The translations under genes were made by a program, and so were the position numbers. From positions 5-64,004 of the forward strand of contig DATAOC010000059.1 in NCBI GenBank assembly GCA_036265915.1: a DNA stretch of 64,000 nucleotides. Reading direction: 5' to 3'. Numbering within the stretch: position 1 is the first letter of the stretch; the number at the start of each line of letters is the position of its first letter. This DNA is from Candidatus Methylomirabilota bacterium. Lineage in GTDB: Bacteria > Methylomirabilota > Methylomirabilia > Rokubacteriales > CSP1-6. The notes under the pieces were generated by a model that was not told where the DNA came from, ran no database searches, and worked only from the letters and a program-made list of their open reading frames with translations. Below, piece after piece: positions 1 through 64,000 of the stretch.

Positions 1-1
1 G

Positions 2-1819
2 GAGCTCGAACCACTCAAGGCGATGCTCGTCCAGCGGACCGAAGGCAATCCGTTCTTCCTCGAGGAGAGCATCCGCGCGCTCGTCGAGATGAAGGCGCTC
101 GTGGGCGAGCGCGGAGCGCGGCGTCTGGCCCGCGCGATCCCCGACATCCGGGTGCCACCCACCGTGCAGGCCATCCTGGCCGCCCGCATCGACCGCCTCT
201 CCCCGGAGGACAAAGCCCTGCTGCAGTCGGCGGCGGTGGTCGGCCGCGAGATCTCGTTCACGCTGCTGCAGGCCATCACGGAGCTGTCCGAGGATTCGCT
301 GCGCGCCGGACTGGCGCGCCTCCAGGCCGCCGAATTCGTCTACGAGACGGCACTCTTTCCCGAGCTCGAATACACGTTCAAGCACGCGCTGACACTGGAC
401 GTGGCGTACAGCAGCCTGCTGCAGGATCGGCGCCGACTGATCCACCGGCAGATCGTCGAGGCCCTCGAAGTCATCTATGGTGACCGGCTCGGCAGCGCGG
501 TGGAGCGGCTCGCGTATCACGCGCTCCGCGCGGAGGCCTGGGACAAGGCGGTGACGTATTCGCGCGAGGCGGGCACGAAGCTCGCCGCGCGCTCGGCATA
601 CCGCGAGGCGGTCGCCTGCTTCGAGCAAGCGCTGCAGGCGCTCGATCGGATGGCGGACAGCCCGGAGGTTCGCAATCGGGCATTCGACATTCGCATGGAC
701 ATGCGCCGATGCCTGGTACCGCTCGGCGACTACGATCGCATTCTCGACAATCTCAAGGAAGCGGAAGCCATCGCGACCAGAGCCGACGATCGACGTCGGC
801 AGGGCCTCGTCCGCGCCTACATGACCGACTACTACCGGCTCACCGGCGACAGCGTGCAGGCAGTCAGCAGCGGCGAGGCGGCGCTGGCATTCGCGACCGA
901 GCTCGGTGATACGCCGCTCCTCGTGCTCGCCCGCATGGTCGGGGGCCACGCGTATCACGCCGTCGGCGACTATCGGCGTGCCTGGGAACTGCTGCGGCAA
1001 AACATCGACGAGATCGGCGACGAGCTCGTCCGCGAGCGGTTCGGATCGGCGGGGCTGCCCGCCGTCCTGTCACGCGGCTATCTCGCTCTGTCGCTCGCCG
1101 ATCTCGGGGAGTTCTCGCAGGCCATCGCCACTGGGCTGGAAGGCCTCCGTCTGGCCGACGCGTATGACACCGCGCACAGCCATGCGGTCGTGTCTCACGC
1201 GCTCGGCGTCGCATACATCGGGCAGGGTGATTTCGATCGCGGCATGCCGGTGCTGGAAGACACGCTCGCCCGGTGCCGCGCCAACGACATCCCGATGGGT
1301 GCGCGGCTGCTGGCCTCGGCGTTAGGGTACGCGTACGCGCTGCAGGGCAGGGCGCGCGAGGCGGCGCCGTTGCTCGAGGAGGCGGTTCGCCAGGCCGACG
1401 CCCTGAAGGTCGTATTCCGCTACGCGCTGTGGCTGGCGTGGCTCGGCGAGACGTATGCGCTGGCCGGGCGTCACGAGACGGCGCTCGAGCTCGCCAACCG
1501 CGCCGTCGAGCGGGCGGAGGCGCACAGCGAGCACGGGCATCGCGCCTACGCGCTTCGGCTCGTCGGTGATCTGCTGTCGAGATCCTCGGCCTACGCCCCG
1601 CAAGCCGAGGCCGCGTACGGGACCGCGCTCGCTCTCAGCCGGTCGCTCGGGATGCGGCCACTCGAGGCGCATTGCTACCTCGGGCTCAGCGCGCTGCACC
1701 GCAAGTACGGAGACTCCCGGCAGGCAACCGAGCGGCTGGCCAGCGCCGGGGCGCTGTTCTCCTCGATGAACATGAAGTTCTGGGTGGAGCGGGACAAGCC
1801 GCTCGTCACCGAGACGTGA
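2..1819 (+). CDS. C-terminal part of a large STAND/AAA-type signalling ATPase with TPR repeats; 5' end lies outside the window
   Basis: The frame of ORF 23..1819 is open back to the window edge. It has the TEGNPFFLEE motif typical of LuxR/cyclase-associated AAA regulators, followed by repeated TPR-like helices up to the stop at 1817-1819. Confidence 0.6.
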   Translation, partial: ELEPLKAMLVQRTEGNPFFLEESIRALVEMKALVGERGARRLARAIPDIRVPPTVQAILAARIDRLSPEDKALLQSAAVVGREISFTLLQAITELSEDSLRAGLARLQAAEFVYETALFPELEYTFKHALTLDVAYSSLLQDRRRLIHRQIVEALEVIYGDRLGSAVERLAYHALRAEAWDKAVTYSREAGTKLAARSAYREAVACFEQALQALDRMADSPEVRNRAFDIRMDMRRCLVPLGDYDRILDNLKEAEAIATRADDRRRQGLVRAYMTDYYRLTGDSVQAVSSGEAALAFATELGDTPLLVLARMVGGHAYHAVGDYRRAWELLRQNIDEIGDELVRERFGSAGLPAVLSRGYLALSLADLGEFSQAIATGLEGLRLADAYDTAHSHAVVSHALGVAYIGQGDFDRGMPVLEDTLARCRANDIPMGARLLASALGYAYALQGRAREAAPLLEEAVRQADALKVVFRYALWLAWLGETYALAGRHETALELANRAVERAEAHSEHGHRAYALRLVGDLLSRSSAYAPQAEAAYGTALALSRSLGMRPLEAHCYLGLSALHRKYGDSRQATERLASAGALFSSMNMKFWVERDKPLVTET

Positions 1820-3198
1820 GCCGCGGCTGGTTCGTGCGGCGAGTGGTCTTCCCGCTCGCTGAAGGTCTCGGCCGGCGCCGGATGTGGTCGCACGCGCAAC
1901 GGCTTCGGCGGCTGCAGTGGCAATCACCGGCGACGATCCAGGCTCATATGAACACCCGACTGCAGGCGCTGGTCGCCGTCGCGAGCGACGTGCCGTACTA
2001 CCGTGACCTGTTCCGTGGCGCCGGCATCGATCCGGCGACGATCCGATCCGTGGAGGATCTCGCCCGCGTTCCATTGACGAGCAAGGCGGACCTGCGTGCA
2101 GGATTTCCGGACAGGACGACCGCGCACGCGGTGCCCTCGCAACGCCGGCGCGCGATGAGGACCTCGGGCTCGACGGGACTTCCGTTCAACTTCTACTGGG
2201 ATCGCGCGTGCGCCGACGAGCTGTTCGGGACGTACCTGTCGTGCCTCGAGTGGGCCGGCGCCGGCCTCTGGGACACGCATGTGGCGGTCGCGGTTCCGGC
2301 GACGTTCGCCAGCAATCCGGACCCGCCGTCGCCGACGCGCCGCTGGGCCCGCCGCCTGGCATTCGGCGAGCAGGTGATCAGGCTCTCCGCGATCGACGTG
2401 ACGACGCAAGACTTCGTCGACGTCGTCGGAGGACTCCGGGATCGCGGGTACTTCATCCGTGCCTATCCCTCTGCGCTCGCGCACCTGGCCGCCCGGCTGG
2501 TCCACGAGGATCGGCCGCTGCCCCGGTATCCCGCGGTCGTGATCACGTATGGCGAGACGCTCACGGAGACCAACGCCGCGCACATTGCCGAGGTCTTCAG
2601 GTGCCGGGTCGTCAACAACTACACCAGCTGGGACATCCCGCTCATCGCCCAGACGTGCCCGGACAATCCGCGGATGCTCCACGTCAATTCCGATCGTGTC
2701 ATCGTCCGGATCGTCAGGCCGGACGGCACGCCGGCGCCGCGGGGCGAGTCAGGCCGCGTCGCGGTTACCGATCTTGGCAATCAGGTCATGCCGTTCATCA
2801 ACTATCTCCTCGGCGATCGTGCCGTCGATGCTGGCTGGTGCGACTGTGGTCGCGGTTGGCCGGCGCTCGCCAGCGTCGACGGCCGCGACACCGAGGTCAT
2901 CGAGACGCCGAGCGGCGCGCGCGTGAGCGGCGTCATGCTGGGCCATTACCTGACATTCGTCGCCGGCGTCGTCCCGTACGTCTGGGAATACCAGGCTGTT
3001 CAGGTCGCGCCGAGCGCGGTCTGCCTCCGTATCGTCCCGACCGCGCGGTTCAGCGAGGAGTTCGCGCGGCTGCTCGTGGGACACGTCGAAAAGCTTCTCG
3101 GCGGCGGCGTGCTGACGACCGTGGAGGTCGTCGATCACATTCCGACCGAGACATCGGGCAAGCGGCTGATCATCAAGCCATTGGCGCGGAGCGCCTGA
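1816..3198 (+). CDS. Phenylacetate-CoA ligase-like adenylate-forming enzyme (PaaK / F390 synthetase / CapK family)
   Basis: It carries a TSGSTGLPFNFYW adenylation motif and a family-typical N-terminus (VPYYRDLF..VEDLARVPLTSKADLR). GTG 1816 overlaps the upstream stop as GTGA. ATG 1882 is the alternative start. Confidence 0.7.
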   Translation: MSRGWFVRRVVFPLAEGLGRRRMWSHAQRLRRLQWQSPATIQAHMNTRLQALVAVASDVPYYRDLFRGAGIDPATIRSVEDLARVPLTSKADLRAGFPDRTTAHAVPSQRRRAMRTSGSTGLPFNFYWDRACADELFGTYLSCLEWAGAGLWDTHVAVAVPATFASNPDPPSPTRRWARRLAFGEQVIRLSAIDVTTQDFVDVVGGLRDRGYFIRAYPSALAHLAARLVHEDRPLPRYPAVVITYGETLTETNAAHIAEVFRCRVVNNYTSWDIPLIAQTCPDNPRMLHVNSDRVIVRIVRPDGTPAPRGESGRVAVTDLGNQVMPFINYLLGDRAVDAGWCDCGRGWPALASVDGRDTEVIETPSGARVSGVMLGHYLTFVAGVVPYVWEYQAVQVAPSAVCLRIVPTARFSEEFARLLVGHVEKLLGGGVLTTVEVVDHIPTETSGKRLIIKPLARSA

Positions 3199-3213
3199 GA
3201 CAGCGCGGTCCGG

Positions 3214-3426
3214 TCAGCCAGCGACCCGGTCGATCCACCGCTGCGCGTACGCAGCGCCGCGTTCCTCCGCCAGCCGCGCGCTCCGTTCGCGGCACGCAAC
3301 CGTCTCGACGTGAGCCGTCGGCGCGACCAGCGCGCGACTGATGCGCACGTGGGCATTCCAGTTCGCGGCGGCGGCGACGGCCACGACGTCGACGCGGAAC
3401 CCACGATAGTCGCTGAGGACGATCAT
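3214..3426 (-). CDS. Small hypothetical protein (70 aa) translationally coupled to the GT2 gene
   Basis: ATG 3426-3424 overlaps the GT2 stop 3425-3423 as ATGA. The product MIVLSDYRGFRVDVV..WNAHVRISR has no family I can name. Confidence 0.45.
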   Translation of the reverse strand: MIVLSDYRGFRVDVVAVAAAANWNAHVRISRALVAPTAHVETVACRERSARLAEERGAAYAQRWIDRVAG

Positions 3427-4451
3427 TTCGCGGCCACCGAGGCCCGCCGACGGGTGACGAACCAGCCGGGCAGGTGATGCTCGGCGACGGCGAACACGTA
3501 GCTCAAGCCGCTGTAGACGAAGTACGTCATGTGCAGCGTCATGCTGACGAGGGCGAAGACGAGCCCGCCGCACCGGAAGAAGAACAGGTAGAGCTGGCGG
3601 TTGAGCGCGACCACGCCTGCGAGCGCCAGGGCGGCCACGGCGGCCAGCTCGATCTTCAGGACGGCGAAGGGCAACACGAGAATGCTGAGCGCCACGAGCA
3701 TCGCACTCAGCCGCTGGTCCCAGGCGACGTTCAAGGTATCGGGCAGCATCTCGGTCTCGAGGGTCAAGCGCGACCACGGGATCGCCCGTTGCAAGATGTC
3801 CGTCCGGATCATCGACACCAGCGTCCACTGCTTCAGATGCGTGCCCTGGATGCGTTTGTCGAGAAGGATGGTGCGACCCGCGCGGCGGAGCCGATGGCCG
3901 AGCTCGATGTCCTCGATCGATGGCCGTCGGAAGCGGCGCTCGTCGAAGCCGCCGATCTCGTCGAAATCACGGCGGCGGATGGCTCCGCAGCCGGCCCAGA
4001 AGGTGGACGCTTCCCCGTGGCCGTTCTGGTGCACGAAATGATGGAGGAGGTTTCGATAGCGGGATACGTGGCGGCTCACCCGCGGCGTCGCGTCGTAGGA
4101 GCCGAAGACCGCGGCGACGTCCGGGCGATCCACGAAGACGCGTCGGATACGCTCGATGGTTCCCGGGCGCACGACGACGTCCGCGTCGACGAAAAACAGC
4201 ACGTCGCCCCGCGCATGCTGCGCGCCGTGGTTCCGCGCCGCGGCCGGCCCGGCGTTCGCGGGCATGCGCAACACGGTGACTCCGAGCGCGAGCGCACCCT
4301 CGGCAGTGTCGTCGGTGGACCCGTCGTCGACGACGAGAATCTCCACGTCAGATGCCGCTTGCGCGTGCAACGCCGCGACACATTCGCTCAGGTCCCGCAG
4401 GTTGTTGTACACGGGCACGATGACCGACAACCGCAGCGTGCTCTCCGCCAT
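3423..4451 (-). CDS. Family 2 glycosyltransferase with a hydrophobic C-terminal membrane region
   Basis: GT-A signatures are present: LSVIVPVYNN, VVDDGSTDDT and FFVDADV (DxD). The C-terminal third is rich in predicted TM helices. A GAGGAG SD lies just upstream of ATG 4451. Confidence 0.85.
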   Translation of the reverse strand: MAESTLRLSVIVPVYNNLRDLSECVAALHAQAASDVEILVVDDGSTDDTAEGALALGVTVLRMPANAGPAAARNHGAQHARGDVLFFVDADVVVRPGTIERIRRVFVDRPDVAAVFGSYDATPRVSRHVSRYRNLLHHFVHQNGHGEASTFWAGCGAIRRRDFDEIGGFDERRFRRPSIEDIELGHRLRRAGRTILLDKRIQGTHLKQWTLVSMIRTDILQRAIPWSRLTLETEMLPDTLNVAWDQRLSAMLVALSILVLPFAVLKIELAAVAALALAGVVALNRQLYLFFFRCGGLVFALVSMTLHMTYFVYSGLSYVFAVAEHHLPGWFVTRRRASVAAK

Positions 4452-4487
4452 GATCTCCTCGACGCGGGGACTATTCGGGTACCGTGA

Positions 4488-4516
4488 ACTGTAGGGAGAT
4501 CGGGGGGCGGGGCCAA
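4488..4516 (-). promoter_or_regulatory. Candidate sigma-70 promoter for the GT2 operon (TTGGCC-N17-TACAGT)
   Basis: On the minus strand, TTGGCC (4516-4511) is followed by a 17 nt spacer and TACAGT (4493-4488), about 37 nt upstream of ATG 4451. Confidence 0.35.
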
Positions 4517-4723
4517 TAGGCCGGAAGATAGAAGGCCTCGAAGCGGGCTGGCCGGGCGGTTTCGACAGCGCCAGCCGGTGTTCGCCGCGGCGTGGGCAGC
4601 GTTCCTCGCAGTGCGTCAGCAGGCGCCGCAGGACAATCCGTTTCACAGGTGCGTGAACGTTTTGACAAGGTGAGCGGCGGGGCAAGGCACGGGAACCGTC
4701 CGGCACGCGGGATCGTTCACTCG

Positions 4724-5233
4724 ATGCTTGCCGCCCGAGCGCTACGCAGGAGTGTGACAACGGACGATGCCGGTGTTGCGGTGACAACCGTGAGGGCTGT
4801 CGCATTCGTCTGCGCGGTCGCGATCCCGTCGGTGACCATCGGCGGTTCCCGGCCGCCCGCGCGATCCAGCGCCGCCACCGCGAGTGCGGCGCGTGCGGGC
4901 AACGCGGCCAGCGGCGCCGCGCTGTTCGCCAAGCTGCCGTGCGTCTCCTGTCACGACGTCCTGCACAAGCTGCCCGGCGGCGACATCTGCCCGAACCTGG
5001 GCAGCATCGCGACGGAAGCGGCGCGCATCGTGCGCTCACGCGAGTATCGGGGGAAGGCGCGCGACGCGGCCGGATACATCCGCGAGTCGATTGTCGACCC
5101 GGACGCGTATATCGTTCCGGGCGCCAGCTACAAGACGCCGGACGGACACAGCGTGATGCCAAGGGATTTCGCGCGGACGCTGACGGCCACGCAGATCGAC
5201 GATCTCGTGGCGTTCCTGCTGACCAAGCGATGA
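4724..5233 (+). CDS. Membrane-anchored or secreted mono-heme c-type cytochrome
   Basis: It has a CVSCH heme-binding motif, a distal Met region (HSVMPRDF), a hydrophobic N-terminal segment and a class I cytochrome c-like C-terminus (IDDLVAFLL). Confidence 0.75.
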   Translation: MLAARALRRSVTTDDAGVAVTTVRAVAFVCAVAIPSVTIGGSRPPARSSAATASAARAGNAASGAALFAKLPCVSCHDVLHKLPGGDICPNLGSIATEAARIVRSREYRGKARDAAGYIRESIVDPDAYIVPGASYKTPDGHSVMPRDFARTLTATQIDDLVAFLLTKR

Positions 5234-5321
5234 CGGGTTACATCTCGACGCGAGGCGGGCATGCTCGGCTCGCGTCCGAGCGAAGCACATCATCCACCAC
5301 AACACACCCCTGGAGGGTCGT

Positions 5322-5729
5322 ATGAGATTCGTTCAACGATGCAGCGCGGTGGTCCTCGGTCTGGCGATGGTGGTCGGCACGGTCTCGGCCGCGTCGGCGG
5401 CGGATTCCACCACCGTGAAGCTCAGCCCGCAGAGCAGCTCCGGCGAGTCGGGGACGGCGACGCTGACGAAGGAGGGCGACAAGCAGACCAAGGTCGTCCT
5501 CGACGTGAAGGGCGGCTCCGGGCAGCAGCCCGTGCACATCCACAAGGGGACGTGCGCCAACCTGGATCCGAAGCCGGCGTATCCGCTGTCGCCGGTGACG
5601 AACGGCAAGTCGGAGACCGTCGTCAACGCGTCGCTCGACGACCTCGAGAAGGGCGGCTACGCGATCAACGGCCACAAGTCGGCGCAGGAGGTCAAGACGT
5701 ACGTCTTCTGCGGGGATATCGGCAAGTAG
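5322..5729 (+). CDS. Secreted protein, CHRD / Cu-Zn-SOD-like fold suspected
   Basis: A GGAGG SD precedes the ATG, and there is a signal peptide ending VSAASAA. The pattern GTATLT..VVLDVKGG..PVHIHKGTC resembles CHRD/SOD-like domains. The functional call is weak. Confidence 0.6.
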   Translation: MRFVQRCSAVVLGLAMVVGTVSAASAADSTTVKLSPQSSSGESGTATLTKEGDKQTKVVLDVKGGSGQQPVHIHKGTCANLDPKPAYPLSPVTNGKSETVVNASLDDLEKGGYAINGHKSAQEVKTYVFCGDIGK

Positions 5730-5748
5730 TCGCAGCCGCCGTCGATGC

Positions 5749-5782
5749 GTGACCCCGGGTGCCGTCAGCGGCCCGGGGTCAC
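5749..5782. terminator. Bidirectional GC hairpin between convergent genes
   Basis: Perfect 11 bp stem GTGACCCCGGG (5749-5759) / CCCGGGGTCAC (5772-5782) with a 12 nt loop. The right arm contains the aldolase stop codon (5779-5781). Confidence 0.6.
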
Positions 5783-6611
5783 CTTCCCAGTGCCTTCGCC
5801 TTCCACAGCTCCCACCGCCGGTTGATCGTCGAGCTGATCGTGGCCTCCGCCATGCGCGCCTCGTCCGCATCGAGGTACGTCACCGGACCACCGAGCCCGA
5901 GCGCCTGCGCCTGCAGCCGCGCGTTCACCTCGGTGTACACGCTGCGAAAGACGGCCAGCGGCAGCGTGGGCGCCACGACGACGGCGCCGTGCCCGCGCAT
6001 GAGCGCGACGGGCCGGGTACCGAGCGTCTGCGCCAGCGCGTGCCCCAGCGCCGGCGTGGCGATGAGCATGTTGGTCGGGTTGCCGGCCGCTGTCTTGATG
6101 TCGAAGACGGGGACGCCACCGCCGAGAAATGCGCTCATGTGGTACATCGGTCGCAGCGGCACCGTGGTCGCGCCGAACGGAATCACGGACGGCGAGTGGT
6201 TGTGGACGACCGCCATCACGCCGGGCTGGGCCTTGTAGATCTCCCCGTGGATGAAGCGTTCGAGAAAGCTCGTCCGCCCGCGCGGATCGACCGGCGTGCT
6301 GTCCAGGTCGTACTCCATGATGTCGGCGGCAGTCACCAGCGCCGGCGCCATGCTGCGCGACATCAGAAACCGGTTCGCCGCGCCCGGATGGCGCACGCTC
6401 ACGTGGCCGTAGCCGTCGACGACGCCTCGTTGGCGAGGATCCGGTTCGCAGCGACGAGATCGTCGATGACGGACGCGGGCGGCGCGGGGGCCGCCGGCTG
6501 CGGCGCCGCACTCCGGGCGCCCCCGAGCGCGGCCAGGACGGCAACGGACACCCCGATCACGAAGCGGCGCCCGCTCGCGTGCGGGAGTTCCGTGCCGATG
6601 GGCATCCGCAT
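5779..6611 (-). pseudogene. Class II aldolase/adducin-family gene with N-terminal signal peptide, interrupted by a 1-nt frameshift near 6425-6426
   Basis: ORF 6399..6683 encodes MRMPIG..SGRRFVIGVSVAVLAALGGA..DDLVAANRILANE. ORF 5779..6402 continues as (G)VVDGYGHVSVRHPG... in another frame. The total span is 833 nt, not a multiple of 3. Restoring one G in the GG run gives the family consensus ANEGVVDGYGHVS. Confidence 0.7.
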
Positions 6612-6613
6612 GC

Positions 6614-7699
6614 CTACTTCGGCACCAGGTTCTTGAACCGCGGCATCACCTCGCGCGCCAGCAGCTCCATCGAGTGACGCCACACCTTCGGCTCGTCGGC
6701 GTAGTCGAAGCAGAACAGCAGCAGGGTGCCGAAGCCGCCGACCTCCTCGTAGATCCCGTGCAGCTTCTCGGCGACGGTATCCGGCGAGCCCACGAGCCAG
6801 TTGTGACGGGCGCAGTACTCGGGCGTGACGTCGGAGTCCGGGACCGACGGCTCGTGCTTCAGGTACTCGGTGAAGCCGAAGGCGCCGAGCAGCGGAAGGA
6901 AGTACTCGCGCATCATCCGGCCCATCATGCCGCCGGCGGACAGACGCAGCGCGTCGGCGTCCGTATCGGCGACGAAAATCTCTCGCACCAGACGCCAGTC
7001 AGCGCGGCGCGGCGTGCGCTTCGCGCGCGCGGCGCCTTGCTCGACGGCCTCCCAGTGGCTGCCGACGTACGCGGGATTCAGGTTCAGGCTCATGGGCCAG
7101 AAGCCGCGCTCGCCGGCGAGCTTGAGCGTGTCCGAGCCCTTGTTCAGACCCGCCACGCCGATGGGCGGATGCGGCTGCTGTAGCGGCTTGATGTGCGGCT
7201 TCAGCGTGCCGAACAGCGTGCCCGTCTTCGTGACGTGCCAGTACTTGCCCTTGTAGTCGAACTCCGGCTCGTCACTCCAGAGGCGGAGGATGATGTCCAG
7301 AGACTCGCGCGTCATCTCGCGGTTCTGGCCCGACATGCCGTCGACGTTGAAGAGCGCCCAGTCACTCGGCAGACCGCTGGCGGCCACGCCGAAGTTGAGA
7401 CGGCCCTGCGCGAGGTGGTCGAGCATGGCGACGCGGTTGGCCAGCTCCGCCGGATGGTGGAAGGGCATCAGGAAGCCGCCGGGACCGATGCGCATCCGGC
7501 TCGTCTGCATGAGCGCTTGCGCGACCAGCAGATCAGGCGCGGGGTGCGGCTCCCACGGCGCGGTGTGGTGCTCGCCGATCCACGCCTCGCTGAAGCCGAG
7601 CTCGTCCGCCCACCGCAGCTGCTGTAGATCCCACTGGTGGCCGTCGTTGAGCCGCCGCTCGGGCGGGTGCGACGGCATCGTGAACAGTCCGTATTCCAT
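6614..7699 (-). CDS. Luciferase-like (LLM class) flavin-dependent monooxygenase
   Basis: The product begins MEYGLFTMPSH and contains LGFSEAWIGEHH and LAQGRLNFGVAASG motifs. A GGAGG SD lies upstream of ATG 7699. Confidence 0.85.
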   Translation of the reverse strand: MEYGLFTMPSHPPERRLNDGHQWDLQQLRWADELGFSEAWIGEHHTAPWEPHPAPDLLVAQALMQTSRMRIGPGGFLMPFHHPAELANRVAMLDHLAQGRLNFGVAASGLPSDWALFNVDGMSGQNREMTRESLDIILRLWSDEPEFDYKGKYWHVTKTGTLFGTLKPHIKPLQQPHPPIGVAGLNKGSDTLKLAGERGFWPMSLNLNPAYVGSHWEAVEQGAARAKRTPRRADWRLVREIFVADTDADALRLSAGGMMGRMMREYFLPLLGAFGFTEYLKHEPSVPDSDVTPEYCARHNWLVGSPDTVAEKLHGIYEEVGGFGTLLLFCFDYADEPKVWRHSMELLAREVMPRFKNLVPK

Positions 7700-7962
7700 G
7701 GGCGACCTCCTGTCCGAAGACGCTGTGCCGGGAGTGTACTCCCCGCCTGCGGGGTGCGAAACGCCGCCGCCGAGGATTGCGCGATCGAGGGAGGACCGAC
7801 AGCTGCGCCGGCGTTGACACGCGCGCCCGTCTGGCGCGTCAGGATTGTGCGCTTGATCCATAACCCGCTGATTTCCATCGGTTCCGACCGTGGCATGCGT
7901 GCTGCATTTCGCACCTCGCGCCGAGCGGTCGTCCGGCTCGGCTGGGAGAGGAGGCGACAGCG

Positions 7963-8541
7963 ATGGCGGCTCGACATTCCAGGTCTTCGTGGGCGATCGG
8001 CCTCGCCGTGGCCATGGCCGTCGTGCTCATGGCGGTGACCGTGCAGGCGCAGATGCCGAAGCCGCCGTCGACCAGCAAGCCGGTGGCGCCCGCCGCGCGA
8101 CCACTGACGGATGCCGAGCGTAAATCGTGGGAGGACCTTCAGGCCGCGCAGCGACAGTTCGATACCGACAGTGGCCGCGTGATGGCCGGCTCTCCGGACG
8201 GCCGTCGCCGAGTTCCTGAAGCGATCGCCAAGCAGTTCGGCGTTGCGGACAAGGTCGTCACCGATCTACGGGCGCGCCGCATAAGCTACGGCGAGGTGAC
8301 GATCGCGCTGGCGCTCTCGCAGCAGATGATGAGGCGCGACAAGCTCACGCAGCAGCAGGCGCTCGACCGCGTGCTCGCGCCGCGCTCGGCGGGCCGGAGC
8401 TGGGGGGTTGTCGCGCGCGATCTCGGGCTGAAGATCGGGGACGTCGTCAGCGATGTCCGGAAGGCGGACGGTCAGCTGCCGAAGTCGACCGTTGTCCCCA
8501 GGGCGGCGGCACCCCGGCCCGCCGCCCCCCCGCGACATTGA
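7963..8541 (+). CDS. Secreted hypothetical protein
   Basis: A GGAGAGGAGG SD region precedes ATG 7963. The signal peptide is AIGLAVAMAVVLMAVTVQAQ. There is no recognisable domain. Confidence 0.6.
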   Translation: MAARHSRSSWAIGLAVAMAVVLMAVTVQAQMPKPPSTSKPVAPAARPLTDAERKSWEDLQAAQRQFDTDSGRVMAGSPDGRRRVPEAIAKQFGVADKVVTDLRARRISYGEVTIALALSQQMMRRDKLTQQQALDRVLAPRSAGRSWGVVARDLGLKIGDVVSDVRKADGQLPKSTVVPRAAAPRPAAPPRH

Positions 8542-8557
8542 GAAGCATCGACCGCGC

Positions 8558-9670
8558 TCAATTCGGCACGATGGCCGCGCGCGTGACGTGCCCGGCGTCC
8601 TGCTCGGCGAACGCGCGGTTGATCTCGTCCAGCGGATACTTGTGAGACACCACCTTGCCCCACGGATACCGGTCGAGCGTCCGGAGCATCAGGTCGAGAG
8701 CGCCGCGCAGGTGCTCGGCCTCGTAGTGCGCGAGACCGATGATGCGGCGATTTCCGAAGATGATCCACGACGGATCGAACTCCGCCTTCCAGCCCACGTT
8801 GATGTTTCCGATCTCGAGATAGGTGCCCTCGGGTGCGGTCATGCGCAGGCCCTCGTCCACGACGCCGGGGTGACCCACGAGCTCGAGCACCACGTCGCCG
8901 CCCCACTCGTCGGTCAGCTGCTTCACGCGCTTGACGCGCGCGTCCGGCGTGCGGAACTCCCGTAGGTCCACGAAGCTATCGGCGCCGAACTGGCGGGCCA
9001 GCTCGAGCCGCTCGTCGACGCCGTCGATGACGATCACGCGGGCGGCGCCCATCTCGCGCGCGACCGCGCAGGCGTAGACGCCGAGACCACCCGCGCCCTG
9101 CACGACGACCGTCTGGCCGGCGCGCAGGCCGGCCACGTCGAGACCCGCGTAGACCTGCGTGTAGGCGCAGTTCACGCCGGCGGCCATCTCGTCCGTGATC
9201 TGGGGCGGCAGCTTGAACATCGCGTGATTGGGCCGCAGATAGAAGTACTGTCCGAAGCCGCCCTGGAAGTGCGGCCACTGCTCGCATGACACGAGCCAGT
9301 TCGCCTGCCGCACGGGGCATGACTTGAAATGTCGCGCCAGGCACGCCTTGCAGCGCCCGCAGGGGAAGAAGTAGCGGTACGCAACGCGGTCACCGACCTG
9401 GAGGGGCCGCCCGGCCGCATCGGTCGTGACGCCGTCGCCGAGCTTCGCGACGGTGCCCACGTGCTCGTGGCCGGTGTTCAGCGGCAGCGGCCGGCCCATG
9501 CGCGCGTAGTCCTGCTCGCCGCGCCAGTAATGCAGGTCCGAGCCGCAGACGTTCGCGAGCGCGATCTTGATCAGCGCCGCGCCCGGCTCGGGCTCGGGCA
9601 CCGGATACTCGCGGATCTCGAACGGCTTGCCGGTTCCGTGGAACACCGCCATGCGTCCCGTGTCGGCCAT
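8558..9670 (-). CDS. Zinc-dependent medium-chain alcohol dehydrogenase family
   Basis: It has the catalytic zinc motif GHEHVGTV, the structural zinc cluster CGRCKACLARHFKSC and the Rossmann motif VVVQGAGGLG. A GAGGAGG SD lies upstream of ATG 9670. Confidence 0.85.
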   Translation of the reverse strand: MADTGRMAVFHGTGKPFEIREYPVPEPEPGAALIKIALANVCGSDLHYWRGEQDYARMGRPLPLNTGHEHVGTVAKLGDGVTTDAAGRPLQVGDRVAYRYFFPCGRCKACLARHFKSCPVRQANWLVSCEQWPHFQGGFGQYFYLRPNHAMFKLPPQITDEMAAGVNCAYTQVYAGLDVAGLRAGQTVVVQGAGGLGVYACAVAREMGAARVIVIDGVDERLELARQFGADSFVDLREFRTPDARVKRVKQLTDEWGGDVVLELVGHPGVVDEGLRMTAPEGTYLEIGNINVGWKAEFDPSWIIFGNRRIIGLAHYEAEHLRGALDLMLRTLDRYPWGKVVSHKYPLDEINRAFAEQDAGHVTRAAIVPN

Positions 9671-9748
9671 CGCGTGCCTCCTCAGCCAGAATGGCGGCCA
9701 TGGTGACAGAAACCGCGCCGCTCGCCAACCGGTCGGTATGCTGGAGGC

Positions 9749-10306
9749 GTGAGCGACGTTCCGGCCGGGTTCGTGTATCGCCCCGACTTCCTCTCGGCAG
9801 ACGAGGAGAGCGCGCTGCTCGACGGCGTGCGCCGTCTCGACTATCACGACGTCAAGATGCGGGGACAGGTGGCGCGTCGACGGACGAGCCACTTCGGCTT
9901 CACGTACGGCTACGAGACCTGGCGCGTCGAGCCGGGGCCACCGATTCCGGACTTCCTCGCGGCGCTCCGACCTCGCGCGGCGATGCTCGGCGGCGTCGCG
10001 GCCGAGGACCTGGTCGAGGTGCTCGTCACCTGGTATCCACCCGACGCCGGTATCGGATGGCACCGGGACGCGCCGATGTTTGGCGTCGTCGTCGGTGTCT
10101 CGCTGCTGAGCGAGTGCCGGTTCCGATTCCAGCGGGGCACGGGTGCTGAGAGGCGGACCGCGGCCGTCGCGCTCGCGCCCCGCTCGGCCTACGCGCTCGA
10201 CGGTGCGGCGCGCTGGCAGTGGCAGCACAGCATCCCGCCCGGCAAGCAGGAGCGGTACTCGGTCACGTACCGAACGCTGCGAAGAAGCCCGCGCACCGAC
10301 GCGTAG
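9749..10306 (+). CDS. alkB: AlkB-like Fe(II)/2-oxoglutarate dioxygenase
   Basis: A GGAGG SD precedes the GTG start. The product shows AlkB-like features: FGFTYGY, an IGWHRD (HxD) motif and a C-terminal WQH..R.S.T.R segment. Confidence 0.7.
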   Translation: MSDVPAGFVYRPDFLSADEESALLDGVRRLDYHDVKMRGQVARRRTSHFGFTYGYETWRVEPGPPIPDFLAALRPRAAMLGGVAAEDLVEVLVTWYPPDAGIGWHRDAPMFGVVVGVSLLSECRFRFQRGTGAERRTAAVALAPRSAYALDGAARWQWQHSIPPGKQERYSVTYRTLRRSPRTDA

Positions 10307-10378
10307 CCGCGTACACTGACGTGGGCCCCCCGGCGCGGCATCCCGCCGCCCGCGGCCGTGCCCTTCCAAGGAGGAAAC

Positions 10379-11803
10379 GTGGCGACAGCCAGGAAGACGA
10401 AGACCAAACGTCGCGTGACGCGGAGCGGCCGCTCGCGCGCCCGCCCCCAACCCGAACCCGCACCAGCGCCGCCTCCGCCGCGAGTCGCGGCGGTCGAGCC
10501 AATCGAGGCGCCGACGGCCGAGCCGCCGGTCCCGCTTTCCGTGCCCGAGCCGGCGCTGGCCGCGCGCGGCGTGCCTGCGGTGCCGGAGCGCCCGCTACCG
10601 AGCACCCGCCGAGCGATCTTCTTCGACGTCGAGAACACCAGCCGCGCCGAGCACATCTCCCGGGTGATCAGCCATCTGGCGGTGGATCGCGCGGGGCGTC
10701 GCACCGAGTTCTTCGCCGTCGGCAACTGGCGGGTCATCGGCCACGACACCGCGCGGCTGCTCGCGCGCCACGGCGCCCAGCTCGTCCACAGCGCCCCGTC
10801 GGTCGGCGTGCGTGACTGGAGCGATCTGCGCATCGCCGTCGCCTCCGGCGTGTGGCTCGCAACGGCACGGGCCGAGGACGTCATCGAGATCGTCTCCGAC
10901 GACCGCGCGTTCGACGCGGTCGGCGACGTGGCCGCCAGCCTCGGCGTGACGTTCCGCCGCCTGTCGTATCGCGGCCTGCTCGGCATGCCGGCGGGCGAGG
11001 TGCCCGAGCGCGAAGCGCCGTCCGAGCCCCAGGCGCGGCACGCCGGCGGCGGACGCTCGCGGCGCGGGCGCCGCGGCGGCCGTCGGTTCGGCCGGCCGGA
11101 GCACGCACCGCGGCCGGTGATACCGGCGCCCGTTCCGGCGGTGGCAGCGAGCGAGGAGCCCGAGGCCGAGGGCGAGGCAAAGCACACGGCACCCCACGAC
11201 GAGATCGTCGCGGTGGTGCGCGAGCTGGCCCGGTCTGCGTCGGGGCGAAACGTGACCCTCGACACGCTGGCCAACGCGCTCAAAGCGCGCGGGTTCAGTC
11301 GGCCCCCGGGCTCGCCCCGGCTCATCACCCGGCTTCGGCGCATCAAGGAGCTCGAGGTGAGCCGCTCGGGCGTCATCACGCTCCTCGACGGTACCGCTCC
11401 GGCGAGCTCTCCCGAGGCCGTCGTGATTGCGGAGCCGGTGCAAGAAGCCGAGGTGGTGGAGGCGCCGCCGCGCGCGCAGGCCGCGCAGCCCGAGCCCGAG
11501 GAAGAGGACGTGATCGAGCCGGGCAACGACGTCAGGGCCGGCTCAGCGCCGCGGCAGCACGACTTCGACGGCGGGCAGGGGCGACGCCGCTCGCGGCGCG
11601 GAGGCCGCAGGCGCCGTGGTGGACGCGGCGGCGGTGGAGGTGCAGGCGGTGGTGGGCGGCCGCCGATGGCCGACGCGCATCGGCAGCCACCGCCTCCACG
11701 CGACGTTCCGCCACGCGACGCCGCGGCGCGCGAGGCCGCCGTGCGCGAGGCATTCCGCACGCGGACGGCGCCGTCCTACATCACCGGAGAGCCGCTGGCC
11801 TAG
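10379..11803 (+). CDS. NYN (LabA/PIN-like) domain plus OST-HTH/LOTUS-like domain protein with Pro-rich and Arg-Gly-rich low-complexity tracts
   Basis: The NYN core has IFFDVENT and IVSDDRAFD motifs. A LOTUS-like segment reads VTLDTLANALKARGFSRPPGSPRLITRLRRIKELEV. There are RGG tracts (GGRSRRGRRGGRRFG and RRRSRRGGRRRRGGRGGGGGAGGGG). AAGGAGGA precedes GTG 10379. GTG 10358 is the alternative start. Confidence 0.7.
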   Translation: MATARKTKTKRRVTRSGRSRARPQPEPAPAPPPPRVAAVEPIEAPTAEPPVPLSVPEPALAARGVPAVPERPLPSTRRAIFFDVENTSRAEHISRVISHLAVDRAGRRTEFFAVGNWRVIGHDTARLLARHGAQLVHSAPSVGVRDWSDLRIAVASGVWLATARAEDVIEIVSDDRAFDAVGDVAASLGVTFRRLSYRGLLGMPAGEVPEREAPSEPQARHAGGGRSRRGRRGGRRFGRPEHAPRPVIPAPVPAVAASEEPEAEGEAKHTAPHDEIVAVVRELARSASGRNVTLDTLANALKARGFSRPPGSPRLITRLRRIKELEVSRSGVITLLDGTAPASSPEAVVIAEPVQEAEVVEAPPRAQAAQPEPEEEDVIEPGNDVRAGSAPRQHDFDGGQGRRRSRRGGRRRRGGRGGGGGAGGGGRPPMADAHRQPPPPRDVPPRDAAAREAAVREAFRTRTAPSYITGEPLA

Positions 11804-11804
11804 C

Positions 11805-12869
11805 TCAGCGAACGGCGACGCGACGGTCGCGCACGGCTCGGGCGAGCTCGTCCAGCACCGCGACCGTCGTGTCCCAGCCCATGCACGAGTCCGTGATCGA
11901 CTGACCATAACGGAGCGTCGTCGGGCTCACGAGCTCCTGCCGTCCCTCCACGAGGAAGCTTTCCATCATGACGCCGAAGATCGCCGTCTCGCCCTGCGCG
12001 ATCTGCGCGGCGATGTCACGGCCGACCACGGGCTGGCGGCGGTGGTCCTTTCCGCTGTTGCCATGGCTCATGTCGATCATCAGGCGCGGCGGGAGGCCGG
12101 CGTCGCGGAGCGCCGAGGCAGCCTTGCCGACGCTCGCCGCGTCGTAGTTCGGTCCGCTCTGGCCGCCGCGCAGGATCACGTGACAGTCGGGGTTGCCGCG
12201 CGTGGCGACGATGGCGCCGAGACCCTGCTCGGTGACGCCGAGAAACCGGTGGGGATGCGCGCCGGCGCGCACCGCGTCGATGGCGATCTGCACGTCGCCG
12301 TCGGTGCCGTTCTTGAAGCCGATCGGCATCGACAGTCCCGACGCGAGCTCGCGATGAACCTGGCTCTCGGTGGTCCGGGCGCCAATGGCGCCCCACGACA
12401 CGGTGTCGGCCGTGAACTGCGGTGAGATCGGATCGAGAAACTCGCAGCCGGCCGGCAGCCCGAGCTCCGCGAGGTCGACCAGCAGCCGGCGCGCCAGCCG
12501 CAGGCCTTCATTGATGGCGAAGGTGCCGTCGAGCCGCGGGTCGTTGATGAGTCCCTTCCAGCCGACCGTTGTCCTCGGCTTCTCGAAGTAGACGCGCATG
12601 ACGATGCAGAGGTCGGCGGCGTGGGCGTCGGCCACGCGGCGCAGGCGCCGGGCGTAATCGATGGCCGCGACAGGGTCGTGGATCGAGCATGGCCCGACGA
12701 TCACGACGAGCCGGTCGTCGCGCCCGTCGAGGACGGCGCCTACCGCGTCGCGACCGCGTCCGACGGTTTCCGAGCCGGCGTCGCCCAGCGGCAGCTCTTC
12801 CAGCAGGATTGCCGGCGGCAGCAGCGGCCGGAAGCTCTCGATGCGGAGGTCGCGGGTGCGCTGGGACAT
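11805..12869 (-). CDS. aroG: Class I 3-deoxy-7-phosphoheptulonate (DAHP) synthase
   Basis: The product aligns end to end with the AroF/G/H pattern (DLRI..LLPP..LLEE, DDRLVVIVGPCSIHD, KPRTTVGWKGLINDP, IGARTTESQVHRELASG). The isozyme cannot be assigned. Confidence 0.9.
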   Translation of the reverse strand: MSQRTRDLRIESFRPLLPPAILLEELPLGDAGSETVGRGRDAVGAVLDGRDDRLVVIVGPCSIHDPVAAIDYARRLRRVADAHAADLCIVMRVYFEKPRTTVGWKGLINDPRLDGTFAINEGLRLARRLLVDLAELGLPAGCEFLDPISPQFTADTVSWGAIGARTTESQVHRELASGLSMPIGFKNGTDGDVQIAIDAVRAGAHPHRFLGVTEQGLGAIVATRGNPDCHVILRGGQSGPNYDAASVGKAASALRDAGLPPRLMIDMSHGNSGKDHRRQPVVGRDIAAQIAQGETAIFGVMMESFLVEGRQELVSPTTLRYGQSITDSCMGWDTTVAVLDELARAVRDRRVAVR

Positions 12870-12877
12870 GTCCCCGC

Positions 12878-12907
12878 TCAGGGCAGCCGCTGCTCGAACG
12901 TCGTCAT
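12878..12907 (-). other. Possible 9-codon upstream ORF (MTTFEQRLP) in the DAHP synthase leader
   Basis: GGAGG (12921-12917) lies 9 nt upstream of ATG 12907. The TGA stop ends 8 nt before the aroG ATG 12869, which itself has only a weak SD. Confidence 0.2.
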
Positions 12908-13006
12908 CCTCGTCGTCCTCCAATCGGCACATGATAGGGGAACGCTCGGCCGCGCGGCAACCCGGCGCTTGCCGGTACGGCGGGCCTCGTCTACGCTCGG
13001 CAGTCG

Positions 13007-13468
13007 ATGCCGCGCATCGGCGTGATCTCCGACACCCACGGCCTCGTGCGTCCGCAGGCGCTGACCGCGCTCGCCGGCGCTGAGCTCATCGTGCACGCGG
13101 GAGACATCGGGGGCCCCGAGGTGCTCGACGCGCTCCGCGCGGTCGCCCCCGTGGTGGCCGTGCGCGGCAACAACGACCGGGGGCCGTGGGCGGCCGCGCT
13201 GCCGGAGACCGACGTCGTCGAGACGGGCGGGCGTAGTCTGTACGTCTTGCACGACGTGAAGGCCCTGGACCTCGATCCCCGCGCGGCGGGCTTCGCCGCC
13301 GTCATCGCCGGACACTCCCATCAGCCGCGCATCGAGCGGCGCGACGGCGTCCTCTACCTGAACCCCGGCAGCGCGGGCCCCCGGCGCTTCCGGCTGCCGA
13401 TCGCGGTGGCACGCCTGGACGTCGACGCCAACGGGATCGAAGCGGAGATCGTCGCGCTCGATGTCTGA
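13007..13468 (+). CDS. YfcE/MJ0936-type metallophosphoesterase
   Basis: It carries the motifs GVISDTHG, HAGD, RGNND and GHSH. Confidence 0.85.
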   Translation: MPRIGVISDTHGLVRPQALTALAGAELIVHAGDIGGPEVLDALRAVAPVVAVRGNNDRGPWAAALPETDVVETGGRSLYVLHDVKALDLDPRAAGFAAVIAGHSHQPRIERRDGVLYLNPGSAGPRRFRLPIAVARLDVDANGIEAEIVALDV

Positions 13469-13961
13469 TCTCGCCGCTCCGCTCGATGCCTATCGCGACG
13501 CCGTGCGTCCGGAGTGGATCGATCACAACGAGCACATGAACATGGGGTACTACCTCGTCGTGTTCGACTTCGCCACCGACGAGTTCTTCCGCTACGTCGG
13601 CCTCGACGAGGCGCATCGGATGGCCTGCGGCGTCACGACGTTCTGCCTCGAGGCGCACGTGACCTACCATCGAGAGGTGCGGGTGGCGGACCCGCTGCGC
13701 TTCACCACGCTGCTCCTCGACTACGACGACAAGCGCCTGCACTATTTTCACGCCATGTACCACGCCACCGAGGGGTTCCTCGCGGCGACGAACGAGCTGA
13801 TGTCATTGCACGTGAGCCTCGCCACACGGCGCGCGACGTCCATGGCGCCGGCCGTTCTCGCGCGGCTGGCGGCCGTGCAGCGCGCGCACGCGGCCGTGTC
13901 CCGGCCGCCGCAGGTGGGACGGACCATCGGCCTGGCGAACCGGCCGGCGGCCACCGCATGA
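13461..13961 (+). CDS. Hotdog-fold acyl-CoA thioesterase (4HBT/YbgC-like)
   Basis: The N-terminus EWIDHNEHMNMGYYLVVFDFATDEFF is typical of the family. The gene overlaps the upstream gene by 8 nt. Confidence 0.6.
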   Translation: MSDLAAPLDAYRDAVRPEWIDHNEHMNMGYYLVVFDFATDEFFRYVGLDEAHRMACGVTTFCLEAHVTYHREVRVADPLRFTTLLLDYDDKRLHYFHAMYHATEGFLAATNELMSLHVSLATRRATSMAPAVLARLAAVQRAHAAVSRPPQVGRTIGLANRPAATA

Positions 13962-14719
13962 GCGGGGCCGATTTCGAGCGCGCGCTTCACGAGGCGCGGC
14001 GGCTCATCGACGAGGCCCGCCGGATCGTCGTCCTCACCGGGGCCGGCGTGTCCACGGACTCCGGGATTCCGGACTTTCGCGGCCCGCAAGGCGTGTGGAC
14101 GCGCAACCCCGAGGCCGAGAAGATGGCCACGATCCACCATTACGTGCGTGATCCCGACGTGCGCAAGCGCGCCTGGCGCAGCCGTCTCGAATCACCGACG
14201 CTCTCCGCCGAGCCGAACGACGGGCACCGCGCGCTCGTGGCGCTCGAGCGTCGGGGCAAGCTGCTCGCGCTGCTCACCCAGAACGTCGACGGCTTGCACC
14301 AGAAGGCCGGCTCGTCCGCCTCGCTGGTCGTCGAGATCCACGGCACCGCCCGCGAGGTCACCTGCCTGGACTGCGGCGAGCGGGCGCCGATGGAGCGCGC
14401 GCTGGCGCGCGTGCGGGCCGGCGAGGACGATCCGCCGTGCCGCACCTGTGGCGGCATCCTGAAATCGGCGACGATCTCGTTCGGCCAGAGCCTGGTGCCC
14501 GAAGATCTCCGCCGCGCCGAGCAGGCGGCGCGCGCCTGTGACCTCATGCTCGCCGTCGGCACGAAGCTGTCGGTCTATCCGATTGCCGGCGTGGTACCGG
14601 TCGCCAAGGAGGCGGGGGCGCGTGTGATCATCGTGAATGCCGAGCCGACGGAGCTCGACGCGCTCGCCGACGTGATCCTGCGCGGGTCGATCAGCGCGCT
14701 GCTGCCGCGCCTCGTGTGA
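13958..14719 (+). CDS. cobB: NAD-dependent protein deacylase, sirtuin (Sir2/CobB) family
   Basis: It has GAGVSTDSGIPDFRG, TQNVDGLH and HG motifs plus a zinc ribbon (CLDCG...CRTCGG). The start overlaps the upstream stop as ATGA. Confidence 0.85.
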   Translation: MSGADFERALHEARRLIDEARRIVVLTGAGVSTDSGIPDFRGPQGVWTRNPEAEKMATIHHYVRDPDVRKRAWRSRLESPTLSAEPNDGHRALVALERRGKLLALLTQNVDGLHQKAGSSASLVVEIHGTAREVTCLDCGERAPMERALARVRAGEDDPPCRTCGGILKSATISFGQSLVPEDLRRAEQAARACDLMLAVGTKLSVYPIAGVVPVAKEAGARVIIVNAEPTELDALADVILRGSISALLPRLV

Positions 14720-15980
14720 CGCGGCCGGCCACGAGGCGCACGCGCCGCGGCGACGCCAGCCAGATCGCGGCCACGGAGACCAGGCACGCGGCGATGGCGA
14801 CCCAGAAGGCGGCGGTGTAGCTGCCGGTGCGATCGTAGATCGCGCCCGCCAGCCACGGACCGCACGCCGCGCCCGCGTTGCCCCCCAGGTTGAGGGTGCC
14901 GAAGATGGTGCCGTAGTGCCGTCCCTGGAAGATCTCGGCGGGGATGGCGCCGAAGACGGACGCCAGACCATAGCCGACCAGCCCCTGCGAGACCACCATG
15001 GCGTACAGCATCGCCGGCGTCGGGTGCGTCGGCAGAAGGAGCAGCGCCGCGTAGCAGCCGATGAACCCGAGGCCGCCCAGCGTCCACGCCCACTCGCGGC
15101 CGACGCGGTCGGAGAGGTGTCCGAGCGCGATCTGTCCCACGATGCTGAAGAGGCCGACCAGCCCGAGCGCGAACGCCGCCGGCGCCGGCGCAAACCCGAT
15201 CTCGAGCAGGTATTTCGTCTGGTGGACCTGGACCATGTACCAGACGAACAGCGCACAGAAGAACCCGACGAAGAGATACCAGAAGCGCGCCGTGCGAACG
15301 GCGCGGCCGAGCGTCCAGTCCACAGCCGCCCACACCGGGTCGACGACATTGTCGGCGGAGGTGTGGCGGGTGAGGCGGCCGGCCGCGTCGCCATCGGGCG
15401 CCAGGCCGAGGTCTTCCGGCCGTCGGCGCTGGAACGCGAGATTGAGCGGCAGCACGACGAGCAGCAGCAGCGCGGCCAGCGCCCAGCAGGCGGCGCGCCA
15501 GCCCGACGTCTCGATCAGCCGCTGCAGCCACGGGAACAGCGCGATCGACCCCACGCCGACGCCCGCGAACGCGATGCCGATCGCCAGCCCACGACGGCGG
15601 ACGAACCAGTGTGGCAGGAACAGCGAGTGGCCGATGTAGGTGAGGAAGATCGAGCCGCCACCGACGAGGGCGCCGAGGGTCAGCTGCAGGTGCCACGGGC
15701 GCGAGATGAGCGTGGCCAGCACGAGCCCGCTGCTGCAGATGACGGTGCCGATCGGAATGACGATGCGCGGGCCGACGCGATCCATGGCCATGCCCATGAA
15801 CGGGACGTACGCGGTGGCGACGATGAAGCCGAACGAGAAGGCGCCGGCGGTGGCCGCACGGTCCCAGCCGAACTCCGCCAGGATCGGCGGGAAGAACAGC
15901 GAGAAGGCGGTGCGCGTGTTCACGCCGACGCCCATGGTGACGAACGCGATCGCCACCACGATCCAGCCGTAGAAGATCAG
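14691..15980 (-). CDS. MFS transporter; start codon uncertain (no ATG/GTG/TTG before the first TM helix)
   Basis: The protein has about 12 hydrophobic helices. GGAGG (15990-15986) lies 5 nt upstream of in-frame CTG 15980-15978, which overlaps the upstream TGA as CTGA. The first ATG would delete TM1. Confidence 0.7.
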   Translation of the reverse strand: MIFYGWIVVAIAFVTMGVGVNTRTAFSLFFPPILAEFGWDRAATAGAFSFGFIVATAYVPFMGMAMDRVGPRIVIPIGTVICSSGLVLATLISRPWHLQLTLGALVGGGSIFLTYIGHSLFLPHWFVRRRGLAIGIAFAGVGVGSIALFPWLQRLIETSGWRAACWALAALLLLVVLPLNLAFQRRRPEDLGLAPDGDAAGRLTRHTSADNVVDPVWAAVDWTLGRAVRTARFWYLFVGFFCALFVWYMVQVHQTKYLLEIGFAPAPAAFALGLVGLFSIVGQIALGHLSDRVGREWAWTLGGLGFIGCYAALLLLPTHPTPAMLYAMVVSQGLVGYGLASVFGAIPAEIFQGRHYGTIFGTLNLGGNAGAACGPWLAGAIYDRTGSYTAAFWVAIAACLVSVAAIWLASPRRVRLVAGRVTRGAAAAR

Positions 15981-16975
15981 GCGAACCTCCAGCCGTCGAG
16001 CGCCGCCGGCGTGTCCGGAACGATCGTCAGCGGCAGATCCTCCGGAGCCAGCAGGCCGTGCGCGACCAGCACACCGGCCGCACGCGGCGGATCCTCGACA
16101 ACGGGCATCTCGGACAGGCGGACCGCAAGCGCGCGCGCGGATGCGGGCAGCCACACCGCGCCATCCGCCGTCCACAGCGGAAAGCGTCCGTCGCGGACGC
16201 CGCCGGCGACAGCGGGCGCTTGCGTCCACAGGCGGCGTCGTGCCGGACGGGGGCGCGGCTCGGCGCGTCCCGAGGCCACGTCCCAGCCGGCGAGGGCCAT
16301 CGCTCGCGCCGGCGCGCCGCCTCGCCGCGCGCGCCGGCGCGACCAGGTGAGCGACAGCGCCAGCGATCGCTCGTGGCACACGACCTCGTGCGGCGTGCGC
16401 GGCGGCAGATGCAGGAGCGAGCCCGGCGGAAGCTCGAGCGTTTGCCAACCGCGTCGTGCGGACGTCGGTCGGCGGGCGATGTCCTGCGGCGTGCCGCGCG
16501 GCACGGGGGGGCCCAGCGTGACGGTGCGGCGTCCCTGGAGCTGCAGCCAGAAGGCGTCCACGTCGCCGTCGTGATGCAGGCCCAGGCCCGGGCGGCCGCA
16601 GCCGTCGACGGCGAACAGGAACGAGCATTCGTCGCGGAACGGGCCGAAGAACGTGCTGCGCAGCGCGACCATGAGCCGCATCACGCGCGGCAAGAGCTGG
16701 TGGACCTGCGGCAGGTAGATCGTTGCCCCGCGCTGGAGTGCCGAGCGCAGGGCGGCCGCGCTGGCCGAGCGATCGTAGCGGCGATCGAGCGCGGTGTGGA
16801 ACGGCGCTCCGGCGCGCGCCAGCGCCACCGCACCGTCGAAGTCCGGCGCGATGGCCCGCCACGCGGTGTCGCGCGCCTCGCGCAGCTCCGCCCGGCGGCC
16901 GAGCGCGCGGCGCCGGAACGCCGTCGCCGCACGCGGGGTCGCAAACCACGACGCGAGTGGGGAGCGGACGCGCAC
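15977..16975 (-). CDS. JmjC/cupin-4 family oxygenase-like protein
   Basis: The core reads GLHHDGDVDAFWLQLQGRRTVTLG (HxD) with a second His in LPPRTPHEVV. GTG 16975 sits 2 nt after the upstream TAG. Confidence 0.6.
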   Translation of the reverse strand: MRVRSPLASWFATPRAATAFRRRALGRRAELREARDTAWRAIAPDFDGAVALARAGAPFHTALDRRYDRSASAAALRSALQRGATIYLPQVHQLLPRVMRLMVALRSTFFGPFRDECSFLFAVDGCGRPGLGLHHDGDVDAFWLQLQGRRTVTLGPPVPRGTPQDIARRPTSARRGWQTLELPPGSLLHLPPRTPHEVVCHERSLALSLTWSRRRARRGGAPARAMALAGWDVASGRAEPRPRPARRRLWTQAPAVAGGVRDGRFPLWTADGAVWLPASARALAVRLSEMPVVEDPPRAAGVLVAHGLLAPEDLPLTIVPDTPAALDGWRFA

Positions 16976-16977
16976 GA

Positions 16978-18297
16978 CTACTCGGGCGACGGCGTGCGCG
17001 AGCGGCGCACGCGGACGAGGACGTCGCGCGCGCGACCGCCGTCGACGGCGATCTCGACCTCGTGCCGCTCGACGTCCCAGTGCCGGATGGTCGTGAGCCG
17101 GCCGACGGCGAAGCCGGGCTCCGGAACGCGCCGCGTGGCGCGGTAGATCAGCGTGCGGCGGTCGCCGTCGCCGAGGCGCAAGCCCTGCTCGTCCGGCGGG
17201 CCGAGACGGCGGACGACGTCGTCGTACGTCGTCTCGCCGGGGCGGATGTCCTCGAGCGCGCCCGGGGCGAGGATCGACGTGCTTCCACCGGTGTCGCCGG
17301 CGCGGCGGAAGCGCAGTCGCGAGCGGACCAGGTGCGAGACGCGGCCGCTCAGGATCATGAGGCCGGTGACGTTGCCGAGCACGAGCAGCCCGAGAGAGAT
17401 CATCACCGGCCGCCACGCGAACCAGCCGCTGAAATAGGCGAATTGCACCTTGAGTGTCTGCGGGGTCGCGTCGTCGGCCGTATTGATCGGGATGGACACC
17501 GTCTCCGTCCCCGTGCGCACGCGGCTGCCGCGCCGGACGGCGGCAGCCGGCGCGATTTCCTCGATCCGCAGATGGTCGGCATCGGGGAAGCTGACGACGA
17601 GCAGCGAGTACTCGCGGGCCAGGTGCACGATCCGGTCGCGATTCTCGAAATAGAGCGGGTAGAGAGGCAGCGAGCCGACGTCGCCCCAGCTCATGGTGAC
17701 GACGTTGCGGCGGCCCCAGAACGTCTCTTCCAGCCACGTCGCCGGCTTCGGGCCGACCACGCCGCGCAACGGCAGGGCCAGCGTCACCACGAAGTGTGGA
17801 TTCCCGAGCTCCGGCGTCCACGGGATGCGCACGAGGGAGCCGCTGCCCGCCTGCGCGGGGGCGCCGCGCCGCACGAACGACACGAACGACGCGGTCACGT
17901 CGACCGGGTCGGCCGGCGTCGGCAGACCGAGCTGCGAGCGATCGCGCGCGCGTAGCAGCAGCCGGCCGCTGATCGTCGGGGCGAAGCCTCGGCTGTCGAC
18001 GTAGCGGAGGAGCTCGGCATCGGCGTCGCCGGGCGCCGTCCCGGCGGCGATCTCGGCGGGCCAGAACAGGTGGAGTACCTGTGCGGTCGGCCGGCGCCCC
18101 GACGGCCCGACCAGGTTCCAGGTCACGTTCACGGTCATCGGTCCCGCGTCGCGGGCGGCCGTGCCGGCCACGAACAGTGGACCGATGCTGACCGCCGCGT
18201 GAGGCTCGGCACTGAAGAACACCTGGGCACCCGCGGGCGAGGCAACGACGGTGGCGATCAGCACAGCGACGGCGAAGGCGGGCCATGCGCGGTGCAT
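16978..18297 (-). CDS. Hypothetical bitopic membrane protein (signal peptide, large periplasmic domain, one TM, C-terminal cytoplasmic domain)
   Basis: The signal peptide is MHRAWPAFAVAVLIATVVASPAGAQ. The TM helix is WRPVMISLGLLVLGNVTGLMIL. The C-terminus contains a BamE/SmpA-like IRPGETTYDDVVRRLGPPD segment. Confidence 0.6.
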   Translation of the reverse strand: MHRAWPAFAVAVLIATVVASPAGAQVFFSAEPHAAVSIGPLFVAGTAARDAGPMTVNVTWNLVGPSGRRPTAQVLHLFWPAEIAAGTAPGDADAELLRYVDSRGFAPTISGRLLLRARDRSQLGLPTPADPVDVTASFVSFVRRGAPAQAGSGSLVRIPWTPELGNPHFVVTLALPLRGVVGPKPATWLEETFWGRRNVVTMSWGDVGSLPLYPLYFENRDRIVHLAREYSLLVVSFPDADHLRIEEIAPAAAVRRGSRVRTGTETVSIPINTADDATPQTLKVQFAYFSGWFAWRPVMISLGLLVLGNVTGLMILSGRVSHLVRSRLRFRRAGDTGGSTSILAPGALEDIRPGETTYDDVVRRLGPPDEQGLRLGDGDRRTLIYRATRRVPEPGFAVGRLTTIRHWDVERHEVEIAVDGGRARDVLVRVRRSRTPSPE

Positions 18298-18304
18298 GCC
18301 GGTG

Positions 18305-18314
18305 ATTGTACAAT
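18305..18314. promoter_or_regulatory. Perfect 10 bp AT-rich palindrome ATTGTACAAT in a 30 bp divergent intergenic region
   Basis: It lies between start codons 18297 (minus strand) and 18328 (plus strand). It is the only AT-rich element there, so it is a candidate operator or shared -10 region. Confidence 0.3.
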
Positions 18315-18327
18315 CCGGGCTCACGTC

Positions 18328-20592
18328 ATGGGCCACGTCGGTCGCTCCGCTCGGCGCCGCGAGGATCCGCCTCTGCTGCGCGGCGCCGGTCGCTTTCTCG
18401 ATGATGTTCAGCTCGACGGCGTCGCGCACGTCGGCTTCGTGCGCAGTCCGTACGCGCGCGCCCGCGTCGCTGCCGTCGACGTGGCGGCCGCGCAGAAGGC
18501 CGCCGGAGTCATCGCCGTCGTCACCGCGGCCGAGCTCGATCCGTTCCCGCCCTTCGGGCTCGCTCGCGCCTTCGACCGCATGGTGCTGCCGCCGATGGCC
18601 TTCCTCGCGGGCGACGAGGTGCGCGCGCAGGGCACGCCGGTGGCGATGGTCGTGGCCGAGTCGGCCGCGCTCGCGCAGGATGCGGCCGCGCTCGTGGCCG
18701 TCGAGTACGCGGCGCTGCCCGGCGTGGCGGAGGCGGACGCGGCGCTGGCGGCCAGCGCGCCGGCCGTGGCCGGCCACGACGATAACCGGTCCTTCACGTA
18801 CACCGTGCGCTCAGGTGACGTCGCCGCTGCGTTCGCCCGCGCCGCGCGCGTGGTGTCCGTGGACGTCAGGCAGACGCGTCTGGCCGGCGTGCCCCTCGAG
18901 CCGCGCGGCGTGGCGGCGGCGTGGGAAGACGAGCGGCTCACCGTGTGGAGCTCGACGCAGGTGCCGCACCGGATCCGCGACGAGCTCGCGCGGCTGCTTG
19001 CGCTGCCCGTCGAGCGCGTACGGGTCATTGCGCCGGACGTCGGCGGCGGCTTCGGCGTGAAGGGCGGTCCGTATCGCGAGGAAGTGCTCGTCCCGTGGCT
19101 CGCGCGGCGCCTGGGACGGCCGCTGAAGTGGATCTCGACGCGGATCGAGGACCTGCTCACGACGCATCACGGCCGGGGCAGCGTGTCGCATGGCGAGCTG
19201 GCGGTCGCCGCCGATGGCACCATCCTGGGACTGCGCGCGCGCATCCTGTGCCCTCTCGGCTCGCATGTCGGCTACACCGCGGCCGGCACGCCGCGCAATC
19301 ACGTGCGCTGCCTGCCGGGCCCGTACGGCGTGGCAGACGTCGACATCGAGGCGGTCGGCGCCTTCACGACGACGCCTCCCATCGGACCGTATCGCGGCGC
19401 CGGCCGCCCGGAGGCGGCGTTCCTGATGGAGCGGCTCGTGGACGAGGCGGCGCGCGCGCTGAAGCTCGATCCGGCCGACGTGCGGCGGCGCAATCTCATC
19501 GCGCCGGAGCGCTTTCCGTTCACGACGGCCACCGGGCAGAGCTACGACTCCGGCGACTATCCCGCCATGCTGGCGCGCGTGCTGGAGCTGACCGACTACC
19601 CGGAGCTGCGCCGCCGCCAGCACGCGCGACGGCAGCGCGGTGAGCTCGTCGGCATCGGGCTGTCGGTCTACGTCGAGCCGTCCGCGCTCGGCTGGGAGAG
19701 CGGCCGTGTGCGCGTGGACGCGGACGGCGCCATCACGGCCTTCACCGGGTCGAGCGCGCATGGCCAGGGTCACGAGACGACGTTCGCGCAGATCCTCGCC
19801 GACCGGCTGGCCGTCGATCCGGCACGCATCACCATACGGCACGGCGACACGGCCGAGATCGCGACCGGGGTGGGGACGTTCGGCAGCCGCAGCGTGGCGC
19901 TCGGAGGCGGCGCCCTCGCCCACGCCGCCGATGCGCTCGTGGCCAGGGCGCGCCGGCTGGCCGCGGAGCTGCTCGAGGCGCATGCGGACGACGTGCGGCT
20001 CGCCGGCGGACGGTTCGCGGTCGCCGGTGTGCCGGACCGATCGGTCGGCTGGGCCGACGTGGCGGCGGCGCCGGGGCGGCAGGCGCCGCCCGGCGAGACG
20101 GCTGGCCTGGAGGCCGAGCACGTCCTGGCCCCGCCGCACGAGGTGTGGAGCGGCGGCGCCGTCGTCGCGCTCGTCAGCGTCGAGCGCGAGACGGGCGTGG
20201 TTCGCCTCGAGCGGCTCGTCTGGATCGACGACGCCGGCACAATCGTCAATCCCCTGCTCGCCGACGGTCAGCTCGACGGCTCGCTGGCGCAGGCGTGGGG
20301 CCAGACCGCGCTCGAGGGGCTGCGCTTCGACGCGGACGGTCAGCTGCTCACCGGCACGCTCATGGACTATGCGGTGCCCCGCGCCGACGACGTGCCGCGC
20401 GCGGAGATCCACCACGCGCATTCGCCCACGCCCCGGAACCCGCTCGGAGCGAAGGGCCTTGGCGAGGCGGGCAACATCGGCGTGCCGCCGGCGGTCGTGA
20501 ACGCGGTCGTCGACGCGCTGTCGCCGCTGGGCGTCCGTCACCTCGACATGCCGCTGACGGCGGAGGCGGTGTGGCGGGCGATGCGGGCCTAG
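18328..20592 (+). CDS. Xanthine dehydrogenase family molybdopterin-binding subunit, form II CoxL-like
   Basis: The N-terminus reads GRSARRREDPPLLRGAGRFLDD. The active-site loop PYRGAGRPEA resembles the AYRGAGR motif. No medium (FAD) or small (2Fe-2S) subunit genes are adjacent. Confidence 0.85.
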   Translation: MGHVGRSARRREDPPLLRGAGRFLDDVQLDGVAHVGFVRSPYARARVAAVDVAAAQKAAGVIAVVTAAELDPFPPFGLARAFDRMVLPPMAFLAGDEVRAQGTPVAMVVAESAALAQDAAALVAVEYAALPGVAEADAALAASAPAVAGHDDNRSFTYTVRSGDVAAAFARAARVVSVDVRQTRLAGVPLEPRGVAAAWEDERLTVWSSTQVPHRIRDELARLLALPVERVRVIAPDVGGGFGVKGGPYREEVLVPWLARRLGRPLKWISTRIEDLLTTHHGRGSVSHGELAVAADGTILGLRARILCPLGSHVGYTAAGTPRNHVRCLPGPYGVADVDIEAVGAFTTTPPIGPYRGAGRPEAAFLMERLVDEAARALKLDPADVRRRNLIAPERFPFTTATGQSYDSGDYPAMLARVLELTDYPELRRRQHARRQRGELVGIGLSVYVEPSALGWESGRVRVDADGAITAFTGSSAHGQGHETTFAQILADRLAVDPARITIRHGDTAEIATGVGTFGSRSVALGGGALAHAADALVARARRLAAELLEAHADDVRLAGGRFAVAGVPDRSVGWADVAAAPGRQAPPGETAGLEAEHVLAPPHEVWSGGAVVALVSVERETGVVRLERLVWIDDAGTIVNPLLADGQLDGSLAQAWGQTALEGLRFDADGQLLTGTLMDYAVPRADDVPRAEIHHAHSPTPRNPLGAKGLGEAGNIGVPPAVVNAVVDALSPLGVRHLDMPLTAEAVWRAMRA

Positions 20593-21764
20593 AGACAGAC
20601 GCGGTTGCGGCCCGCGTCCTTGGCGCGATAGAGCGCGGCGTCGGCGGCGTCCAGCACGTCGGCGGGGCGGTCGCCGCTGCTCTTCGCGGAGGCGGCGCCG
20701 ATGCTGACCGAGACGGACACGCGCTGAACCGGGCGCATCGCGGCCGGCGCATCGGGCCGCTGGCGCGGGCGGTCCGGTGCCCGGAGTGCGAACCCGGTCG
20801 TCTCGATGCGGTGGCGCAGCGCCTCGAGATGCGGCACCGTCTCGTCAACCGACGCGTCGTCGAAGATGATCGCGAACTCCTCGCCGCCGTATCGGAACGC
20901 GCGGCCGCCGCCGCCCACCTCTCCCAGTCGCGCGCCGACCATGCGCAGGAGCTGGTCGCCGACGTCGTGGCCGTAGGCGTCGTTGAACTTCTTGAAGTGG
21001 TCGATGTCGACCATCGCGATCGTGTAGACACCGTTGAGACGGCCGAGGGCCTCGGTGAGCGCCCGCCGTCCCGGCAGCCCGGTGAGCTCGTCGCCGTAGG
21101 CGATGACGTAGGAGGCCTCGACGAGCGACACGGCGAGGACGAGCCCGGCACCGGCGAACGCGATCGACGCGAGCGGCGGCGAGCCCGTGGCGAACGCCAG
21201 CATGGCGGCGACGAGCGTCCACAGCGTGCCGCACTCGATCGGGTAGGGCCGGGCCGCCGCGCGCGTGGCCGCGAGCGCGATGGCGGCCGCGAATGTTGCC
21301 AGTCCGGCGGCGCCCAGATGCCAGCCGCCGAGCGGTGTCCCGAGCAGGGCGGCCAGCGGGACGGCCTCCGGCTGAATTGCCAGCGTGGTCAGGACGGCCT
21401 GCGTTCCGAGCAGGCCGAGGATCCAGCCAGCGGCGGATCGAAAGCCGAAGCGCTCGGGCAGCCAGCCCAGCACGCCGACGTTGAGCGGTAGCCACACGGC
21501 GGCGGCACCGAGCACGATGTGGGCGACGGCCGAGTCGGCGGTGAACCAGACGAGCCGTTCGGCGGCGGCCAGCAAGAGCACCACGAAGAACACGCGATAG
21601 CGGCGAAAGCGAAGGGCGAGGACGACACCGGCGGCGAAGGCGGCGTTGGGATACGCCGGCACGAAGGTTTCCGCGGTCGCCCGCCACGCGGGGACGACCA
21701 GCAGGAGGATGGTGGCGACCACGAGCACGCCACCCGGCAGCAGCCGTTGCGCGAAAGTCTTCAC
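20589..21764 (-). CDS. Membrane-bound diguanylate cyclase (multi-TM N-terminal domain plus GGDEF)
   Basis: The GGDEF domain has the motifs DIDHFKKFNDAYGHDVGD, RYGGEEFAI and ALYRAKDAGRNRV. GTG 21764 overlaps the upstream stop as GTGA. Confidence 0.85.
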   Translation of the reverse strand: MKTFAQRLLPGGVLVVATILLLVVPAWRATAETFVPAYPNAAFAAGVVLALRFRRYRVFFVVLLLAAAERLVWFTADSAVAHIVLGAAAVWLPLNVGVLGWLPERFGFRSAAGWILGLLGTQAVLTTLAIQPEAVPLAALLGTPLGGWHLGAAGLATFAAAIALAATRAAARPYPIECGTLWTLVAAMLAFATGSPPLASIAFAGAGLVLAVSLVEASYVIAYGDELTGLPGRRALTEALGRLNGVYTIAMVDIDHFKKFNDAYGHDVGDQLLRMVGARLGEVGGGGRAFRYGGEEFAIIFDDASVDETVPHLEALRHRIETTGFALRAPDRPRQRPDAPAAMRPVQRVSVSVSIGAASAKSSGDRPADVLDAADAALYRAKDAGRNRVCL

Positions 21765-22252
21765 GACCCTCGGCCGGGACGGATGTGCAGATGGCAGCAT
21801 CCCTCGCGTCCCGGCTGCCACGTGTCCGCCGAGAACTCGAACCCGGCGGCCTCGAACGTCCCGTTGTCGACGCGGCCCGCGATCCGGCAGAGCGTCGCGA
21901 TGTCCGTCTCCGGCACGCCGGCCTCGTGCCACGCGTCCTTCAGCGGGCAGCGCTGGAGCTGGATGTCGAGCGCCGTGGCATCGCAACGCTCGACCCGGGG
22001 AGAAAACATCCGGCCGTCGTCGGGCACGCCGCCCACGAAGGCATCGCGCAGCCCGGCGAGATCCGCCGGGCCGAAACGCCGGAACTGCCGGCCGATCTCC
22101 CGGCCCCGCGCCTCGATGGCGCGGGACAGGAGACCGGTCGCCTGCGGCTCGCCCACCGCGCGCCGAAGCTCGGCGAAAACGTGCCAGTACATCAGCGCAC
22201 GGTTCTTGAACGCGGCGTACAGCTCGCCGCGCAGGCGATCCGCGTCGACCAT
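21761..22252 (-). CDS. L-2-amino-thiazoline-4-carboxylic acid (ATC) hydrolase-like protein
   Basis: It is small and Cys-containing, with the C-terminal pattern CPLKDAW..LCRIAGRVDNGTF..EGCCHLHI that I associate with PF14196-type proteins. The start shares 1 nt with the stop of the binding-protein gene. Confidence 0.45.
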   Translation of the reverse strand: MVDADRLRGELYAAFKNRALMYWHVFAELRRAVGEPQATGLLSRAIEARGREIGRQFRRFGPADLAGLRDAFVGGVPDDGRMFSPRVERCDATALDIQLQRCPLKDAWHEAGVPETDIATLCRIAGRVDNGTFEAAGFEFSADTWQPGREGCCHLHIRPGRGS

Positions 22253-23988
22253 CAGGCCTTCTCGACCATGTAGAGATGCGGCAGCATGTCGACGTAGATG
22301 TTGCCGATGACGAGCCGCTCGCCCGCCTTGTTCGTCTCGAAACCGCGCACCGAGGGCTTGGCGGCCGCATAGCGGAGCACCCACGCGACCGGCACGTAGC
22401 CGGCGTCGGTCTGGAGGATTTCCTCCGCCTTCGCGTAGTGCGCGAGGCGCTTCTTCGTGTCCCGCGTGTCGCGGCCCGCCTCGAGCTCCTTGTCGAAGGC
22501 GTCGTTCGTCCATGCCTGGCGCTTGCCGGTGGTCTTCTTGCCGTAGAACGTGTCGAAGTACTCGTTGTGCGGATCGGGGTAGTCCATGAACCAGCGTATC
22601 CAGACGAGCTGCAGGTCCTGCTTCCACAGGCGCTCCCGGAACACGCGCTGCTCGAGGACTTCGAGATCGGTCTTGAGGTTCAGGTGCTCGAGCAGGACGG
22701 ACTGCACGGCCTCCGCCAGCGGCTTGCTGCCCAGGCCCTCTTCGCGCATCGACAGCGTCACCTTCGGCCAGTTCTTGCCGCCCTCGTACGGCGTGCCCTT
22801 CAGCATCGCCATCGCGGCCTTCGGATCGAAGCGCTGGATGTCGCGGATGTGCTTGTCGTCCACCGCGCCCGGGAAGCCCGGCGGGATCATCGAGTAGGCC
22901 GGAATCGCGAACCCCTGCGAAACCTTCACGACGTTCTCCCGGTCGATCGCGTGGCCGAGCGCCCGCCGCACCTTCACGTTGTCGAACGGCGGCTTGGTCA
23001 CCTGCGGCGTCAGGTACCACGTGCCGGGGAACGGATATCGGAAGACCTGCGGGCCCGTCTTCGGGTCCGCCTGCAGGCGCTTCATGTCCGCCGTCTGGAG
23101 CGCGGTCAGATCGAGCTCGTTGTTCTCGTACGGCAGCGCGCCGGACGCGATGGGAATGATCGGGATGACGACCTTCTCCAGCCGCACGTCGTTGGCGCCG
23201 AAGAAATGCGGGTTCTTCCGCAGCACCATCTGCTTGTTGTGCTCCCACGTCTCGAGGATGAACGGGCCGTTGGAGATGATGTTGCCCGGCTCGGTCCACT
23301 TGTCGCCGTGCTTCTCGATGGCGCCCCGGTGGCCGGGCAACGCCGCCAGATAGGCCGCCAGCACGGGGAAGTAGCCGCGCGGCCCTTCGAGCGCGACCTC
23401 GAGCGTCCAGTCGTCCTTGGCCCGGACGCCGACCTGGCTCGCGTCGCTCAGCTGCTTCTTGTTGAACGCCTCGCCGTTCTTGATGTCATAGAGGAACGAG
23501 GCGTACGGTGCCGCCGTGGCGGGATCGAGCTGGCGCTTCCACGAGTACTCGAAATCGCGGGCGGTGCACGGTGAGCCGTCGGACCACTTCGAGTCCTTGC
23601 GGATCGCGAACGTCCACGTCGACCCGTCCGCGTTCGGTGTCACCTTGCTGGCCACGTACGGGACCGACTGGAAGTCGGCGTTGAACTTCATGAGGCCCGC
23701 CCAGAGCTCGGCGACGCCGCTGCAATAGAGATCCTTGTTGAAGTCGTGACTGGCCGGGTCGTTCTGATACCAGCCGCCGCCGCCCATCCGGAACACTTGC
23801 TCCTTCGCCAGCTTCTCGCCGGGGGCGAGCTTGGTCGCGGCCGACGAATCGCGGGCGGTGAAGACGCCGCCTCCGAGCGCGGCGAGGCCGGCGGCGATGC
23901 GCAGGAAGTCGCGGCGGGCCACGCCCGCGCCGCCGAGCCGCGTCGCGAGCAACTCCATCTGTGCGTCGTCGATCTTGACAGGCTTCAT
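22252..23988 (-). CDS. ABC transporter substrate-binding protein, family 5 (peptide/nickel type) with Tat signal
   Basis: It has an RRDFLRIAAGLAALGG twin-arginine signal, family 5 SBP length and motifs (WSDGSPCTARDF, NPHFFG). An AGGAG SD is present. Confidence 0.85.
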   Translation of the reverse strand: MKPVKIDDAQMELLATRLGGAGVARRDFLRIAAGLAALGGGVFTARDSSAATKLAPGEKLAKEQVFRMGGGGWYQNDPASHDFNKDLYCSGVAELWAGLMKFNADFQSVPYVASKVTPNADGSTWTFAIRKDSKWSDGSPCTARDFEYSWKRQLDPATAAPYASFLYDIKNGEAFNKKQLSDASQVGVRAKDDWTLEVALEGPRGYFPVLAAYLAALPGHRGAIEKHGDKWTEPGNIISNGPFILETWEHNKQMVLRKNPHFFGANDVRLEKVVIPIIPIASGALPYENNELDLTALQTADMKRLQADPKTGPQVFRYPFPGTWYLTPQVTKPPFDNVKVRRALGHAIDRENVVKVSQGFAIPAYSMIPPGFPGAVDDKHIRDIQRFDPKAAMAMLKGTPYEGGKNWPKVTLSMREEGLGSKPLAEAVQSVLLEHLNLKTDLEVLEQRVFRERLWKQDLQLVWIRWFMDYPDPHNEYFDTFYGKKTTGKRQAWTNDAFDKELEAGRDTRDTKKRLAHYAKAEEILQTDAGYVPVAWVLRYAAAKPSVRGFETNKAGERLVIGNIYVDMLPHLYMVEKA

Positions 23989-24008
23989 GGATGTCTCCTT
24001 GGAAGGCG

Positions 24009-24953
24009 TTATTTGAGCCGCGGGTCCAGGGCGTCGCGGACGCCGTCGCCGAAAAAGGTGAACGACAGCATCGTGACCGCGATGGCGATGGAGGGCACGA
24101 CGCAGAGATGCCACGACGAGAGGAGGTACTGCTGGCCTTCGCCAACCATCTGTCCCCACGACGGCGTCGGCGGGTTGATTCCGACGCCGATGAACGACAG
24201 GGCCGCCTCGGTGAAGATGGCCTCCGGGATGCCAAAGGTGACGGCCACGACGATGGGCGACAGCGCGTTCGGCATCACGTGGCGCAGGAGCAGGCGCCAC
24301 GACCGCGCTCCGAGGGCCCTGGCCCCCTCGACGAACTCCTTCTGCTTCAGCATCAGCACCTGGGCGCGCGTCTGGCGCGCGATGCCGACCCATCCGGTCA
24401 GCCCGATGGCGATGAAGATGTTCGTGAGACCGGCGCCGAGCATCGACATGACGAGAATCACGAACAGCAGTCGCGGGAAGGCGTACATCACGTCGATGAA
24501 GCGTGTCAGCAGCGTGTCGACGCGCCCGCCCGCCCAGCCCGCCAGCGCCCCGATCGGCACACCGATGGCGACGATGAGCAGCTGCGCGCCGAGCCCCACC
24601 AGCATCGAGACGCGCGCGCCGTACACCATGCGCGAGAGCATGTCGCGACCGAGCTGATCGGTGCCGAGCGGGTAATCACGCGTCGGTGACTCGTTCAGCC
24701 GGCCGAAATTCGTCTTCGTGTACGAGTACGGCGCCAGGACGTCGGCGCCGAGCGCGACCAGCACGAGCGCGATGACCACGACGCCGCCCGCGACCGCGAG
24801 CTTGTTGCGCAGGAGTCGCCGCCATGCATCACGCCAGAGGCTGCTCGACGTGGTGGCCGCGCGCCTGGCCGCGTCCGCGGCCGGCGCCGGGCCGCTCAGC
24901 GCGTCGGCGGCGACCGGAACGCTAATACCGGATTCGGGGGTCGAGAGCGCCAT
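24009..24953 (-). CDS. ABC transporter permease (DppC/OppC type)
   Basis: It has a typical EAA-loop region (ARALGARSWRLLLRHVMPNAL) and 6 TM helices. Confidence 0.85.
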   Translation of the reverse strand: MALSTPESGISVPVAADALSGPAPAADAARRAATTSSSLWRDAWRRLLRNKLAVAGGVVVIALVLVALGADVLAPYSYTKTNFGRLNESPTRDYPLGTDQLGRDMLSRMVYGARVSMLVGLGAQLLIVAIGVPIGALAGWAGGRVDTLLTRFIDVMYAFPRLLFVILVMSMLGAGLTNIFIAIGLTGWVGIARQTRAQVLMLKQKEFVEGARALGARSWRLLLRHVMPNALSPIVVAVTFGIPEAIFTEAALSFIGVGINPPTPSWGQMVGEGQQYLLSSWHLCVVPSIAIAVTMLSFTFFGDGVRDALDPRLK

Positions 24954-25848
24954 ACGCGAGGTCGACGACGAAGTTCATGATCGCCAGAAACACGCCGTAC
25001 GTCAGGACGACGGCCATGATCATCGGATAGTCACGACCGGTCATGGACAGCACGAAGAAGCGTCCCATGCCGGGAACCCGGAAGATCGATTCCACGAAGA
25101 ACGAGCCGGTGCCGACGGCGGCGAACATCGGTCCCAGCAGCGTGACGATGGGGATCAGCGCGTTCTTCAGCGCGTGCTTGAAGATCACCGGACCCTCGGC
25201 GAGGCCCTTGGCGCGCGCCGTGAGCGTGAAGTCCGACCGGATGACGTCGAGCATGCTGGCGCGAGTGAAGCGCGCGATGATCCCCATCGGGGCCAGCGCC
25301 AGCGTGAGGGTCGGCAGCACCCAGTTGCGCGGCGAGTCCCATCCGCCCGTCGGAAACAGCGGGATGATGAACGAGAAGATGATGATGAAGAACACCGCGA
25401 GCACGAAGTTCGGGACGGCCACCCCGGCCGTCGCCACCGTCACCGACACGTAGTCCCAGGTGCGGTTCTGATACACCGCGGCCAGGATGCCGAGGGCGAG
25501 TCCGCCGGCCACGGCGAGCACGAGCGCCATGCTGCCGAGGAGCAGTGATACCGGGAACGTCTCGGTGAGGATCTCGCGAACCGTGCGCGTCTTGTAGACG
25601 AAGGAGTTCCCGAAGTCGCCCCGCAGCGCGTTGCCGATGAAGACCCCGAATTGCTGGTAGAGGGGCCGGTCGAGGCCGTAGTGCCTGGCCAGGTTTTGCT
25701 GGGCCTCCGGCGACAGAGGGTTGGCGCCCTCAGCAACCGGGTCGAGCGGGCTCCCCGGGGTGGCGTGCATGACGAGGAACGTCACGAGCGCCATCGCCAG
25801 GAGCGTCGGCAGCAGCCAGAGCACGCGGGAGATGGCGAAATGAACCAC
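24922..25848 (-). CDS. ABC transporter permease (DppB/OppB type)
   Basis: The N-terminus is typical of the type (ISRVLWLLPTLLAMALVTFLVMHATPGSPLDP). A GGAGG SD lies 5 nt upstream of GTG 25848. Confidence 0.85.
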   Translation of the reverse strand: MVHFAISRVLWLLPTLLAMALVTFLVMHATPGSPLDPVAEGANPLSPEAQQNLARHYGLDRPLYQQFGVFIGNALRGDFGNSFVYKTRTVREILTETFPVSLLLGSMALVLAVAGGLALGILAAVYQNRTWDYVSVTVATAGVAVPNFVLAVFFIIIFSFIIPLFPTGGWDSPRNWVLPTLTLALAPMGIIARFTRASMLDVIRSDFTLTARAKGLAEGPVIFKHALKNALIPIVTLLGPMFAAVGTGSFFVESIFRVPGMGRFFVLSMTGRDYPMIMAVVLTYGVFLAIMNFVVDLAYGALDPRIRY

Positions 25849-25993
25849 CGAGGTCCTCCGAAGGCTGGCTCAAGTTGCCGCTACTATACGCGATTGCGGG
25901 CGCATGCGGGAGCAATGGCGAGCGCGGTATGCTGGGGTCACACCCAGGTGACGGCAGCACATCTACCGGCGGATGCCAGGAGGAAGGGACGTC

Positions 25994-26917
25994 ATGAGTG
26001 AACGCGTGAAGGAGATCCTGTCGTGGTACGGGAGCGACAATCCCGGCACATTGACCAATCTGGCGCGGCTGCTCAACAGCGGCACGCTGGCCGGCAGCGG
26101 ACGACTGGTGATCCTCCCCGTCGATCAGGGCGTCGAGCACGGTCCGGCGCGGAGCTTCGCCGTCAATCCTGCCGCGTACGATCCGCGGTATCACTTCGAG
26201 CTCGCCATCGAGGCCGGCTGCAACGCGTACGCCGCGCCGCTCGGGTTCCTGGAAGCCGGCGCGCGCGACTTCGCCGGGCGGGTCCCACTGATCCTGAAGG
26301 TCAATAACCACGACGTCCTGCTCGAGGAGAAGGATCCGAACCAGGCGATCACCGGCTCCGTCCGCGACGCCCTCCGCCTGGGCTGTGTGGCGATCGGCTT
26401 CACCATCTATCCCGGCTCCGAGCACCGGCTGGAGATGTACGAGGAGATCCGCGACATGGCGCTGGAGGCCAAGGCCAACGGTCTCGCGGTCGTGATCTGG
26501 TCGTACCCGCGCGGCTCGGGGCTCAGCAAGGACGGCGAGACGGCGCTCGACGTCACCGCCTACGCCGCCCACATCGCGGCGCAGCTCGGCGCGCACATCA
26601 TCAAGGTGAAGCTGCCGTCGGCGCATCTGGAGCAGGCGGCGGCCAAGAAGGTCTACGAGTCGACGCAGGTTCCGGCCGGCACGCTGGCCGAGCGCGTGCG
26701 TCATGTCGTGCAGGCCGCGTTCAACGGCCGCCGCATCGTCATCTTCTCGGGCGGTGCGGCCACCAAGGACGAGCAGGTCTTCGATGAGGTGCGGGCGATC
26801 CGCGACGGCGGCGGCTTCGGGTCCATCATCGGCCGGAACTCGTTCCAGCGAAAAAAGCCGGACGCGCTGAAGTTCCTGGCGACCGTCATGGGAATCTACG
26901 CCGGCACGCAGAAATAA
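25994..26917 (+). CDS. fbaB: Class I fructose-bisphosphate aldolase (FbaB/DhnA family)
   Basis: The motifs are RLVILPVDQGVEHGP and IIKVKLP (Schiff-base Lys region). A GGAGGAAGGG SD lies upstream of ATG 25994. Confidence 0.8.
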   Translation: MSERVKEILSWYGSDNPGTLTNLARLLNSGTLAGSGRLVILPVDQGVEHGPARSFAVNPAAYDPRYHFELAIEAGCNAYAAPLGFLEAGARDFAGRVPLILKVNNHDVLLEEKDPNQAITGSVRDALRLGCVAIGFTIYPGSEHRLEMYEEIRDMALEAKANGLAVVIWSYPRGSGLSKDGETALDVTAYAAHIAAQLGAHIIKVKLPSAHLEQAAAKKVYESTQVPAGTLAERVRHVVQAAFNGRRIVIFSGGAATKDEQVFDEVRAIRDGGGFGSIIGRNSFQRKKPDALKFLATVMGIYAGTQK

Positions 26918-26918
26918 C

Positions 26919-27890
26919 GTGATCCTCGCGGGGGACGTCGGCGGGACGAAGACGACCCTCGCGCTCTTCGACGGCGAGCGCCTCGTCCGGGAGGCGACGA
27001 TGGCCAGTCGCGGGTTTGCCTCGCTGGAGGCGGCCATCGAGCGCTTCCTGGACGCGGCGCCGCGGCCGACCATCGCCGCCCTCGCCGTCGGCGTCGCCGG
27101 CCCCGTCATCGACGGCCGCAGCACGACCACCAACCTGCCCTGGCACATCGACGAGCGCGTGCTGGCCGCCGCCGTGCCCGTCCCTCGCGTGCGACTCGTC
27201 AACGATCTCGAGGCGGCCGCTCACGGGATGCTGGCCCTCGCCGAGGAGGATTTCCTGACGCTGCAGGCCGGGCGTCGGCAGACCGGCAATCTCGCCGTCA
27301 TCGCGGCCGGCACCGGGCTGGGGGAAGCGCTCGTCGTTGCCGACGGCGAGCGCCACATCGTGATCGCCTCCGAGGGCGGCCACGCGGATTTCGCGCCGCG
27401 CGGCGACCGCCAGGAGGACCTGCTGAGGTTTCTCCGCAAGGAGTTCCAGCGCGTGAGCTACGAGCGGGTGCTGTCGGGGCCGGGCCTGCACAACGTGTAC
27501 CGGTTTCTCCGCGACACCGGCGCCGCGCCGGAGTCGGCGGCGGTCGCCGACGCGCTCAGCCGGCTCGATCCCGGGGCGGTGATCACCGAGCACGCGCTCG
27601 GCGGGACGGACGCCCTCAGCGAGCGGACGGTCGAGATGTTTGCCGAGGTCTACGGAGCGGAAGCGGGCAATCTCGCGCTGAAGGGGCTTGCCGTCGGCGG
27701 CGTGGTCGTCGCCGGCGGCATCGCGCCGCGCATCGCCCCGCTGCTCGCGCGCAGCGGCTTCGTGGCCCACTTTCGCGACAAGGGCCGGCTGTCCCCGTTG
27801 ATGGAGAGCATTCCGGTTCGCATCGCGCTGAACGTCCGGGCGCCGGTGCTGGGCGCCGCGCGTATCGCGCGCGCGCTCCTCACCGGGTGA
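26919..27890 (+). CDS. glk: Glucokinase
   Basis: It has LAGDVGGTKT, VNDLEAAA and GTGLGEA motifs. The GTG start follows the fbaB stop by 1 nt. Confidence 0.85.
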   Translation: MILAGDVGGTKTTLALFDGERLVREATMASRGFASLEAAIERFLDAAPRPTIAALAVGVAGPVIDGRSTTTNLPWHIDERVLAAAVPVPRVRLVNDLEAAAHGMLALAEEDFLTLQAGRRQTGNLAVIAAGTGLGEALVVADGERHIVIASEGGHADFAPRGDRQEDLLRFLRKEFQRVSYERVLSGPGLHNVYRFLRDTGAAPESAAVADALSRLDPGAVITEHALGGTDALSERTVEMFAEVYGAEAGNLALKGLAVGGVVVAGGIAPRIAPLLARSGFVAHFRDKGRLSPLMESIPVRIALNVRAPVLGAARIARALLTG

Positions 27891-27899
27891 GCGTTCGGC

Positions 27900-30587
27900 T
27901 CAGGACGTGGCGGCGGGGACGGGCGCCTCGCCGTCGACGCGCAGCGGCAAGATCACGCTGAAGGTCGTCCCCTTGCCGAGCTCGCTCTGGACGTCGATCG
28001 TCCCGCCGTGGCTCTGCACGATCCCGAGACTGACGGACAGCCCCAGGCCGGTGCCGCTCACCTCGGGCTTCGTCGTGAAGAACGGATCGAAGATCCGATC
28101 CCGGTGCTCGGGCGCGATGCCGGGTCCCGTGTCCTCGAAGTCCACGCGCACGCCGCGACTGTCCGCCGCGGTCCGGACGGTGAGGGAGCCGCCATTGGGC
28201 ATCACGTAGACGGCGTTGTTGATGATGTTGAGGAACACCTGCTTGATGCGTGACACGTCGAGCTCGGCGCCCGGCAGGTCGGGTGCGTACTGCTCGTTGA
28301 CCGTCACGCTGCCGAACGCGCCCTGGCGCCGCACCATCGTGATCACCTGCTCGAGCACCTGGTTGAGGCTCGCCGTCTCCGGCATGAAATCGCGCTGACG
28401 GCTGAATTGCAGCAGGTCGCGGACGATGTCACGAGCGCGCGAGGCCTCGTCCTGGATGAGTGTCAGCTCCTCGCGCATCGGATCCTCGGGCTTGAGGCGC
28501 TCGGCGATGAACGACGCGAAGCCGAGCACCGTGGTGAGCGGATTGTTGATCTCGTGCGCGATGTTGGCGGCGAGCTCACCGATGGCGGCGAGCTTGGTCG
28601 ATTGCACGAGCTGCGCCTGGGTCTGCTTGAGCTCGGTCATCTGCTGCTTGACGCCCGCGTACAGCCGCGAGTTCTCCACCGCGAGCGCGCCCTGCAGCGC
28701 GATGCCTTCGGTGAGTCGCAGCTCCTCGGACGTGAAGCGATGCGCCTCGCGCAGCCAGAGCACCGAGAAGGCACCGATCAGCTCGCCTTTCCAGCGGATG
28801 GGCTGGATGAGGAGCGACTTGTGCTCGATGAGCGGGGTCAGGGCGCCGTCGCTCCACGGCTGCGTCTGCCCGTCGGTGGCGGTCACCGGTGTCGCGAGGC
28901 CGCCGACTTTCGCCAGGAACGGATCGTCGACCCTCAAGGTGGCGGCCTCCGCCTTGCCCAGCAGATCCTTCGGGACGTGGTAGCCGACGAGCGGCACGTA
29001 GCGGTCGCGCGTCGGCGTCAGCAGCCACGCCATGCCGGTGTCGGCGCCGAGCGCGCGCACCATCTCGCGGGTCGTGCGGCGAAGCACCTCGGTGAGGTCG
29101 AGGGTCGATCCAACGGCCTGACTCACGGACACGAGCGTCTCGGTGTGACGCAGTCGCAGCTCTGTCTCCTCATGCAGCCGGGCGTTGCGAATGCCGACGG
29201 CCGCCGAGGTTCCGAGCGCCTGCGCGAGTGCGACCTCCTCCTGCTGGAACTCACGACGCTGCCGGCTCCAGCAGAGCAGCACGCCGATCGGGGTGCTGTC
29301 CAAAACGAGGGGGACGCCGACGAAGGAGACGAGACCTTCGGCCTGTGCCCACTCGCGCTCGCGGAAGCGCGGGTCCACCAATAGATCCGGCAGCACCAGC
29401 GGCGCGAGGTGCTCCATCAGCCAGCCGACGGCGCCCTCGCCGGCGGCGAAGCGCATACGCGCGAGCGCCGGCTTCCCGGCGAGGCCCGACTGCGCGGCCA
29501 GCCGGTATTCCGTGTCGGCCTCGTGCAGCCAGATGCGCACGACGTCGACGCCGAGCCGGGTACGCACGAGCTCGGTGAAGCGCTGCAGCACCTCGCGGAC
29601 GTGCAGTGAGCCGGCCAGCAGGTGCCCCGCCTCCACCAGGCTCTCCTGCTCGGCCGCGCGGCGGACGACGCCCTCGTAGAGGCGGGAGTTCTCGACGGCG
29701 ATCGCGACCTGGTTGGCCACGATGTTCAGCAGCTGCTCCTCATCCGCCTTGGCGCCCGGCGGCAGCACGAGGCGCGCGGTCATCTGCCCGAGTGGTCGTC
29801 CGCGGACGGCGAGCGGCAGCCGCCACTCCGTCTCGCTCCAGTCTTCCGCCGGGGCCACTCGCGTGCCCGCCAGCACGCTGCGCGGCCGATCGGCGATGGA
29901 CTCGGCGGTGACCTCCACGTGGACGTCGCTGTCGAGCATGTCGACGGCCATGAACGTCGTGCCCAGGGCGCGGCCGAGGTTCGGCAGGAGCTGCTCGAGC
30001 ATGGCGCGGACGCCCACCTCGGACGTGATGTCCTGGACCGAGCGATGGAGATCGGCGAGCTGGCCTGCGCGCCGGACGAAATGCTGGTTCAGCCGCTTGA
30101 GCTCCTCCACCTGGTTGACGAGCCGGTACACGAGTCGCTGGTTCAGCTCGCGCAGATAGACGCTCTGCTCCTTCTCCTCCACCCGCTCGCGCTTGCCCTG
30201 CATGAATTCGGCGACCTGGCGCGGAAACGCGTCGACGTCGATCGGCTTCTGAATGTAGCCGTCGCAGCCGGCCACCAGCGTCCGCTGACGGTCGCCCTCC
30301 ATCGCATAGGCAGTGACGGCGATGACCGGGGTCGTCGCGAACGCCGGGAACGATTTGATGATGGCCACGACCTCGTACCCGTCGACCGCGGGCAGGTTCA
30401 CGTCGAGCAGGATCAGCGCGGGCTCCTCCCGGACGGCGGCCTCGATGCCCGAGAGGCCGTCCTCGGCATCGATGACCGTGTAGCCCTCGGCCTCCAGGAC
30501 CGCGCGCACGAGCATGCGATTTTCGCGGTTGTCCTCGACGTGGAGGATCTTGGCGCGACTGCCGTCCCTGCGCACCGGTGCGGGCAT
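27900..30587 (-). CDS. Hybrid sensor kinase: N-terminal receiver, coiled coil, two GAF domains, HisKA and HATPase_c
   Basis: The REC domain has ILLDVNLPAVDG. The H-box is IAHEINNPL. N, G1 and G2 boxes are present (NIINNAVY, DTGPGI, GTGLGL). Confidence 0.85.
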   Translation of the reverse strand: MPAPVRRDGSRAKILHVEDNRENRMLVRAVLEAEGYTVIDAEDGLSGIEAAVREEPALILLDVNLPAVDGYEVVAIIKSFPAFATTPVIAVTAYAMEGDRQRTLVAGCDGYIQKPIDVDAFPRQVAEFMQGKRERVEEKEQSVYLRELNQRLVYRLVNQVEELKRLNQHFVRRAGQLADLHRSVQDITSEVGVRAMLEQLLPNLGRALGTTFMAVDMLDSDVHVEVTAESIADRPRSVLAGTRVAPAEDWSETEWRLPLAVRGRPLGQMTARLVLPPGAKADEEQLLNIVANQVAIAVENSRLYEGVVRRAAEQESLVEAGHLLAGSLHVREVLQRFTELVRTRLGVDVVRIWLHEADTEYRLAAQSGLAGKPALARMRFAAGEGAVGWLMEHLAPLVLPDLLVDPRFREREWAQAEGLVSFVGVPLVLDSTPIGVLLCWSRQRREFQQEEVALAQALGTSAAVGIRNARLHEETELRLRHTETLVSVSQAVGSTLDLTEVLRRTTREMVRALGADTGMAWLLTPTRDRYVPLVGYHVPKDLLGKAEAATLRVDDPFLAKVGGLATPVTATDGQTQPWSDGALTPLIEHKSLLIQPIRWKGELIGAFSVLWLREAHRFTSEELRLTEGIALQGALAVENSRLYAGVKQQMTELKQTQAQLVQSTKLAAIGELAANIAHEINNPLTTVLGFASFIAERLKPEDPMREELTLIQDEASRARDIVRDLLQFSRQRDFMPETASLNQVLEQVITMVRRQGAFGSVTVNEQYAPDLPGAELDVSRIKQVFLNIINNAVYVMPNGGSLTVRTAADSRGVRVDFEDTGPGIAPEHRDRIFDPFFTTKPEVSGTGLGLSVSLGIVQSHGGTIDVQSELGKGTTFSVILPLRVDGEAPVPAATS

Positions 30588-30599
30588 GGAGTGTTCCTT

Positions 30600-32744
30600 C
30601 TATGACGCCGCCGCGGTCAGCGGCAGCGTGAAGTGAAACGTCGAGCCCTGGTTCTCCCGGCTTTCCGCCCAGATGCGGCCCCGGTGAAGCTCGACGAACT
30701 TCTTGCTGATGGCCAGGCCCAGCCCCGTTCCGTCTGCTTGCTGTGCCAGCGGGTTGTCGAGCCGCTGGAAGGGCTCGAACAGCCGCGCGAGGTCGGACGG
30801 GGCGATGCCGATGCCGGTGTCCGCCACCGACACGTGAAGCGCGTCCGGCTCGCGCCGTACCTGGACGAGCACGCGGCCGGCCGCGGTGAACTTGATCGCG
30901 TTCGAGACGAGGTTCAGCAGCACCTGCCTGACGCGCGTGCGATCCGCGTAGACGTCCGGGAGGTCGACGGGGACATCCTTCTCCACCTTCACGCGCTTCT
31001 CGCGCACGAGCGGCAGCGACGACTCGATGCATTCATCGACGATGGCATGCAGGCTGACCTTCTCCGGCCGCATCTCGAACTTGCCGGCCTCGATCCGCGA
31101 GAAGTCCAGGATGCCGTTGATGAGCTCCAGGAGGTGACGGCTGGAGTTGTGCACCGACCGCACGTAGGCCTCCTGGCGCTCGGTGAGCTCACCGTCCAGC
31201 CGGTTCAGCAGCACCTTCGAGAAGCCGATGATCGAGTTCAGCGGCGTCCGCAGCTCGTGCGACATGTTGGCCAGGAACTGCGACTTCAGGCGACTGGCCT
31301 CCATCAGCCGGACGTTCGACGTCGACAGGCCCTCGTACAGCCTCGCGTTTTCCAGCGAGATGGCGGCCTGGTTGGCGAGCAGCGAGAGAACGTCGAGCTC
31401 CTGCGCGTCGAAGATCTCCCCGGACAGCTTCTCGCCGAGGAGGAGGATGCCGTTCAGCTTGTTGTCGATCCGCAGCGGCACGATGAGCGACGCCTTGACG
31501 GCTTCGAGCTCGCCCTCCGCCGCCTCGAAATATCGGGCGATGCGCGGATTGAGCTTGACCTCTTCCTTGACGAGCAGCCCTTCGTTGTCCGTGAGCCACT
31601 GGACGATCGGATTGTCGACGCGGATGGAATCCAGCCCGGAGCCCTCGTCGAGCGTCGTCTCCTCGCGGTAGTTCACGAACATGTTCGTGGCGGCATCGTG
31701 AATCATCAGGCCGGCATGCGTCACCGGGATTCCGCGCACGAGACCGTGCACGAGCGTGTCGACGAGCTCGTTGAAATTGAGGATGCCGCTCATGCGCTTG
31801 CTGAGCGACAGGAGAGTCTCGTAGCAGCCCTGCCGCTTGCTGAACATGACGCGGTGGATCCGGTCTTCGAGGAGCTGGCCCCACGGCGACAGCAGCACGG
31901 TCACCATGAAGCCCAGCGGCACCACCACCCAGATCGTGTCGATGTCGCTGAGGTTGAAGTAGTTCTCGATCGTCCGCGTCACCGCGTACAGCACGGCCGT
32001 GATGACGGCTCCCACCACGCCGTACACCGCGGCCTTCTTCACGGCGAGGTCGACCGCGAACAGCCGGTAGCGAACGATCGATGTTCCGAGCATCAAGGCG
32101 AAGATCATGTTGGCGGGGATGCCGATCGGGTACAGCTGGTCGGCGACGGGGATGTACTTGGCCACCATGAACCGCGCGAAGTCGATGACACCGCCGGCGA
32201 GACTGACCAGCGTGCCCAGCAGAATGAGCGTCCCGCGGTTGCGGCGGAAGCTCGAATCGGCGCCGTGCTCGGCCGTCACCATGAGGCGGAGGCCGTAGAT
32301 CATGAAGGTGTTGAACGCCAGGAAGAACGGGATGTAGAGCGGCCCGGTGGCCGGCGCCCAGCCCCAGTACGTCCACACCACGCCCTTCATGAAGAGCGGG
32401 GTGCCGCTGAGGTTCACGACGGTGTAGAGGAACGAGACGCCATATGCGAGCACCAGCGAGGGGCGATGGCGCGTGGTGGCGTCCAGGAAGATCAGGACGA
32501 AGTGATAGTGGAAGGCGGGGACGAGCAGCACGCCGACGTGGATGACGAACTCGGCGAACATCGCCGCGCTGGCGTCCGGGGCGGAGCGCAGCATGAAGAC
32601 CCCGATGTTCCAGAGCGCGATGGCGGAGGCAAAGTAGGCGAAGACGCGATTGAGTCGGCTGCCCGGGTTCCTGAGCAGGGACAGCGCGGCCAGGGTGACG
32701 TTCAGGAAGAAGGCGAAGAGTGGAAGAAGACTATGCGGGCTCAA
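30600..32744 (-). CDS. Sensor histidine kinase with N-terminal 7TM sensor region, GAF, HisKA and HATPase_c
   Basis: The 7TM N-terminus reads LFAFFLNVTLAALSLLRNP..NRVF. The H-box is MSHELRTPLNSIIGF, and DTGIGI and GTGLGL boxes are present. Confidence 0.85.
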   Translation of the reverse strand: MSPHSLLPLFAFFLNVTLAALSLLRNPGSRLNRVFAYFASAIALWNIGVFMLRSAPDASAAMFAEFVIHVGVLLVPAFHYHFVLIFLDATTRHRPSLVLAYGVSFLYTVVNLSGTPLFMKGVVWTYWGWAPATGPLYIPFFLAFNTFMIYGLRLMVTAEHGADSSFRRNRGTLILLGTLVSLAGGVIDFARFMVAKYIPVADQLYPIGIPANMIFALMLGTSIVRYRLFAVDLAVKKAAVYGVVGAVITAVLYAVTRTIENYFNLSDIDTIWVVVPLGFMVTVLLSPWGQLLEDRIHRVMFSKRQGCYETLLSLSKRMSGILNFNELVDTLVHGLVRGIPVTHAGLMIHDAATNMFVNYREETTLDEGSGLDSIRVDNPIVQWLTDNEGLLVKEEVKLNPRIARYFEAAEGELEAVKASLIVPLRIDNKLNGILLLGEKLSGEIFDAQELDVLSLLANQAAISLENARLYEGLSTSNVRLMEASRLKSQFLANMSHELRTPLNSIIGFSKVLLNRLDGELTERQEAYVRSVHNSSRHLLELINGILDFSRIEAGKFEMRPEKVSLHAIVDECIESSLPLVREKRVKVEKDVPVDLPDVYADRTRVRQVLLNLVSNAIKFTAAGRVLVQVRREPDALHVSVADTGIGIAPSDLARLFEPFQRLDNPLAQQADGTGLGLAISKKFVELHRGRIWAESRENQGSTFHFTLPLTAAAS

Positions 32745-33411
32745 TGACGTTCCGCTCGGAGTCCTCGGGGAGAGGAAGCGCGACGACGTCGCGCCGGCGC
32801 ACCGCGGCGATCTCCTCGCCGAGGATGCCGAAGACGACCACGTCCCAGTACCGGGAGCCGTCGTACCCCGCCTGCCGCAGCACGCCTTCCTGGTGAAAGC
32901 CGTTCCGCCGCAGCGAGTTCATGCTCAGGACGTTGTACTCGTAGACCTTGGCCTCGAGTCGCCGGAGCCCCAGCACGTCGACGCCATAGTACGAGATGAG
33001 CTTGCCCGCCTCGACGCCGAAGCCCCGACGGATGGCGCGCGAGTCCGCGATGATCGTCTCGAGAAAGGCGTAGCCCTCGAGCATGTGGATGTTGAAGAGC
33101 CGCACGAGCCCTACCGGCTTCGCGAAACCGCCGATGCAGGCCTCCACCATCAGCACGACCTGGCTCGGGTCATTCAGCACCGCGTCGTAAAAGCCGGCGC
33201 CCTTGTCCCAGTCGTGCTTGAACGCGTGGAGGAACTCGCTGCCGACCATGCGCTCGATGAAGGGGTCGTCGACCCAGCTCGCGAGGTGGTCGAGGTCGCG
33301 AGGCGTGAAGGTCCGCAGGTAGACGCGGAGGCCGCGGGCGATGACAACGTGGTCAGCGCGCACTCGCGCGCGCGGCGGGGCCTCCGCCGGGCGGCGCTGC
33401 GTCGTGATCAT
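32731..33411 (-). CDS. GNAT family N-acetyltransferase (RimJ/RimL-like)
   Basis: It has an acetyl-CoA binding-type segment RRGFGVEAGKLISYYGVDVLGLRRLEAKVYEYN..S..L.RNGF. The gene overlaps the kinase start by 14 nt. Confidence 0.6.
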   Translation of the reverse strand: MITTQRRPAEAPPRARVRADHVVIARGLRVYLRTFTPRDLDHLASWVDDPFIERMVGSEFLHAFKHDWDKGAGFYDAVLNDPSQVVLMVEACIGGFAKPVGLVRLFNIHMLEGYAFLETIIADSRAIRRGFGVEAGKLISYYGVDVLGLRRLEAKVYEYNVLSMNSLRRNGFHQEGVLRQAGYDGSRYWDVVVFGILGEEIAAVRRRDVVALPLPEDSERNVIEPA

Positions 33412-33464
33412 GATCGGATGCGCCTCGTGCGCTGCACCGCGCTGATCACCTCACATGAGGTTCG

Positions 33465-33491
33465 CGCGCGGGCGGTGGGGCCGCCCGCGCG
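33465..33491 (-). terminator. Strong GC hairpin downstream of the secreted-protein gene
   Basis: Perfect 10-11 bp stem GCGCGGGCGG (33466-33475) / CCGCCCGCGC (33481-33490) with a 5 nt loop. There is no U-tract. Confidence 0.45.
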
Positions 33492-33538
33492 TCTGGCGCT
33501 GCATTCGTTCTCCGCGCCGGCAGTCCGGCCGTCGGCCG

Positions 33539-34210
33539 CTAGAACGTGATCTCGAATCTCACCGTGGGATAGCCGAGCGCCTTCTCGTCGTCCCGCACCT
33601 TCTCCCACGAGTAATCGTCGAGCAGGTAGAGCGGCTGCAGGCACGCCGCCGGCGGCTCGCTCGAGGCGCGGCAGTACGCGGCCATGCTCGGATCCGCGAT
33701 CGGAGCCGTCGGGAGCCGGAACGTGCCGGTGAACGGAACGCGGTCGCCGCGGTCCAGCGCCATCGTCCCGTGCACGTATCCCAGCGGCACCGAGTGGAGG
33801 ATGGCCGGGCTGAAATCCATGCGTCCCGAGAATGCGCCCTTCGCGACCACGACTTCCGGGCTGTCGAATGGATTGACGTCCTGCACGACCACCGTGAACG
33901 TGCCGCCGAAGTGGCCGCGGCCGGTCTTCAGGTTGATGTTGTCCGCGCCCGTCGCATTCAGCGTGCAGAATCCGGCGCCGGGATTGACCTTCGCCACCAG
34001 GTCCGCCGGGCAGAGCGGTGAGCCGACCAGCGCATAGCCCATCAGCTCGGACGTCGCTCGCCGCGCCGGAGATCTCCACGCGGTGATCGTCATGTTCTCG
34101 GTGAGCTCGTAGAGCCACGCCTGCGGTTTCTCTCCGGCGTAGCCGGGAGTCACGCCTGCAACCGTCGCGAGAAGTAGCGCGGCTACCGCGGCCTTTATCG
34201 ACGTCTTCAT
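33539..34210 (-). CDS. Secreted hypothetical protein (four Cys, C-terminal ...VRFEITF)
   Basis: A GGGAGGG SD lies upstream of ATG 34210. The signal peptide is MKTSIKAAVAALLLATVAGVTPGYAG. I recognise no family. A predicted sigma-54 promoter lies 41 nt upstream. Confidence 0.65.
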   Translation of the reverse strand: MKTSIKAAVAALLLATVAGVTPGYAGEKPQAWLYELTENMTITAWRSPARRATSELMGYALVGSPLCPADLVAKVNPGAGFCTLNATGADNINLKTGRGHFGGTFTVVVQDVNPFDSPEVVVAKGAFSGRMDFSPAILHSVPLGYVHGTMALDRGDRVPFTGTFRLPTAPIADPSMAAYCRASSEPPAACLQPLYLLDDYSWEKVRDDEKALGYPTVRFEITF

Positions 34211-34258
34211 CGAACGCCCTCCCACACTGAGATCCCGCTGGTGCGGGATGCCCAGTGC

Positions 34259-34278
34259 AGAGCAAGGCGGGTACCAAA
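34259..34278 (-). promoter_or_regulatory. Sigma-54 promoter P2 (TTTGGTACCCGCCTTGCTCT)
   Basis: The minus-strand sequence matches TGGCAC-N5-TTGCW at the invariant GG (-24) and GC (-12) with exact spacing. It is 19/20 identical to the element at 40145..40164. A 7 bp stem hairpin (34232-34249) sits at the predicted transcript start. Confidence 0.7.
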
Positions 34279-34435
34279 GCTGCGGATGGTTCGTAAGCTT
34301 CTGAATCAGCAGATAATTCCGACGCTGCGAGCTCGCCGGAGGGACGGCCGGCTGGTTGATTCATGATCGAATCGTCGGTGCACGGCGGCATCGGTCGGCC
34401 GGTATCTGACCAGCGCCCGACGGCTTGCGGTTGAC

Positions 34436-35209
34436 TCACGTGCGGCTGCGGACCCACGCCAGCCGGCTGATCCCGGCCAGGAAGGTCTCCCGCGAATCGA
34501 GGATTTCGAAGCCGGCTGCGCCGAGTGCCCCGTGAAACGACGTCTCGCTGAGGTAGCGGCGGTCGACGTGCCGCAGCATTTCGAACAGGGCCGTGGGCAG
34601 CAGCCAGCGCAGCGAGCGGAACGCCTGTCCGATCCCTTTGCTTGCCCGCACGTCAGCGAATGTCTGTGCCACGTGGGCGGGCCGCGAATAGGTCAGGAAG
34701 ACGGCGTGTCCCCCCGGCTTCAGCAGCCGGCGGCAGGCCGCAATCACGGCGTCGGGCCGGGGGTGCCAGTACAGCGTATGCATGCTGACGATGACGTCGT
34801 AGCGCGCCGTCTTCGAGGCGGCCGCGCTTGCGACATCGGCGTGCTCGAAGCGCAAGGAGGCGGTCGGCTCGTGCCGGCGCCGCGCGACGTCGATGAGGTG
34901 CGCGACCACGTCGATCCCGGTCACGTCGTAGCCGCGCGCGGCGAGTCGGGCCGCCACGGTTCCGACGCCGCAGGAGACGTCGAGCACCGCCGGCGGCGGT
35001 CCCGAGGGCTTCGGCCGCGCGGAGCGGTCGACATACGCGAATACCTCGTCGAGCAGGGCTTCGTAGGGCGGAAACCCGGAAACGACCGCGTCGTACGTGA
35101 GACCGTAGCCCATGGCGAGCAGCCGCTCGGAGCGGTGCATGAGCGCGCGCGGCCCACCGGTGGCGATCTCGGGGTCGACGATGTCGCGCCGGGCCGCGTT
35201 GCCGCTCAT
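34436..35209 (-). CDS. Class I SAM-dependent methyltransferase (second of a tandem pair)
   Basis: It has SAM motif I (VLDVSCGVGT), post-I (DVTGID) and a LLKPGGHAVF motif. The ATG shares 1 nt with the upstream TGA (TGATG). Confidence 0.8.
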   Translation of the reverse strand: MSGNAARRDIVDPEIATGGPRALMHRSERLLAMGYGLTYDAVVSGFPPYEALLDEVFAYVDRSARPKPSGPPPAVLDVSCGVGTVAARLAARGYDVTGIDVVAHLIDVARRRHEPTASLRFEHADVASAAASKTARYDVIVSMHTLYWHPRPDAVIAACRRLLKPGGHAVFLTYSRPAHVAQTFADVRASKGIGQAFRSLRWLLPTALFEMLRHVDRRYLSETSFHGALGAAGFEILDSRETFLAGISRLAWVRSRT

Positions 35210-36009
35210 CAGTCCGTGGTGTCCTTCCGCGCCCACATGAGGATGCTCGCGTCGTTGAGAAACGTCCGACGCGTCTCGAGCACCGTGAAGCCGGCCGCGC
35301 GCAGATTCGCGGCGAAGCGGGCCTCGTCCCAGTAGTGCGGTCCGATGCGCCGACGTGCGGCCTCGAAGATGGAGTTCGGAGCGAGCCAGAGCAGGCTCGA
35401 CAGTGCGGGCTGCAGCCCCTCGCGGCGCTTGATGTCCTTGAACGTCGACCACTGCGCCACCTGGCGCGCGTGATTGACGAAGATCGCGTGGCCCCCCGGC
35501 TTCAGGATGCGATGGGCCTCCTTCAGCACGGTCTCCGGCGCCGGATGAGCGTACAGCGAGTGGATACTCACGACGCCGTCGAACGCGGCGTCGCGGATGC
35601 CGGCGCCGTCGGTCAGGTCGCCGTGCCGGAAGGCGAGGTTCGCGAGCCGCTTCGCCCGCCGCTTCTCGCGCGCGAGCTCCACGAGCGCCGCGTACGACTC
35701 CAGGCCAATGGCGTTGAATCCGGCCTCCGCCAGGACGAACGTGAAGTTCCCGGGGCCACAGCCGATGTCGAGAACGTGCAAATCACGTCGCAGCGTGCCC
35801 TCTCGAACGCCGGCGGTCACCAGCGTGAGGACCTCGGCCTGGAGCTGCTGGTACGGGCGGAAACGCTCATAGATGTAGTCGTACACGAGGCCGTAGCCGA
35901 CGGACAGCATCCGGTCGACGCCCCAGCGCACGCCGCCCAGCACCGAGCCCACCAGTCCATCCGGGGCCGCCGCCGTCCGGCGCGCCGGTGCGCGTGTCTG
36001 CGTCTGCAT
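35209..36009 (-). CDS. Class I SAM-dependent methyltransferase (first of a tandem pair)
   Basis: It has VLDIGCGPGN and ILKPGGHAIF motifs and is a paralogue of the downstream gene along its whole length. The start overlaps the upstream stop as TGATG. Confidence 0.8.
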   Translation of the reverse strand: MQTQTRAPARRTAAAPDGLVGSVLGGVRWGVDRMLSVGYGLVYDYIYERFRPYQQLQAEVLTLVTAGVREGTLRRDLHVLDIGCGPGNFTFVLAEAGFNAIGLESYAALVELAREKRRAKRLANLAFRHGDLTDGAGIRDAAFDGVVSIHSLYAHPAPETVLKEAHRILKPGGHAIFVNHARQVAQWSTFKDIKRREGLQPALSSLLWLAPNSIFEAARRRIGPHYWDEARFAANLRAAGFTVLETRRTFLNDASILMWARKDTTD

Positions 36010-36398
36010 CAGCGCGTCTCCTGACCCCGCTCCGCGAGCACCTTCTCGACGGTGCCGCGAAGCTCGTCCGACGTGAACGGCTTCAACAGGATCGAGGCGA
36101 AGCCGAGGCGGTTTGCTTCATCGACGATGTCCGGCGTGCCGTGACCGGTGACGAGCACGACCGCGAGATCGGGATGGAGCGTTCGCGCCTCGGCAAAGAC
36201 CTCGAAGCCGGTCAAGCCTGGCATCTTGTAGTCGAGGACCACGAGGTCGAAGGGCTCCTTGCGCAGGATCTCGAGGGCCGCCTCGCCGCGATTGGCCCCT
36301 TTCACGGCGTAGCCGAGCGCCTGCAGGACGTTGACGCACAGCACCACGACCGGGCCGGCGTCGTCGACGATGAGGATCTTCCGCCGCGTCGACGTCAT
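36009..36398 (-). CDS. Single-domain CheY-like response regulator
   Basis: The motifs are KILIVDD, the phospho-acceptor region LVVLDYKMPGLTG, and LLKPF. The start overlaps the upstream stop as ATGA. Confidence 0.85.
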   Translation of the reverse strand: MTSTRRKILIVDDAGPVVVLCVNVLQALGYAVKGANRGEAALEILRKEPFDLVVLDYKMPGLTGFEVFAEARTLHPDLAVVLVTGHGTPDIVDEANRLGFASILLKPFTSDELRGTVEKVLAERGQETR

Positions 36399-37927
36399 TG
36401 CGCGTGCGCGAAGGCGCGCACGGCGAGATCGGCCGGCAGGGGCGCGCTGGTGAGGGAGTCGTAGTGTCGCGTGATCTCCACGAGACGCTCGACACCGATC
36501 GACAGGAACGCGTCGGCGGCGTCGGGATCGAAGTGGGTGCCGCGGCCGCGGACGATCTCCGCGCGCGCGGCCTCGACGCCCAGGGCCGTACGGTACGGAC
36601 GATTCGAGGTCACCGCGTCGAAGACGTCGGCGACGGTGATGATTCGCGCCGCCTGCGGGATGCTGGCCCCACTGAGACCGTCCGGATAGCCGCTGCCGTC
36701 GAAGCGCTCGTGATGGTGCCGAACGGCGCACGCCTCGCGCGCCAGGAATCGCAGCGGCTTGAGGATTCGCTCGCCCACCACGGGATGTGCCTTGATGAGC
36801 GTGAACTCCTCGGCGGTGAGCCGCTCCGGCTTTCGCAGGATCGTGTCCATGATCGAGAGCTTTCCGAGATCGTGCAGCATCGCGGCCCGGTTCACCATCT
36901 CCACGGTGTCGTCATCGAGTCGCATGGCGCGGGCGATCTCGGTCGCGTAGAGCGCGACGCGGGCGGAGTGACCTTTCAGGTACGGGTCCTTCGACTCGAT
37001 GGCGTTGACGAACGCCGTGATCGTGTCGACGAGATTCCTCTCGTGATCCTCGCGGAGCACGAGCTTCTGCAGCGCGACCGCCGTCGCCTGTGCGAACCCG
37101 ACCACCATATCGCGCTCGTCGGGAAGGAAGGCCAGGCTGGCGGCGAGACGGCCGACGGCCAGCACCCCGAGCGACTGACCGACGCCGGGAATCAGCGCGG
37201 CCACCGCTTCGACCCGGCCACCGGAGCGACGCAGCGAGAGCGCCTCGCGCCCCCCGTGGGTCATCAGCGCGTCGAAGTTCGCCTGGAGCAGCGTGCGCAG
37301 CTCGTCCACCACGCTCGGATCGCCGTGCTGGGTGGTCGTGAACACGCCGTGCTCGTCACGCACGAGGATCAACGCGCCGTCGTTGCGCAGCGATTCGCCG
37401 GTGAGCTGCAGCACCTTCTCGACGAACACGCGCGGCTCCTGAGTCTGGAGCGCGAGGTCGCCGATCCGGAACAGCATGTCCACGCTGACCTGTCGGCGCG
37501 CCAGCTCGTCGGCGAGTCCGGCCGGCAGCGGGGTCTGTCCGTTCCACTTCTCGCGATCAGCGCGGACGCGGGCCACGAGCTGCTGCACCTCCTTGATCGA
37601 GAACGGCTTCGGCAGGTAGTCGTAGGCGCCGTGGCGCAGCCCGAACACGGCGGAATTCACCGAGGGTGCACCGGTGATCAGTACGACCGGCGTCGCCGGC
37701 TGCCGACTCTTCACCGCGCGTAGCAGGTCGAGGCCCGAGAGCCCCGGCATCTTGATGTCCGAGACGACCAGATCGAAATCGTTCGCGGCGATGAGCTCGA
37801 GCGCCTGCTCGGCCGTGGGCGCGGGTGTCACCGCGCACGCGTTGGCGCTGAAGGCGGACACAAGAAACCGGAGCAGCGACGCATTGTCGTCGACGGCGAG
37901 CACCCGGAGGGCTGGAGACGACGTCAT
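36395..37927 (-). CDS. Response regulator with receiver, GAF-like middle region and HD-GYP c-di-GMP phosphodiesterase domain
   Basis: The REC domain has LVVSDIKMPGLSG. The HD-GYP domain has HSARV..MLHDLGK..HHERFDGSGYP. An AGGAAGGA SD precedes ATG 37927, 14 nt after the upstream TAG. Confidence 0.85.
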   Translation of the reverse strand: MTSSPALRVLAVDDNASLLRFLVSAFSANACAVTPAPTAEQALELIAANDFDLVVSDIKMPGLSGLDLLRAVKSRQPATPVVLITGAPSVNSAVFGLRHGAYDYLPKPFSIKEVQQLVARVRADREKWNGQTPLPAGLADELARRQVSVDMLFRIGDLALQTQEPRVFVEKVLQLTGESLRNDGALILVRDEHGVFTTTQHGDPSVVDELRTLLQANFDALMTHGGREALSLRRSGGRVEAVAALIPGVGQSLGVLAVGRLAASLAFLPDERDMVVGFAQATAVALQKLVLREDHERNLVDTITAFVNAIESKDPYLKGHSARVALYATEIARAMRLDDDTVEMVNRAAMLHDLGKLSIMDTILRKPERLTAEEFTLIKAHPVVGERILKPLRFLAREACAVRHHHERFDGSGYPDGLSGASIPQAARIITVADVFDAVTSNRPYRTALGVEAARAEIVRGRGTHFDPDAADAFLSIGVERLVEITRHYDSLTSAPLPADLAVRAFAHAQ

Positions 37928-37941
37928 CGTGTCCTTCCTGC

Positions 37942-40101
37942 CTATTTCCCGGCAGCCATCTGGTTGAGAAACTCCATCCACTGGCGCGTCAGTACGCCAT
38001 CGTTGGGGAACCGCAGTCCGTCGAACCCTTCCGGCACCGCAGACTCGGCGGCCGGCTTGGACGCGGCTGGCTCGCTCGCCGGCGCCGATGTTGCGGGGAC
38101 GGCGGCCGGCGTCGACGGGGTCTCGGCGGTCGGCGCCGGTGCGGGAGCGATCGAGCGTTTCGGCTGAGGGCCAGACTTGCCGGCCGTGATCGGATTCGGG
38201 TCCGGCTGGCTGGGCGGCGCGATGGTGCGCGGTCGCTTGAAGGCGCCGTTCGGCTTGGCGAATGCCGTGGACCGATCCTCCGCGGCCGCCGCTGGCTTGT
38301 CAGTCACACCGACCAGGTCGCCAAGCGTCGCGCGCGTGATCTCCTCCACGGAGCGGCGATCGACAGCCGCCACGGGCTCCGGTGCCTTCGCCGCCGCCGG
38401 GAGGTTCAGCAAATCTTTCGCGACGTCCGCGAACGACACCTTGGGATCCGCGCCGCGCGCAAACGGACTGCGCGGTGCCGGCGCAGCGCGTTCGGGGAGC
38501 GGCTGGCTCGCGGCCACCGGCGCCAGCGGCTGGTGAGGCGGATCCACCAGCGTCAGCCGCGGCTCGCGCTGGAGCGTCGGTATCGCCGGCCGCTCGCTGG
38601 ATTCGACTTCCGCGCGCGTCACAATCGTGTCCGTGGCAGCCGTCTGGAGCTCGAGCGGCGGCACGCTCACCGACTCTTCTGACGTCTCGGCCATCGCCGA
38701 GGTCTGGAGCTCGAGCGGGCCGACCGTGGCGACGTCGTGCGGCATGGACTCCACCGAGACGGGCTCGATCGTGGCGGCGTCGCTCCCGACGGGTTCGAGC
38801 TCCATCGCGACGACCGGCGGCTCGATTGCCCAGGGCTGAGCATCGATCGCGCGTGGATCTGGCTCCATCGTCAGCGCGTCGCGCGCGCTCGGCGCCGGCT
38901 CCATCTCCATCTCTATCGCCACCGGCTCGAACGGCATTCCTTTCGGCTCGGGCTCGCTCGCGACCGGCTCGAGCGGCACTGCGATCGGCTCGGGTTCGAT
39001 CGCTACACGATCCACTGTGTCTCGGGACGGCTCCGCCTCGACCGCCACCGGCTCCATTGCAAACGCGACCGCCTCCGGCTCGATGGCCAAAGGCTGTGCG
39101 TCGACCGCGGTGGGCTGCAGCGCCAGGGGCTCGAGATCGGCCGCTTCGACGTGCGAGTTGGCGCTCCAGGGCACGAACTCGAGCGAAGATCCCGCGTCGA
39201 CGACCGGCGGGCTCGGCTCGGCGACGGGCGCGGCGGCGAGATCGGCGCCGCGAAGCGGCTCCTGCATCGCGTGCGCGTCGTCGGCGGCACCGCTGAGCGC
39301 CCGCGGGTCGACGGTTACCGTGTCCACAGCGGCGACAGTGGCCGCCGCACTCACGGCCGGCGGCTCGGCGATCTCCAACGTAGGCAGCGGAGGCGGCGGC
39401 ACGACGACGATCGCGGGCGCAGCCGTCGCGTCCACTCGCGGTGCGCTCCAAAGCGCCCGCGGCGCTTCGGTGCGGGAGACGTTACGCTTCAGGAGGCTCA
39501 GAATCGGTCCCGGCTCACGGGCTGGTGCGGGCCGATCACCGGTGAGCAGCTTCTGGAGCTTCACGCTCGTCGGCCGTCCGGTCGGCACCGCGGGCGCGGG
39601 CGGCGTGACGCGCTCGACCGGCGCCGGCGCGGCGGCGGGTGCGCGGCGCAGCCGGGCCAGGGTCTCGAAATAGACGGCGGGCGTTCCGTCGACGTCGAGG
39701 TAACGGAACTCCACGCAGTCGACCTGCGGAAAGCCCAGCTGCTTGATCTTCCGGTGAAAGGCATCGGGCATGCGCTCGATCACGAACAGCAGGCGCGGCG
39801 GGTATGCCGTCGAGATCCGCGCGGCCGGATAGAGACGGTGGATCGCCTCGGGATACTCGAGGCACCACGAGTACGCCTCGACGGCGCGTAGCAGCATCTC
39901 TTCGTCTGCGGTGAAGCCGACGGCGATGAGCGCGAGCGCCCCGTCGGTGTCGAGTCCGACGATGTCCATCGTGGCCTGGCCGAGCATGAGCCGGGAGTCG
40001 AGGACAGAAAGCCCGGGCTCGATGCGGTCGACGTGGTCGATGACCAGCGCCTGCAGCTGCCCGACATCCGCGAGTTCCCGCTTCTTGATCACGCCCTTCA
40101 T
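37942..40101 (-). CDS. Protein with an N-terminal degenerate NucS/PD-(D/E)xK-like domain, a roughly 500-residue Pro/Ala/Glu-rich disordered region and a short conserved-looking C-terminal peptide
   Basis: The N-terminus IEPGLSVLDSRLMLGQATMDIVGLDTDGALALIAVG follows NucS C-domain topology, but E-x-K is replaced by A-V-G. It is followed by EP/AP-rich degenerate repeats and the C-terminus FPNDGVLTRQWMEFLNQM. I prefer ATG 40101 (GAGGAA SD) because the sigma-54 promoter at 40145-40164 lies inside the longer ORF versions (40131, 40194). Confidence 0.65.
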   Translation of the reverse strand: MKGVIKKRELADVGQLQALVIDHVDRIEPGLSVLDSRLMLGQATMDIVGLDTDGALALIAVGFTADEEMLLRAVEAYSWCLEYPEAIHRLYPAARISTAYPPRLLFVIERMPDAFHRKIKQLGFPQVDCVEFRYLDVDGTPAVYFETLARLRRAPAAAPAPVERVTPPAPAVPTGRPTSVKLQKLLTGDRPAPAREPGPILSLLKRNVSRTEAPRALWSAPRVDATAAPAIVVVPPPPLPTLEIAEPPAVSAAATVAAVDTVTVDPRALSGAADDAHAMQEPLRGADLAAAPVAEPSPPVVDAGSSLEFVPWSANSHVEAADLEPLALQPTAVDAQPLAIEPEAVAFAMEPVAVEAEPSRDTVDRVAIEPEPIAVPLEPVASEPEPKGMPFEPVAIEMEMEPAPSARDALTMEPDPRAIDAQPWAIEPPVVAMELEPVGSDAATIEPVSVESMPHDVATVGPLELQTSAMAETSEESVSVPPLELQTAATDTIVTRAEVESSERPAIPTLQREPRLTLVDPPHQPLAPVAASQPLPERAAPAPRSPFARGADPKVSFADVAKDLLNLPAAAKAPEPVAAVDRRSVEEITRATLGDLVGVTDKPAAAAEDRSTAFAKPNGAFKRPRTIAPPSQPDPNPITAGKSGPQPKRSIAPAPAPTAETPSTPAAVPATSAPASEPAASKPAAESAVPEGFDGLRFPNDGVLTRQWMEFLNQMAAGK
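38642..38718 (-). repeat. Direct repeat of a 17-mer GTCTGGAGCTCGAGCGG with a 60 nt period inside the disordered-region coding sequence
   Basis: Identical 17-mers at 38642-38658 and 38702-38718 encode the repeated peptide PLELQT 20 residues apart. Confidence 0.8.
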
Positions 40102-40144
40102 CCGTCGTTCCTCGCGATCGTCTCCGCTCATGTCGGCCGGTGGA

Positions 40145-40164
40145 AGAGCAAAGCGGGTACCAAA
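40145..40164 (-). promoter_or_regulatory. Sigma-54 promoter P1 (TTTGGTACCCGCTTTGCTCT)
   Basis: The GG at 40161/40160 and the GC at 40149/40148 have canonical spacing. It is the twin of the element at 34259-34278. It lies about 150 nt downstream of the NtrC-type activator gene and 36-45 nt upstream of ATG 40101. Confidence 0.7.
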
Positions 40165-40294
40165 CGTCCGGTCTCGCTCAAGGTCTGGACTCATCAGCGC
40201 TATTCGATCTGATTGCCCGGGCGGATGCCCGCGGGTGGCCGATTTCTGGCCGCCAGTTCGCCGCCTGCATTCTGGCCAGGCGGTGAGGAAGTGA

Positions 40295-40313
40295 CCGCGC
40301 CCCCTAGGCGCGG
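40295..40313 (-). terminator. Hairpin directly after the NtrC-type gene stop
   Basis: CCGCGCC (40295-40301) and GGCGCGG (40307-40313) form a 7 bp stem with a 5 nt loop, 2 nt from the TAA at 40315-40317. There is no U-tract. Confidence 0.4.
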
Positions 40314-40314
40314 A

Positions 40315-41664
40315 TTACGAGTCGGTGAGTTTCTTGCGGAGCGTCTGGCGGGTGATGCCGAGGATCTTCGCCGCTTCGCTCTTGTTGCCGTTCGACTGCT
40401 GCATCACTTTCACGATGTACGCGCGCTCGATGGCGGCCAGCGTGCGGGCCGCGGCCGGCGTCTCCTCCGGCGGACGGCCGTCCTGCAATTTCGAGAACTG
40501 GGCCGGCAGGTGATGCACGTCGATGGAGTCGCCGGTGGAGAGGATCACGAGCCGCTCTACGAGATTCTTCAGCTCGCGCACATTGCCCGGCCACGCGTAT
40601 CCCAGCAACAGCACTTCCGTCTCCGGCGCGAACCGCTTCACCGTCTTGTGAAACGTCCGGTTCGCTTCGGCGAGGAAGTGGCGCGCGAGCGGCAAGATGT
40701 CCTCGGTGCGCTCGCGCAGGGCCGGGATCGCGATCGGGATCACGTTCAGGCGATAGAAGAGGTCCTCGCGGAACGTGCCCTCCTTGACCATCGCTTCGAG
40801 GGAGCGGTTGGTGGCGGCGATCACACGCACATCGACCTTGATGTCCCGGGTACCGCCCACGCGCTTGAAGGAGCGCTCCTGCAGGCAGCGCAGCAGCTTC
40901 GCCTGGCTCGCCAGCGTGATCTCGCCTACCTCGTCGAGGAAGAGCGTGCCTCGATCGGCCAGCTCCATCAGCCCCTTCTTCGTCGCGCGGGCGTCGGTGA
41001 ACGCGCCCTTCTCGTGACCGAAGATCTCGCTCTCGAACAGCGTCTCCGTGATCGCCGCGCAGTTGACTTCCATGAACGGGAAGTTCCGACGGTTGCTCTC
41101 GTAGTGCAGGCCCTTGGCCACGAGCTCCTTGCCGGTGCCGCTCTCGCCGTGTACCAGAATGGTGTGTGCCTCGCTCCGCGCCAGCTGGCCGATGATCTCG
41201 CGCAGGCGCCGCGTCGAGTCCGCCTCCCCGATCAGCTGGTCGGCGCGGTACTTTCCCTCCTCGCGCTTCGTGAGGCGGGTGATCTCCCGGCGCGCCTTCA
41301 CCTCGTCGAGCGCGCGACTGACCGAGATCCGCAGCTTCTCGAGATGCTGGAAGGGTTTCTCGAGGTAATCGGTGGCGCCGTTCTTGATGGCCGCCACCGC
41401 GCTCTCGATGTGGCCGAAGGCGGTGATCATGATGACCGCGGTGTCAGCGTGCTTGGCTTTGAGATCGCGAACGACCTGGATGCCGTCGAGATCGGGAAGG
41501 CGGAGATCGACGAGCGCGACGTCCGGGCCGCCGAGCTGCTCGGCCATCTCGAGACCTTCCTTGCCGGTGCCGGCGGTGTGGACCTCGACATCGTCGCCGG
41601 CCAGGACTCGCGCGACCAGCGTCCGGATGTTGCGTTCGTCGTCGATGACGAGGACCGTATCCAT
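40315..41664 (-). CDS. NtrC-family sigma-54-dependent response regulator (REC, AAA+ and Fis-type HTH)
   Basis: The REC domain has VALVDLRLPDLDG. Walker A is GESGTGKE. A GAFTGA-type loop (EKGAFTDA), an ESELFGHE-like segment, a GNVRELKN motif and the C-terminal HTH AAKILGITRQTLRKKL are all present. Confidence 0.9.
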   Translation of the reverse strand: MDTVLVIDDERNIRTLVARVLAGDDVEVHTAGTGKEGLEMAEQLGGPDVALVDLRLPDLDGIQVVRDLKAKHADTAVIMITAFGHIESAVAAIKNGATDYLEKPFQHLEKLRISVSRALDEVKARREITRLTKREEGKYRADQLIGEADSTRRLREIIGQLARSEAHTILVHGESGTGKELVAKGLHYESNRRNFPFMEVNCAAITETLFESEIFGHEKGAFTDARATKKGLMELADRGTLFLDEVGEITLASQAKLLRCLQERSFKRVGGTRDIKVDVRVIAATNRSLEAMVKEGTFREDLFYRLNVIPIAIPALRERTEDILPLARHFLAEANRTFHKTVKRFAPETEVLLLGYAWPGNVRELKNLVERLVILSTGDSIDVHHLPAQFSKLQDGRPPEETPAAARTLAAIERAYIVKVMQQSNGNKSEAAKILGITRQTLRKKLTDS

Positions 41665-41829
41665 GCTCTAGCGATCTTAGCGTAGAGGCCTTCTCGGCAA
41701 GAAATTCACCATGCGCGGCTCGCTTCGATACTCCGCGGCCAGCAACCGACCAGCGAGCCAGCTCGCCGACGCGGCGGCGATCGACGAGGAAATACGCGCG
41801 CTTGCCCGCAGCACGCTTCGCTTCCCGCA

Positions 41830-41835
41830 TATACT
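41830..41835 (+). promoter_or_regulatory. TATACT -10-like hexamer 8 nt upstream of ATG 41844 (possible leaderless transcript)
   Basis: It is an isolated AT-rich hexamer in GC-rich DNA. No SD lies between it and the ATG. Confidence 0.35.
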
Positions 41836-41843
41836 GGCGTCCT

Positions 41844-44129
41844 ATGGCGGCCGACGCCCCCTTTCCGGTCCTGGAGCGCATCCAGCGCAAGATTCTCTGG
41901 CTGAGCACGTGGATGGTGCACCACGCGAACAGCCGCCCGAACGCCGACGGCACGAAAGTCGGAGGTCACCAGGCGTCGTCGGCATCCGCGGTGAGCCTGC
42001 TGACCGCGCTCTATTTCCACGCACTACGGCCGGGCGACGTCGTCGCGACCAAGGCGCATGCCTCGCCCGCGTTCTACGCCATCCAGTACTTGCTGGGACG
42101 GCTCGATGCCGATGCCCTGCGGCGCCTCCGCGCGTTCGGTGGCCTCCAGGCGTATCCGAGCCGGAGAAAGAATCCCGACATCGTGGACCTGTCCACCGGG
42201 TCCATGGGTCTCGGCGCCGTCATGGCGACGTTCGGCGCCCTCGCCACGCGGTACGTCGCCGACCACGGCGGCGCCGCCATGCCCGAGCGCTTCATCGCGA
42301 TGCTCGGAGACGCCGAGCTCGACGAAGGCAACGTCTGGGAGGCGCTCGCCGAGGAAACCGTCCGCGGTCTGGGGAACCTGCTGTGGATCGTGGACGTCAA
42401 TCGCCAGAGTCTCGACCGGGTGGTCCCGGAGACGCGCACGCGGCAGCTGGCGGCGCTGTTCGAGGCGAGCGGCTGGCGCGTTCACGAGCTCCGGTGGGGC
42501 CAGCGGCTGCAGCGCGTGTTCCGCCGGCCGGGCGGGGAGGCGCTGGCGCAGCGGCTCGAGTCGATGCGCAGCGTGGAGTACCAGAGGCTGTTGCGGCTTC
42601 CGGCAGGATCGGTACGCAAGGCACTCGTCGCGCGCGCGGATGGCGGCATGGATGGCGCGCTCGATCGTCTCCTCGCCGATGTTCCGGATGACGCGTTGCC
42701 GTCGCTGGTGGCCGATGTCGGCGGTCACGACCTCGCGCAGATCGTCGACGCCTACGCGGCGGCGTCACGGGAGCGGGGGCGACCGTCGGTGATCCTCGCG
42801 CACACGATCAAGGGATTCGGCTTGCCGTTCGCCGGCGACCCGCTGAATCACACGATGGTCACGAGTGCCGCGCAGATCGCCGACGTGCGCCGCGCGCTCG
42901 GCGTCGCCGAAGGCGAGGAGTGGTCGGCGTTCGAGCCCGAGAGCGATGAGGCGCGTTTGGTGCGCGCGCGATCGGACCTCTACGCGAGTCCCGCCCGGGG
43001 CGCTCCGCCGGCCGTGCCGGCATCCCTCGGGGAGACGTACGCGGGTGAGATGTCCACGCAGGAGGCGCTGGGCCGCGTGCTCGGCGGCCTCGGTCGCACC
43101 GCGGGCGGCGATGCCGTGGTCACGGTGTCCGCCGACGTGGCGATCACGACGCATCTCGCGGGCTGGATCAACCGGAAGGGCGTCTACTTTCCCGTCGCGC
43201 GTGAGGATCCGTTCGCCGATACGTCACAGGCCCTCGCGTGGAAGGAGTCGCCGCTCGGGCGCCACATCGAGCTCGGCATCGCCGAGCAGAATCTGTTCTT
43301 GATGCTGGGCGCGCTCGGGTTGACGGCGGAGCTCTCCGGCACCACGCTGCTGCCCATAGGGACGCTCTACGATCCATTTGTCCCACGCGGTCTCGACGCC
43401 CTCTATCACGCGCTCTATGCCGGTGGCCGGTTCGTGGTGGCGGCCACGCCGTCCGGTGTGAGCCTGGCACCCGAGGGCGGAGCGCACCAGTCGGTGATCA
43501 CGCCCGGCATCGGTGTCGCGCTGCCGGCGCTCACGTACTTCGAGCCGGCGTTCGGGCAGGAGGTCGAGTGGATTCTTCTCGACGCGCTCTCCGCGATCGC
43601 GGCGCGGGATGGCGAGAGTCTCTATCTCCGACTCTCGACACGCCCCGTCGATCAAGCGCTCGCTCCCCCCTCGACGGCCGCGCAGCGGCGTGCGGTGCTT
43701 TCCGGCGGCTACCGCCTGCTCGACGGTCGAGCGCAGCCGCGCTACCGCGTGGACCGGGCGGTTCACGTGTTCGCCGCCGGCGTGATGGTTCCGGAGGCGC
43801 TGGCGGCGGCGCGCGCGCTGCGTGAGCTCGACGTCTTCGCGAACGTCTTCGTCGTGACGAGCCCAGACCGGTTGTACCGCGACATCCGAGCTCCGCGGCC
43901 GTATCTCGAGACGCTGGTGGGCGCCGACGAGGAAGACGTCCCCATCGTGTCCGTACTCGATGGGCATTCGCATGCGCTGGCGTTCCTCGGCAGCGCTCTC
44001 GGCGTTCCGCAGCTGCCTCTCGGCGTCGACCACTTCGGCCAGTCGGGATCGCGCGCGGAGCTCTACCACCACTACGGGATCGACCTGGATGCGATCGTCG
44101 ACGCCGCCCGGACGCTGCTCGCCGTCTGA
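41844..44129 (+). CDS. Homodimeric-type 2-oxoacid dehydrogenase E1 / transketolase-like ThDP enzyme (AceE-like)
   Basis: The N-terminus reads RIQRKILWLSTWMVHHAN..GGHQASSASAV. The ThDP motif is LGDAELDEGNVWEAL. Pyrimidine-binding and C-terminal domains are present. No E2 or E3 genes are nearby. Confidence 0.75.
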   Translation: MAADAPFPVLERIQRKILWLSTWMVHHANSRPNADGTKVGGHQASSASAVSLLTALYFHALRPGDVVATKAHASPAFYAIQYLLGRLDADALRRLRAFGGLQAYPSRRKNPDIVDLSTGSMGLGAVMATFGALATRYVADHGGAAMPERFIAMLGDAELDEGNVWEALAEETVRGLGNLLWIVDVNRQSLDRVVPETRTRQLAALFEASGWRVHELRWGQRLQRVFRRPGGEALAQRLESMRSVEYQRLLRLPAGSVRKALVARADGGMDGALDRLLADVPDDALPSLVADVGGHDLAQIVDAYAAASRERGRPSVILAHTIKGFGLPFAGDPLNHTMVTSAAQIADVRRALGVAEGEEWSAFEPESDEARLVRARSDLYASPARGAPPAVPASLGETYAGEMSTQEALGRVLGGLGRTAGGDAVVTVSADVAITTHLAGWINRKGVYFPVAREDPFADTSQALAWKESPLGRHIELGIAEQNLFLMLGALGLTAELSGTTLLPIGTLYDPFVPRGLDALYHALYAGGRFVVAATPSGVSLAPEGGAHQSVITPGIGVALPALTYFEPAFGQEVEWILLDALSAIAARDGESLYLRLSTRPVDQALAPPSTAAQRRAVLSGGYRLLDGRAQPRYRVDRAVHVFAAGVMVPEALAAARALRELDVFANVFVVTSPDRLYRDIRAPRPYLETLVGADEEDVPIVSVLDGHSHALAFLGSALGVPQLPLGVDHFGQSGSRAELYHHYGIDLDAIVDAARTLLAV

Positions 44130-44133
44130 CCAG

Positions 44134-44149
44134 CGGCACCCGGTTTGCT
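44134..44149 (+). promoter_or_regulatory. Sigma-54-like element P3 (CGGCAC-CCGGT-TTGCT)
   Basis: GGCAC (44135-44139), then 5 nt, then TTGC (44145-48), located 5 nt after the E1 stop and 100 nt upstream of ATG 44250. It resembles P1/P2 (GGYACCCGNYTTGCT). Confidence 0.45.
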
Positions 44150-44159
44150 ATCCCATGGG

Positions 44160-44174
44160 GGAACGGAACGTTCC
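44160..44174. promoter_or_regulatory. GGAAC-GGAAC-GTTCC element (contains the perfect palindrome GGAACGTTCC 44165-44174)
   Basis: It lies at the predicted start of the P3 transcript and is preceded by the palindrome CCCATGGG (44152-44159). It is a candidate operator. Confidence 0.3.
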
Positions 44175-44249
44175 TCCGCGGTGGCGCGACCGCCAGCGGC
44201 CGCTGGTGGCTGCGGTGGTCGCTGCCGCCCGGGGGGCGAAGCAGCGATC

Positions 44250-44927
44250 ATGAGCATGGCCGGCCATCCGAGCGTTACCTCCACGCTGTTCGACGTCGTC
44301 GCGCGTCGCGATCCTTCTGCGTGGCTTGCGCTGGCCCGAAATCCTACGGCCGCGCTCGTAGAGGCAGCCTTCGACGACGCGACGCGCCACGTCGGTCGCG
44401 CACCGCTCGCCCTCACTCCGGAAGAGCAGCAAGCATTGCGCGAAGCTGGCGTCACCTGGTCACTCGATGCCTGGTGTGTCGACGATGCCGCCCGGGTCGG
44501 ATTGCTCACCGCCGCCGCCGGCTGGTTGCACGCCGACGCGCTGCAGACGGTGATCGAGCGCCGCTGGGGCGCGGGCGATGGGCGTCAGCGGTGTGCTGTG
44601 CTCCGCGCGCTGCCGGTGCTTCCGTCGCCGGAGCGCTTCTTGGCCCTGGCGCTGCAGGCGCGGCAAGGCGCGGTGCGCCGGGTCTTCGAGGCGCTCGCCT
44701 GCGACAATCCGTACCCCGCAATCTATTTCCACGATGTGCATTTCACCGACCTCGTCGTGGCCGCGCTCGAGGCCGACCTGCCGCTTGCGCGCATTGTCGG
44801 CCTCGCCGAGCGCGTGAGCGGCGACCTCGTATCCCGCGCGCGCCGCTTCGCGGCGGCTCGCCGCGCGGCGGGTCGAAGCGTCCCCGCCGACCTCTGGCGC
44901 GTGAGCGGCGATCGGAGCGCGGCGTGA
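44250..44927 (+). CDS. Hypothetical helical protein, possibly EboA-like
   Basis: The motifs WCVDDAARVGLL, GDGRQRCAVLRALPVL and a C-terminal AARRAAGRSVPADLWRV resemble my memory of EboA-family proteins. No other ebo genes are present. I cannot verify this without a search. Confidence 0.4.
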   Translation: MSMAGHPSVTSTLFDVVARRDPSAWLALARNPTAALVEAAFDDATRHVGRAPLALTPEEQQALREAGVTWSLDAWCVDDAARVGLLTAAAGWLHADALQTVIERRWGAGDGRQRCAVLRALPVLPSPERFLALALQARQGAVRRVFEALACDNPYPAIYFHDVHFTDLVVAALEADLPLARIVGLAERVSGDLVSRARRFAAARRAAGRSVPADLWRVSGDRSAA

Positions 44928-45568
44928 GCGCCCGGCGTGCGGCGTCGACCGGATCCGCCGCCGATTTCCTGCCTGAGGAACGGACGCTGCCCGCGTTGCG
45001 AGAGGCCGCGGCTCATTGCCGCGGCTGCCACCTCTGGCAGCGCGGGACGCAAACGGTCTTCGGCGCCGGCCCGCGCCGCGCGCCCATCATGATGGTCGGC
45101 GAGCAGCCCGGAAACGACGAGGACCTGGCCGGGGCACCGTTCGTCGGGCCCGCGGGGCGTCTCCTTGACCGCGCGCTCGAGGAGGCGGGCATCGAGCGCC
45201 GCGATGTCTACGTCACGAACGTCGTGAAGCACTTCAAGTGGGAGCCGAAGGGCAAGCGGCGAATCCACGCCAAGCCGAACGCCCTCGAGATCTCCGCGTG
45301 CCTGCCATGGCTCGAGGCCGAGCTCGATATCGTCAAGCCGTCGATCGTCGTGTGCCTTGGCGCCACCGCGGCGCAGGCGCTGCTCGGCCCGAAGTTCCGT
45401 GTGACGCGCCAGCGTGGCGAGTGGGTGAGTGCGCGCTGGGCCCCGCACGTCATGGCGACGGTGCATCCGTCGTCGATCCTCCGTGCGCCCGACGAGGCCG
45501 CCCGCCATGCCGAGATGGAACGGTTTGTCGCCGACCTGACGTCGCTGCGCCGGGTCGTGCACCACTAG
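44924..45568 (+). CDS. udgX: UdgX-type family 4-like uracil-DNA glycosylase (DNA-crosslinking type)
   Basis: It has the Fe-S Cys CRGC, motif A GEQPGNDED, the UdgX-specific insertion KGKRRIHAKP (the KRRIH loop with the crosslinking His) and motif B ATVHPSSILR. GTG 44924 overlaps the upstream stop as GTGA. Confidence 0.8.
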   Translation: MSARRAASTGSAADFLPEERTLPALREAAAHCRGCHLWQRGTQTVFGAGPRRAPIMMVGEQPGNDEDLAGAPFVGPAGRLLDRALEEAGIERRDVYVTNVVKHFKWEPKGKRRIHAKPNALEISACLPWLEAELDIVKPSIVVCLGATAAQALLGPKFRVTRQRGEWVSARWAPHVMATVHPSSILRAPDEAARHAEMERFVADLTSLRRVVHH

Positions 45569-45640
45569 CGGCGCCGTCGCCTCGCAATCGCGACCGCGGA
45601 GTGCCCGGGACGCGGCCGCTCGTGGTCGATCAGACGAGGG

Positions 45641-45646
45641 TATACT
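45641..45646 (+). promoter_or_regulatory. TATACT -10-like hexamer upstream of glcD
   Basis: It lies 17 nt upstream of ATG 45664 and is the only AT-rich hexamer in the intergenic region. Confidence 0.3.
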
Positions 45647-45663
45647 CGGCTCAAGGTCCGACC

Positions 45664-47139
45664 ATGGCGACGATATCGGTGGATCGCAAAGGGGCGCTGC
45701 GCCACGAGCTGGAGACCATCGTGGGTGCGGGTGGTGTGCTGTCTGATCCCGAGGAGCTGCTCGTCTACGAATCCGACGGCCTCACCCTCTTCCGGGCGCT
45801 CGCCGATTTCGTGGTCTTCCCGCGGTCCGCGGAGCAGGTGGCGGCGGTCGTGAAGGTGGCGAACCGCGAAAGCATCCCATTCGTCGCGCGCGGTGCAGGC
45901 ACCGGGCTGTCCGGTGGCTGCCTGCCTGCCGAGGGTGGCCTCGTCATCTCGCTCATGCGGATGAACCGCGTGCTCGAGGTGGACTACGACAACCAGATCG
46001 CGGTCGTTGAGCCCGGGCTCGTGAATCTCCACCTGTCCTGGGCGGTCGGGCCCCGCGGCTACTACTACGCGCCGGACCCGTCGAGCCAGCAGGCGTGCAC
46101 GATCGGCGGGAATATCGCGAACAATTCCGGCGGTCCCCATACGCTGAAGTACGGCGTCACCGTCAATCACGTGCTCGGTCTGGAGGTGGTCTTGCCGGAC
46201 GGCGAGATCGTCTGGCTCGGCGGGCGCACCCGCGATGCGCTCGGCTACGACATCGCCGGCGTGTTCGTCGGCTCTGAGGGCACGTTCGGGATCGCGACGA
46301 AGATCGTGGTCCGGATCATGAAGAAGCCGCAGGCGGTGAAGACGGTGCTCGCGGTCTTCGATCATGTGGATGGCGCGTCGGCGGCGGTCTCGTCGATCAT
46401 CGCGCGCGGGCTTGTCCCGGCCGCGGTCGAGATGATCGACCAGCTGACGATCCAGGCGGTCGAAGACGCATTCGGCTGCGGCTATCCGCGCGATGCCGCC
46501 GCGGCCCTGCTGATCGAGCTGGACGGGCTTGCCGTCGGCATGGAGAGCCAGGCGGAACGCATCGTCGCCGCGTGTCGCGAGGCCGGCGCGCGCGAGGTCC
46601 GCACGGCCGCCGACGAGGCGGAGCGCCAGCTGCTCTGGAAGGGCCGGAAGTCGGCGTTCGGCGCCTACGGACGCGTGTCGCCGGCATACATGGTGATGGA
46701 CGGCGTCATCCCGCGGACGAAGCTGCCGTACGTGCTGACGCGTGTGAACGAGATCGTCGCCGCGCACGGGTTGCGCGTGGGCAACGTGTTCCACGCCGGC
46801 GACGGGAACCTCCATCCGAACATCCTCTACGATCCGCGGAAGCCGGGCGAGGAAGCGCGCGTGGTGGAGGCGGGCGCGCAGATCATGAAGGTGTGCGCGG
46901 AGGTCGGCGGGTCGATCTCCGGCGAGCACGGCATCGGGCTGGAAAAGGCGGATTTCATGCCGTTCATCTTCTCGGCCGCCGACCTCGCCTTCATGCAGAA
47001 GCTGAAGGCGGCGTTCAACCCGACCGGTCTCTGCAATCCCGGCAAGATGTTTCCGACGAAGAAGTCGTGCGTGGAGGCCGGCCCCGTGGCCTATCGGCCT
47101 CACGCGATCGAAGCGCAGGGCCTCGCGCAACGCTTCTAG
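45664..47139 (+). CDS. glcD: Glycolate oxidase subunit GlcD (FAD-linked oxidase)
   Basis: It has an FAD_binding_4 pattern (VARGAGTGLSGG), a C-terminal GSISGEHGIG motif, and glcE/glcF follow it. Confidence 0.85.
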   Translation: MATISVDRKGALRHELETIVGAGGVLSDPEELLVYESDGLTLFRALADFVVFPRSAEQVAAVVKVANRESIPFVARGAGTGLSGGCLPAEGGLVISLMRMNRVLEVDYDNQIAVVEPGLVNLHLSWAVGPRGYYYAPDPSSQQACTIGGNIANNSGGPHTLKYGVTVNHVLGLEVVLPDGEIVWLGGRTRDALGYDIAGVFVGSEGTFGIATKIVVRIMKKPQAVKTVLAVFDHVDGASAAVSSIIARGLVPAAVEMIDQLTIQAVEDAFGCGYPRDAAAALLIELDGLAVGMESQAERIVAACREAGAREVRTAADEAERQLLWKGRKSAFGAYGRVSPAYMVMDGVIPRTKLPYVLTRVNEIVAAHGLRVGNVFHAGDGNLHPNILYDPRKPGEEARVVEAGAQIMKVCAEVGGSISGEHGIGLEKADFMPFIFSAADLAFMQKLKAAFNPTGLCNPGKMFPTKKSCVEAGPVAYRPHAIEAQGLAQRF

Positions 47140-47158
47140 CGGCGAGCGCGTCAGCCTC

Positions 47159-48475
47159 GTGTCCGCGCCGTTGCTCGACAAGCTACGCGCCATCGTGGGT
47201 CCCCACCACGTCCTCAGCGGCGTCGATCTCTCCCCGTACGTCGTCGATGGCGTCACGCCGGTGGCCGCGGTGTTTCCGGGCAGCGCGGATGACATCGCGG
47301 CCGTCATGCTCGCCGCGGCAGCGGCCGAGTTACCGCTCGTGCCGTGGGGCGGAGGAACGGCCGCCGCCGTCGGCACGCCGCCGGCGCGCGGCGGAGTGGT
47401 GGTGGCGCTCTCGCGTCTGCGCGCGATCGTCGAGCACGAGCCGGGAGATCTCACGGTGACCGCCCAGGCCGGCGTGACGGTGGCCGAGTTGCAGGCAAGT
47501 CTGCGCGCGCGCGGACAGTGGCTCTCGCTCGATCCGCCGGATGCCGAGCGGGCGACGCTCGGCGGCGTGCTCGCGGCGAATGCCGCCGGGTCGCGTCGTC
47601 ACCTCTATGGCACCGCGCGTGACCTCCTCATCGGCGTCACCGCCGTGACGGCGGATGGTTCGATCATCCGCGGCGGCGGTCGCGTCGTGAAGAACGTCGC
47701 CGGATACGACCTGCCGAAGCTGTTCATCGGTTCCTACGGCACCCTCGGCGTCATCGTCGAGGCAACACTCAAGCTCCGGCCCCTTCCGGACGCCGAGCGG
47801 CTCGTGGCCGTGCCCTTCGAGCGGCTCAAGGATGCCGGCGCCGCGGCGCGAGGACTGCTCGCGAGCGATCTCATTCCGACCGCCGTCGACCTGCTGGACG
47901 CGGCGGCCGCGGCGGCGATGGGCCTCGAGGCCGTGCCTGCCACCCTCGTGGTCGGCTTCGATGGCCTCGGAGAGCAGGTCGATTGGCAAGTAGGCGAGCT
48001 CGACTCGATCGCCCGCGCCTTTGGCGCGCGCGGCACGGTCGTCCTGCCACCGACGGCCTGGAGCGCCCTGTGCCGGGCTGCGCACGCCGCGTTCGATACA
48101 CCGGCCGCGGTGATGACGTTCAGCGTGCTGCCGGCCATGGTGGCCGACACGATCGAGCAGGGGACGGCGGCGGCGCGCAAGCATGGACTCGCGAGCGCGT
48201 GGTCGGCGCACGCCGGTGTCGGTGTCGTGACCGGCGCCGTGCGCGCGGACGCAGACAGATCGGACCCCGCGCTCGTCGCCGCGGTCCTCACCGAGTGGCG
48301 CGCCGCGGCCCGCCCCGGCGGTCACGCGTCGGTCACGTGGGCGCCGCTGGCCGTGAAAGCACTGCTCCCGGTCTGGGACGACGCCGGCGCGGCCGCGCGG
48401 CTCATGCGCGCCATCAAGGCGCAGCTGGACCCGCGCGGACTGCTCAATCCCGGGCGCTTCGTGGGTGGCGTGTGA
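47159..48475 (+). CDS. glcE: Glycolate oxidase FAD-binding subunit GlcE
   Basis: It is an FAD-binding PCMH-type domain protein (VPWGGGTA, KNVAGYDL) positioned between glcD and glcF. Confidence 0.8.
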   Translation: MSAPLLDKLRAIVGPHHVLSGVDLSPYVVDGVTPVAAVFPGSADDIAAVMLAAAAAELPLVPWGGGTAAAVGTPPARGGVVVALSRLRAIVEHEPGDLTVTAQAGVTVAELQASLRARGQWLSLDPPDAERATLGGVLAANAAGSRRHLYGTARDLLIGVTAVTADGSIIRGGGRVVKNVAGYDLPKLFIGSYGTLGVIVEATLKLRPLPDAERLVAVPFERLKDAGAAARGLLASDLIPTAVDLLDAAAAAAMGLEAVPATLVVGFDGLGEQVDWQVGELDSIARAFGARGTVVLPPTAWSALCRAAHAAFDTPAAVMTFSVLPAMVADTIEQGTAAARKHGLASAWSAHAGVGVVTGAVRADADRSDPALVAAVLTEWRAAARPGGHASVTWAPLAVKALLPVWDDAGAAARLMRAIKAQLDPRGLLNPGRFVGGV

Positions 48476-49785
48476 GCGAGCCGATGACCGAGTCGGCGAA
48501 GTCGAGCGCGCTCATGCTCCACGGCCTGAGCGTCGAGGGCGTGAACCAGTGCGTGCATTGTGGTCTCTGTCTTCCGTCCTGCCCGACGTTCTCCGAACTC
48601 GGCACCGAGATGGACTCGCCGCGTGGGCGGATCTTCCTCATCAAGTCGCTCGCGGAGGGCCGTATCGGGCTCACGGACTCCGCCGTCGAGCACCTGTCGC
48701 TCTGCCTCGACTGCCGCGCCTGTGAGACGGTGTGTCCGGCCGGCGTTCCGTACGGCCGGTTGATCGAGGCGGCCAAGGCGGAGATCGAGCGGGTTCGGCC
48801 CGGCGGCGCTGTCCGCCGTGCGTTCCGGTGGGTGAACTTCGGTCTGCTCTTGCGGCATCCGCGGCTGCTCGCGCTCGCGGCCGCGGGGTTGCGTCTCTAT
48901 CAGGCGAGCGGTCTGCAGGCGCTCGCGCGCCGCAGCGGTGTCGTGCGCGCGCTGCCCGGCACGCTGCCCGCCTGGGAAGCCCTGCTGCCGCCGCTGCCCT
49001 CGCGAGCCCACCGCGCGCCGCTGGTGCCGTTCACGCCCGCCGTCGGCGAGCGGCGGGGCCGGGTGGCGATGCTCACCGGGTGCGTGCAGGCCGTCGTGTT
49101 CGCCGCGCACAATCGCGCGACGGCGCGCGTGCTGTCGCTCAACGGCTGGGACGTGGTGGCGCCCGGCGAGCAGCGCTGCTGCGGGGCACTGAACGCACAC
49201 GGCGGTGATCACGCCGGCGCGCTCGACATGGCCCGACAGACGATCGACGTGTTCGAGCGAGCCGGGGTCGATGCCGTCGTCGTCAATACCTCGGGCTGCG
49301 GCGCCCACATGAAGGGGTACGGCGCGCTGCTCGCGGACGACCCGGCCTACGCCGAGCGCGCGCGGCGCTTTGCTGCGTCGGTCCGCGATCTGTCCGAGTT
49401 TCTGGCCGTGACGCCGCTGCGCGGCCCGCTCGCGGAGGTTCCGCTCACGGCGACATACCACGATCCGTGTCACGTCGTTCACGGGCAGAAGATCCGCACG
49501 GCGCCGAGAACGTTGCTGGCCCAGATCCCCGGGGTCCGTCTCGTGCCCCTGCCCGAGTCCGACTGGTGCTGCGGCTCGGCGGGCATCTACAACCTCACGC
49601 AGCCCGAGATGGCGACGCAGCTCCTTCGCCGGAAAGTGGCGCATGTGATGTCCACCGGCGCCGACGTCGTCGTCACCGCCAATCCCGGCTGTATCTTGCA
49701 AATCCAACAGGGCCTGCGCGATGCCGGCTCGCCGATGCGCGTGCTGCATCTCGTCGAGCTCCTGGACCGCGCGTACGTCCGATGA
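48472..49785 (+). CDS. glcF: Glycolate oxidase iron-sulfur subunit GlcF
   Basis: It has two 4Fe-4S motifs (CVHCGLCLPSCP, CLDCRACETVCP) and two CCG domains. GTG 48472 overlaps the glcE stop. ATG 48484 is the alternative start. Confidence 0.85.
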   Translation: MSEPMTESAKSSALMLHGLSVEGVNQCVHCGLCLPSCPTFSELGTEMDSPRGRIFLIKSLAEGRIGLTDSAVEHLSLCLDCRACETVCPAGVPYGRLIEAAKAEIERVRPGGAVRRAFRWVNFGLLLRHPRLLALAAAGLRLYQASGLQALARRSGVVRALPGTLPAWEALLPPLPSRAHRAPLVPFTPAVGERRGRVAMLTGCVQAVVFAAHNRATARVLSLNGWDVVAPGEQRCCGALNAHGGDHAGALDMARQTIDVFERAGVDAVVVNTSGCGAHMKGYGALLADDPAYAERARRFAASVRDLSEFLAVTPLRGPLAEVPLTATYHDPCHVVHGQKIRTAPRTLLAQIPGVRLVPLPESDWCCGSAGIYNLTQPEMATQLLRRKVAHVMSTGADVVVTANPGCILQIQQGLRDAGSPMRVLHLVELLDRAYVR

Positions 49786-50303
49786 CCGGCGATCCCGCTG
49801 CGACGCCGCGCGAGCACAAGGCGAGCGCCCCGACGTCGGCCTCCTGCTACGTGCTGACCGTGTCGGACACGAAAAATCACGAGACCGACACGAGCGGCGC
49901 GCTCATCCGCCAGCTGCTCACCGCCGCGGGGCATCGCGTGGCCGGCGCGGCCATCGTACGCGACGAGCCGGCCGAGGTGGCGCGTCTGGTGCGTGCCGCA
50001 TGCGCGGATCCGGGCGTGCAGGTGGTGATTCTCACCGGCGGCACCGGGATCACCTCTCGCGACTCGACGTTCGAGGCGGTGGAGGCGCTGCTCGACAAGC
50101 GTCTGCCCGGCTTCGGCGAGCTGTTCCGGATGCTGTCGTTCGACGAGATCGGCGCGGCCGCCATGCTGAGCCGCGCCCAGATGGGCGTTCATGCCAGGCG
50201 CGTCGTCGTCTCCCTGCCCGGCTCGCCCAACGCTTGCCGGCTCGCGCTCGAGAAGCTGGTGATCCCCGAGCTCGGTCATCTGCTGCGCGAGGTCGGCCGG
50301 TAG
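49782..50303 (+). CDS. moaB: Molybdenum cofactor biosynthesis protein B
   Basis: The MoaB/MogA fold motifs are [18 protein letters not shown] and SLPGSP. The start overlaps the glcF stop as ATGA. Confidence 0.8.
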
Positions 50304-50319
50304 CCCCAAGGGCGCGCGC

Positions 50320-50325
50320 TATACT
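50320..50325 (+). promoter_or_regulatory. TATACT -10-like hexamer upstream of the HtrA gene
   Basis: It lies 28 nt upstream of ATG 50354. A GAAGGAGG SD follows it. Confidence 0.3.
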
Positions 50326-50353
50326 GGGCGGACACGAAGAAGGAGGTCGCCGC

Positions 50354-51448
50354 ATGCCGCCGCGTTCACGCGCCCTGATCGTCCTGACCGTCCTGGCGAC
50401 GAGCATCGCCGGCTGCGCAGGCGCCACGGCCCCGTCCGGGGAGCAGACCCGCTTGTGGCGAGAGACGCCGGCCGCGACGGCTGCTCCCGAACTCGTCCGC
50501 TTCAACGACCTGCTCGCGGATCTCGCCGAGCGCCTGAAGCCTGCTCTGGTGCACGTTCGCGTCCGTCGCGGCGGTGCGCCGGCCCGGGATGACAGCGACT
50601 CGCCGGGTGAGCCGCGCCGCTCGACAGGCTCGGGATTCCTGATCGAGCCGACCGGCATGATCGTGACCAATGCCCATGTCGTGGAGCAGGCGGAATGGAT
50701 TCAGGTCCGGCTGTCGGATGGCCGTCGCTTCGGTGGACGGATCGTCGGGCTCGACAGTCGCGTCGACCTGGCGCTGGTGAAGATCGACGCCACCGATCTT
50801 CCATCGCTGCCCCTCGGCGACTCGAACCGTCTACGCGTCGGTGAGTTCGTCCTCGCGCTGGGTCATCCCTTCGGCCTCGAGCAGTCTGTGTCCTTCGGCA
50901 TCGTCAGCCGGAAGGGTGCGCCGCTGACGGTTGCTGCGCCGGGCTTCGACTTCATCCAGACGGACGCGGCGATCAATCCCGGGAACTCCGGGGGGCCGCT
51001 CGTGAACATGGCCGGCCAGGTGATCGGCGTGAACAGTATGGCTGCCCGCAACGGGTCCATCGGCTTCGCGATCCCGTCGAACCTCGTGAAGCTGCTCGTT
51101 CCGCAGCTCGCGACCAAGGGCAAGGTGGAGTGGGGCTGGCTCGGCGTCTCGATCGCCGAGGTCACCGACGAGGATCTATCCCGCCTGAAGCTGCGTGAAG
51201 CGCGCGGCGTCCTCATCCGCGGCGTCATGCCGGGTGAGCCGGCGGATCGCGGCGGCGTCCGCGCGGATGACGTCCTGGTCGCGCTCGACGGAACGCCGCT
51301 CGACACGCCGCGGGATCTTCAGCGCGTCGTGTCCTCGACGCCGGTCGGCAAGCAAGTGCGCGTGCGGCTGCTGCGCGAGGGGCGCGAAACCGAGGTGGAG
51401 ATCACCATCGGCCTCTACAAGGATCGCGAGATCCTCAGAGAGCCGTAG
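50354..51448 (+). CDS. HtrA/DegP-family serine protease with one PDZ domain, lipoprotein-type signal
   Basis: The lipobox is SIAGC. The catalytic triad context is intact: TNAHVV, DLALVKI and GNSGGPL. A PDZ domain follows. Confidence 0.85.
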   Translation: MPPRSRALIVLTVLATSIAGCAGATAPSGEQTRLWRETPAATAAPELVRFNDLLADLAERLKPALVHVRVRRGGAPARDDSDSPGEPRRSTGSGFLIEPTGMIVTNAHVVEQAEWIQVRLSDGRRFGGRIVGLDSRVDLALVKIDATDLPSLPLGDSNRLRVGEFVLALGHPFGLEQSVSFGIVSRKGAPLTVAAPGFDFIQTDAAINPGNSGGPLVNMAGQVIGVNSMAARNGSIGFAIPSNLVKLLVPQLATKGKVEWGWLGVSIAEVTDEDLSRLKLREARGVLIRGVMPGEPADRGGVRADDVLVALDGTPLDTPRDLQRVVSSTPVGKQVRVRLLREGRETEVEITIGLYKDREILREP

Positions 51449-51468
51449 CGGTCCGTTCGTACACTCGA

Positions 51469-51966
51469 TCAGACGCGCGCGCGGGGAACGGCGACCGCCG
51501 CCAGCGTCGCTCGCACCCACGGCGCATCGAGCGACGGAAGTGGGCGATACTGCACGCCGCTCGTGATCTGCGCGCCGCCTTCCCATTCCGCCGCCGAATC
51601 CTCGAGCACGTCGTCCACCGCGAGCAAGAAATACGCGAGGTCGCGCGCCGCGGCTGCCACCTCGAGCGGACCGTCGATCAGCCGGCTCTTGACGTACATC
51701 GTCGTCCCCGGCTCCACGATCAGCAGCGTCGCCACGCCGTGGCGCGATAGATTGCGCGCGGTGCCGCTTCCCGCGTCGATCACGAGCCCCAATGTCGCGG
51801 CGTCGTACGCGCGGATCTCGATGTAGGACAGCAGCATCGCGTGTGGCCGCCCGGCGCCGTCCACCGTCACGAACGGCAGCGCGGCGCCGAGTCGTGCGGG
51901 GAGATCGCTTTGAGACAGCCTCGCGCGCAGATCGGGCGGGAGCCGGGCGCCGAGTGAACGACTCAC
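51469..51966 (-). CDS. Pyridoxamine 5'-phosphate oxidase-like FMN-binding split-barrel protein
   Basis: The pattern LPFVTVDGAGRPHAMLLSY...ATLLIVEPGTTMYVKSRL is typical of the family. The call is weak. Confidence 0.45.
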   Translation of the reverse strand: MSRSLGARLPPDLRARLSQSDLPARLGAALPFVTVDGAGRPHAMLLSYIEIRAYDAATLGLVIDAGSGTARNLSRHGVATLLIVEPGTTMYVKSRLIDGPLEVAAAARDLAYFLLAVDDVLEDSAAEWEGGAQITSGVQYRPLPSLDAPWVRATLAAVAVPRARV

Positions 51967-52141
51967 GCAGCCATGCTAACACCGTCACGCGAGCACCAGA
52001 CCGCACGCCGGATTGGCACAAGCATCGGTTCGCAGTCCTCCAAGCGCGTGAAAACGTGGACGCCGAAGCGTGGTGTGCCACTTGCACTACGCACGCGCGC
52101 GATCCACGTCGGGTCGTCTCGCATCCCCCAAGGACGGCGCC

Positions 52142-52804
52142 ATGGAAGGGCTTCGGTGGTGGCTTCTGCTCCTCACGGCAGTCATGTTCTCGATGTCCGG
52201 CTGCGCGACCGCCGGGGAACAGTGGTCGACGTGGACCACGCACCCGGCGCACTTCGCATCGAGCCACCATTTCAAGTTCTCCATGAAGCGGCACGACAGC
52301 GAAGCGTCGATCACGGAGCAGGACATGGTCGCCGCGGCGCGCGAGGAGTGGTGGGGGCGGCTGGTCCCGGAGGGGGCCGAGACGCCGGGCGGGCCCGCGA
52401 CTCACGAGCCACCGCAGGCGGCGCTGTCGTCGGGTCCCCAGGCGGCAATGCCGTCGATGGACATGACCGGCAACTGGCGTGGGACGTGGGTGTCCCGAGG
52501 ACTCTTCGGCGACGAGCGCTCGAGCGACGTGCAGGCGACGTTCCGGCAGGCGGGTAAGGGCGGTGTCGGCCGGATCTCGCTGGTCGACGTGAATGCGGCG
52601 ATTGGTCTGCCACTGCGATTCCGCGAGGCGGGGTCGGCCGGCGTGCCCGTCTTCTATCGCGTGGACGGCGTCGATGTCGTTGCACGCGATCAGAGCGGCA
52701 CGGCGGTGAAGCTGACCTTCACACGTGTCGGCGACACGATCTACGGCAAGATCGTCGACTCGCCGGCGCCGACCGTCCTCGTTCTGGAGCGCCAGCCCGA
52801 CTGA
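52142..52804 (+). CDS. Hypothetical lipoprotein
   Basis: The signal peptide has a lipobox (LLLLTAVMFSMSGC). There is no recognisable domain. Confidence 0.6.
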   Translation: MEGLRWWLLLLTAVMFSMSGCATAGEQWSTWTTHPAHFASSHHFKFSMKRHDSEASITEQDMVAAAREEWWGRLVPEGAETPGGPATHEPPQAALSSGPQAAMPSMDMTGNWRGTWVSRGLFGDERSSDVQATFRQAGKGGVGRISLVDVNAAIGLPLRFREAGSAGVPVFYRVDGVDVVARDQSGTAVKLTFTRVGDTIYGKIVDSPAPTVLVLERQPD

Positions 52805-52815
52805 GTGCACGCCGC

Positions 52816-52849
52816 GCCCGGGGGCCCGCTGTTCGGCAGGCCCCCGGGC
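52816..52849. terminator. Bidirectional GC hairpin between convergent genes
   Basis: Perfect 11 bp stem GCCCGGGGGCC (52816-52826) / GGCCCCCGGGC (52839-52849) with a 12 nt loop. Confidence 0.6.
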
Positions 52850-52852
52850 TCT

Positions 52853-53722
52853 TCAGTAGCCCCGCGTCCGGTCCACGACTTCCCGCAGTGGTTGTCCGTC
52901 CACGAATCGCCGAAGATTGTCGATCCACAGCGCCGCCACCGTCTCATCGCGCGACGGATGCAGCCCACCGACGTGCGGGAAGATCGTGATACCGGGCGTG
53001 CTCCACAGCGCCGAGTCCGTCGGCAGCGGCTCGGTGACGAAGACGTCGAGCACCGCGCCCGCGATCACGCCGTCCCGCACCGCGGTGACGAGATCGTCGG
53101 CGACAACGGTGTCGCCGCGGCCGAAATTCAGCAGATGCGCGCCGGGCTTCATCCGGTGAAGCGCGGCGGCGCCAATCAGACCGCGCGTCTCCGCCGTCGA
53201 CGGCAGCAGCACGACGACGTAGTCGGACTCCCGGAGCACGACGTCGGTGTCGGCCGGCGGATAGACGCGCTCCACGTGGGGCACCGGCGCGCCGTCGCGC
53301 TTCGTGCCGATGACGCGCATCTCGAGTGCGGCCGCCTTGCGCGCGAGCTCGGCGCCGATCGCGCCGAGACCCAGGATGCCGAGTGTCCGACCCGCCAGTG
53401 TCGGATTCACGTGTCGCGTCCAGCGGCGCTCGCGCTGGTCCAGCACGATGGCCGCCAGCGACTTCGTGACGAGGAACAGTGCGGCCAGGATGTGCTCCGG
53501 CATGGCGAGCCGGTGGCTTCCGCGTGCGCACGTGAGGGTCGCGCGGTCGGGACAGTCAGCGACGAGCCACTGGTCGACGCCGCCGGTCAGGGACTGGATC
53601 CACGCGAGCCGCGGAGCGCGTTCCGCGAGTCGCGCCGGCGGTCGCCATGCGAGGAGCGCGTCAGCACGCCCGAGGACAAGGTCGGGCGGATCGGTCGCGA
53701 GAGGAACGACGTCGAAGGACAC
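52853..53722 (-). CDS. D-isomer-specific 2-hydroxyacid dehydrogenase family; true start uncertain (may extend to about 53788)
   Basis: The NAD motif is GILGLGAIGAELARK, and RGD..V/H catalytic region residues are present. GTG 53722 is the first canonical start. However, the in-frame upstream sequence VLLWLDKAEPYLRAAKDAGFASR looks like the family N-terminus and contains only CTG codons. Confidence 0.75.
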   Translation of the reverse strand: MSFDVVPLATDPPDLVLGRADALLAWRPPARLAERAPRLAWIQSLTGGVDQWLVADCPDRATLTCARGSHRLAMPEHILAALFLVTKSLAAIVLDQRERRWTRHVNPTLAGRTLGILGLGAIGAELARKAAALEMRVIGTKRDGAPVPHVERVYPPADTDVVLRESDYVVVLLPSTAETRGLIGAAALHRMKPGAHLLNFGRGDTVVADDLVTAVRDGVIAGAVLDVFVTEPLPTDSALWSTPGITIFPHVGGLHPSRDETVAALWIDNLRRFVDGQPLREVVDRTRGY

Positions 53723-53803
53723 TCGCGACGCGAAGCCGGCGTCCTTCGCCGCGCGCAGGTAGGGCTCGGCCTTGTCGAGCCAGAGCAGTACGGAACGCGC
53801 GGT

Positions 53804-55021
53804 CTAAGCTCCGGCGCGTGCGGGAACGGCCGCAGGCGCCTCGTGACCGTTGGGTGCCTCGCACGCGGCGCTCGCCCCGGCCCGATGGATGGACAGGTCT
53901 CTGATGGTCGGATTTGTCCCGCACAGCGGGCAGTTCGGGTCGCGGCGCAGGCGCACCTCGCGGAAGCGCATGCCGAGAGCATCGTAGGTCAGCAGGCGGC
54001 CGATGAGCGGCTCACCGATGCCGAGGATGAGCTTGACCGCTTCGGTGGCCTGCACCACGCCAATCATGCCTGGGAGCACGCCCAGGACGCCGGCCTCGCT
54101 TCAGGACGGCACCAGGCCGGGTGGCGGTGGCGAGGGATACAGGCATCGATAGCAGGGGCCTTGGTTCGGCGCGAACACCGTCGCCATCCCCTCGAACTGG
54201 AAGATGGATCCGTGCACGTTCGTCTTGCCGGCGAGGTAGCACGCGTCGTTCACGAGATATCGGGTCTCGAAATTGTCGGAGCCGTCCACCACGAAATCGT
54301 AGTCCTTGATGATCTCCATCACGTTGTCGACCGTGATGCGCGTGGGCAGCGCAATCACGTTCACGTCGGGATTCAGCGCCTTCAGCGCGCGGGTGCCGGA
54401 CTCGACTTTCGGTTTCCCGACATCGGCCGTCGTGTGCAGGATCTGCCGCTGCAGATTCGTGATGTCCACGACGTCGCCGTCCATGAGACCGAGCGTGCCG
54501 ACTCCTGCCGCGGCGAGATAGAGCGCGGTCGGGGATCCGAGGCCGCCGGCGCCGATCAGCAGTACCTTGCTTCGCAGCAGGCGCCGCTGACCCTTGTCGC
54601 CGACCTGCGCCAGCAGGAAGTGCCGGCTGTAGCGCTGGATCTGGTCCGCCGTCATCGGAACGTCCTTCACGACCGGCAGGCCCGACTGCGCCCACTTCTG
54701 ATAACCGCCCTGAAGATTGATGACGGTCTGGTATCCGAGCTCCTTGAGCTGCTTGGCAGCCAGAATCGAGCGCAGGCCGGTCTGGCAGTAGAGAACGATC
54801 GGCGTCGCCGGGTCACTGACCGCGGTGCCGATCCGGAACTCGAGGAACCCGCGGCTGATGTTGCTCGCCGCCTCGATGTGTCCGTCGCGGTACTCATCGG
54901 GATCGCGGACGTCGATCACGACGGGCGGAGCCTCGGATTTCAACTGCCGCGCGAGCTCGTCGGGACCCTCTTCGGGAACCACCTGCCGCGCCTCCGCCAG
55001 CATGTCTCTCAGCGTCTTCAT
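53804..55021 (-). CDS. Rhodanese-MoeB/ThiF (E1-like adenylyltransferase) fusion with an in-frame TGA at 54103-54101 (selenocysteine candidate, otherwise a nonsense pseudogene)
   Basis: The rhodanese domain has VIDVRDPDEYRDGHI and the active loop CQTGLR. The ThiF domain has LLIGAGGLGSP and CYRCLYP. The sequence PPPPGLVPS-TGA-SEAGVLG continues in frame through QATEAVKLILGIGEPL and CPLCG to TAG 53804. The alternative start is ATG 55054. Confidence 0.65.
54069..54086 (-). promoter_or_regulatory. Candidate SECIS-like hairpin downstream of the in-frame UGA
   Basis: The mRNA can form CCUGGG-CGUGCU-CCCAGG, a perfect 6 bp stem beginning 14 nt after the UGA. The loop GU falls at +25/+26 counting the U of UGA as +1. 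Confidence 0.35.
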
Positions 55022-55105
55022 CGAGGTGATATTACCCCTATTTCCGGTCGGCATTCAATTCGATCCCCGCGCACTGCGCGCTTCGTGCCGTACGCGGCCG
55101 GCTGC

Positions 55106-55111
55106 TATACT
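55106..55111 (+). promoter_or_regulatory. TATACT -10-like hexamer 11 nt upstream of the rfbA ATG
   Basis: No SD lies between the hexamer and ATG 55123. A 13 nt palindrome CGCGCACTGCGCG (55068-55080) sits just upstream. Confidence 0.35.
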
Positions 55112-55122
55112 CGCAAAAATCC

Positions 55123-56007
55123 ATGGCGAGTACCACGAAAGGCATCATCCTCGCCGGCGGCTCAGGTACCCGGCTGTATCCCGCAACGCTGGCCCTCAGC
55201 AAGCAGCTGGTGCCCATCTACAACAAGCCGATGATCTACTACCCGCTCGCCACGCTCATGCTCGCCGGCGTCCGGGACATCCTGGTCATCTCGACGCCTC
55301 ACGACCAGGACGCGTTCAGGCGCCTGCTGCACGACGGCAGCCATGTCGGGCTGCGGATCCGCTATGCCGTGCAGCCGAGTCCCGACGGCCTGGCCCAGGC
55401 GTTCCTCATCGGCGACGAGTTCATCGGCCGCGATCCGGTCGCGCTGGCGCTCGGCGACAACGTCTTCTATGGCCACGGCCTGCCCGAATCGGTGAAGCGG
55501 GCGGCGGCGCGCGAGAGCGGCGCCACGGTGTTCGCGTACTGGGTTCGGGACCCGCAGCGCTACGGCGTCGTCGAGTTCGACGAGGCGGGCCGGGCGATCG
55601 GCCTCGAGGAGAAGCCGGCGAAGCCGCGATCGCCGTGGGCGGTCACCGGTCTCTACTTCTATGACAACCGCGTGGTCGCGATCGCGGCGGGCCTGAAGCC
55701 GTCCGCGCGCGGCGAGCTCGAGATCACCGACGTGAACCTCGCGTACCTCCGCACGGGCGAGCTGCAGGTGGAGCGGCTCGGCCGCGGGGTCGCCTGGCTC
55801 GACACCGGTACCCACGAGGCGCTCCTGCAGGCGTCGACGTTCATCCAGACGCTGGAGGAGCGGCAGGGCCTCATGGTCGCGTGCATCGAGGAGATCGCGT
55901 ATCGCATGGGGTACATCGAGGCGGCCGACGTGCTACGGCTCGCCAAGCCGATGCGCGACAACTCGTACGGCGAGTACCTGCGACGTCTCATCGAGCCGGA
56001 ACCGTAG
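55123..56007 (+). CDS. rfbA: Glucose-1-phosphate thymidylyltransferase
   Basis: The motifs are [30 protein letters not shown] and EITDVN. Confidence 0.9.
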
Positions 56008-56031
56008 CGTGCTAGACTCCCGGTCTCACTG

Positions 56032-56568
56032 ATGGAGTTCACGCCGGACGCCAAGCGTGCGTTTCAGCTCCAGTCGTATGGCGGCGCGCCCACGATCGAC
56101 GGCGTTCGTCTCGTCGAGCTCAAGCGACACGCCGACGACGGCGGCTCCATGACCGAGCTCGCGCGGCTGGTCGAGGCGCGACCCGAAGCGCTCGCGGACT
56201 TCACGGTCCGGCAGATCAACTACAGCGAGATGGCGCCGGGAGCCATCAAGGCGTTCCACCTGCATCAGCGGCAGACGGACGTCTGGTACGTGCCGCCCTC
56301 GGACCGGCTGCTCGTGGTTCTACTCGACGTGCGCCAGCGCTCGCGCACCGAAGGCGTGCGCATGCGCGTGGTCCTCGGCAACGGAGGCTCGCGGCTGCTC
56401 GCGATTCCTCCCGGCGTCGCCCACGGCGTTCGCAACCTCGCGAGCGACACGGGGCGCATCATCTACTTCACCGACGTGCACTTCTCGGCCGAGCCGTCGG
56501 CCTGCGACGAGGGCCGCCTGCCGTGGGACTTCGCCGGCGCCGATGTCTGGGAGATGACGCGAGGATGA
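56032..56568 (+). CDS. rfbC: dTDP-4-dehydrorhamnose 3,5-epimerase-like cupin (RmlC family)
   Basis: The cupin core reads IKAFHLHQRQTDVWYV...IPPGVAHGVRN, and the gene sits between rfbA and rfbB. Confidence 0.6.
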   Translation: MEFTPDAKRAFQLQSYGGAPTIDGVRLVELKRHADDGGSMTELARLVEARPEALADFTVRQINYSEMAPGAIKAFHLHQRQTDVWYVPPSDRLLVVLLDVRQRSRTEGVRMRVVLGNGGSRLLAIPPGVAHGVRNLASDTGRIIYFTDVHFSAEPSACDEGRLPWDFAGADVWEMTRG

Positions 56569-56581
56569 GCGCCGCGCGCGT

Positions 56582-57580
56582 ATGAAGCTCGTCGTCACCG
56601 GCGGCGCCGGGTTCATCGGCAGCAACTTCATCCGCCACGTCCTGCAGCACCATCCCGACGACAGCGTCGTCAATCTCGACAAGCTGACGTACGCCGGCAA
56701 CCGCGCGAACCTGGCCGATCTCGAGCACGACGGCCGGTACGCGTTCGTCCACGGCGACGTCTGCGATGGCAAGCTGGTGCGCGACGTCGTCCGCGGCGCG
56801 GACGCCATCGTGAACTTCGCCGCCGAATCGCACGTCGACCGCTCGCTGGTGGAGCCCGATGCGTTTCTCAAGACGGACGTGTTCGGCGTCTTCACGCTGC
56901 TGGAGGCCGTGCGCGAGCTGCGCGTGCCGCGGCTGCTGCACGTCAGTACCGACGAGGTCTACGGCAGCGTGCCGCGCGGCTCGTCGCACGAGACCGACGC
57001 CGTGCGGCCGTCGAACCCGTACTCCGCCTCCAAGGCCGGCGGTGACCTCCTCGCGCTCGCCTACTGGCACACGCACCGCGTTCCCGTGCTGATCACGCGC
57101 TCGTCGAACAATTTCGGGCCGTATCAGTATCCGGAGAAGGTCGTGCCGCTCTTCATCACCAACGCGCTCGACGACCGTCCGCTTCCGCTGTACGGGGACG
57201 GTCGCAACGTGCGGGACTGGCTGTACGTGCTCGACAACTGCGCGGCGATCGACCTCGTGCTGCGCCGCGGCGGCGACGGCGAGGTCTACAACATCGGCGG
57301 TGGGCACGAGGTGGAGAACATCGACCTGACGCGCGCGATCCTGCGCCTGACCGGCAAGCCCGAGACGCTCATCGAGCGCGTGGCGGACCGGCCCGGCCAC
57401 GACCGGCGATACTCTGTCGACTCCGGCAAGGTCGCGCAGCTCGGCTGGTCGCCGCGACACCCGTTCGCCTCCGCGCTCGAGGCGACCGTGCGCTGGTATC
57501 GCGAGCACGAAGCGTGGTGGCGGCCGCTGAAATCCGGCGAGTTCCGCGCGTGGTACGAGCGCCAGTACGGTCATCGCTAG
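56582..57580 (+). CDS. rfbB: dTDP-glucose 4,6-dehydratase
   Basis: It has TGGAGFIGSNF, the YSASKAG catalytic motif and the DRPGHDRRY motif. Confidence 0.9.
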   Translation: MKLVVTGGAGFIGSNFIRHVLQHHPDDSVVNLDKLTYAGNRANLADLEHDGRYAFVHGDVCDGKLVRDVVRGADAIVNFAAESHVDRSLVEPDAFLKTDVFGVFTLLEAVRELRVPRLLHVSTDEVYGSVPRGSSHETDAVRPSNPYSASKAGGDLLALAYWHTHRVPVLITRSSNNFGPYQYPEKVVPLFITNALDDRPLPLYGDGRNVRDWLYVLDNCAAIDLVLRRGGDGEVYNIGGGHEVENIDLTRAILRLTGKPETLIERVADRPGHDRRYSVDSGKVAQLGWSPRHPFASALEATVRWYREHEAWWRPLKSGEFRAWYERQYGHR

Positions 57581-57593
57581 CCCCGGAGGTGCC

Positions 57594-58610
57594 ATGAGCC
57601 GACGTCTCAGCCTCGTGGTCGCGGCCGTCGTTCTGCTGCCCGGCCTTGCGCTTGCCGTTCCGCGCCCCCTGCCGCCGCGTCTGCATCCGAGCGCGGTGTC
57701 GCCGCTCCCGAGCTACATCCGGAAGGTGGAGCCGTCCGTGGTCGCGCTCGCGGTCACGGCGCCGGCCGAGGCGCCGTCGTCGACGCGGCTGGGCGCCCAG
57801 CGTGCGGGCAGTGGCGTGATCTTCGACGACCGCGGCTACGTGGTGACGGTGAGCTACCTCGTGCTCGACGCTCTGCGCATCGAGGCGCGCACCCGCGACG
57901 GCGCCGTCGTCAACGCGCGCCTGGTTGGCGTCGACCTCGACACGGGCCTCGCCGTGGTGCGGCTCGACGCGCACGGTCCGTGGCCGGCGGCGCCGCTCGG
58001 CGATTCCCGGGACGTGGCCGCTGGCGCGATCGCGGGTCTCGTGGGCGCCGACGAGGACAACGACCTCGTGCACGCGGCCGCGCACGTCGACGGCGTCCGG
58101 CGGTTCTCCGCATTCTGGGAGTACATGCTGCCGCGGGCGTTCATCGTATCGCCCGCCATCGCCTCGTGGGGCGGGAGCGCGATGGTCGACGAGCGCGGCC
58201 AGCTCGTCGGCATCGTGTCGCTGCGTCTCGGTGAAGAGCCGTCGTACGTGAACATGGCCATTCCGCTCGAGACGTTTCTGCCCGTGAAGGACGAGCTGAT
58301 CGCGACCGGCCGGATCGAGAGCCGCCGGCCGCGGCCGTGGATCGGCCTGAACACGCGCGCCAGCGCCGACGGCGTGTTCGTCGACGGCTTCAACGAATCG
58401 GGGCCGGCGCGGCTCGCCGGGTTCGTGAAGGGCGACCGGATCATCGGGGTGAACGGCGTGAAGGTCCACACGCAGGAAGAGTTCTACGAGCAAATGTGGC
58501 GGCGTCGCGCGGGCGACACGATCGAGGTCGTCGTCCGCCGTGCCCAGGCGGTGCGCACCATCCCCGTCCGCTCGATCGACCGCACCACGCTGTACCGGAC
58601 CTCGCAATAA
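57594..58610 (+). CDS. HtrA-like trypsin-fold plus PDZ protein with all three catalytic residues substituted (pseudoprotease)
   Basis: Compared with the HtrA at 50354..51448: TNAHVV becomes TVSYLV, VDLALVKI becomes TGLAVVRL and GNSGGPL becomes ASWGGSA. A signal peptide and a C-terminal PDZ-like region are present. Confidence 0.7.
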   Translation: MSRRLSLVVAAVVLLPGLALAVPRPLPPRLHPSAVSPLPSYIRKVEPSVVALAVTAPAEAPSSTRLGAQRAGSGVIFDDRGYVVTVSYLVLDALRIEARTRDGAVVNARLVGVDLDTGLAVVRLDAHGPWPAAPLGDSRDVAAGAIAGLVGADEDNDLVHAAAHVDGVRRFSAFWEYMLPRAFIVSPAIASWGGSAMVDERGQLVGIVSLRLGEEPSYVNMAIPLETFLPVKDELIATGRIESRRPRPWIGLNTRASADGVFVDGFNESGPARLAGFVKGDRIIGVNGVKVHTQEEFYEQMWRRRAGDTIEVVVRRAQAVRTIPVRSIDRTTLYRTSQ

Positions 58611-58626
58611 GCGGTACCCTCGGCTC

Positions 58627-60036
58627 ATGAAGGGTGCCGCCGACACGTACGAGGGCCGCGGCCTCATCGCGGATCCGATTCATCAGTACATCCTGTACAC
58701 CCGTCCGGGCGGCATCGCCGGCGAGGCCACGGAGCAGGACGTCCTCGACACGCCGTGGGTCCAGCGTCTGCGCCGGATTCCTCAGCTGCAGTCGGCCCGA
58801 TGGGTGTTCCCGGCGGCGGAGCACAGCCGCTTCCAGCACTCGCTGGGCGCCATGCACCTGTCCGGCCGCCTCGCGCAGCAGCTCTACCCGTCGCTGCGGG
58901 CCATCTTCGGCAGCGAAGCGCCGTCGCCCGCGTTGCTCGAGGAGCTGCTCCGCATGGCGGGGCTGCTGCACGACATCGGGCACGGCCCGTTCGGCCACTT
59001 CTTCGACGACAACTTCCTCATCGACTACAACCTCACGCACGAGCTGGTCGGTCAGAAGATCATCCGCGACGAGCTGGGTGATGTGCTGCGGGCGCTGCGA
59101 CGAAGCCCGAGCGGGGCCTTCAACGCGGACGAGGCCATCGATCCCGAGTGGATTTGCTACCTGATGGGCAAGGGATACACCGAGCCGCTGCCGCACCACC
59201 CGAAATGGCTCAAGTTCCTCAAGCCTCTCCTGTCCGGCGTGTTCACCGCCGACAACATGGACTACGTGCTGCGCGACTCGTACATGTGCGGCGTGGCCGT
59301 AGGGCCGATCGACATCGAGCGCATCATCTACTATTCGTTCTTCTCGGAGAACGGTCTCACCCTCGACCGTGGCGGCCTGCAGGCGTTCATCATGTTCCTG
59401 AACGCCCGGTTCTACATGTATACGAACGTCTACTACCACCGGACGACGCGCGGCATCGACCTGCACCTCAAGGAAATCTTTCGCGACACGATGCGGATCG
59501 CGTTTCCGTACGACCTGTCCAAGGATCTCCATCCGTATCTGCATCTGACGGAGTGGACGCTGCTCGAGGAAGTCGGGCGCTGGCACGACGCCAGCGACGC
59601 CGAGCGGCGCCGTCTCGGCGCGGAGTGGCGGCACATCCTGGATCGACGGCTGAAGTGGCGCATGTCACACGAGGTCGTCCTGGACCTCTTCGAGCCGCGC
59701 CGCGGCCACGCCTTCCTGCCGGCGGAGGTGGTGGAGCATCGTGTGCGCGGGTTCTTGCCGGCCGCGCTGCGCGAGTTCCCCTTCAAGATCGACATGGCGC
59801 TGCAGGATCCGCGACCACTGAACCCGCTCAAGATGGGCGACCGCCAGATCTACGTGTACGACTCCGCCACCAAAACCGTGTCCATGGAGCCGCTGACCGA
59901 GATCCTCAAGTACCTCCCGGGCAAGGTCGCCCAGTGCCGGATCTTCGCGACCTCGCACGACCACGACGCCGCCCTCGCCGTCGCGCTGCGCCGCGCGCTC
60001 GAAGAGGAGCCGTCGGCGATCGTGACGAACGTCTAG
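58627..60036 (+). CDS. HD-domain dNTP triphosphohydrolase-like protein (SAMHD1/dGTPase-like)
   Basis: The motifs are [30 protein letters not shown] and YYHRT. Confidence 0.75.
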
Positions 60037-60737
60037 GCTCGGCCGCCCGCGCCGGCGGGGTCCGGCACGCCGGCCTCGGTGAAGCCCTTGCGACGGATCG
60101 TGCACGCGTCGCACCGGCCGCAGCTCTCGCCCGCCGCCGTCGGGTCGTAGCACGACAGCGTCAGCCCGTAGTCCACGCCGAGCGCGAGCCCCTCGCGGAT
60201 GATGTCGGCCTTGCTGAGGTGGACGAGCGGCGTGTGAATCTTGAGCCGGCCGCGACCCTCGACGGCGGCCTTCGTTGCCAGGTTCGCCATCCGCTCGAAG
60301 GCGCCGATGAACTCCGGCCGGCAGTCCGGATAGCCGGAGTAATCGAGCGCGTTGACGCCCAGGAAGATGTCCCAGGCGCCGAGGACCTCGGCCCACGCGA
60401 GCGCGAACGCGAGGAAGATCGTATTGCGCGCCGGCACATACGTGACCGGGATGCCGGCCCCGATCTCGCCCTGGCCGCGGTCCTTCGGCACCGCGAGGTC
60501 GCCGGTGAGCGCGGAGCCGCCGAACGCGCGAAGATCGACGTCGAGGATCTGGTGGGTCGCCGCGCCGAGCGCGCGCGCCACGTTCCGCGCGGCATCGATC
60601 TCGGCGTCGTGGCGCTGGCCGTAGCGGAATGTCAGCGCGAACGTCTCGAATCCCCGCGCCCGCGCGACGGCGAGGGTCGTGGTGGAGTCGACGCCGCCGG
60701 AAAGGAGGACGACCGCCCGGGGCTTCAGCGTGCTCAT
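60033..60737 (-). CDS. queC: 7-cyano-7-deazaguanine synthase
   Basis: It has [18 protein letters not shown] and a C-terminal zinc cluster [10 protein letters not shown] 60743 is the alternative start. Confidence 0.9.
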
Positions 60738-60740
60738 GCC

Positions 60741-60749
60741 CAATAGTAT
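60741..60749. promoter_or_regulatory. Shared AT-rich box CAATAGTAT between divergent queC and yhhQ (TAGTAT on plus, CATACT/ATACTA on minus)
   Basis: Only 23 nt separate ATG 60737 (minus strand) from ATG 60761 (plus strand). There is no SD on either side. Confidence 0.3.
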
Positions 60750-60760
60750 GATCGAACGCG

Positions 60761-61423
60761 ATGAGCTGGCGCTTCCTGTCCTGCGCAGCGCTGTTCGTGA
60801 CGTGCTTGCTGACGGCCAACACGATGGCCTCGAAGCTCATGGTGGTCAACGGCATCGTGCTGACGGCCGGCATCGTGATCTTCCCCATCTCCTACGTCCT
60901 CGGCGACGTCCTGACCGAGGTGTGGGGCTACGCGGCGGCGCGGCGGGTCATCTGGCTCGGCTTCGTCTGCAACGCGCTCATGGTGGCCGCGCTCTGGCTG
61001 GGCGGCGAGCTGCCGCCGGCCCCGTTCTGGAAGGGACAGGACGCGTACGAGCTGATGTTCGGCCAGACGCCACGGGTGCTGGCCGCCTCGTTCCTGGCCT
61101 ACCTGGTGGGGGAGTTCGCCAACGCCTTCGTGCTCGCGAAGATGAAGATCGCCACGCAAGGCCGGTGGCTCTGGATGCGCACGATCGGCTCCACCGTCGT
61201 CGGCCAGGCGCTCGACAGCGTCGTCTTCGTCACGCTGGCGTTCGCGGCCGTCGTGCCGGCCGGCGCGCTGCTGCAGCTCGTCACCGCCCAGTGGCTCGTG
61301 AAGGTCGCCTATGAGGCGGCGGCCACGCCGCTGACCTATGCCGCCGTCGCGTGGCTCAAGGCGCGCGAGGGCGTCGACGCCTACGATCGTCACACGGACT
61401 TCAACCCGGTCCGACTCTCATGA
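60761..61423 (+). CDS. yhhQ: Queuosine precursor transporter (YhhQ / DUF165 family)
   Basis: The motifs are [21 protein letters not shown] and [12 protein letters not shown], with about 6 TM helices. Confidence 0.8.
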
Positions 61424-61439
61424 GCGCGAGGACATAGCG

Positions 61440-62615
61440 ATGGAGAAATTCCGCGGCGTCGACTACTACGGCATCGATGAGCTGCTGACCGAGGACGAGC
61501 GGATGATCCGCGACACCGTGCGCGACTGGGTCGAAGCCGAATTCGTGCCGGTGGTGACGGAGGCGCACCGCGCGGGAACCTTTCCGGTGAAGCTCATCCC
61601 GCAGCTGGGCGAGCTGGGCGTCTTCGGCGCCACGCTCAAGGGCTATGGGTGCGCGGGGCTCAGCAACGTGGCCTACGGCCTCATCATGCAGGAACTGGAG
61701 CGCGGAGACTCGGGCCTGCGCTCGGCGGCCTCGGTCCAGAGCGGCCTCGTCATGTACCCGATCTACGCCTACGGCAGCGACGCGCAGAAGGAGCGCTGGC
61801 TGCCGGAGCTGGCCACCGGTCGAAAGGTCGGCTGCTTCGGGCTCACGGAGCCGGATCACGGCTCCGATCCCGGCGGCATGAAGACGCGCGCGCGGCGCAC
61901 GGCGGACGGCTACGTGCTGAACGGCACGAAGCTCTGGATCACGAACGGCTCCATCGCCGACGTCGCCGTCGTGTGGGCCAAGGAGGACGACGGCGAGATC
62001 TACGGCTACCTCGTGGAGAAGGGCACGCCGGGATTCTCCACGCTCGACATCCACGGCAAGTTCTCGATGCGCGCGTCGATCACGTCCGAGCTCGCGTTTC
62101 AGGACTGCCGGATTCCGCTCGAGAACAAGCTACCGAACGTCAAAGGGCTGCGCGGGCCGCTCGGCTGCCTGTCGCAGGCGCGCTACGGCATCGCGTGGGG
62201 CGCGGTCGGTGCGCTCATGGGCTGCTATGACTGGGCGCTGCAGTACGCGCAGCAGCGCGTGCAGTTCGGCAAGCCGATCGGCGCCTTCCAGCTCGTCCAG
62301 CAGAAGCTCGTGTGGATGCTGAACGAGATCACCAAGGCGCAGCTGCTGGTGCTGCAGCTCGGCCGGCTGAAGGATGCGGGCAAGGTGCGGCCGCAGCAGA
62401 TCTCGCTGGCGAAGATGAACAACGTGCAGGTGGCGCTGGACGGGGCGCGCATGGCGCGGGACATTCTCGGCGCGGCCGGCATCGTCGACGAGCACCCGGT
62501 CATCCGCCACCTGATGAACCTCGAGACGGTGAACACCTACGAGGGCACGCACGACATCCACATCCTGATCGTCGGCCGAGATGTCACCGGCCTCGATGCG
62601 TTCGGCGCGGCGTAG
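61440..62615 (+). CDS. gcdH: Glutaryl-CoA dehydrogenase-type acyl-CoA dehydrogenase
   Basis: The motifs are [27 protein letters not shown] and YEGTHDIH, and the N-terminus is GCDH-like. Confidence 0.75.
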
Positions 62616-62636
62616 GCGACGAGGCCCAACCGCGCC

Positions 62637-63434
62637 CTAGTCGGCCTCCCCGGACCGGCGGGCGATCTCGCGGACGACGGCGTTGATTTTTTTCACGGCG
62701 CCGGCGATGCGCTCGGCGGCCTCGGTCGTCGCGTTGCTGGGCGCCTTCATCTCGAGCAGCTGCGCGCTGGCGAGGATGACGGCCAGCGGGTTGTTGATGC
62801 GATCGCCGAGGTACTCCCCGAGCTCGCGGAGCACGGCGAGCTGCGCGGCCTGGACGTCACGGTCGACGTTGAGGCTCAGTGCCTGTCGCTCGCGATCGAG
62901 CCGCGAGAGAACGGTGTCGAGCGCCTTGGCGCTCTCGGCCACCAGCTCGCGCATCTCGATCTGACCGGCGCCGCCAAGCGCCTCGAGCACGACCTGGTGA
63001 TAGCGCCGCGCGAAGTCGGCGTCGTCGAGCAGCCGCGTGAGGCGCTCGCCGTATTCCTCGCGCTGCGCGCGGCGCACGAGGCTTTCGAGCTGACGGGCGA
63101 CGTCGCCGGGTGCCACGTCCTTGGCGTCGATGTACGCGGTGGCGCCGATGTCGCGACCGAGATCCTGGGCGGGACGGCCGATGAAGACGCTGCTGTAGAA
63201 GATGAACGGCAGCTTCGAGAACCGCTGATCTTGACGGATCGCCCGGCACAGCTGGAACCCGTCCATCTTGGGCATGCGCACGTCCGAGACGACCGCGTCG
63301 ACGTGCTCGACGTCGAGCAGCGCGAGCGCCGCCTCGCCGTCCGGTGCGGTGAGCACCTCGTGGCCGGCGCCTCCGAAGACCGCGGTGAGCATCCGACGGT
63401 GAGGGTTGGAGTCGTCGACAACGAGGACTCTCAT
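62637..63434 (-). CDS. Response-regulator receiver fused to a DHp (HisKA-like) helical domain without an ATPase domain; phospho-acceptor His replaced by Asp
   Basis: The REC domain has VLVVDD and [13 protein letters not shown]. The C-terminal [18 protein letters not shown] aligns with the H-box AHEINNPLTTVLGF of the kinase at 27900..30587. Confidence 0.65.
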
Positions 63435-63468
63435 GCTCGGCCTATCATCGCACACGATGCCCGAAGGA

Positions 63469-64000
63469 CTACTCTCCTCTGAGCGTCGGATCGAGCAGAT
63501 CGCGCAGCCAATCCCCGGTGCGGCTCACCGCGACCGAGGTCAGCATCAGCACGAGGCCGGGAAATGTGGAGATCCACCACGCGGAGTCGAGATATTCGCG
63601 GCCTTCCTGCACCATCCCGCCCCAGGACGGGGTGGGCGGCTGGATCCCGAGGCCCAGGAAGGACAGCGTCGCCTCGAGCACGATCGAGCGCGCGAGCTCG
63701 AGGGTGGCGATGACGACCAGTGACGACAAGACATTCGGGACGATGTGGCGCGCCACGATGCGCACGACGCTGCCCCCGAGGGCGTACACGGCGTCCACGA
63801 ATTCCCGGGAGCGCAGGACGAGGACCTGCGCCCGCAGGACGCGCGCATAGCCCGGCCATCCGGAGAGGCCGATGACGACGATCAGCGTGGGGAAGCTCGG
63901 CCCGAGGACGGCGATGATGCCGATGGCAAGGAGGATGAAAGGAAACGCGAGCTGGGCGTCGGCGACGGTCATGATCGCGGTGTCCAGCCAGCCGCCGCGA
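63469..64000 (-). CDS. ABC transporter permease (DppC/OppC type), 5' part outside the window
   Basis: The frame is open to the window end. The C-terminal permease core has the EAA-loop region AVYALGGSVVRIVARHIVPNVL. Confidence 0.8.
   Translation of the reverse strand, partial: RGGWLDTAIMTVADAQLAFPFILLAIGIIAVLGPSFPTLIVVIGLSGWPGYARVLRAQVLVLRSREFVDAVYALGGSVVRIVARHIVPNVLSSLVVIATLELARSIVLEATLSFLGLGIQPPTPSWGGMVQEGREYLDSAWWISTFPGLVLMLTSVAVSRTGDWLRDLLDPTLRGE

Follow-up and report, generated by a model that had tools for sequence, protein, structure and literature searches.

The window, a 64-kb stretch of DNA, contains a gene for an enhancer-binding protein (EBP) of the NtrC family, hereafter the activator, and, downstream of it on the same strand, two groups of genes designated operons 1 and 2 (Table 1). 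Within the groups, neighboring genes are closely packed. In operon 1, the genes of the 719-aa protein and of the HD-GYP regulator are separated by 14 nt, 11 nt separate the latter from the receiver gene, and the stop codon of the receiver gene overlaps the next start. In operon 2, a gap of 127 nt follows the gene of the secreted protein, and the genes of the acetyltransferase and the first kinase overlap by 14 nt. Apart from this 127-nt gap, no neighboring genes of an operon are more than 14 nt apart, and the largest overlap is 14 nt, so the putative promoters P1 and P2 head compact operons. The gene beyond operon 2 is convergent and encodes a glucokinase. A scan for intrinsic terminators across 27–45 kb detected none between the two operons, so read-through from P1 into operon 2 is possible. 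When the entire window was searched against Rfam with gathering thresholds, no matches were obtained.

Table 1. Features of the locus and their positions in the window
Feature	Position	Strand	Sequence or assignment
Activator, NtrC-family enhancer-binding protein, 449 aa	40315..41664	-	Pfam Response_reg, Sigma54_activat, AAA_lid_14, HTH_8
Two site A-like elements, 41 bp apart	41693-41713 and 41734-41754	-	13.8 and 15.3 bits
P_E1, apparent degenerate remnant of a divergent σ54 promoter	41805..41822	+	CAGCAC; spacer 2 nt shorter
P1 upstream site A	40279..40299	-	CGCGGTCACTTCCTCACCGCC; centre ~-153; 17.8 bits (top match in the window)
P1 upstream site B	40234..40254	-	GGCGGCCAGAAATCGGCCACC; centre ~-110; 17.4 bits
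P1 IHF-like element	40178..40190	-	GTCCAGACCTTGA core; 2 mismatches to WATCARNNNNTTR; adjoins a stretch richer in A/T
P1, predicted σ54 promoter	40145..40164	-	TTTGGTACCCGCTTTGCTCT; GG 40161-40160 (-24), GC 40149-40148 (-12)
719-aa protein, first gene of operon 1	37942..40101	-	Rokubacteria-specific; predicted nuclease fold in N-terminal domain (~155 aa)
Response regulator with HD-GYP-type domain (c-di-GMP phosphodiesterase type)	36395..37927	-	Pfam Response_reg, HD_5
Single-domain receiver protein	36009..36383	-	Pfam
SAM-dependent methyltransferase 1	35209..36009	-	Pfam
SAM-dependent methyltransferase 2, last gene of operon 1	34436..35209	-	Pfam
P2 upstream site A	34394..34414	-	GCTGGTCAGATACCGGCCGAC; centre ~-154; 14.7 bits
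P2 upstream site B	34351..34371	-	TTCGATCATGAATCAACCAGC; centre ~-111; 23.5 bits (best match in the window)
P2 IHF-like element	34294..34306	-	ATTCAGAAGCTTA; 1 mismatch to WATCARNNNNTTR
P2, predicted σ54 promoter	34259..34278	-	TTTGGTACCCGCCTTGCTCT; GG 34275-34274, GC 34263-34262
223-aa protein with signal peptide, first gene of operon 2	33539..34210	-	no Pfam match
GNAT acetyltransferase	32731..33411	-	Pfam
7TM-GAF histidine kinase	30600..32744	-	Pfam HisKA_7TM, GAF, HisKA, HATPase_c
REC-GAF-GAF histidine kinase, last gene of operon 2	27900..30587	-	Pfam

The activator has the complete architecture of a response regulator of the σ54-activating type, with a receiver domain (PF00072), a central AAA+ domain (PF00158, E-value of 4e-68), and a Fis-type helix-turn-helix (HTH) domain (PF02954). 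This confirmed the original prediction that an activator with a GAFTGA-type loop is encoded directly upstream of P1; the loop (residues 220–225) reads GAFTDA instead of GAFTGA, and AFTDA is found in 105 of 107 orthologs. The Walker A motif (GESGTGKE, residues 173–180) and the Walker B motif (LFLDE, residues 241–245) are present, and D53 corresponds in the alignment to the phospho-acceptor aspartate of NtrC4. The best PDB match is NtrC4 from Aquifex (4L4U, 1.5e-105), followed by NtrC1 (4.9e-100). When compared with the NCBIfam equivalogs (NtrC, AtoC, ZraR, NtrX, PEP-CTERM PrsR, and others), the protein scored below every cutoff, the best being AtoC (464 bits with a cutoff of 714), with NtrC (424/559) and PrsR (371/503) among the others.

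The first gene of operon 1 encodes a 719-aa protein that gave no sequence match in Pfam, NCBIfam, or the PDB. Its 155 N-terminal residues have ~40 homologs that are 48–74% identical, all of metagenomic origin and none with a Pfam domain, and the sole homolog with a named source organism comes from Rokubacteria. The structure of this domain was predicted with a pLDDT of 90, and a Foldseek search with the model retrieved NucS/EndoMS (5gke, E-value of 2e-5). We can thus confidently predict a PD-(D/E)xK nuclease fold with NucS/EndoMS as its closest relative. The E-x-K motif is absent from the domain, both in the sequence and in the alignment. The remainder of the protein consists of ~500 residues rich in Pro, Ala, and Glu, variable in length and probably disordered, followed by a short conserved C-terminus. 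The long open reading frame (37942..40194) had been proposed to start at ATG 40101, and several observations agree on this codon: both the conserved sequence and the tblastn alignments start with residue 1 as counted from it, the region upstream of it contains indels whose lengths are not divisible by three, a ribosome-binding site precedes it, and gene callers chose it on three other contigs, with most independent calls in agreement. The start of this clade-specific gene can therefore be fixed at ATG 40101. The HD-GYP regulator encoded next in the operon matched the NCBIfam model of NosR-family response regulator c-di-GMP phosphodiesterases with 227 bits, below the cutoff.

The 223-aa secreted protein that is encoded first in operon 2 has 316 homologs, none of which carries a functional name. 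It is only 30–50% identical to its orthologs, compared with 70–90% for the products of the neighboring genes, it is missing in some lineages (loci L011, L106, and L109), and it contains invariant cysteines. Its predicted fold is β-rich (pLDDT of 92), and searches by PDB sequence, NCBIfam, and Foldseek returned no significant match (best E-value of 0.18). In many lineages the leader of its gene begins with a GC-rich hairpin whose sequence differs between lineages. A conserved RNA structure in the leader was considered and rejected, as RNAalifold gave no consensus structure and the leader in the window was no better than shuffled sequences (z of -0.2 at 34211–34250, minus strand, as compared with a significant -2.9 for the hairpin of locus L013 at 17160–17206; a further example lies in locus L015 at 16904–16965). 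The 7TM-GAF histidine kinase of operon 2 is a candidate for the kinase of the activator.

The elements P1 and P2 are located in intergenic DNA in the orientation of the genes downstream of them. The 20-mers are identical at 19 of 20 positions, with a single mismatch (T at 40152 and C at 34266), and are 5886 nt apart. Their 3′ ends lie 43 nt from ATG 40101 and 48 nt from ATG 34210, and a GGAG-type Shine–Dalgarno sequence stands ahead of each start codon. σ54 promoters resemble TGGCAC-N5-TTGCW, with the GG and GC dinucleotides exactly 10 nt apart, and transcription starts ~11–13 nt past the GC. P1 (TGGTAC-CCGCT-TTGCT) and P2 (TGGTAC-CCGCC-TTGCT) both conform to this spacing of 10 nt. In both, the -24 element is TGGTAC and differs from the canonical TGGCAC in the fourth position (T for C), with the GG intact. 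Thus, the near-identical minus-strand pair ahead of Shine–Dalgarno-preceded ATG codons and its fit to the GG/GC positions and spacing of the consensus, both noted in the original prediction, were reproduced in our analysis. The pattern TGGYAY-N5-TTGCW occurs in the 64-kb window at P1 and P2 only, with 0.05 occurrences expected. If the distance to the -12 GC is the usual one, the predicted start sites are at ~40136 and ~34250, and the leaders would measure ~35 nt for P1 and ~40 nt for P2.

Orthologous loci were collected from scans of metagenome and genome collections (80 and 28 loci), in which the activators are 67–96% identical. One locus labeled Vicinamibacteria (L110) was left out of the counts, which leaves 107 Rokubacteria loci; all other named loci belong to Candidatus Rokubacteria/Rokuibacteriota (Methylomirabilota). 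The next-best matches of the activator, from other phyla, are only ~44% identical, and an identical activator sequence is present on several soil-metagenome contigs. The ten-gene cluster is syntenic as a whole across the clade. Nearly all loci contain the strict pattern TTGGTAC-N5-TTGCT ~155 nt past the activator stop codon, and related loci contain a second copy ~5.2–5.6 kb farther downstream. When only GG-N10-GC within the relevant intergenic region was required, the motif was found at the P1 position in 97 of 97 loci in which the activator is followed by the gene of the 719-aa protein, and at the P2 position in 51 of the 53 loci that extend far enough past the second methyltransferase gene. 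An apparent absence of P2 in the nearest relatives, suggested by the pattern TGG[CT]A[CT], was rejected, because real variants such as TGGTCC are present there; the apparent absences of promoters correspond to truncated contigs or to the variants TGGTCC, TGGTAT, TGGCAC, and TTGCG.

Among the orthologs there are 32 distinct 20-mers for P1 and 37 for P2. Across these distinct sequences, each position of TGGTAC and TTGCT is at least 81% conserved (at least 89% for P1), and the five spacer positions have no fixed base, being free at P2 and C-biased at P1. Conserved -24 and -12 blocks that flank an unfixed spacer are the footprint expected for a -24/-12 promoter. The motif is located 57–78 nt ahead of start codons in the related loci. 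Rokubacteria loci with a total length of 1.37 Mb contain 135 occurrences of the core motif, all of them on the gene strand, compared with an expectation of 0.03 for each strand. This strand distribution is not that of a dispersed repeat, an origin that would have undermined the promoter assignment. Judged from these sequence patterns, with the bipartite blocks kept and the spacer varying at both orthologous positions throughout the clade, P1 and P2 are almost certainly genuine σ54 promoters that are conserved across Rokubacteria, as had been proposed for the window.

Alignments of the upstream regions and anchored searches revealed two further elements, site A (motif cCTGGtCAGTTTCTngCCg) and site B (motif CGGttAGGAATCAnCCg, consensus CGGTTAGGAATCAGCCG). 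The two are spaced by 43 bp and are placed at fixed offsets from both promoters in all lineages; they have only a loose GG-TTyCT-CC core in common. Matrices for both sites were trained exclusively on the other loci and then run over the window. The site B matrix matched exactly twice, at 34351–34371 and 40234–40254, and among the matches of the site A matrix the element at 40279–40299 ranked first and that at 34394–34414 fifth. Site A of P1 adjoins a GC hairpin past the activator stop codon. The sites have the properties of upstream activator sequences (UASs), as they are paired, lie ~80–150 bp upstream in helical phase, and recur at promoters that would be co-regulated. Between them and the promoter, at ~-55 to -43, is an IHF-like element: in 52 of 102 dereplicated promoters, a match to WATCAR-N4-TTR (with at most one mismatch) begins ~28 nt ahead of the 20-mer, and such matches are found almost nowhere else. 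The A/T content reaches 70% at -40 to -31 of the promoters, compared with a G+C content of ~69% for the window. As read from the sequence, P1 and P2 appear to have the classic layout of UAS, IHF-like site, and σ54 promoter. Because this layout is common to both in detail, it provides the strongest argument at hand for a single regulator of the two transcription units. The earlier proposal of a single activator for the two units gains support from the same two elements at the same distances and from a site B matrix that matches nowhere else in the window.

The upstream region of the activator gene itself contains two site A-like elements. The proximal one corresponds to the clade-wide conserved CTTGGTgAtTTTCTTaaCGg and adjoins a σ70-type -10 element (TAAGAT at 41679–41674, minus strand; TAcAAT is the form in the clade) that ends 9 nt before the ATG. 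The position of a conserved A-like site beside a -10 element ~10 nt before the start codon suggests that the activator is autoregulated. The activator ATG has no Shine–Dalgarno sequence, and the arrangement suggests that the mRNA is leaderless or nearly so. In most relatives (e.g. L061, L069, L093, and L095), a third, divergent σ54-type promoter (TGGCAC-N5-CTCGCW) faces a transketolase/pyruvate-dehydrogenase-E1-like gene, ~133–146 nt from the activator start codon. Its UAS-like sites, ~85 and ~125 nt away from the -24 element, are placed at distances comparable to those at P1 and P2, and its A-like sites overlap the promoter of the activator. The local σ54 regulon had been described as consisting of two promoters. 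P1 and P2 bear this out for the window, but most relatives have the third promoter, which is degenerate here.

We consider it likely that P1 and P2 are RpoN promoters of two adjacent operons and are driven by the neighboring activator through sites A and B. According to this mechanism, the activator would be phosphorylated at D53, probably by both kinases of operon 2, and the phosphorylated protein would bind the paired sites A and B at each promoter. A bend at the IHF-like element (~-50) would bring it to the closed complex of RNA polymerase and σ54, and ATP hydrolysis with engagement of the GAFTDA loop would open the promoter. As operon 2 includes the genes of the kinases, its activation would create a positive feedback loop, and binding to the A-like sites over the σ70-type promoter of the activator would result in its autoregulation.

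An alternative is that P1 and P2 are σ54 promoters of which one or both are served by an EBP encoded elsewhere, with sites A and B binding another factor. Bacteria with large signaling repertoires commonly carry many σ54 activators, the activator fits no named equivalog, and its role as the binder of sites A and B, for which it is the parsimonious candidate, has been assigned by proximity and parsimony. Nevertheless, synteny of the activator gene with both promoters is maintained across the clade, the same pair of sites appears at these two promoters and at that of the activator itself, and no second activator of this kind was found in the window (in an open reading frame search and a Pfam analysis of ~20 other open reading frames at 1–27 and 45–56 kb). 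This arrangement is thus unlikely. The bipartite motif could also be the operator of another protein or a promoter of the σ70 or ECF type, a reading in line with the departure of TGGTAC from TGGCAC and with the absence of an RpoN-box signature (rpoN) from the open reading frames of the window and from all 164 fetched loci. σ70-family promoters have spacers of 16–18 nt, however, unlike the five variable bases and the exact GG-N10-GC found here, and a scan for σ70 promoters across 27–45 kb returned nothing promoter-like. In addition, the 135 to 0 strand bias and the distance to start codons place the motif consistently ahead of genes, beside a conserved activator with intact motifs, which makes such an identity very improbable.

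The similarity of the two 20-mers raises the question of whether they are a recent duplicate or a mobile repeat and resemble each other by common descent, since the 19/20 identity extends into the spacer. With up to three mismatches allowed, the 20-mer matches P1 and P2 only within the window, and two matches were obtained in 0 of 100 dinucleotide-preserving shuffles, in line with the original argument that such a recurrence is very unlikely by chance. The near-identity adds nothing beyond the clade consensus, as P1 and P2 are identical at only 13–16 of 20 positions in other lineages. In the nearest relatives, the orthologs have spacers of their own (CCCCC at P1 and TGGTCC-GCGCC at P2), and each is similar to its counterpart in the window and not to the other. 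The flanks of P1 and P2 can be aligned only at the functional blocks, and no further copies of the 20-mer were found. Taken together, these comparisons indicate that the 19/20 identity is the sum of the clade consensus and a chance agreement of the spacers, is not meaningful in itself, and does not point to duplication; a repeat origin is the least probable of the alternatives and hardly credible.

The proposed control of both operons by the neighboring activator is a known and ordinary design in a poorly studied phylum and is not surprising to a specialist. It is similar to the regulation of glnAp2 by enteric NtrC (NR-I), in which an activator with receiver, AAA+, and Fis-type HTH domains is phosphorylated by a histidine kinase, as would be the case here, and acts from tandem upstream sites ~100–150 bp from the σ54 promoter. 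In glnA-ntrBC, activator sites over a σ70 promoter mediate autoregulation, and the A-like sites are placed likewise. However, the NtrC site is TGCACC-N5-GGTGCA, in contrast to the GG-TTyCT-CC core, and the gene of its kinase is located beside that of the regulator, whereas the candidate kinases here are encoded in a target operon. NtrC targets nitrogen assimilation, as opposed to signaling proteins and proteins without assigned function, and by the NCBIfam score given above the activator is not an NtrC equivalog. The apparent layout here is that of the nif promoters of the NifA type, with the three parts UAS, IHF-type site, and -24/-12 promoter; the site here is IHF-like and close to the promoter, and the activator has a receiver domain in place of the GAF sensor of NifA. 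NtrC4 and NtrC1 from Aquifex aeolicus (4L4U and 1NY5) match over the full length and agree in the order of domains and in the catalytic motifs, but they belong to another phylum and have a GAFTGA loop. Most Rokubacteria relatives, with their divergent promoter and overlapping A-like sites, resemble divergent units of the ZraSR-zraP type that are served by one enhancer region. In the window, by contrast, the divergent promoter is degenerate, and the promoter of the activator looks σ70-type rather than σ54-type.

Rokubacteria are abundant in soil, the phylum has to our knowledge no cultured representative, and a literature search that included full texts found no relevant paper on Rokubacteria or Methylomirabilis together with σ54 or rpoN. 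The locus may therefore provide the first sequence-level view in Rokubacteria of σ54 promoters with their enhancer sites and of a complete local regulon. The clade consensus TTGGTAC-N5-TTGCT and the motifs of sites A and B can serve directly to mark the starts of operons in genome bins of Rokubacteria and to find additional targets there. More speculatively, the cluster could be a self-amplifying cassette specific to Rokubacteria, in which an autoregulated activator controls two to three σ54 operons as a switch of surface properties or lifestyle. The products of these operons would be its own kinases, a regulator of the c-di-GMP phosphodiesterase type, a catalytically dead NucS-like protein with its very long disordered region, and a rapidly diversifying, β-rich secreted protein that could serve the 7TM kinase as an extracellular partner or signal. 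We regard this broader reading as tentative and rather unlikely.

Outside the cluster, a σ54-like site (CGGCACCCGGTTTGCT) is present at 44134–44149 on the plus strand, 4 nt past the stop codon of the E1-like gene and ~100 nt before an eboA-like (EboA-domain) gene. Six close relatives retain the site, with differing spacers. No A or B site lies in its vicinity, and we regard it as no more than a possible promoter. It is followed by a conserved palindrome (GGAACG-GAA-CGTTCC) at 44157–44177 on the same strand. The ~20 other open reading frames analyzed with Pfam at 1–27 and 45–56 kb are ordinary metabolic and transport genes. The G+C content rises to 0.74 at 10001–12000 and 16001–22000, compared with ~0.69 for the window, and the stretch at 16–22 kb contains a gene of the molybdopterin-binding aldehyde/xanthine-oxidase type (17956–20592, plus strand).

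What the first reader, a model, noticed from the sequence alone, without database searches (positions are those of the whole stretch)
44250..45568. UdgX-type crosslinking uracil-DNA glycosylase translationally coupled to an EboA-like ORF
Seen in the sequence: the product of 44924..45568 has family 4 UDG motifs (CRGC Fe-S ligands, GEQPGNDED, HPSSILR) plus the insertion VKHFKWEPKGKRRIHAKP. Its GTG start overlaps the stop of the preceding 225-aa ORF as GTGA. That ORF carries the motifs WCVDDAARVGLL, GDGRQRCAVLRALPVL and RRAAGRSVPADLWRV. Established knowledge: the KRRIH loop is the signature of UdgX. UdgX was characterised in Mycobacterium smegmatis, and its His forms a covalent bond with the abasic site after uracil excision. 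Inference: this is a UdgX orthologue outside its best-known actinobacterial context. The tight coupling suggests a functional partner. The partner resembles EboA-family proteins from memory, yet none of the other ebo genes is present. A dedicated UdgX partner has not, to my knowledge, been described.
Basis: partly seen in the sequence, partly recalled or inferred. Interest (0 to 1): 0.65.

Follow-up and report, generated by a model that had tools for sequence, protein, structure and literature searches.

The report
UdgX gene with stray EboA-like neighbour
A soil Rokubacteria genome carries a genuine UdgX (a uracil-removing enzyme that bonds itself to DNA) directly behind a stray copy of EboA, a protein normally found in a metabolite-synthesis gene cluster; the pairing is an inherited quirk of one narrow lineage in which either gene is often lost alone, so it is probably not a dedicated partnership.

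Summary
ORF 44924-45568 is a bona fide UdgX: TIGR03914 scores 282 bits against a cut-off of 190, the match to M. smegmatis UdgX has E 4e-64, and GEQPG, KRRIH and HPSSILR are all in register. ORF 44250-44927 carries an EboA domain (NF035938, 108 bits against a cut-off of 50), and the two genes overlap as GTGA.

The "dedicated partner" reading is not supported.
- Of 86 EboA loci, about 75 lie in canonical ebo clusters. Only one monophyletic Rokubacteria clade lies in the E1-EboA-UdgX-GlcDEF context.
- Of 251 genomes in the phylum, 93 have UdgX, and EboA is adjacent to it in 5.
- Six genomes of the same genus keep the same locus and leader with an intact UdgX (82-85% identical) but no EboA. One of them keeps the first 27 EboA codons as a deletion scar.
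- Conversely, EboA persists under purifying selection beside dead or missing UdgX genes (G207, G206, G086, L004).
- On the E1 tree, EboA presence needs at least 4 changes.

The best reading is one ancient relocation of an eboA copy, followed by vertical descent and repeated independent loss of either gene. The EboA model is a confident all-alpha helical repeat with no solved relative, and its function remains unknown. This is an ordinary result with a minor curiosity.

The parts
44135..44149 (+). Sigma-54-type promoter-like element GGCAC-N5-TTGCT (GG-N10-GC), 6 nt after the E1 stop
   Evidence: Read directly from the sequence. The same GGCAY-N5-TTGCT element follows the E1 stop in 11 related loci, with or without the EboA gene. 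Function was not tested here; it was noted earlier as finding e1-4983321.
44166..44239 (+). Conserved leader hairpin. Its 5' arm UCCUCC pairs with the G-run (44231-44236) that lies 13 nt before the EboA ATG, which gives a Shine-Dalgarno-sequestering shape
   Evidence: MFE is -66.9 kcal/mol, z = -3.0 against shuffles. The consensus structure over 7 genomes has 28 pairs, 6 of them with compensatory changes. No Rfam family matches.
44250..44927 (+). Orphan EboA-domain gene (225 aa)
   Evidence: NF035938 scores 108 bits against a cut-off of 50; NF035937 scores 111 bits against a cut-off of 320. The identical database protein carries PF28008 EboA. The AF2 model has pLDDT 93 and is all-alpha. It belongs to a monophyletic orphan clade with 96/83 support. 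dN/dS in the clade is 0.18-0.36.
44914..44917 (+). GGAG Shine-Dalgarno for udgX, inside the 3' end of the EboA gene
   Evidence: Read directly from the sequence. The same bases are kept in the EboA-less relative G084.
44924..44927 (+). GTGA start/stop overlap (translational coupling signature)
   Evidence: The same 4-base overlap occurs in G079, G080 and G086 and in metagenome contigs.
44924..45568 (+). udgX (214 aa): family-4-derived uracil-DNA glycosylase with a crosslinking R-loop. GEQPG is at 45098-45112, KRRIH at 45254-45268 (His115), HPSSILR at 45464-45484
   Evidence: TIGR03914 scores 282.4 bits against a cut-off of 189.95. PDB 6ail gives E 4.3e-64, with KRRIH aligned to GKRRIH.
41844..44129 (+). 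Context: stand-alone E1-type ThDP enzyme, always upstream of the locus
   Evidence: Orthologues carry Transketolase_N, PDH_E1_M and Transketolase_C_1. E1 is syntenic in all related loci.
45664..47139 (+). Context: glcD, the first gene of glcDEF, always downstream of udgX in the genus
   Evidence: tblastn synteny shows 85-92% identity across relatives.

Best explanation
The locus is a small transcription unit placed between an E1-type ThDP enzyme gene and glcDEF. It consists of a sigma-54-like promoter element, a structured leader, an orphan EboA-domain gene and udgX.

UdgX function is inferred from full conservation of the catalytic set and from published work on M. smegmatis UdgX. It excises uracil from DNA, and His115 of the KRRIH loop, activated by the Glu of GEQPG, attacks C1' so that the protein becomes covalently attached to the abasic site.

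The upstream protein is a helical-repeat EboA paralogue. It left an ebo (thallusin-type prenylated cyclitol) cluster once, in an ancestor of this Rokubacteria family-level lineage, and landed between the leader and udgX. The adjacency and the GTGA coupling have since been inherited vertically. They couple expression, since udgX is translated in the wake of the upstream frame, but not function: either gene is dispensable without the other and has been lost independently several times. The biochemical role of the orphan EboA is unknown. It most likely still binds the same kind of small-molecule or protein ligand as cluster-borne EboA. Shown here: gene identities, distribution, phylogeny, losses and selection. 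Inferred: the catalytic mechanism, the expression coupling and the role of EboA.
For: Identity:
- establish UdgX.
- establish the EboA domain.

EboA is normally in ebo clusters:
- About 75 of 86 EboA loci have eboB-F within 8 kb.
- The 7 loci in the E1/UdgX context form one clade (96/83) nested among cluster EboAs.
- G079 and G080 carry both a canonical ebo cluster with its own EboA and the orphan copy.

UdgX without EboA:
- Of 251 genomes in the phylum, 93 have UdgX and only 5 have EboA next to it.
- Of 66 UdgX-centred metagenome loci with at least 800 bp upstream, 2 carry EboA.
- G081, G082, G084, G085, G088 and G089 (same genus), and G074 and G077, have E1-UdgX-GlcDEF with an intact UdgX (82-85% identical within the genus) and no EboA.
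- The promoter-like element and hairpin are kept in both EboA-bearing and EboA-less genomes.
- G081 keeps the first 27 EboA codons fused to the udgX start: alignment score 61 against shuffles of 24 +/- 4.

EboA without UdgX:
- G207 has an internally deleted udgX, G206 a frameshift at the CxxC, G086 an in-frame TAG, and L004 has no udgX.
- EboA dN/dS in the G206/G207 pair is still 0.29-0.35.

Vertical descent with repeated loss:
- The E1 tree needs at least 4 changes of EboA state, and the orphan-EboA tree mirrors it.
Against: - From the EboA side the link looks tight. 10 of 11 members of the orphan clade sit directly upstream of udgX or its remnant, and 7 of them show the identical 4-base overlap.
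- The orphan is under purifying selection and keeps all family-invariant residues, so it does something.
- Three of the four 'UdgX-less' cases rest on single defects in metagenome-assembled genomes, which could be assembly errors. Only the G207 deletion and the L004 absence are robust.
- Physical interaction could not be tested.
- Absence of an ebo cluster in the window's genome rests on an 87%-complete assembly.
Confidence: 0.7

Rival explanations
1. The orphan EboA-domain protein is a lineage-specific functional accessory of UdgX, for example an adaptor that modulates crosslinking, targets UdgX, or helps process the DNA-protein adduct. It was recruited from the ebo cluster and is kept translationally coupled to ensure stoichiometry.
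For: - The GTGA overlap is conserved in G000, G079, G080 and G086 and in three metagenome contigs.
- The orphan clade is monophyletic and is almost always next to udgX.
- dN/dS is below 0.4.
- A helical-repeat fold is typical of adaptors.
- In ebo clusters EboA likewise sits directly upstream of the next enzyme gene, eboB.
Against: - Orthologous UdgX at the same locus is intact without it in at least 12 genomes or contigs.
- EboA stays under selection where udgX is deleted.
- There is no adjacency in any other lineage.
- The whole NtrC-E1-UdgX-GlcDEF block is equally syntenic, so adjacency at this evolutionary depth is no signal of function.
Confidence: 0.13
2. The orphan EboA works in small-molecule metabolism, either with the neighbouring E1-type ThDP enzyme or glycolate oxidase genes, or in trans with an ebo cluster elsewhere in the genome. 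UdgX is an unrelated passenger in the same unit.
For: - E1 lies upstream in every orphan locus where the contig allows it to be seen, including L004, which lacks udgX.
- Canonical EboA belongs to a sugar-derived meroterpenoid pathway (bioRxiv 10.64898/2026.05.21.724671).
- 3 of the 6 orphan-bearing genomes (G079, G080, G207) also hold a canonical ebo-type EboA.
- All family-invariant residues are retained.
Against: - A promoter-like element and a hairpin separate E1 from EboA.
- E1 and glcDEF persist unchanged in all EboA-less relatives.
- The window's genome and G086 show no ebo cluster.
- EboA is itself a non-core ebo gene of unknown role.
Confidence: 0.12
3. The orphan EboA gene is a decaying relic with no remaining function. 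Only its translation, which drives udgX expression through coupling, is selected.
For: - It evolves about twice as fast as its neighbours: 51-56% identity against 73-92% for the flanking genes.
- It has been lost at least 4 times.
- EboA-less relatives keep short upstream frames that end in ATGA or GTGA on the udgX start.
Against: - dN/dS is 0.18-0.36, well below 1, even where udgX is dead.
- All 12 family-invariant residues are kept.
- There are no frameshifts or stops in any of the 7 genomic copies.
Confidence: 0.05

Closest known systems
Mycolicibacterium smegmatis UdgX (MSMEG_0265; PDB 6AIL, 6AJO, 6IOD; PMC4787834, PMC10359453)
   Same: The two proteins align over about 197 residues at E 4e-64. 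Motif A GEQPG, R-loop KRRIH and motif B HPSS(I/L)LR are in register, as are the N of VTN(V/A)VKHF and three Cys. Both are stand-alone proteins of about 210 aa.
   Different: The host phylum is different (Rokubacteria/Methylomirabilota). The gene sits behind a sigma-54-like element and a structured leader, and is translationally coupled to an upstream EboA-domain ORF. The window protein has a fourth Cys (C144) where the M. smegmatis protein has Leu. Its activity is untested.
EboA of the eboABCDEF cluster (eustigmatophyte/bacterial operon; PMC5133447, PMC6282210; thallusin preprint 10.64898/2026.05.21.724671)
   Same: It carries the same domain (NF035938, PF28008) and all residues that are invariant across 33 homologues. 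It also occupies the same position as first gene of its unit, immediately upstream of the next ORF.
   Different: It lies far below the EboA-family cut-off (111 against 320 bits). No eboB-F genes lie nearby or are detectable in the genome. It belongs to a separate fast-evolving clade confined to one Rokubacteria lineage.
Radical-SAM (TIGR03916) / DUF4130 (TIGR03915) / UdgX-domain (TIGR03914) cassette
   Same: It is the known case of a UdgX-family domain with a fixed neighbour.
   Different: The upstream ORF here does not match TIGR03915/DUF4130 at E <= 1. No radical-SAM gene is adjacent. The pairing here is not conserved across lineages.

Membership tests
UdgX (TIGR03914) | Score above the curated cut-off of the NCBIfam model | tested here: met
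   282.4 bits against a cut-off of 189.95, covering profile positions 35-229 of 231.
UdgX (TIGR03914) | R-loop KRRIH with R107 and H109 in register with M. smegmatis UdgX | tested here: met
   Query residues 110-115 (GKRRIH) are aligned to GKRRIH of 6ail. The His is residue 115.
UdgX (TIGR03914) | Motif A GEQPG (Glu52 dyad partner; Gln53 instead of the Ala/Gly of family 4) | tested here: met
   GEQPG at residues 59-63 aligns to GEQPG. The criterion comes from PMC10359453.
UdgX (TIGR03914) | Motif B HPS(S/A)(L/V)(L/V)R | tested here: met
   HPSSILR at residues 181-187 aligns to HPSSLLR. Ile replaces Leu/Val, a conservative change.
UdgX (TIGR03914) | 4Fe-4S cluster ligands | tested here: inconclusive
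   There are four Cys (32, 35, 126, 144). The first three align with Cys of M. smegmatis UdgX, and the fourth aligns with Leu there. Cluster binding was not tested.
UdgX (TIGR03914) | SDS-resistant covalent complex with uracil-containing DNA | not testable with these tools
   This needs purified protein.
EboA domain (NF035938 / PF28008) | Score above the domain model cut-off | tested here: met
   108 bits against a cut-off of 50, covering profile positions 1-139 of 140. PF28008 is precomputed for the identical protein P0003.
EboA family proper (NF035937, 'metabolite traffic protein') | Score above the family cut-off | tested here: not met
   111.3 bits against a cut-off of 320.
EboA family proper (NF035937, 'metabolite traffic protein') | Encoded in a cluster with eboB, eboC, eboE and eboF | tested here: not met
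   There are no eboB-E hits in the genome at 1e-5, and only 26-29% generic hits for eboF. The flanking genes are E1 and udgX.
DUF4130 / TIGR03915 (known UdgX-linked adaptor) | HMM match | tested here: not met
   There is no hit at E <= 1 in NCBIfam or Pfam.
Conserved two-gene functional module (EboA-like + UdgX) | Co-occurrence and adjacency across independent lineages, and co-loss | tested here: not met
   Adjacency is found in one clade only. The losses are independent: at least 4 changes of EboA state on the E1 tree, and udgX is dead or absent in 4 loci that keep EboA.

The most novel reading that the evidence does not exclude
In this Rokubacteria lineage a protein domain borrowed from a metabolite-biosynthesis cluster has become an accessory factor of the self-crosslinking glycosylase UdgX, for instance controlling when UdgX traps DNA or helping to remove the adduct. 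The pair would be expressed from a sigma-54 promoter through a Shine-Dalgarno-sequestering leader rather than from the SOS regulon seen for UdgX elsewhere. This would give the first clue both to EboA's molecular role and to UdgX's physiology.
Probability: 0.1. Interest if true: 0.6.

Novelty: new member of a known kind. Interest (0 to 1): 0.25.

Why it matters
The physiological role of UdgX and the molecular role of EboA are both unknown, so a real partnership would have been a useful lead. The survey shows that the pairing is one historical gene relocation, inherited and then eroded, so it should not be used to infer function for either family. Three things remain of modest use. First, UdgX is common in Rokubacteria (93 of 251 genomes). 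Second, an EboA-domain protein can persist under selection away from any ebo cluster. Third, this udgX sits behind a conserved sigma-54-like element and a structured leader, not an SOS box.

Tried and rejected
- **DUF4130/TIGR03915 identity of the upstream ORF:** no hit.
- **Sequence search of the EboA-like protein against PDB:** nothing at E <= 10.
- **Foldseek of its confident model against PDB:** best E 0.2 and TM below 0.4, with only generic ARM/HEAT/TPR-like solenoids, so no fold-based function.
- **Weak Pfam DUF2336 hit:** 16 bits against a cut-off of 34.6; ignored.
- **Rfam scan of the leader:** only sub-threshold chance hits.
- **Deletion scars in EboA-less genomes:** I looked for remnants of EboA. 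Only G081's upstream frame is statistically recognisable as the EboA N-terminus; the short frames in G082, G084, G085 and G089 are not distinguishable from shuffles. Long-gap DNA alignments beyond the leader were fragmentary.
- **LexA-type box in the leader:** the GAAC...GTTC palindrome is not conserved in relatives, so I dropped it.
- **Complex prediction:** not possible, because the structure tool takes single window-encoded proteins only.
- **My first automatic gene calls:** these mislabelled udgX in the GC-rich loci (cluster 22 was glcD). I corrected this with targeted tblastn.

Full report
**Observation**

The window has two same-strand ORFs exactly as described. ORF A runs from ATG 44250 to TGA 44927 (225 aa). 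ORF B runs from GTG 44924 to TAG 45568 (214 aa). They overlap as GTGA, and a GGAG lies six bases before the GTG.

**Identity of ORF B**

- It scores 282.4 bits on NCBIfam TIGR03914 'UdgX family uracil-DNA binding protein' (cut-off 189.95). It scores lower on generic family-4 UDG models.
- Against PDB sequences the best matches are the M. smegmatis UdgX entries (6ail, E 4.3e-64).
- In the printed alignment, GEQPG, VTN.VKHF, GKRRIH and HPSS.LR are in register. The His of KRRIH (residue 115) therefore corresponds to the crosslinking His109.
- These are the features that PMC10359453 gives as diagnostic: Q53, R107 and H109 co-occur in more than 98% of UdgX proteins.
- Three of the four Cys align with Cys of the mycobacterial protein.
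- ORF B is thus a UdgX family member by every sequence criterion. Its covalent chemistry is inferred, not shown.

**Identity of ORF A**

- It matches NCBIfam EboA_domain NF035938 (108 bits, cut-off 50). It falls far below the EboA-family model NF035937 (111 against 320 bits), and it has no DUF4130/TIGR03915 match.
- The identical database protein and all 120 listed homologues carry Pfam PF28008 EboA.
- An AlphaFold2 model built on 33 homologues is confident (pLDDT 93, pTM 0.89) and entirely alpha-helical, with 13 helices.
- Foldseek against the PDB gives nothing better than E 0.2 and TM below 0.4, all generic helical solenoids. A sequence search of the PDB finds nothing. The fold suggests a scaffold or ligand-binding repeat protein but gives no function.

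**Where EboA genes normally sit**

- A genome-collection scan with an alignment of 33 homologues returned 80 loci. With further loci from the phylum, 86 distinct EboA loci were classified.
- About 75 have eboB (TatD-like), eboF, eboC, eboE and/or eboD within 8 kb. The usual order is eboA-eboB-eboF. These loci come from Sorangium and other Myxococcota, Nitrospirota, Acidobacteriota, Binatota and many Rokubacteria.
- Seven loci, all Rokubacteria, instead lie in an E1-EboA-(UdgX)-GlcDEF context.
- On a maximum-likelihood tree these seven form one clade (support 96/83) with long internal branches, nested among cluster-borne EboAs.
- Two genomes of the window's genus (G079, G080) carry both a canonical ebo cluster with its own EboA and the orphan copy, so the orphan is a paralogue.
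- The window's own genome (87% complete) has a single EboA domain and no detectable eboB-E.

**The UdgX side**

- In 251 genomes of the phylum, 93 have a UdgX above the cut-off and 33 have an EboA domain. The two are adjacent in only five: G000, G079, G080 and G086 in the window's genus, and G206 in another genus. G207 has EboA beside a udgX remnant.
- A UdgX-centred scan of metagenome contigs returned the 80 closest relatives (63-85% identity). Of the 66 with at least 800 bp upstream, two carry EboA.
- Four metagenome contigs that encode the closest EboA relatives (56-78% identity) all show EboA followed directly by a UDG-family or cut-off ORF; the two contigs that reach far enough upstream also carry the E1 gene. 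Three of them have a 4-base overlap.
- So from the EboA-orphan side the adjacency is nearly constant, while from the UdgX side it is rare.

**Independent loss**

- Six genomes of the same genus (G081, G082, G084, G085, G088, G089), and G074 and G077 of sister genera, have the same block: NtrC-type activator, E1, UdgX, GlcD, GlcE. Their UdgX is intact (82-85% identical to the window's within the genus, 63-67% in G074 and G077), and no EboA gene lies between E1 and udgX. The gap is 48-217 bp, except in G077, where about 1.4 kb of unexamined sequence separates them.
- The sequence after the E1 stop is conserved whether or not EboA follows. It comprises a GGCAY-N5-TTGCT element and a long hairpin.
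- In G081 the frame that ends in GTGA on the udgX start is recognisably the first 27 codons of EboA. The alignment score is 61 against 24 +/- 4 for shuffles. This is a deletion scar.
- Conversely, EboA is intact where udgX is not:
  - G207 has lost the catalytic core of udgX by internal deletion.
  - G206 has a frameshift at the CxxC.
  - G086 has an in-frame TAG.
  - L004 has E1-EboA followed by an unrelated gene.
- dN/dS for the orphan EboA is 0.18-0.36, including 0.29-0.35 for the G206/G207 pair. This compares with 0.08-0.29 for UdgX and about 0.1 for E1 and GlcD.
- On an E1 tree of 19 loci, EboA presence needs at least four changes, all forced by well-supported branches. The branching order of the orphan EboAs mirrors that of E1. 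This points to one ancient insertion, vertical descent and repeated loss.

**Interpretation**

- The adjacency and the GTGA overlap are real and inherited. However, the whole block NtrC-E1-UdgX-GlcDEF is equally syntenic at this depth, so conservation of adjacency carries no functional signal.
- Either gene persists, under selection, without the other. I therefore read the pair as co-expressed but not co-dependent (confidence 0.7).
- A true accessory role for EboA (0.13), a metabolic role with E1 or ebo genes in trans (0.12), and a pure relic kept for translational coupling (0.05) remain possible.

**Comparison with the known**

- UdgX is documented in Actinobacteria and in alpha- and betaproteobacteria, with a scattered distribution and an unknown physiological role (PMC4787834, PMC10776899, PMC10359453). 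The known fixed neighbours of UdgX-family domains are DUF4130 and a radical-SAM enzyme, neither of which is present here.
- The ebo cluster is linked to scytonemin precursor export (PMC6282210) and, in a 2026 preprint, to thallusin biosynthesis. There EboA is 'uncharacterized' and not part of the conserved core.
- This locus adds a UdgX in another phylum and an orphan EboA-domain clade. Both are new members of known kinds.

**Limits**

- All relatives are metagenome-assembled genomes or contigs, so single stops and frameshifts may be assembly errors.
- Only the best 80 of 142 EboA loci were examined.
- No complex prediction or experiment was possible.

Noticed in passing
window 44166-44239 (+): There is a long conserved hairpin in the leader. 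Its UCCUCC arm pairs with the G-run 13 nt upstream of the EboA start, a Shine-Dalgarno-sequestering arrangement. It is conserved in 7 Rokubacteria genomes with and without the EboA gene. Of its 28 pairs, 6 show compensatory changes, and there is no Rfam match. It could be a translational riboregulator controlling udgX through coupling.
   Followed up: partly
window 44135-44149 (+): The sigma-54-type GGCAC-N5-TTGCT element right after the E1 stop is conserved as GGCAY-N5-TTGCT in 11 related loci. This udgX would then be sigma-54 dependent, unlike the SOS-controlled udgX genes noted elsewhere in this scan.
   Followed up: partly
L085-L090 (G081, G089, G085, G088, G084, G082), E1-udgX gap: In all six EboA-less genomes of the genus, the udgX start codon still overlaps a stop codon of an upstream frame (ATGA or GTGA). 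This hints that udgX translation depends on coupling even after the EboA deletion. Only G081's frame is provably an EboA remnant.
   Followed up: partly
L084 (G086), L091 (G206), L092 (G207): udgX is damaged in three genomes that keep EboA. G086 has TAG in place of the Tyr of DVYVTN, G206 has a frameshift inside the CxxC motif, and G207 has an internal deletion of the catalytic core. The first two could be assembly errors.
   Followed up: partly
G000 contig C56:14382-14870: A second, ordinary family-4 UDG (37% identical to the UdgX) lies elsewhere in the genome. Several genomes of the same genus also carry a second UdgX-class paralogue scoring 260-266 bits. Its context was not examined.
   Followed up: no
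L096-L101 (G079, G080, G090, G121, G138, G140): A second, very divergent type of cluster-borne EboA in Rokubacteria sits on a branch of length 1.7 away from all other EboAs, yet lies in ebo clusters.
   Followed up: no
L012 against L006: An EboA on a 2-kb contig binned as Rhodothermales is nearly identical to one from a Methylomirabilia genome (sister taxa, 98/98 support, short branches). This is probably a binning error rather than gene transfer.
   Followed up: no
L094 (G077): About 1.4 kb of unexamined sequence lies between E1 and udgX in this genome, where relatives have 48-217 bp.
   Followed up: no
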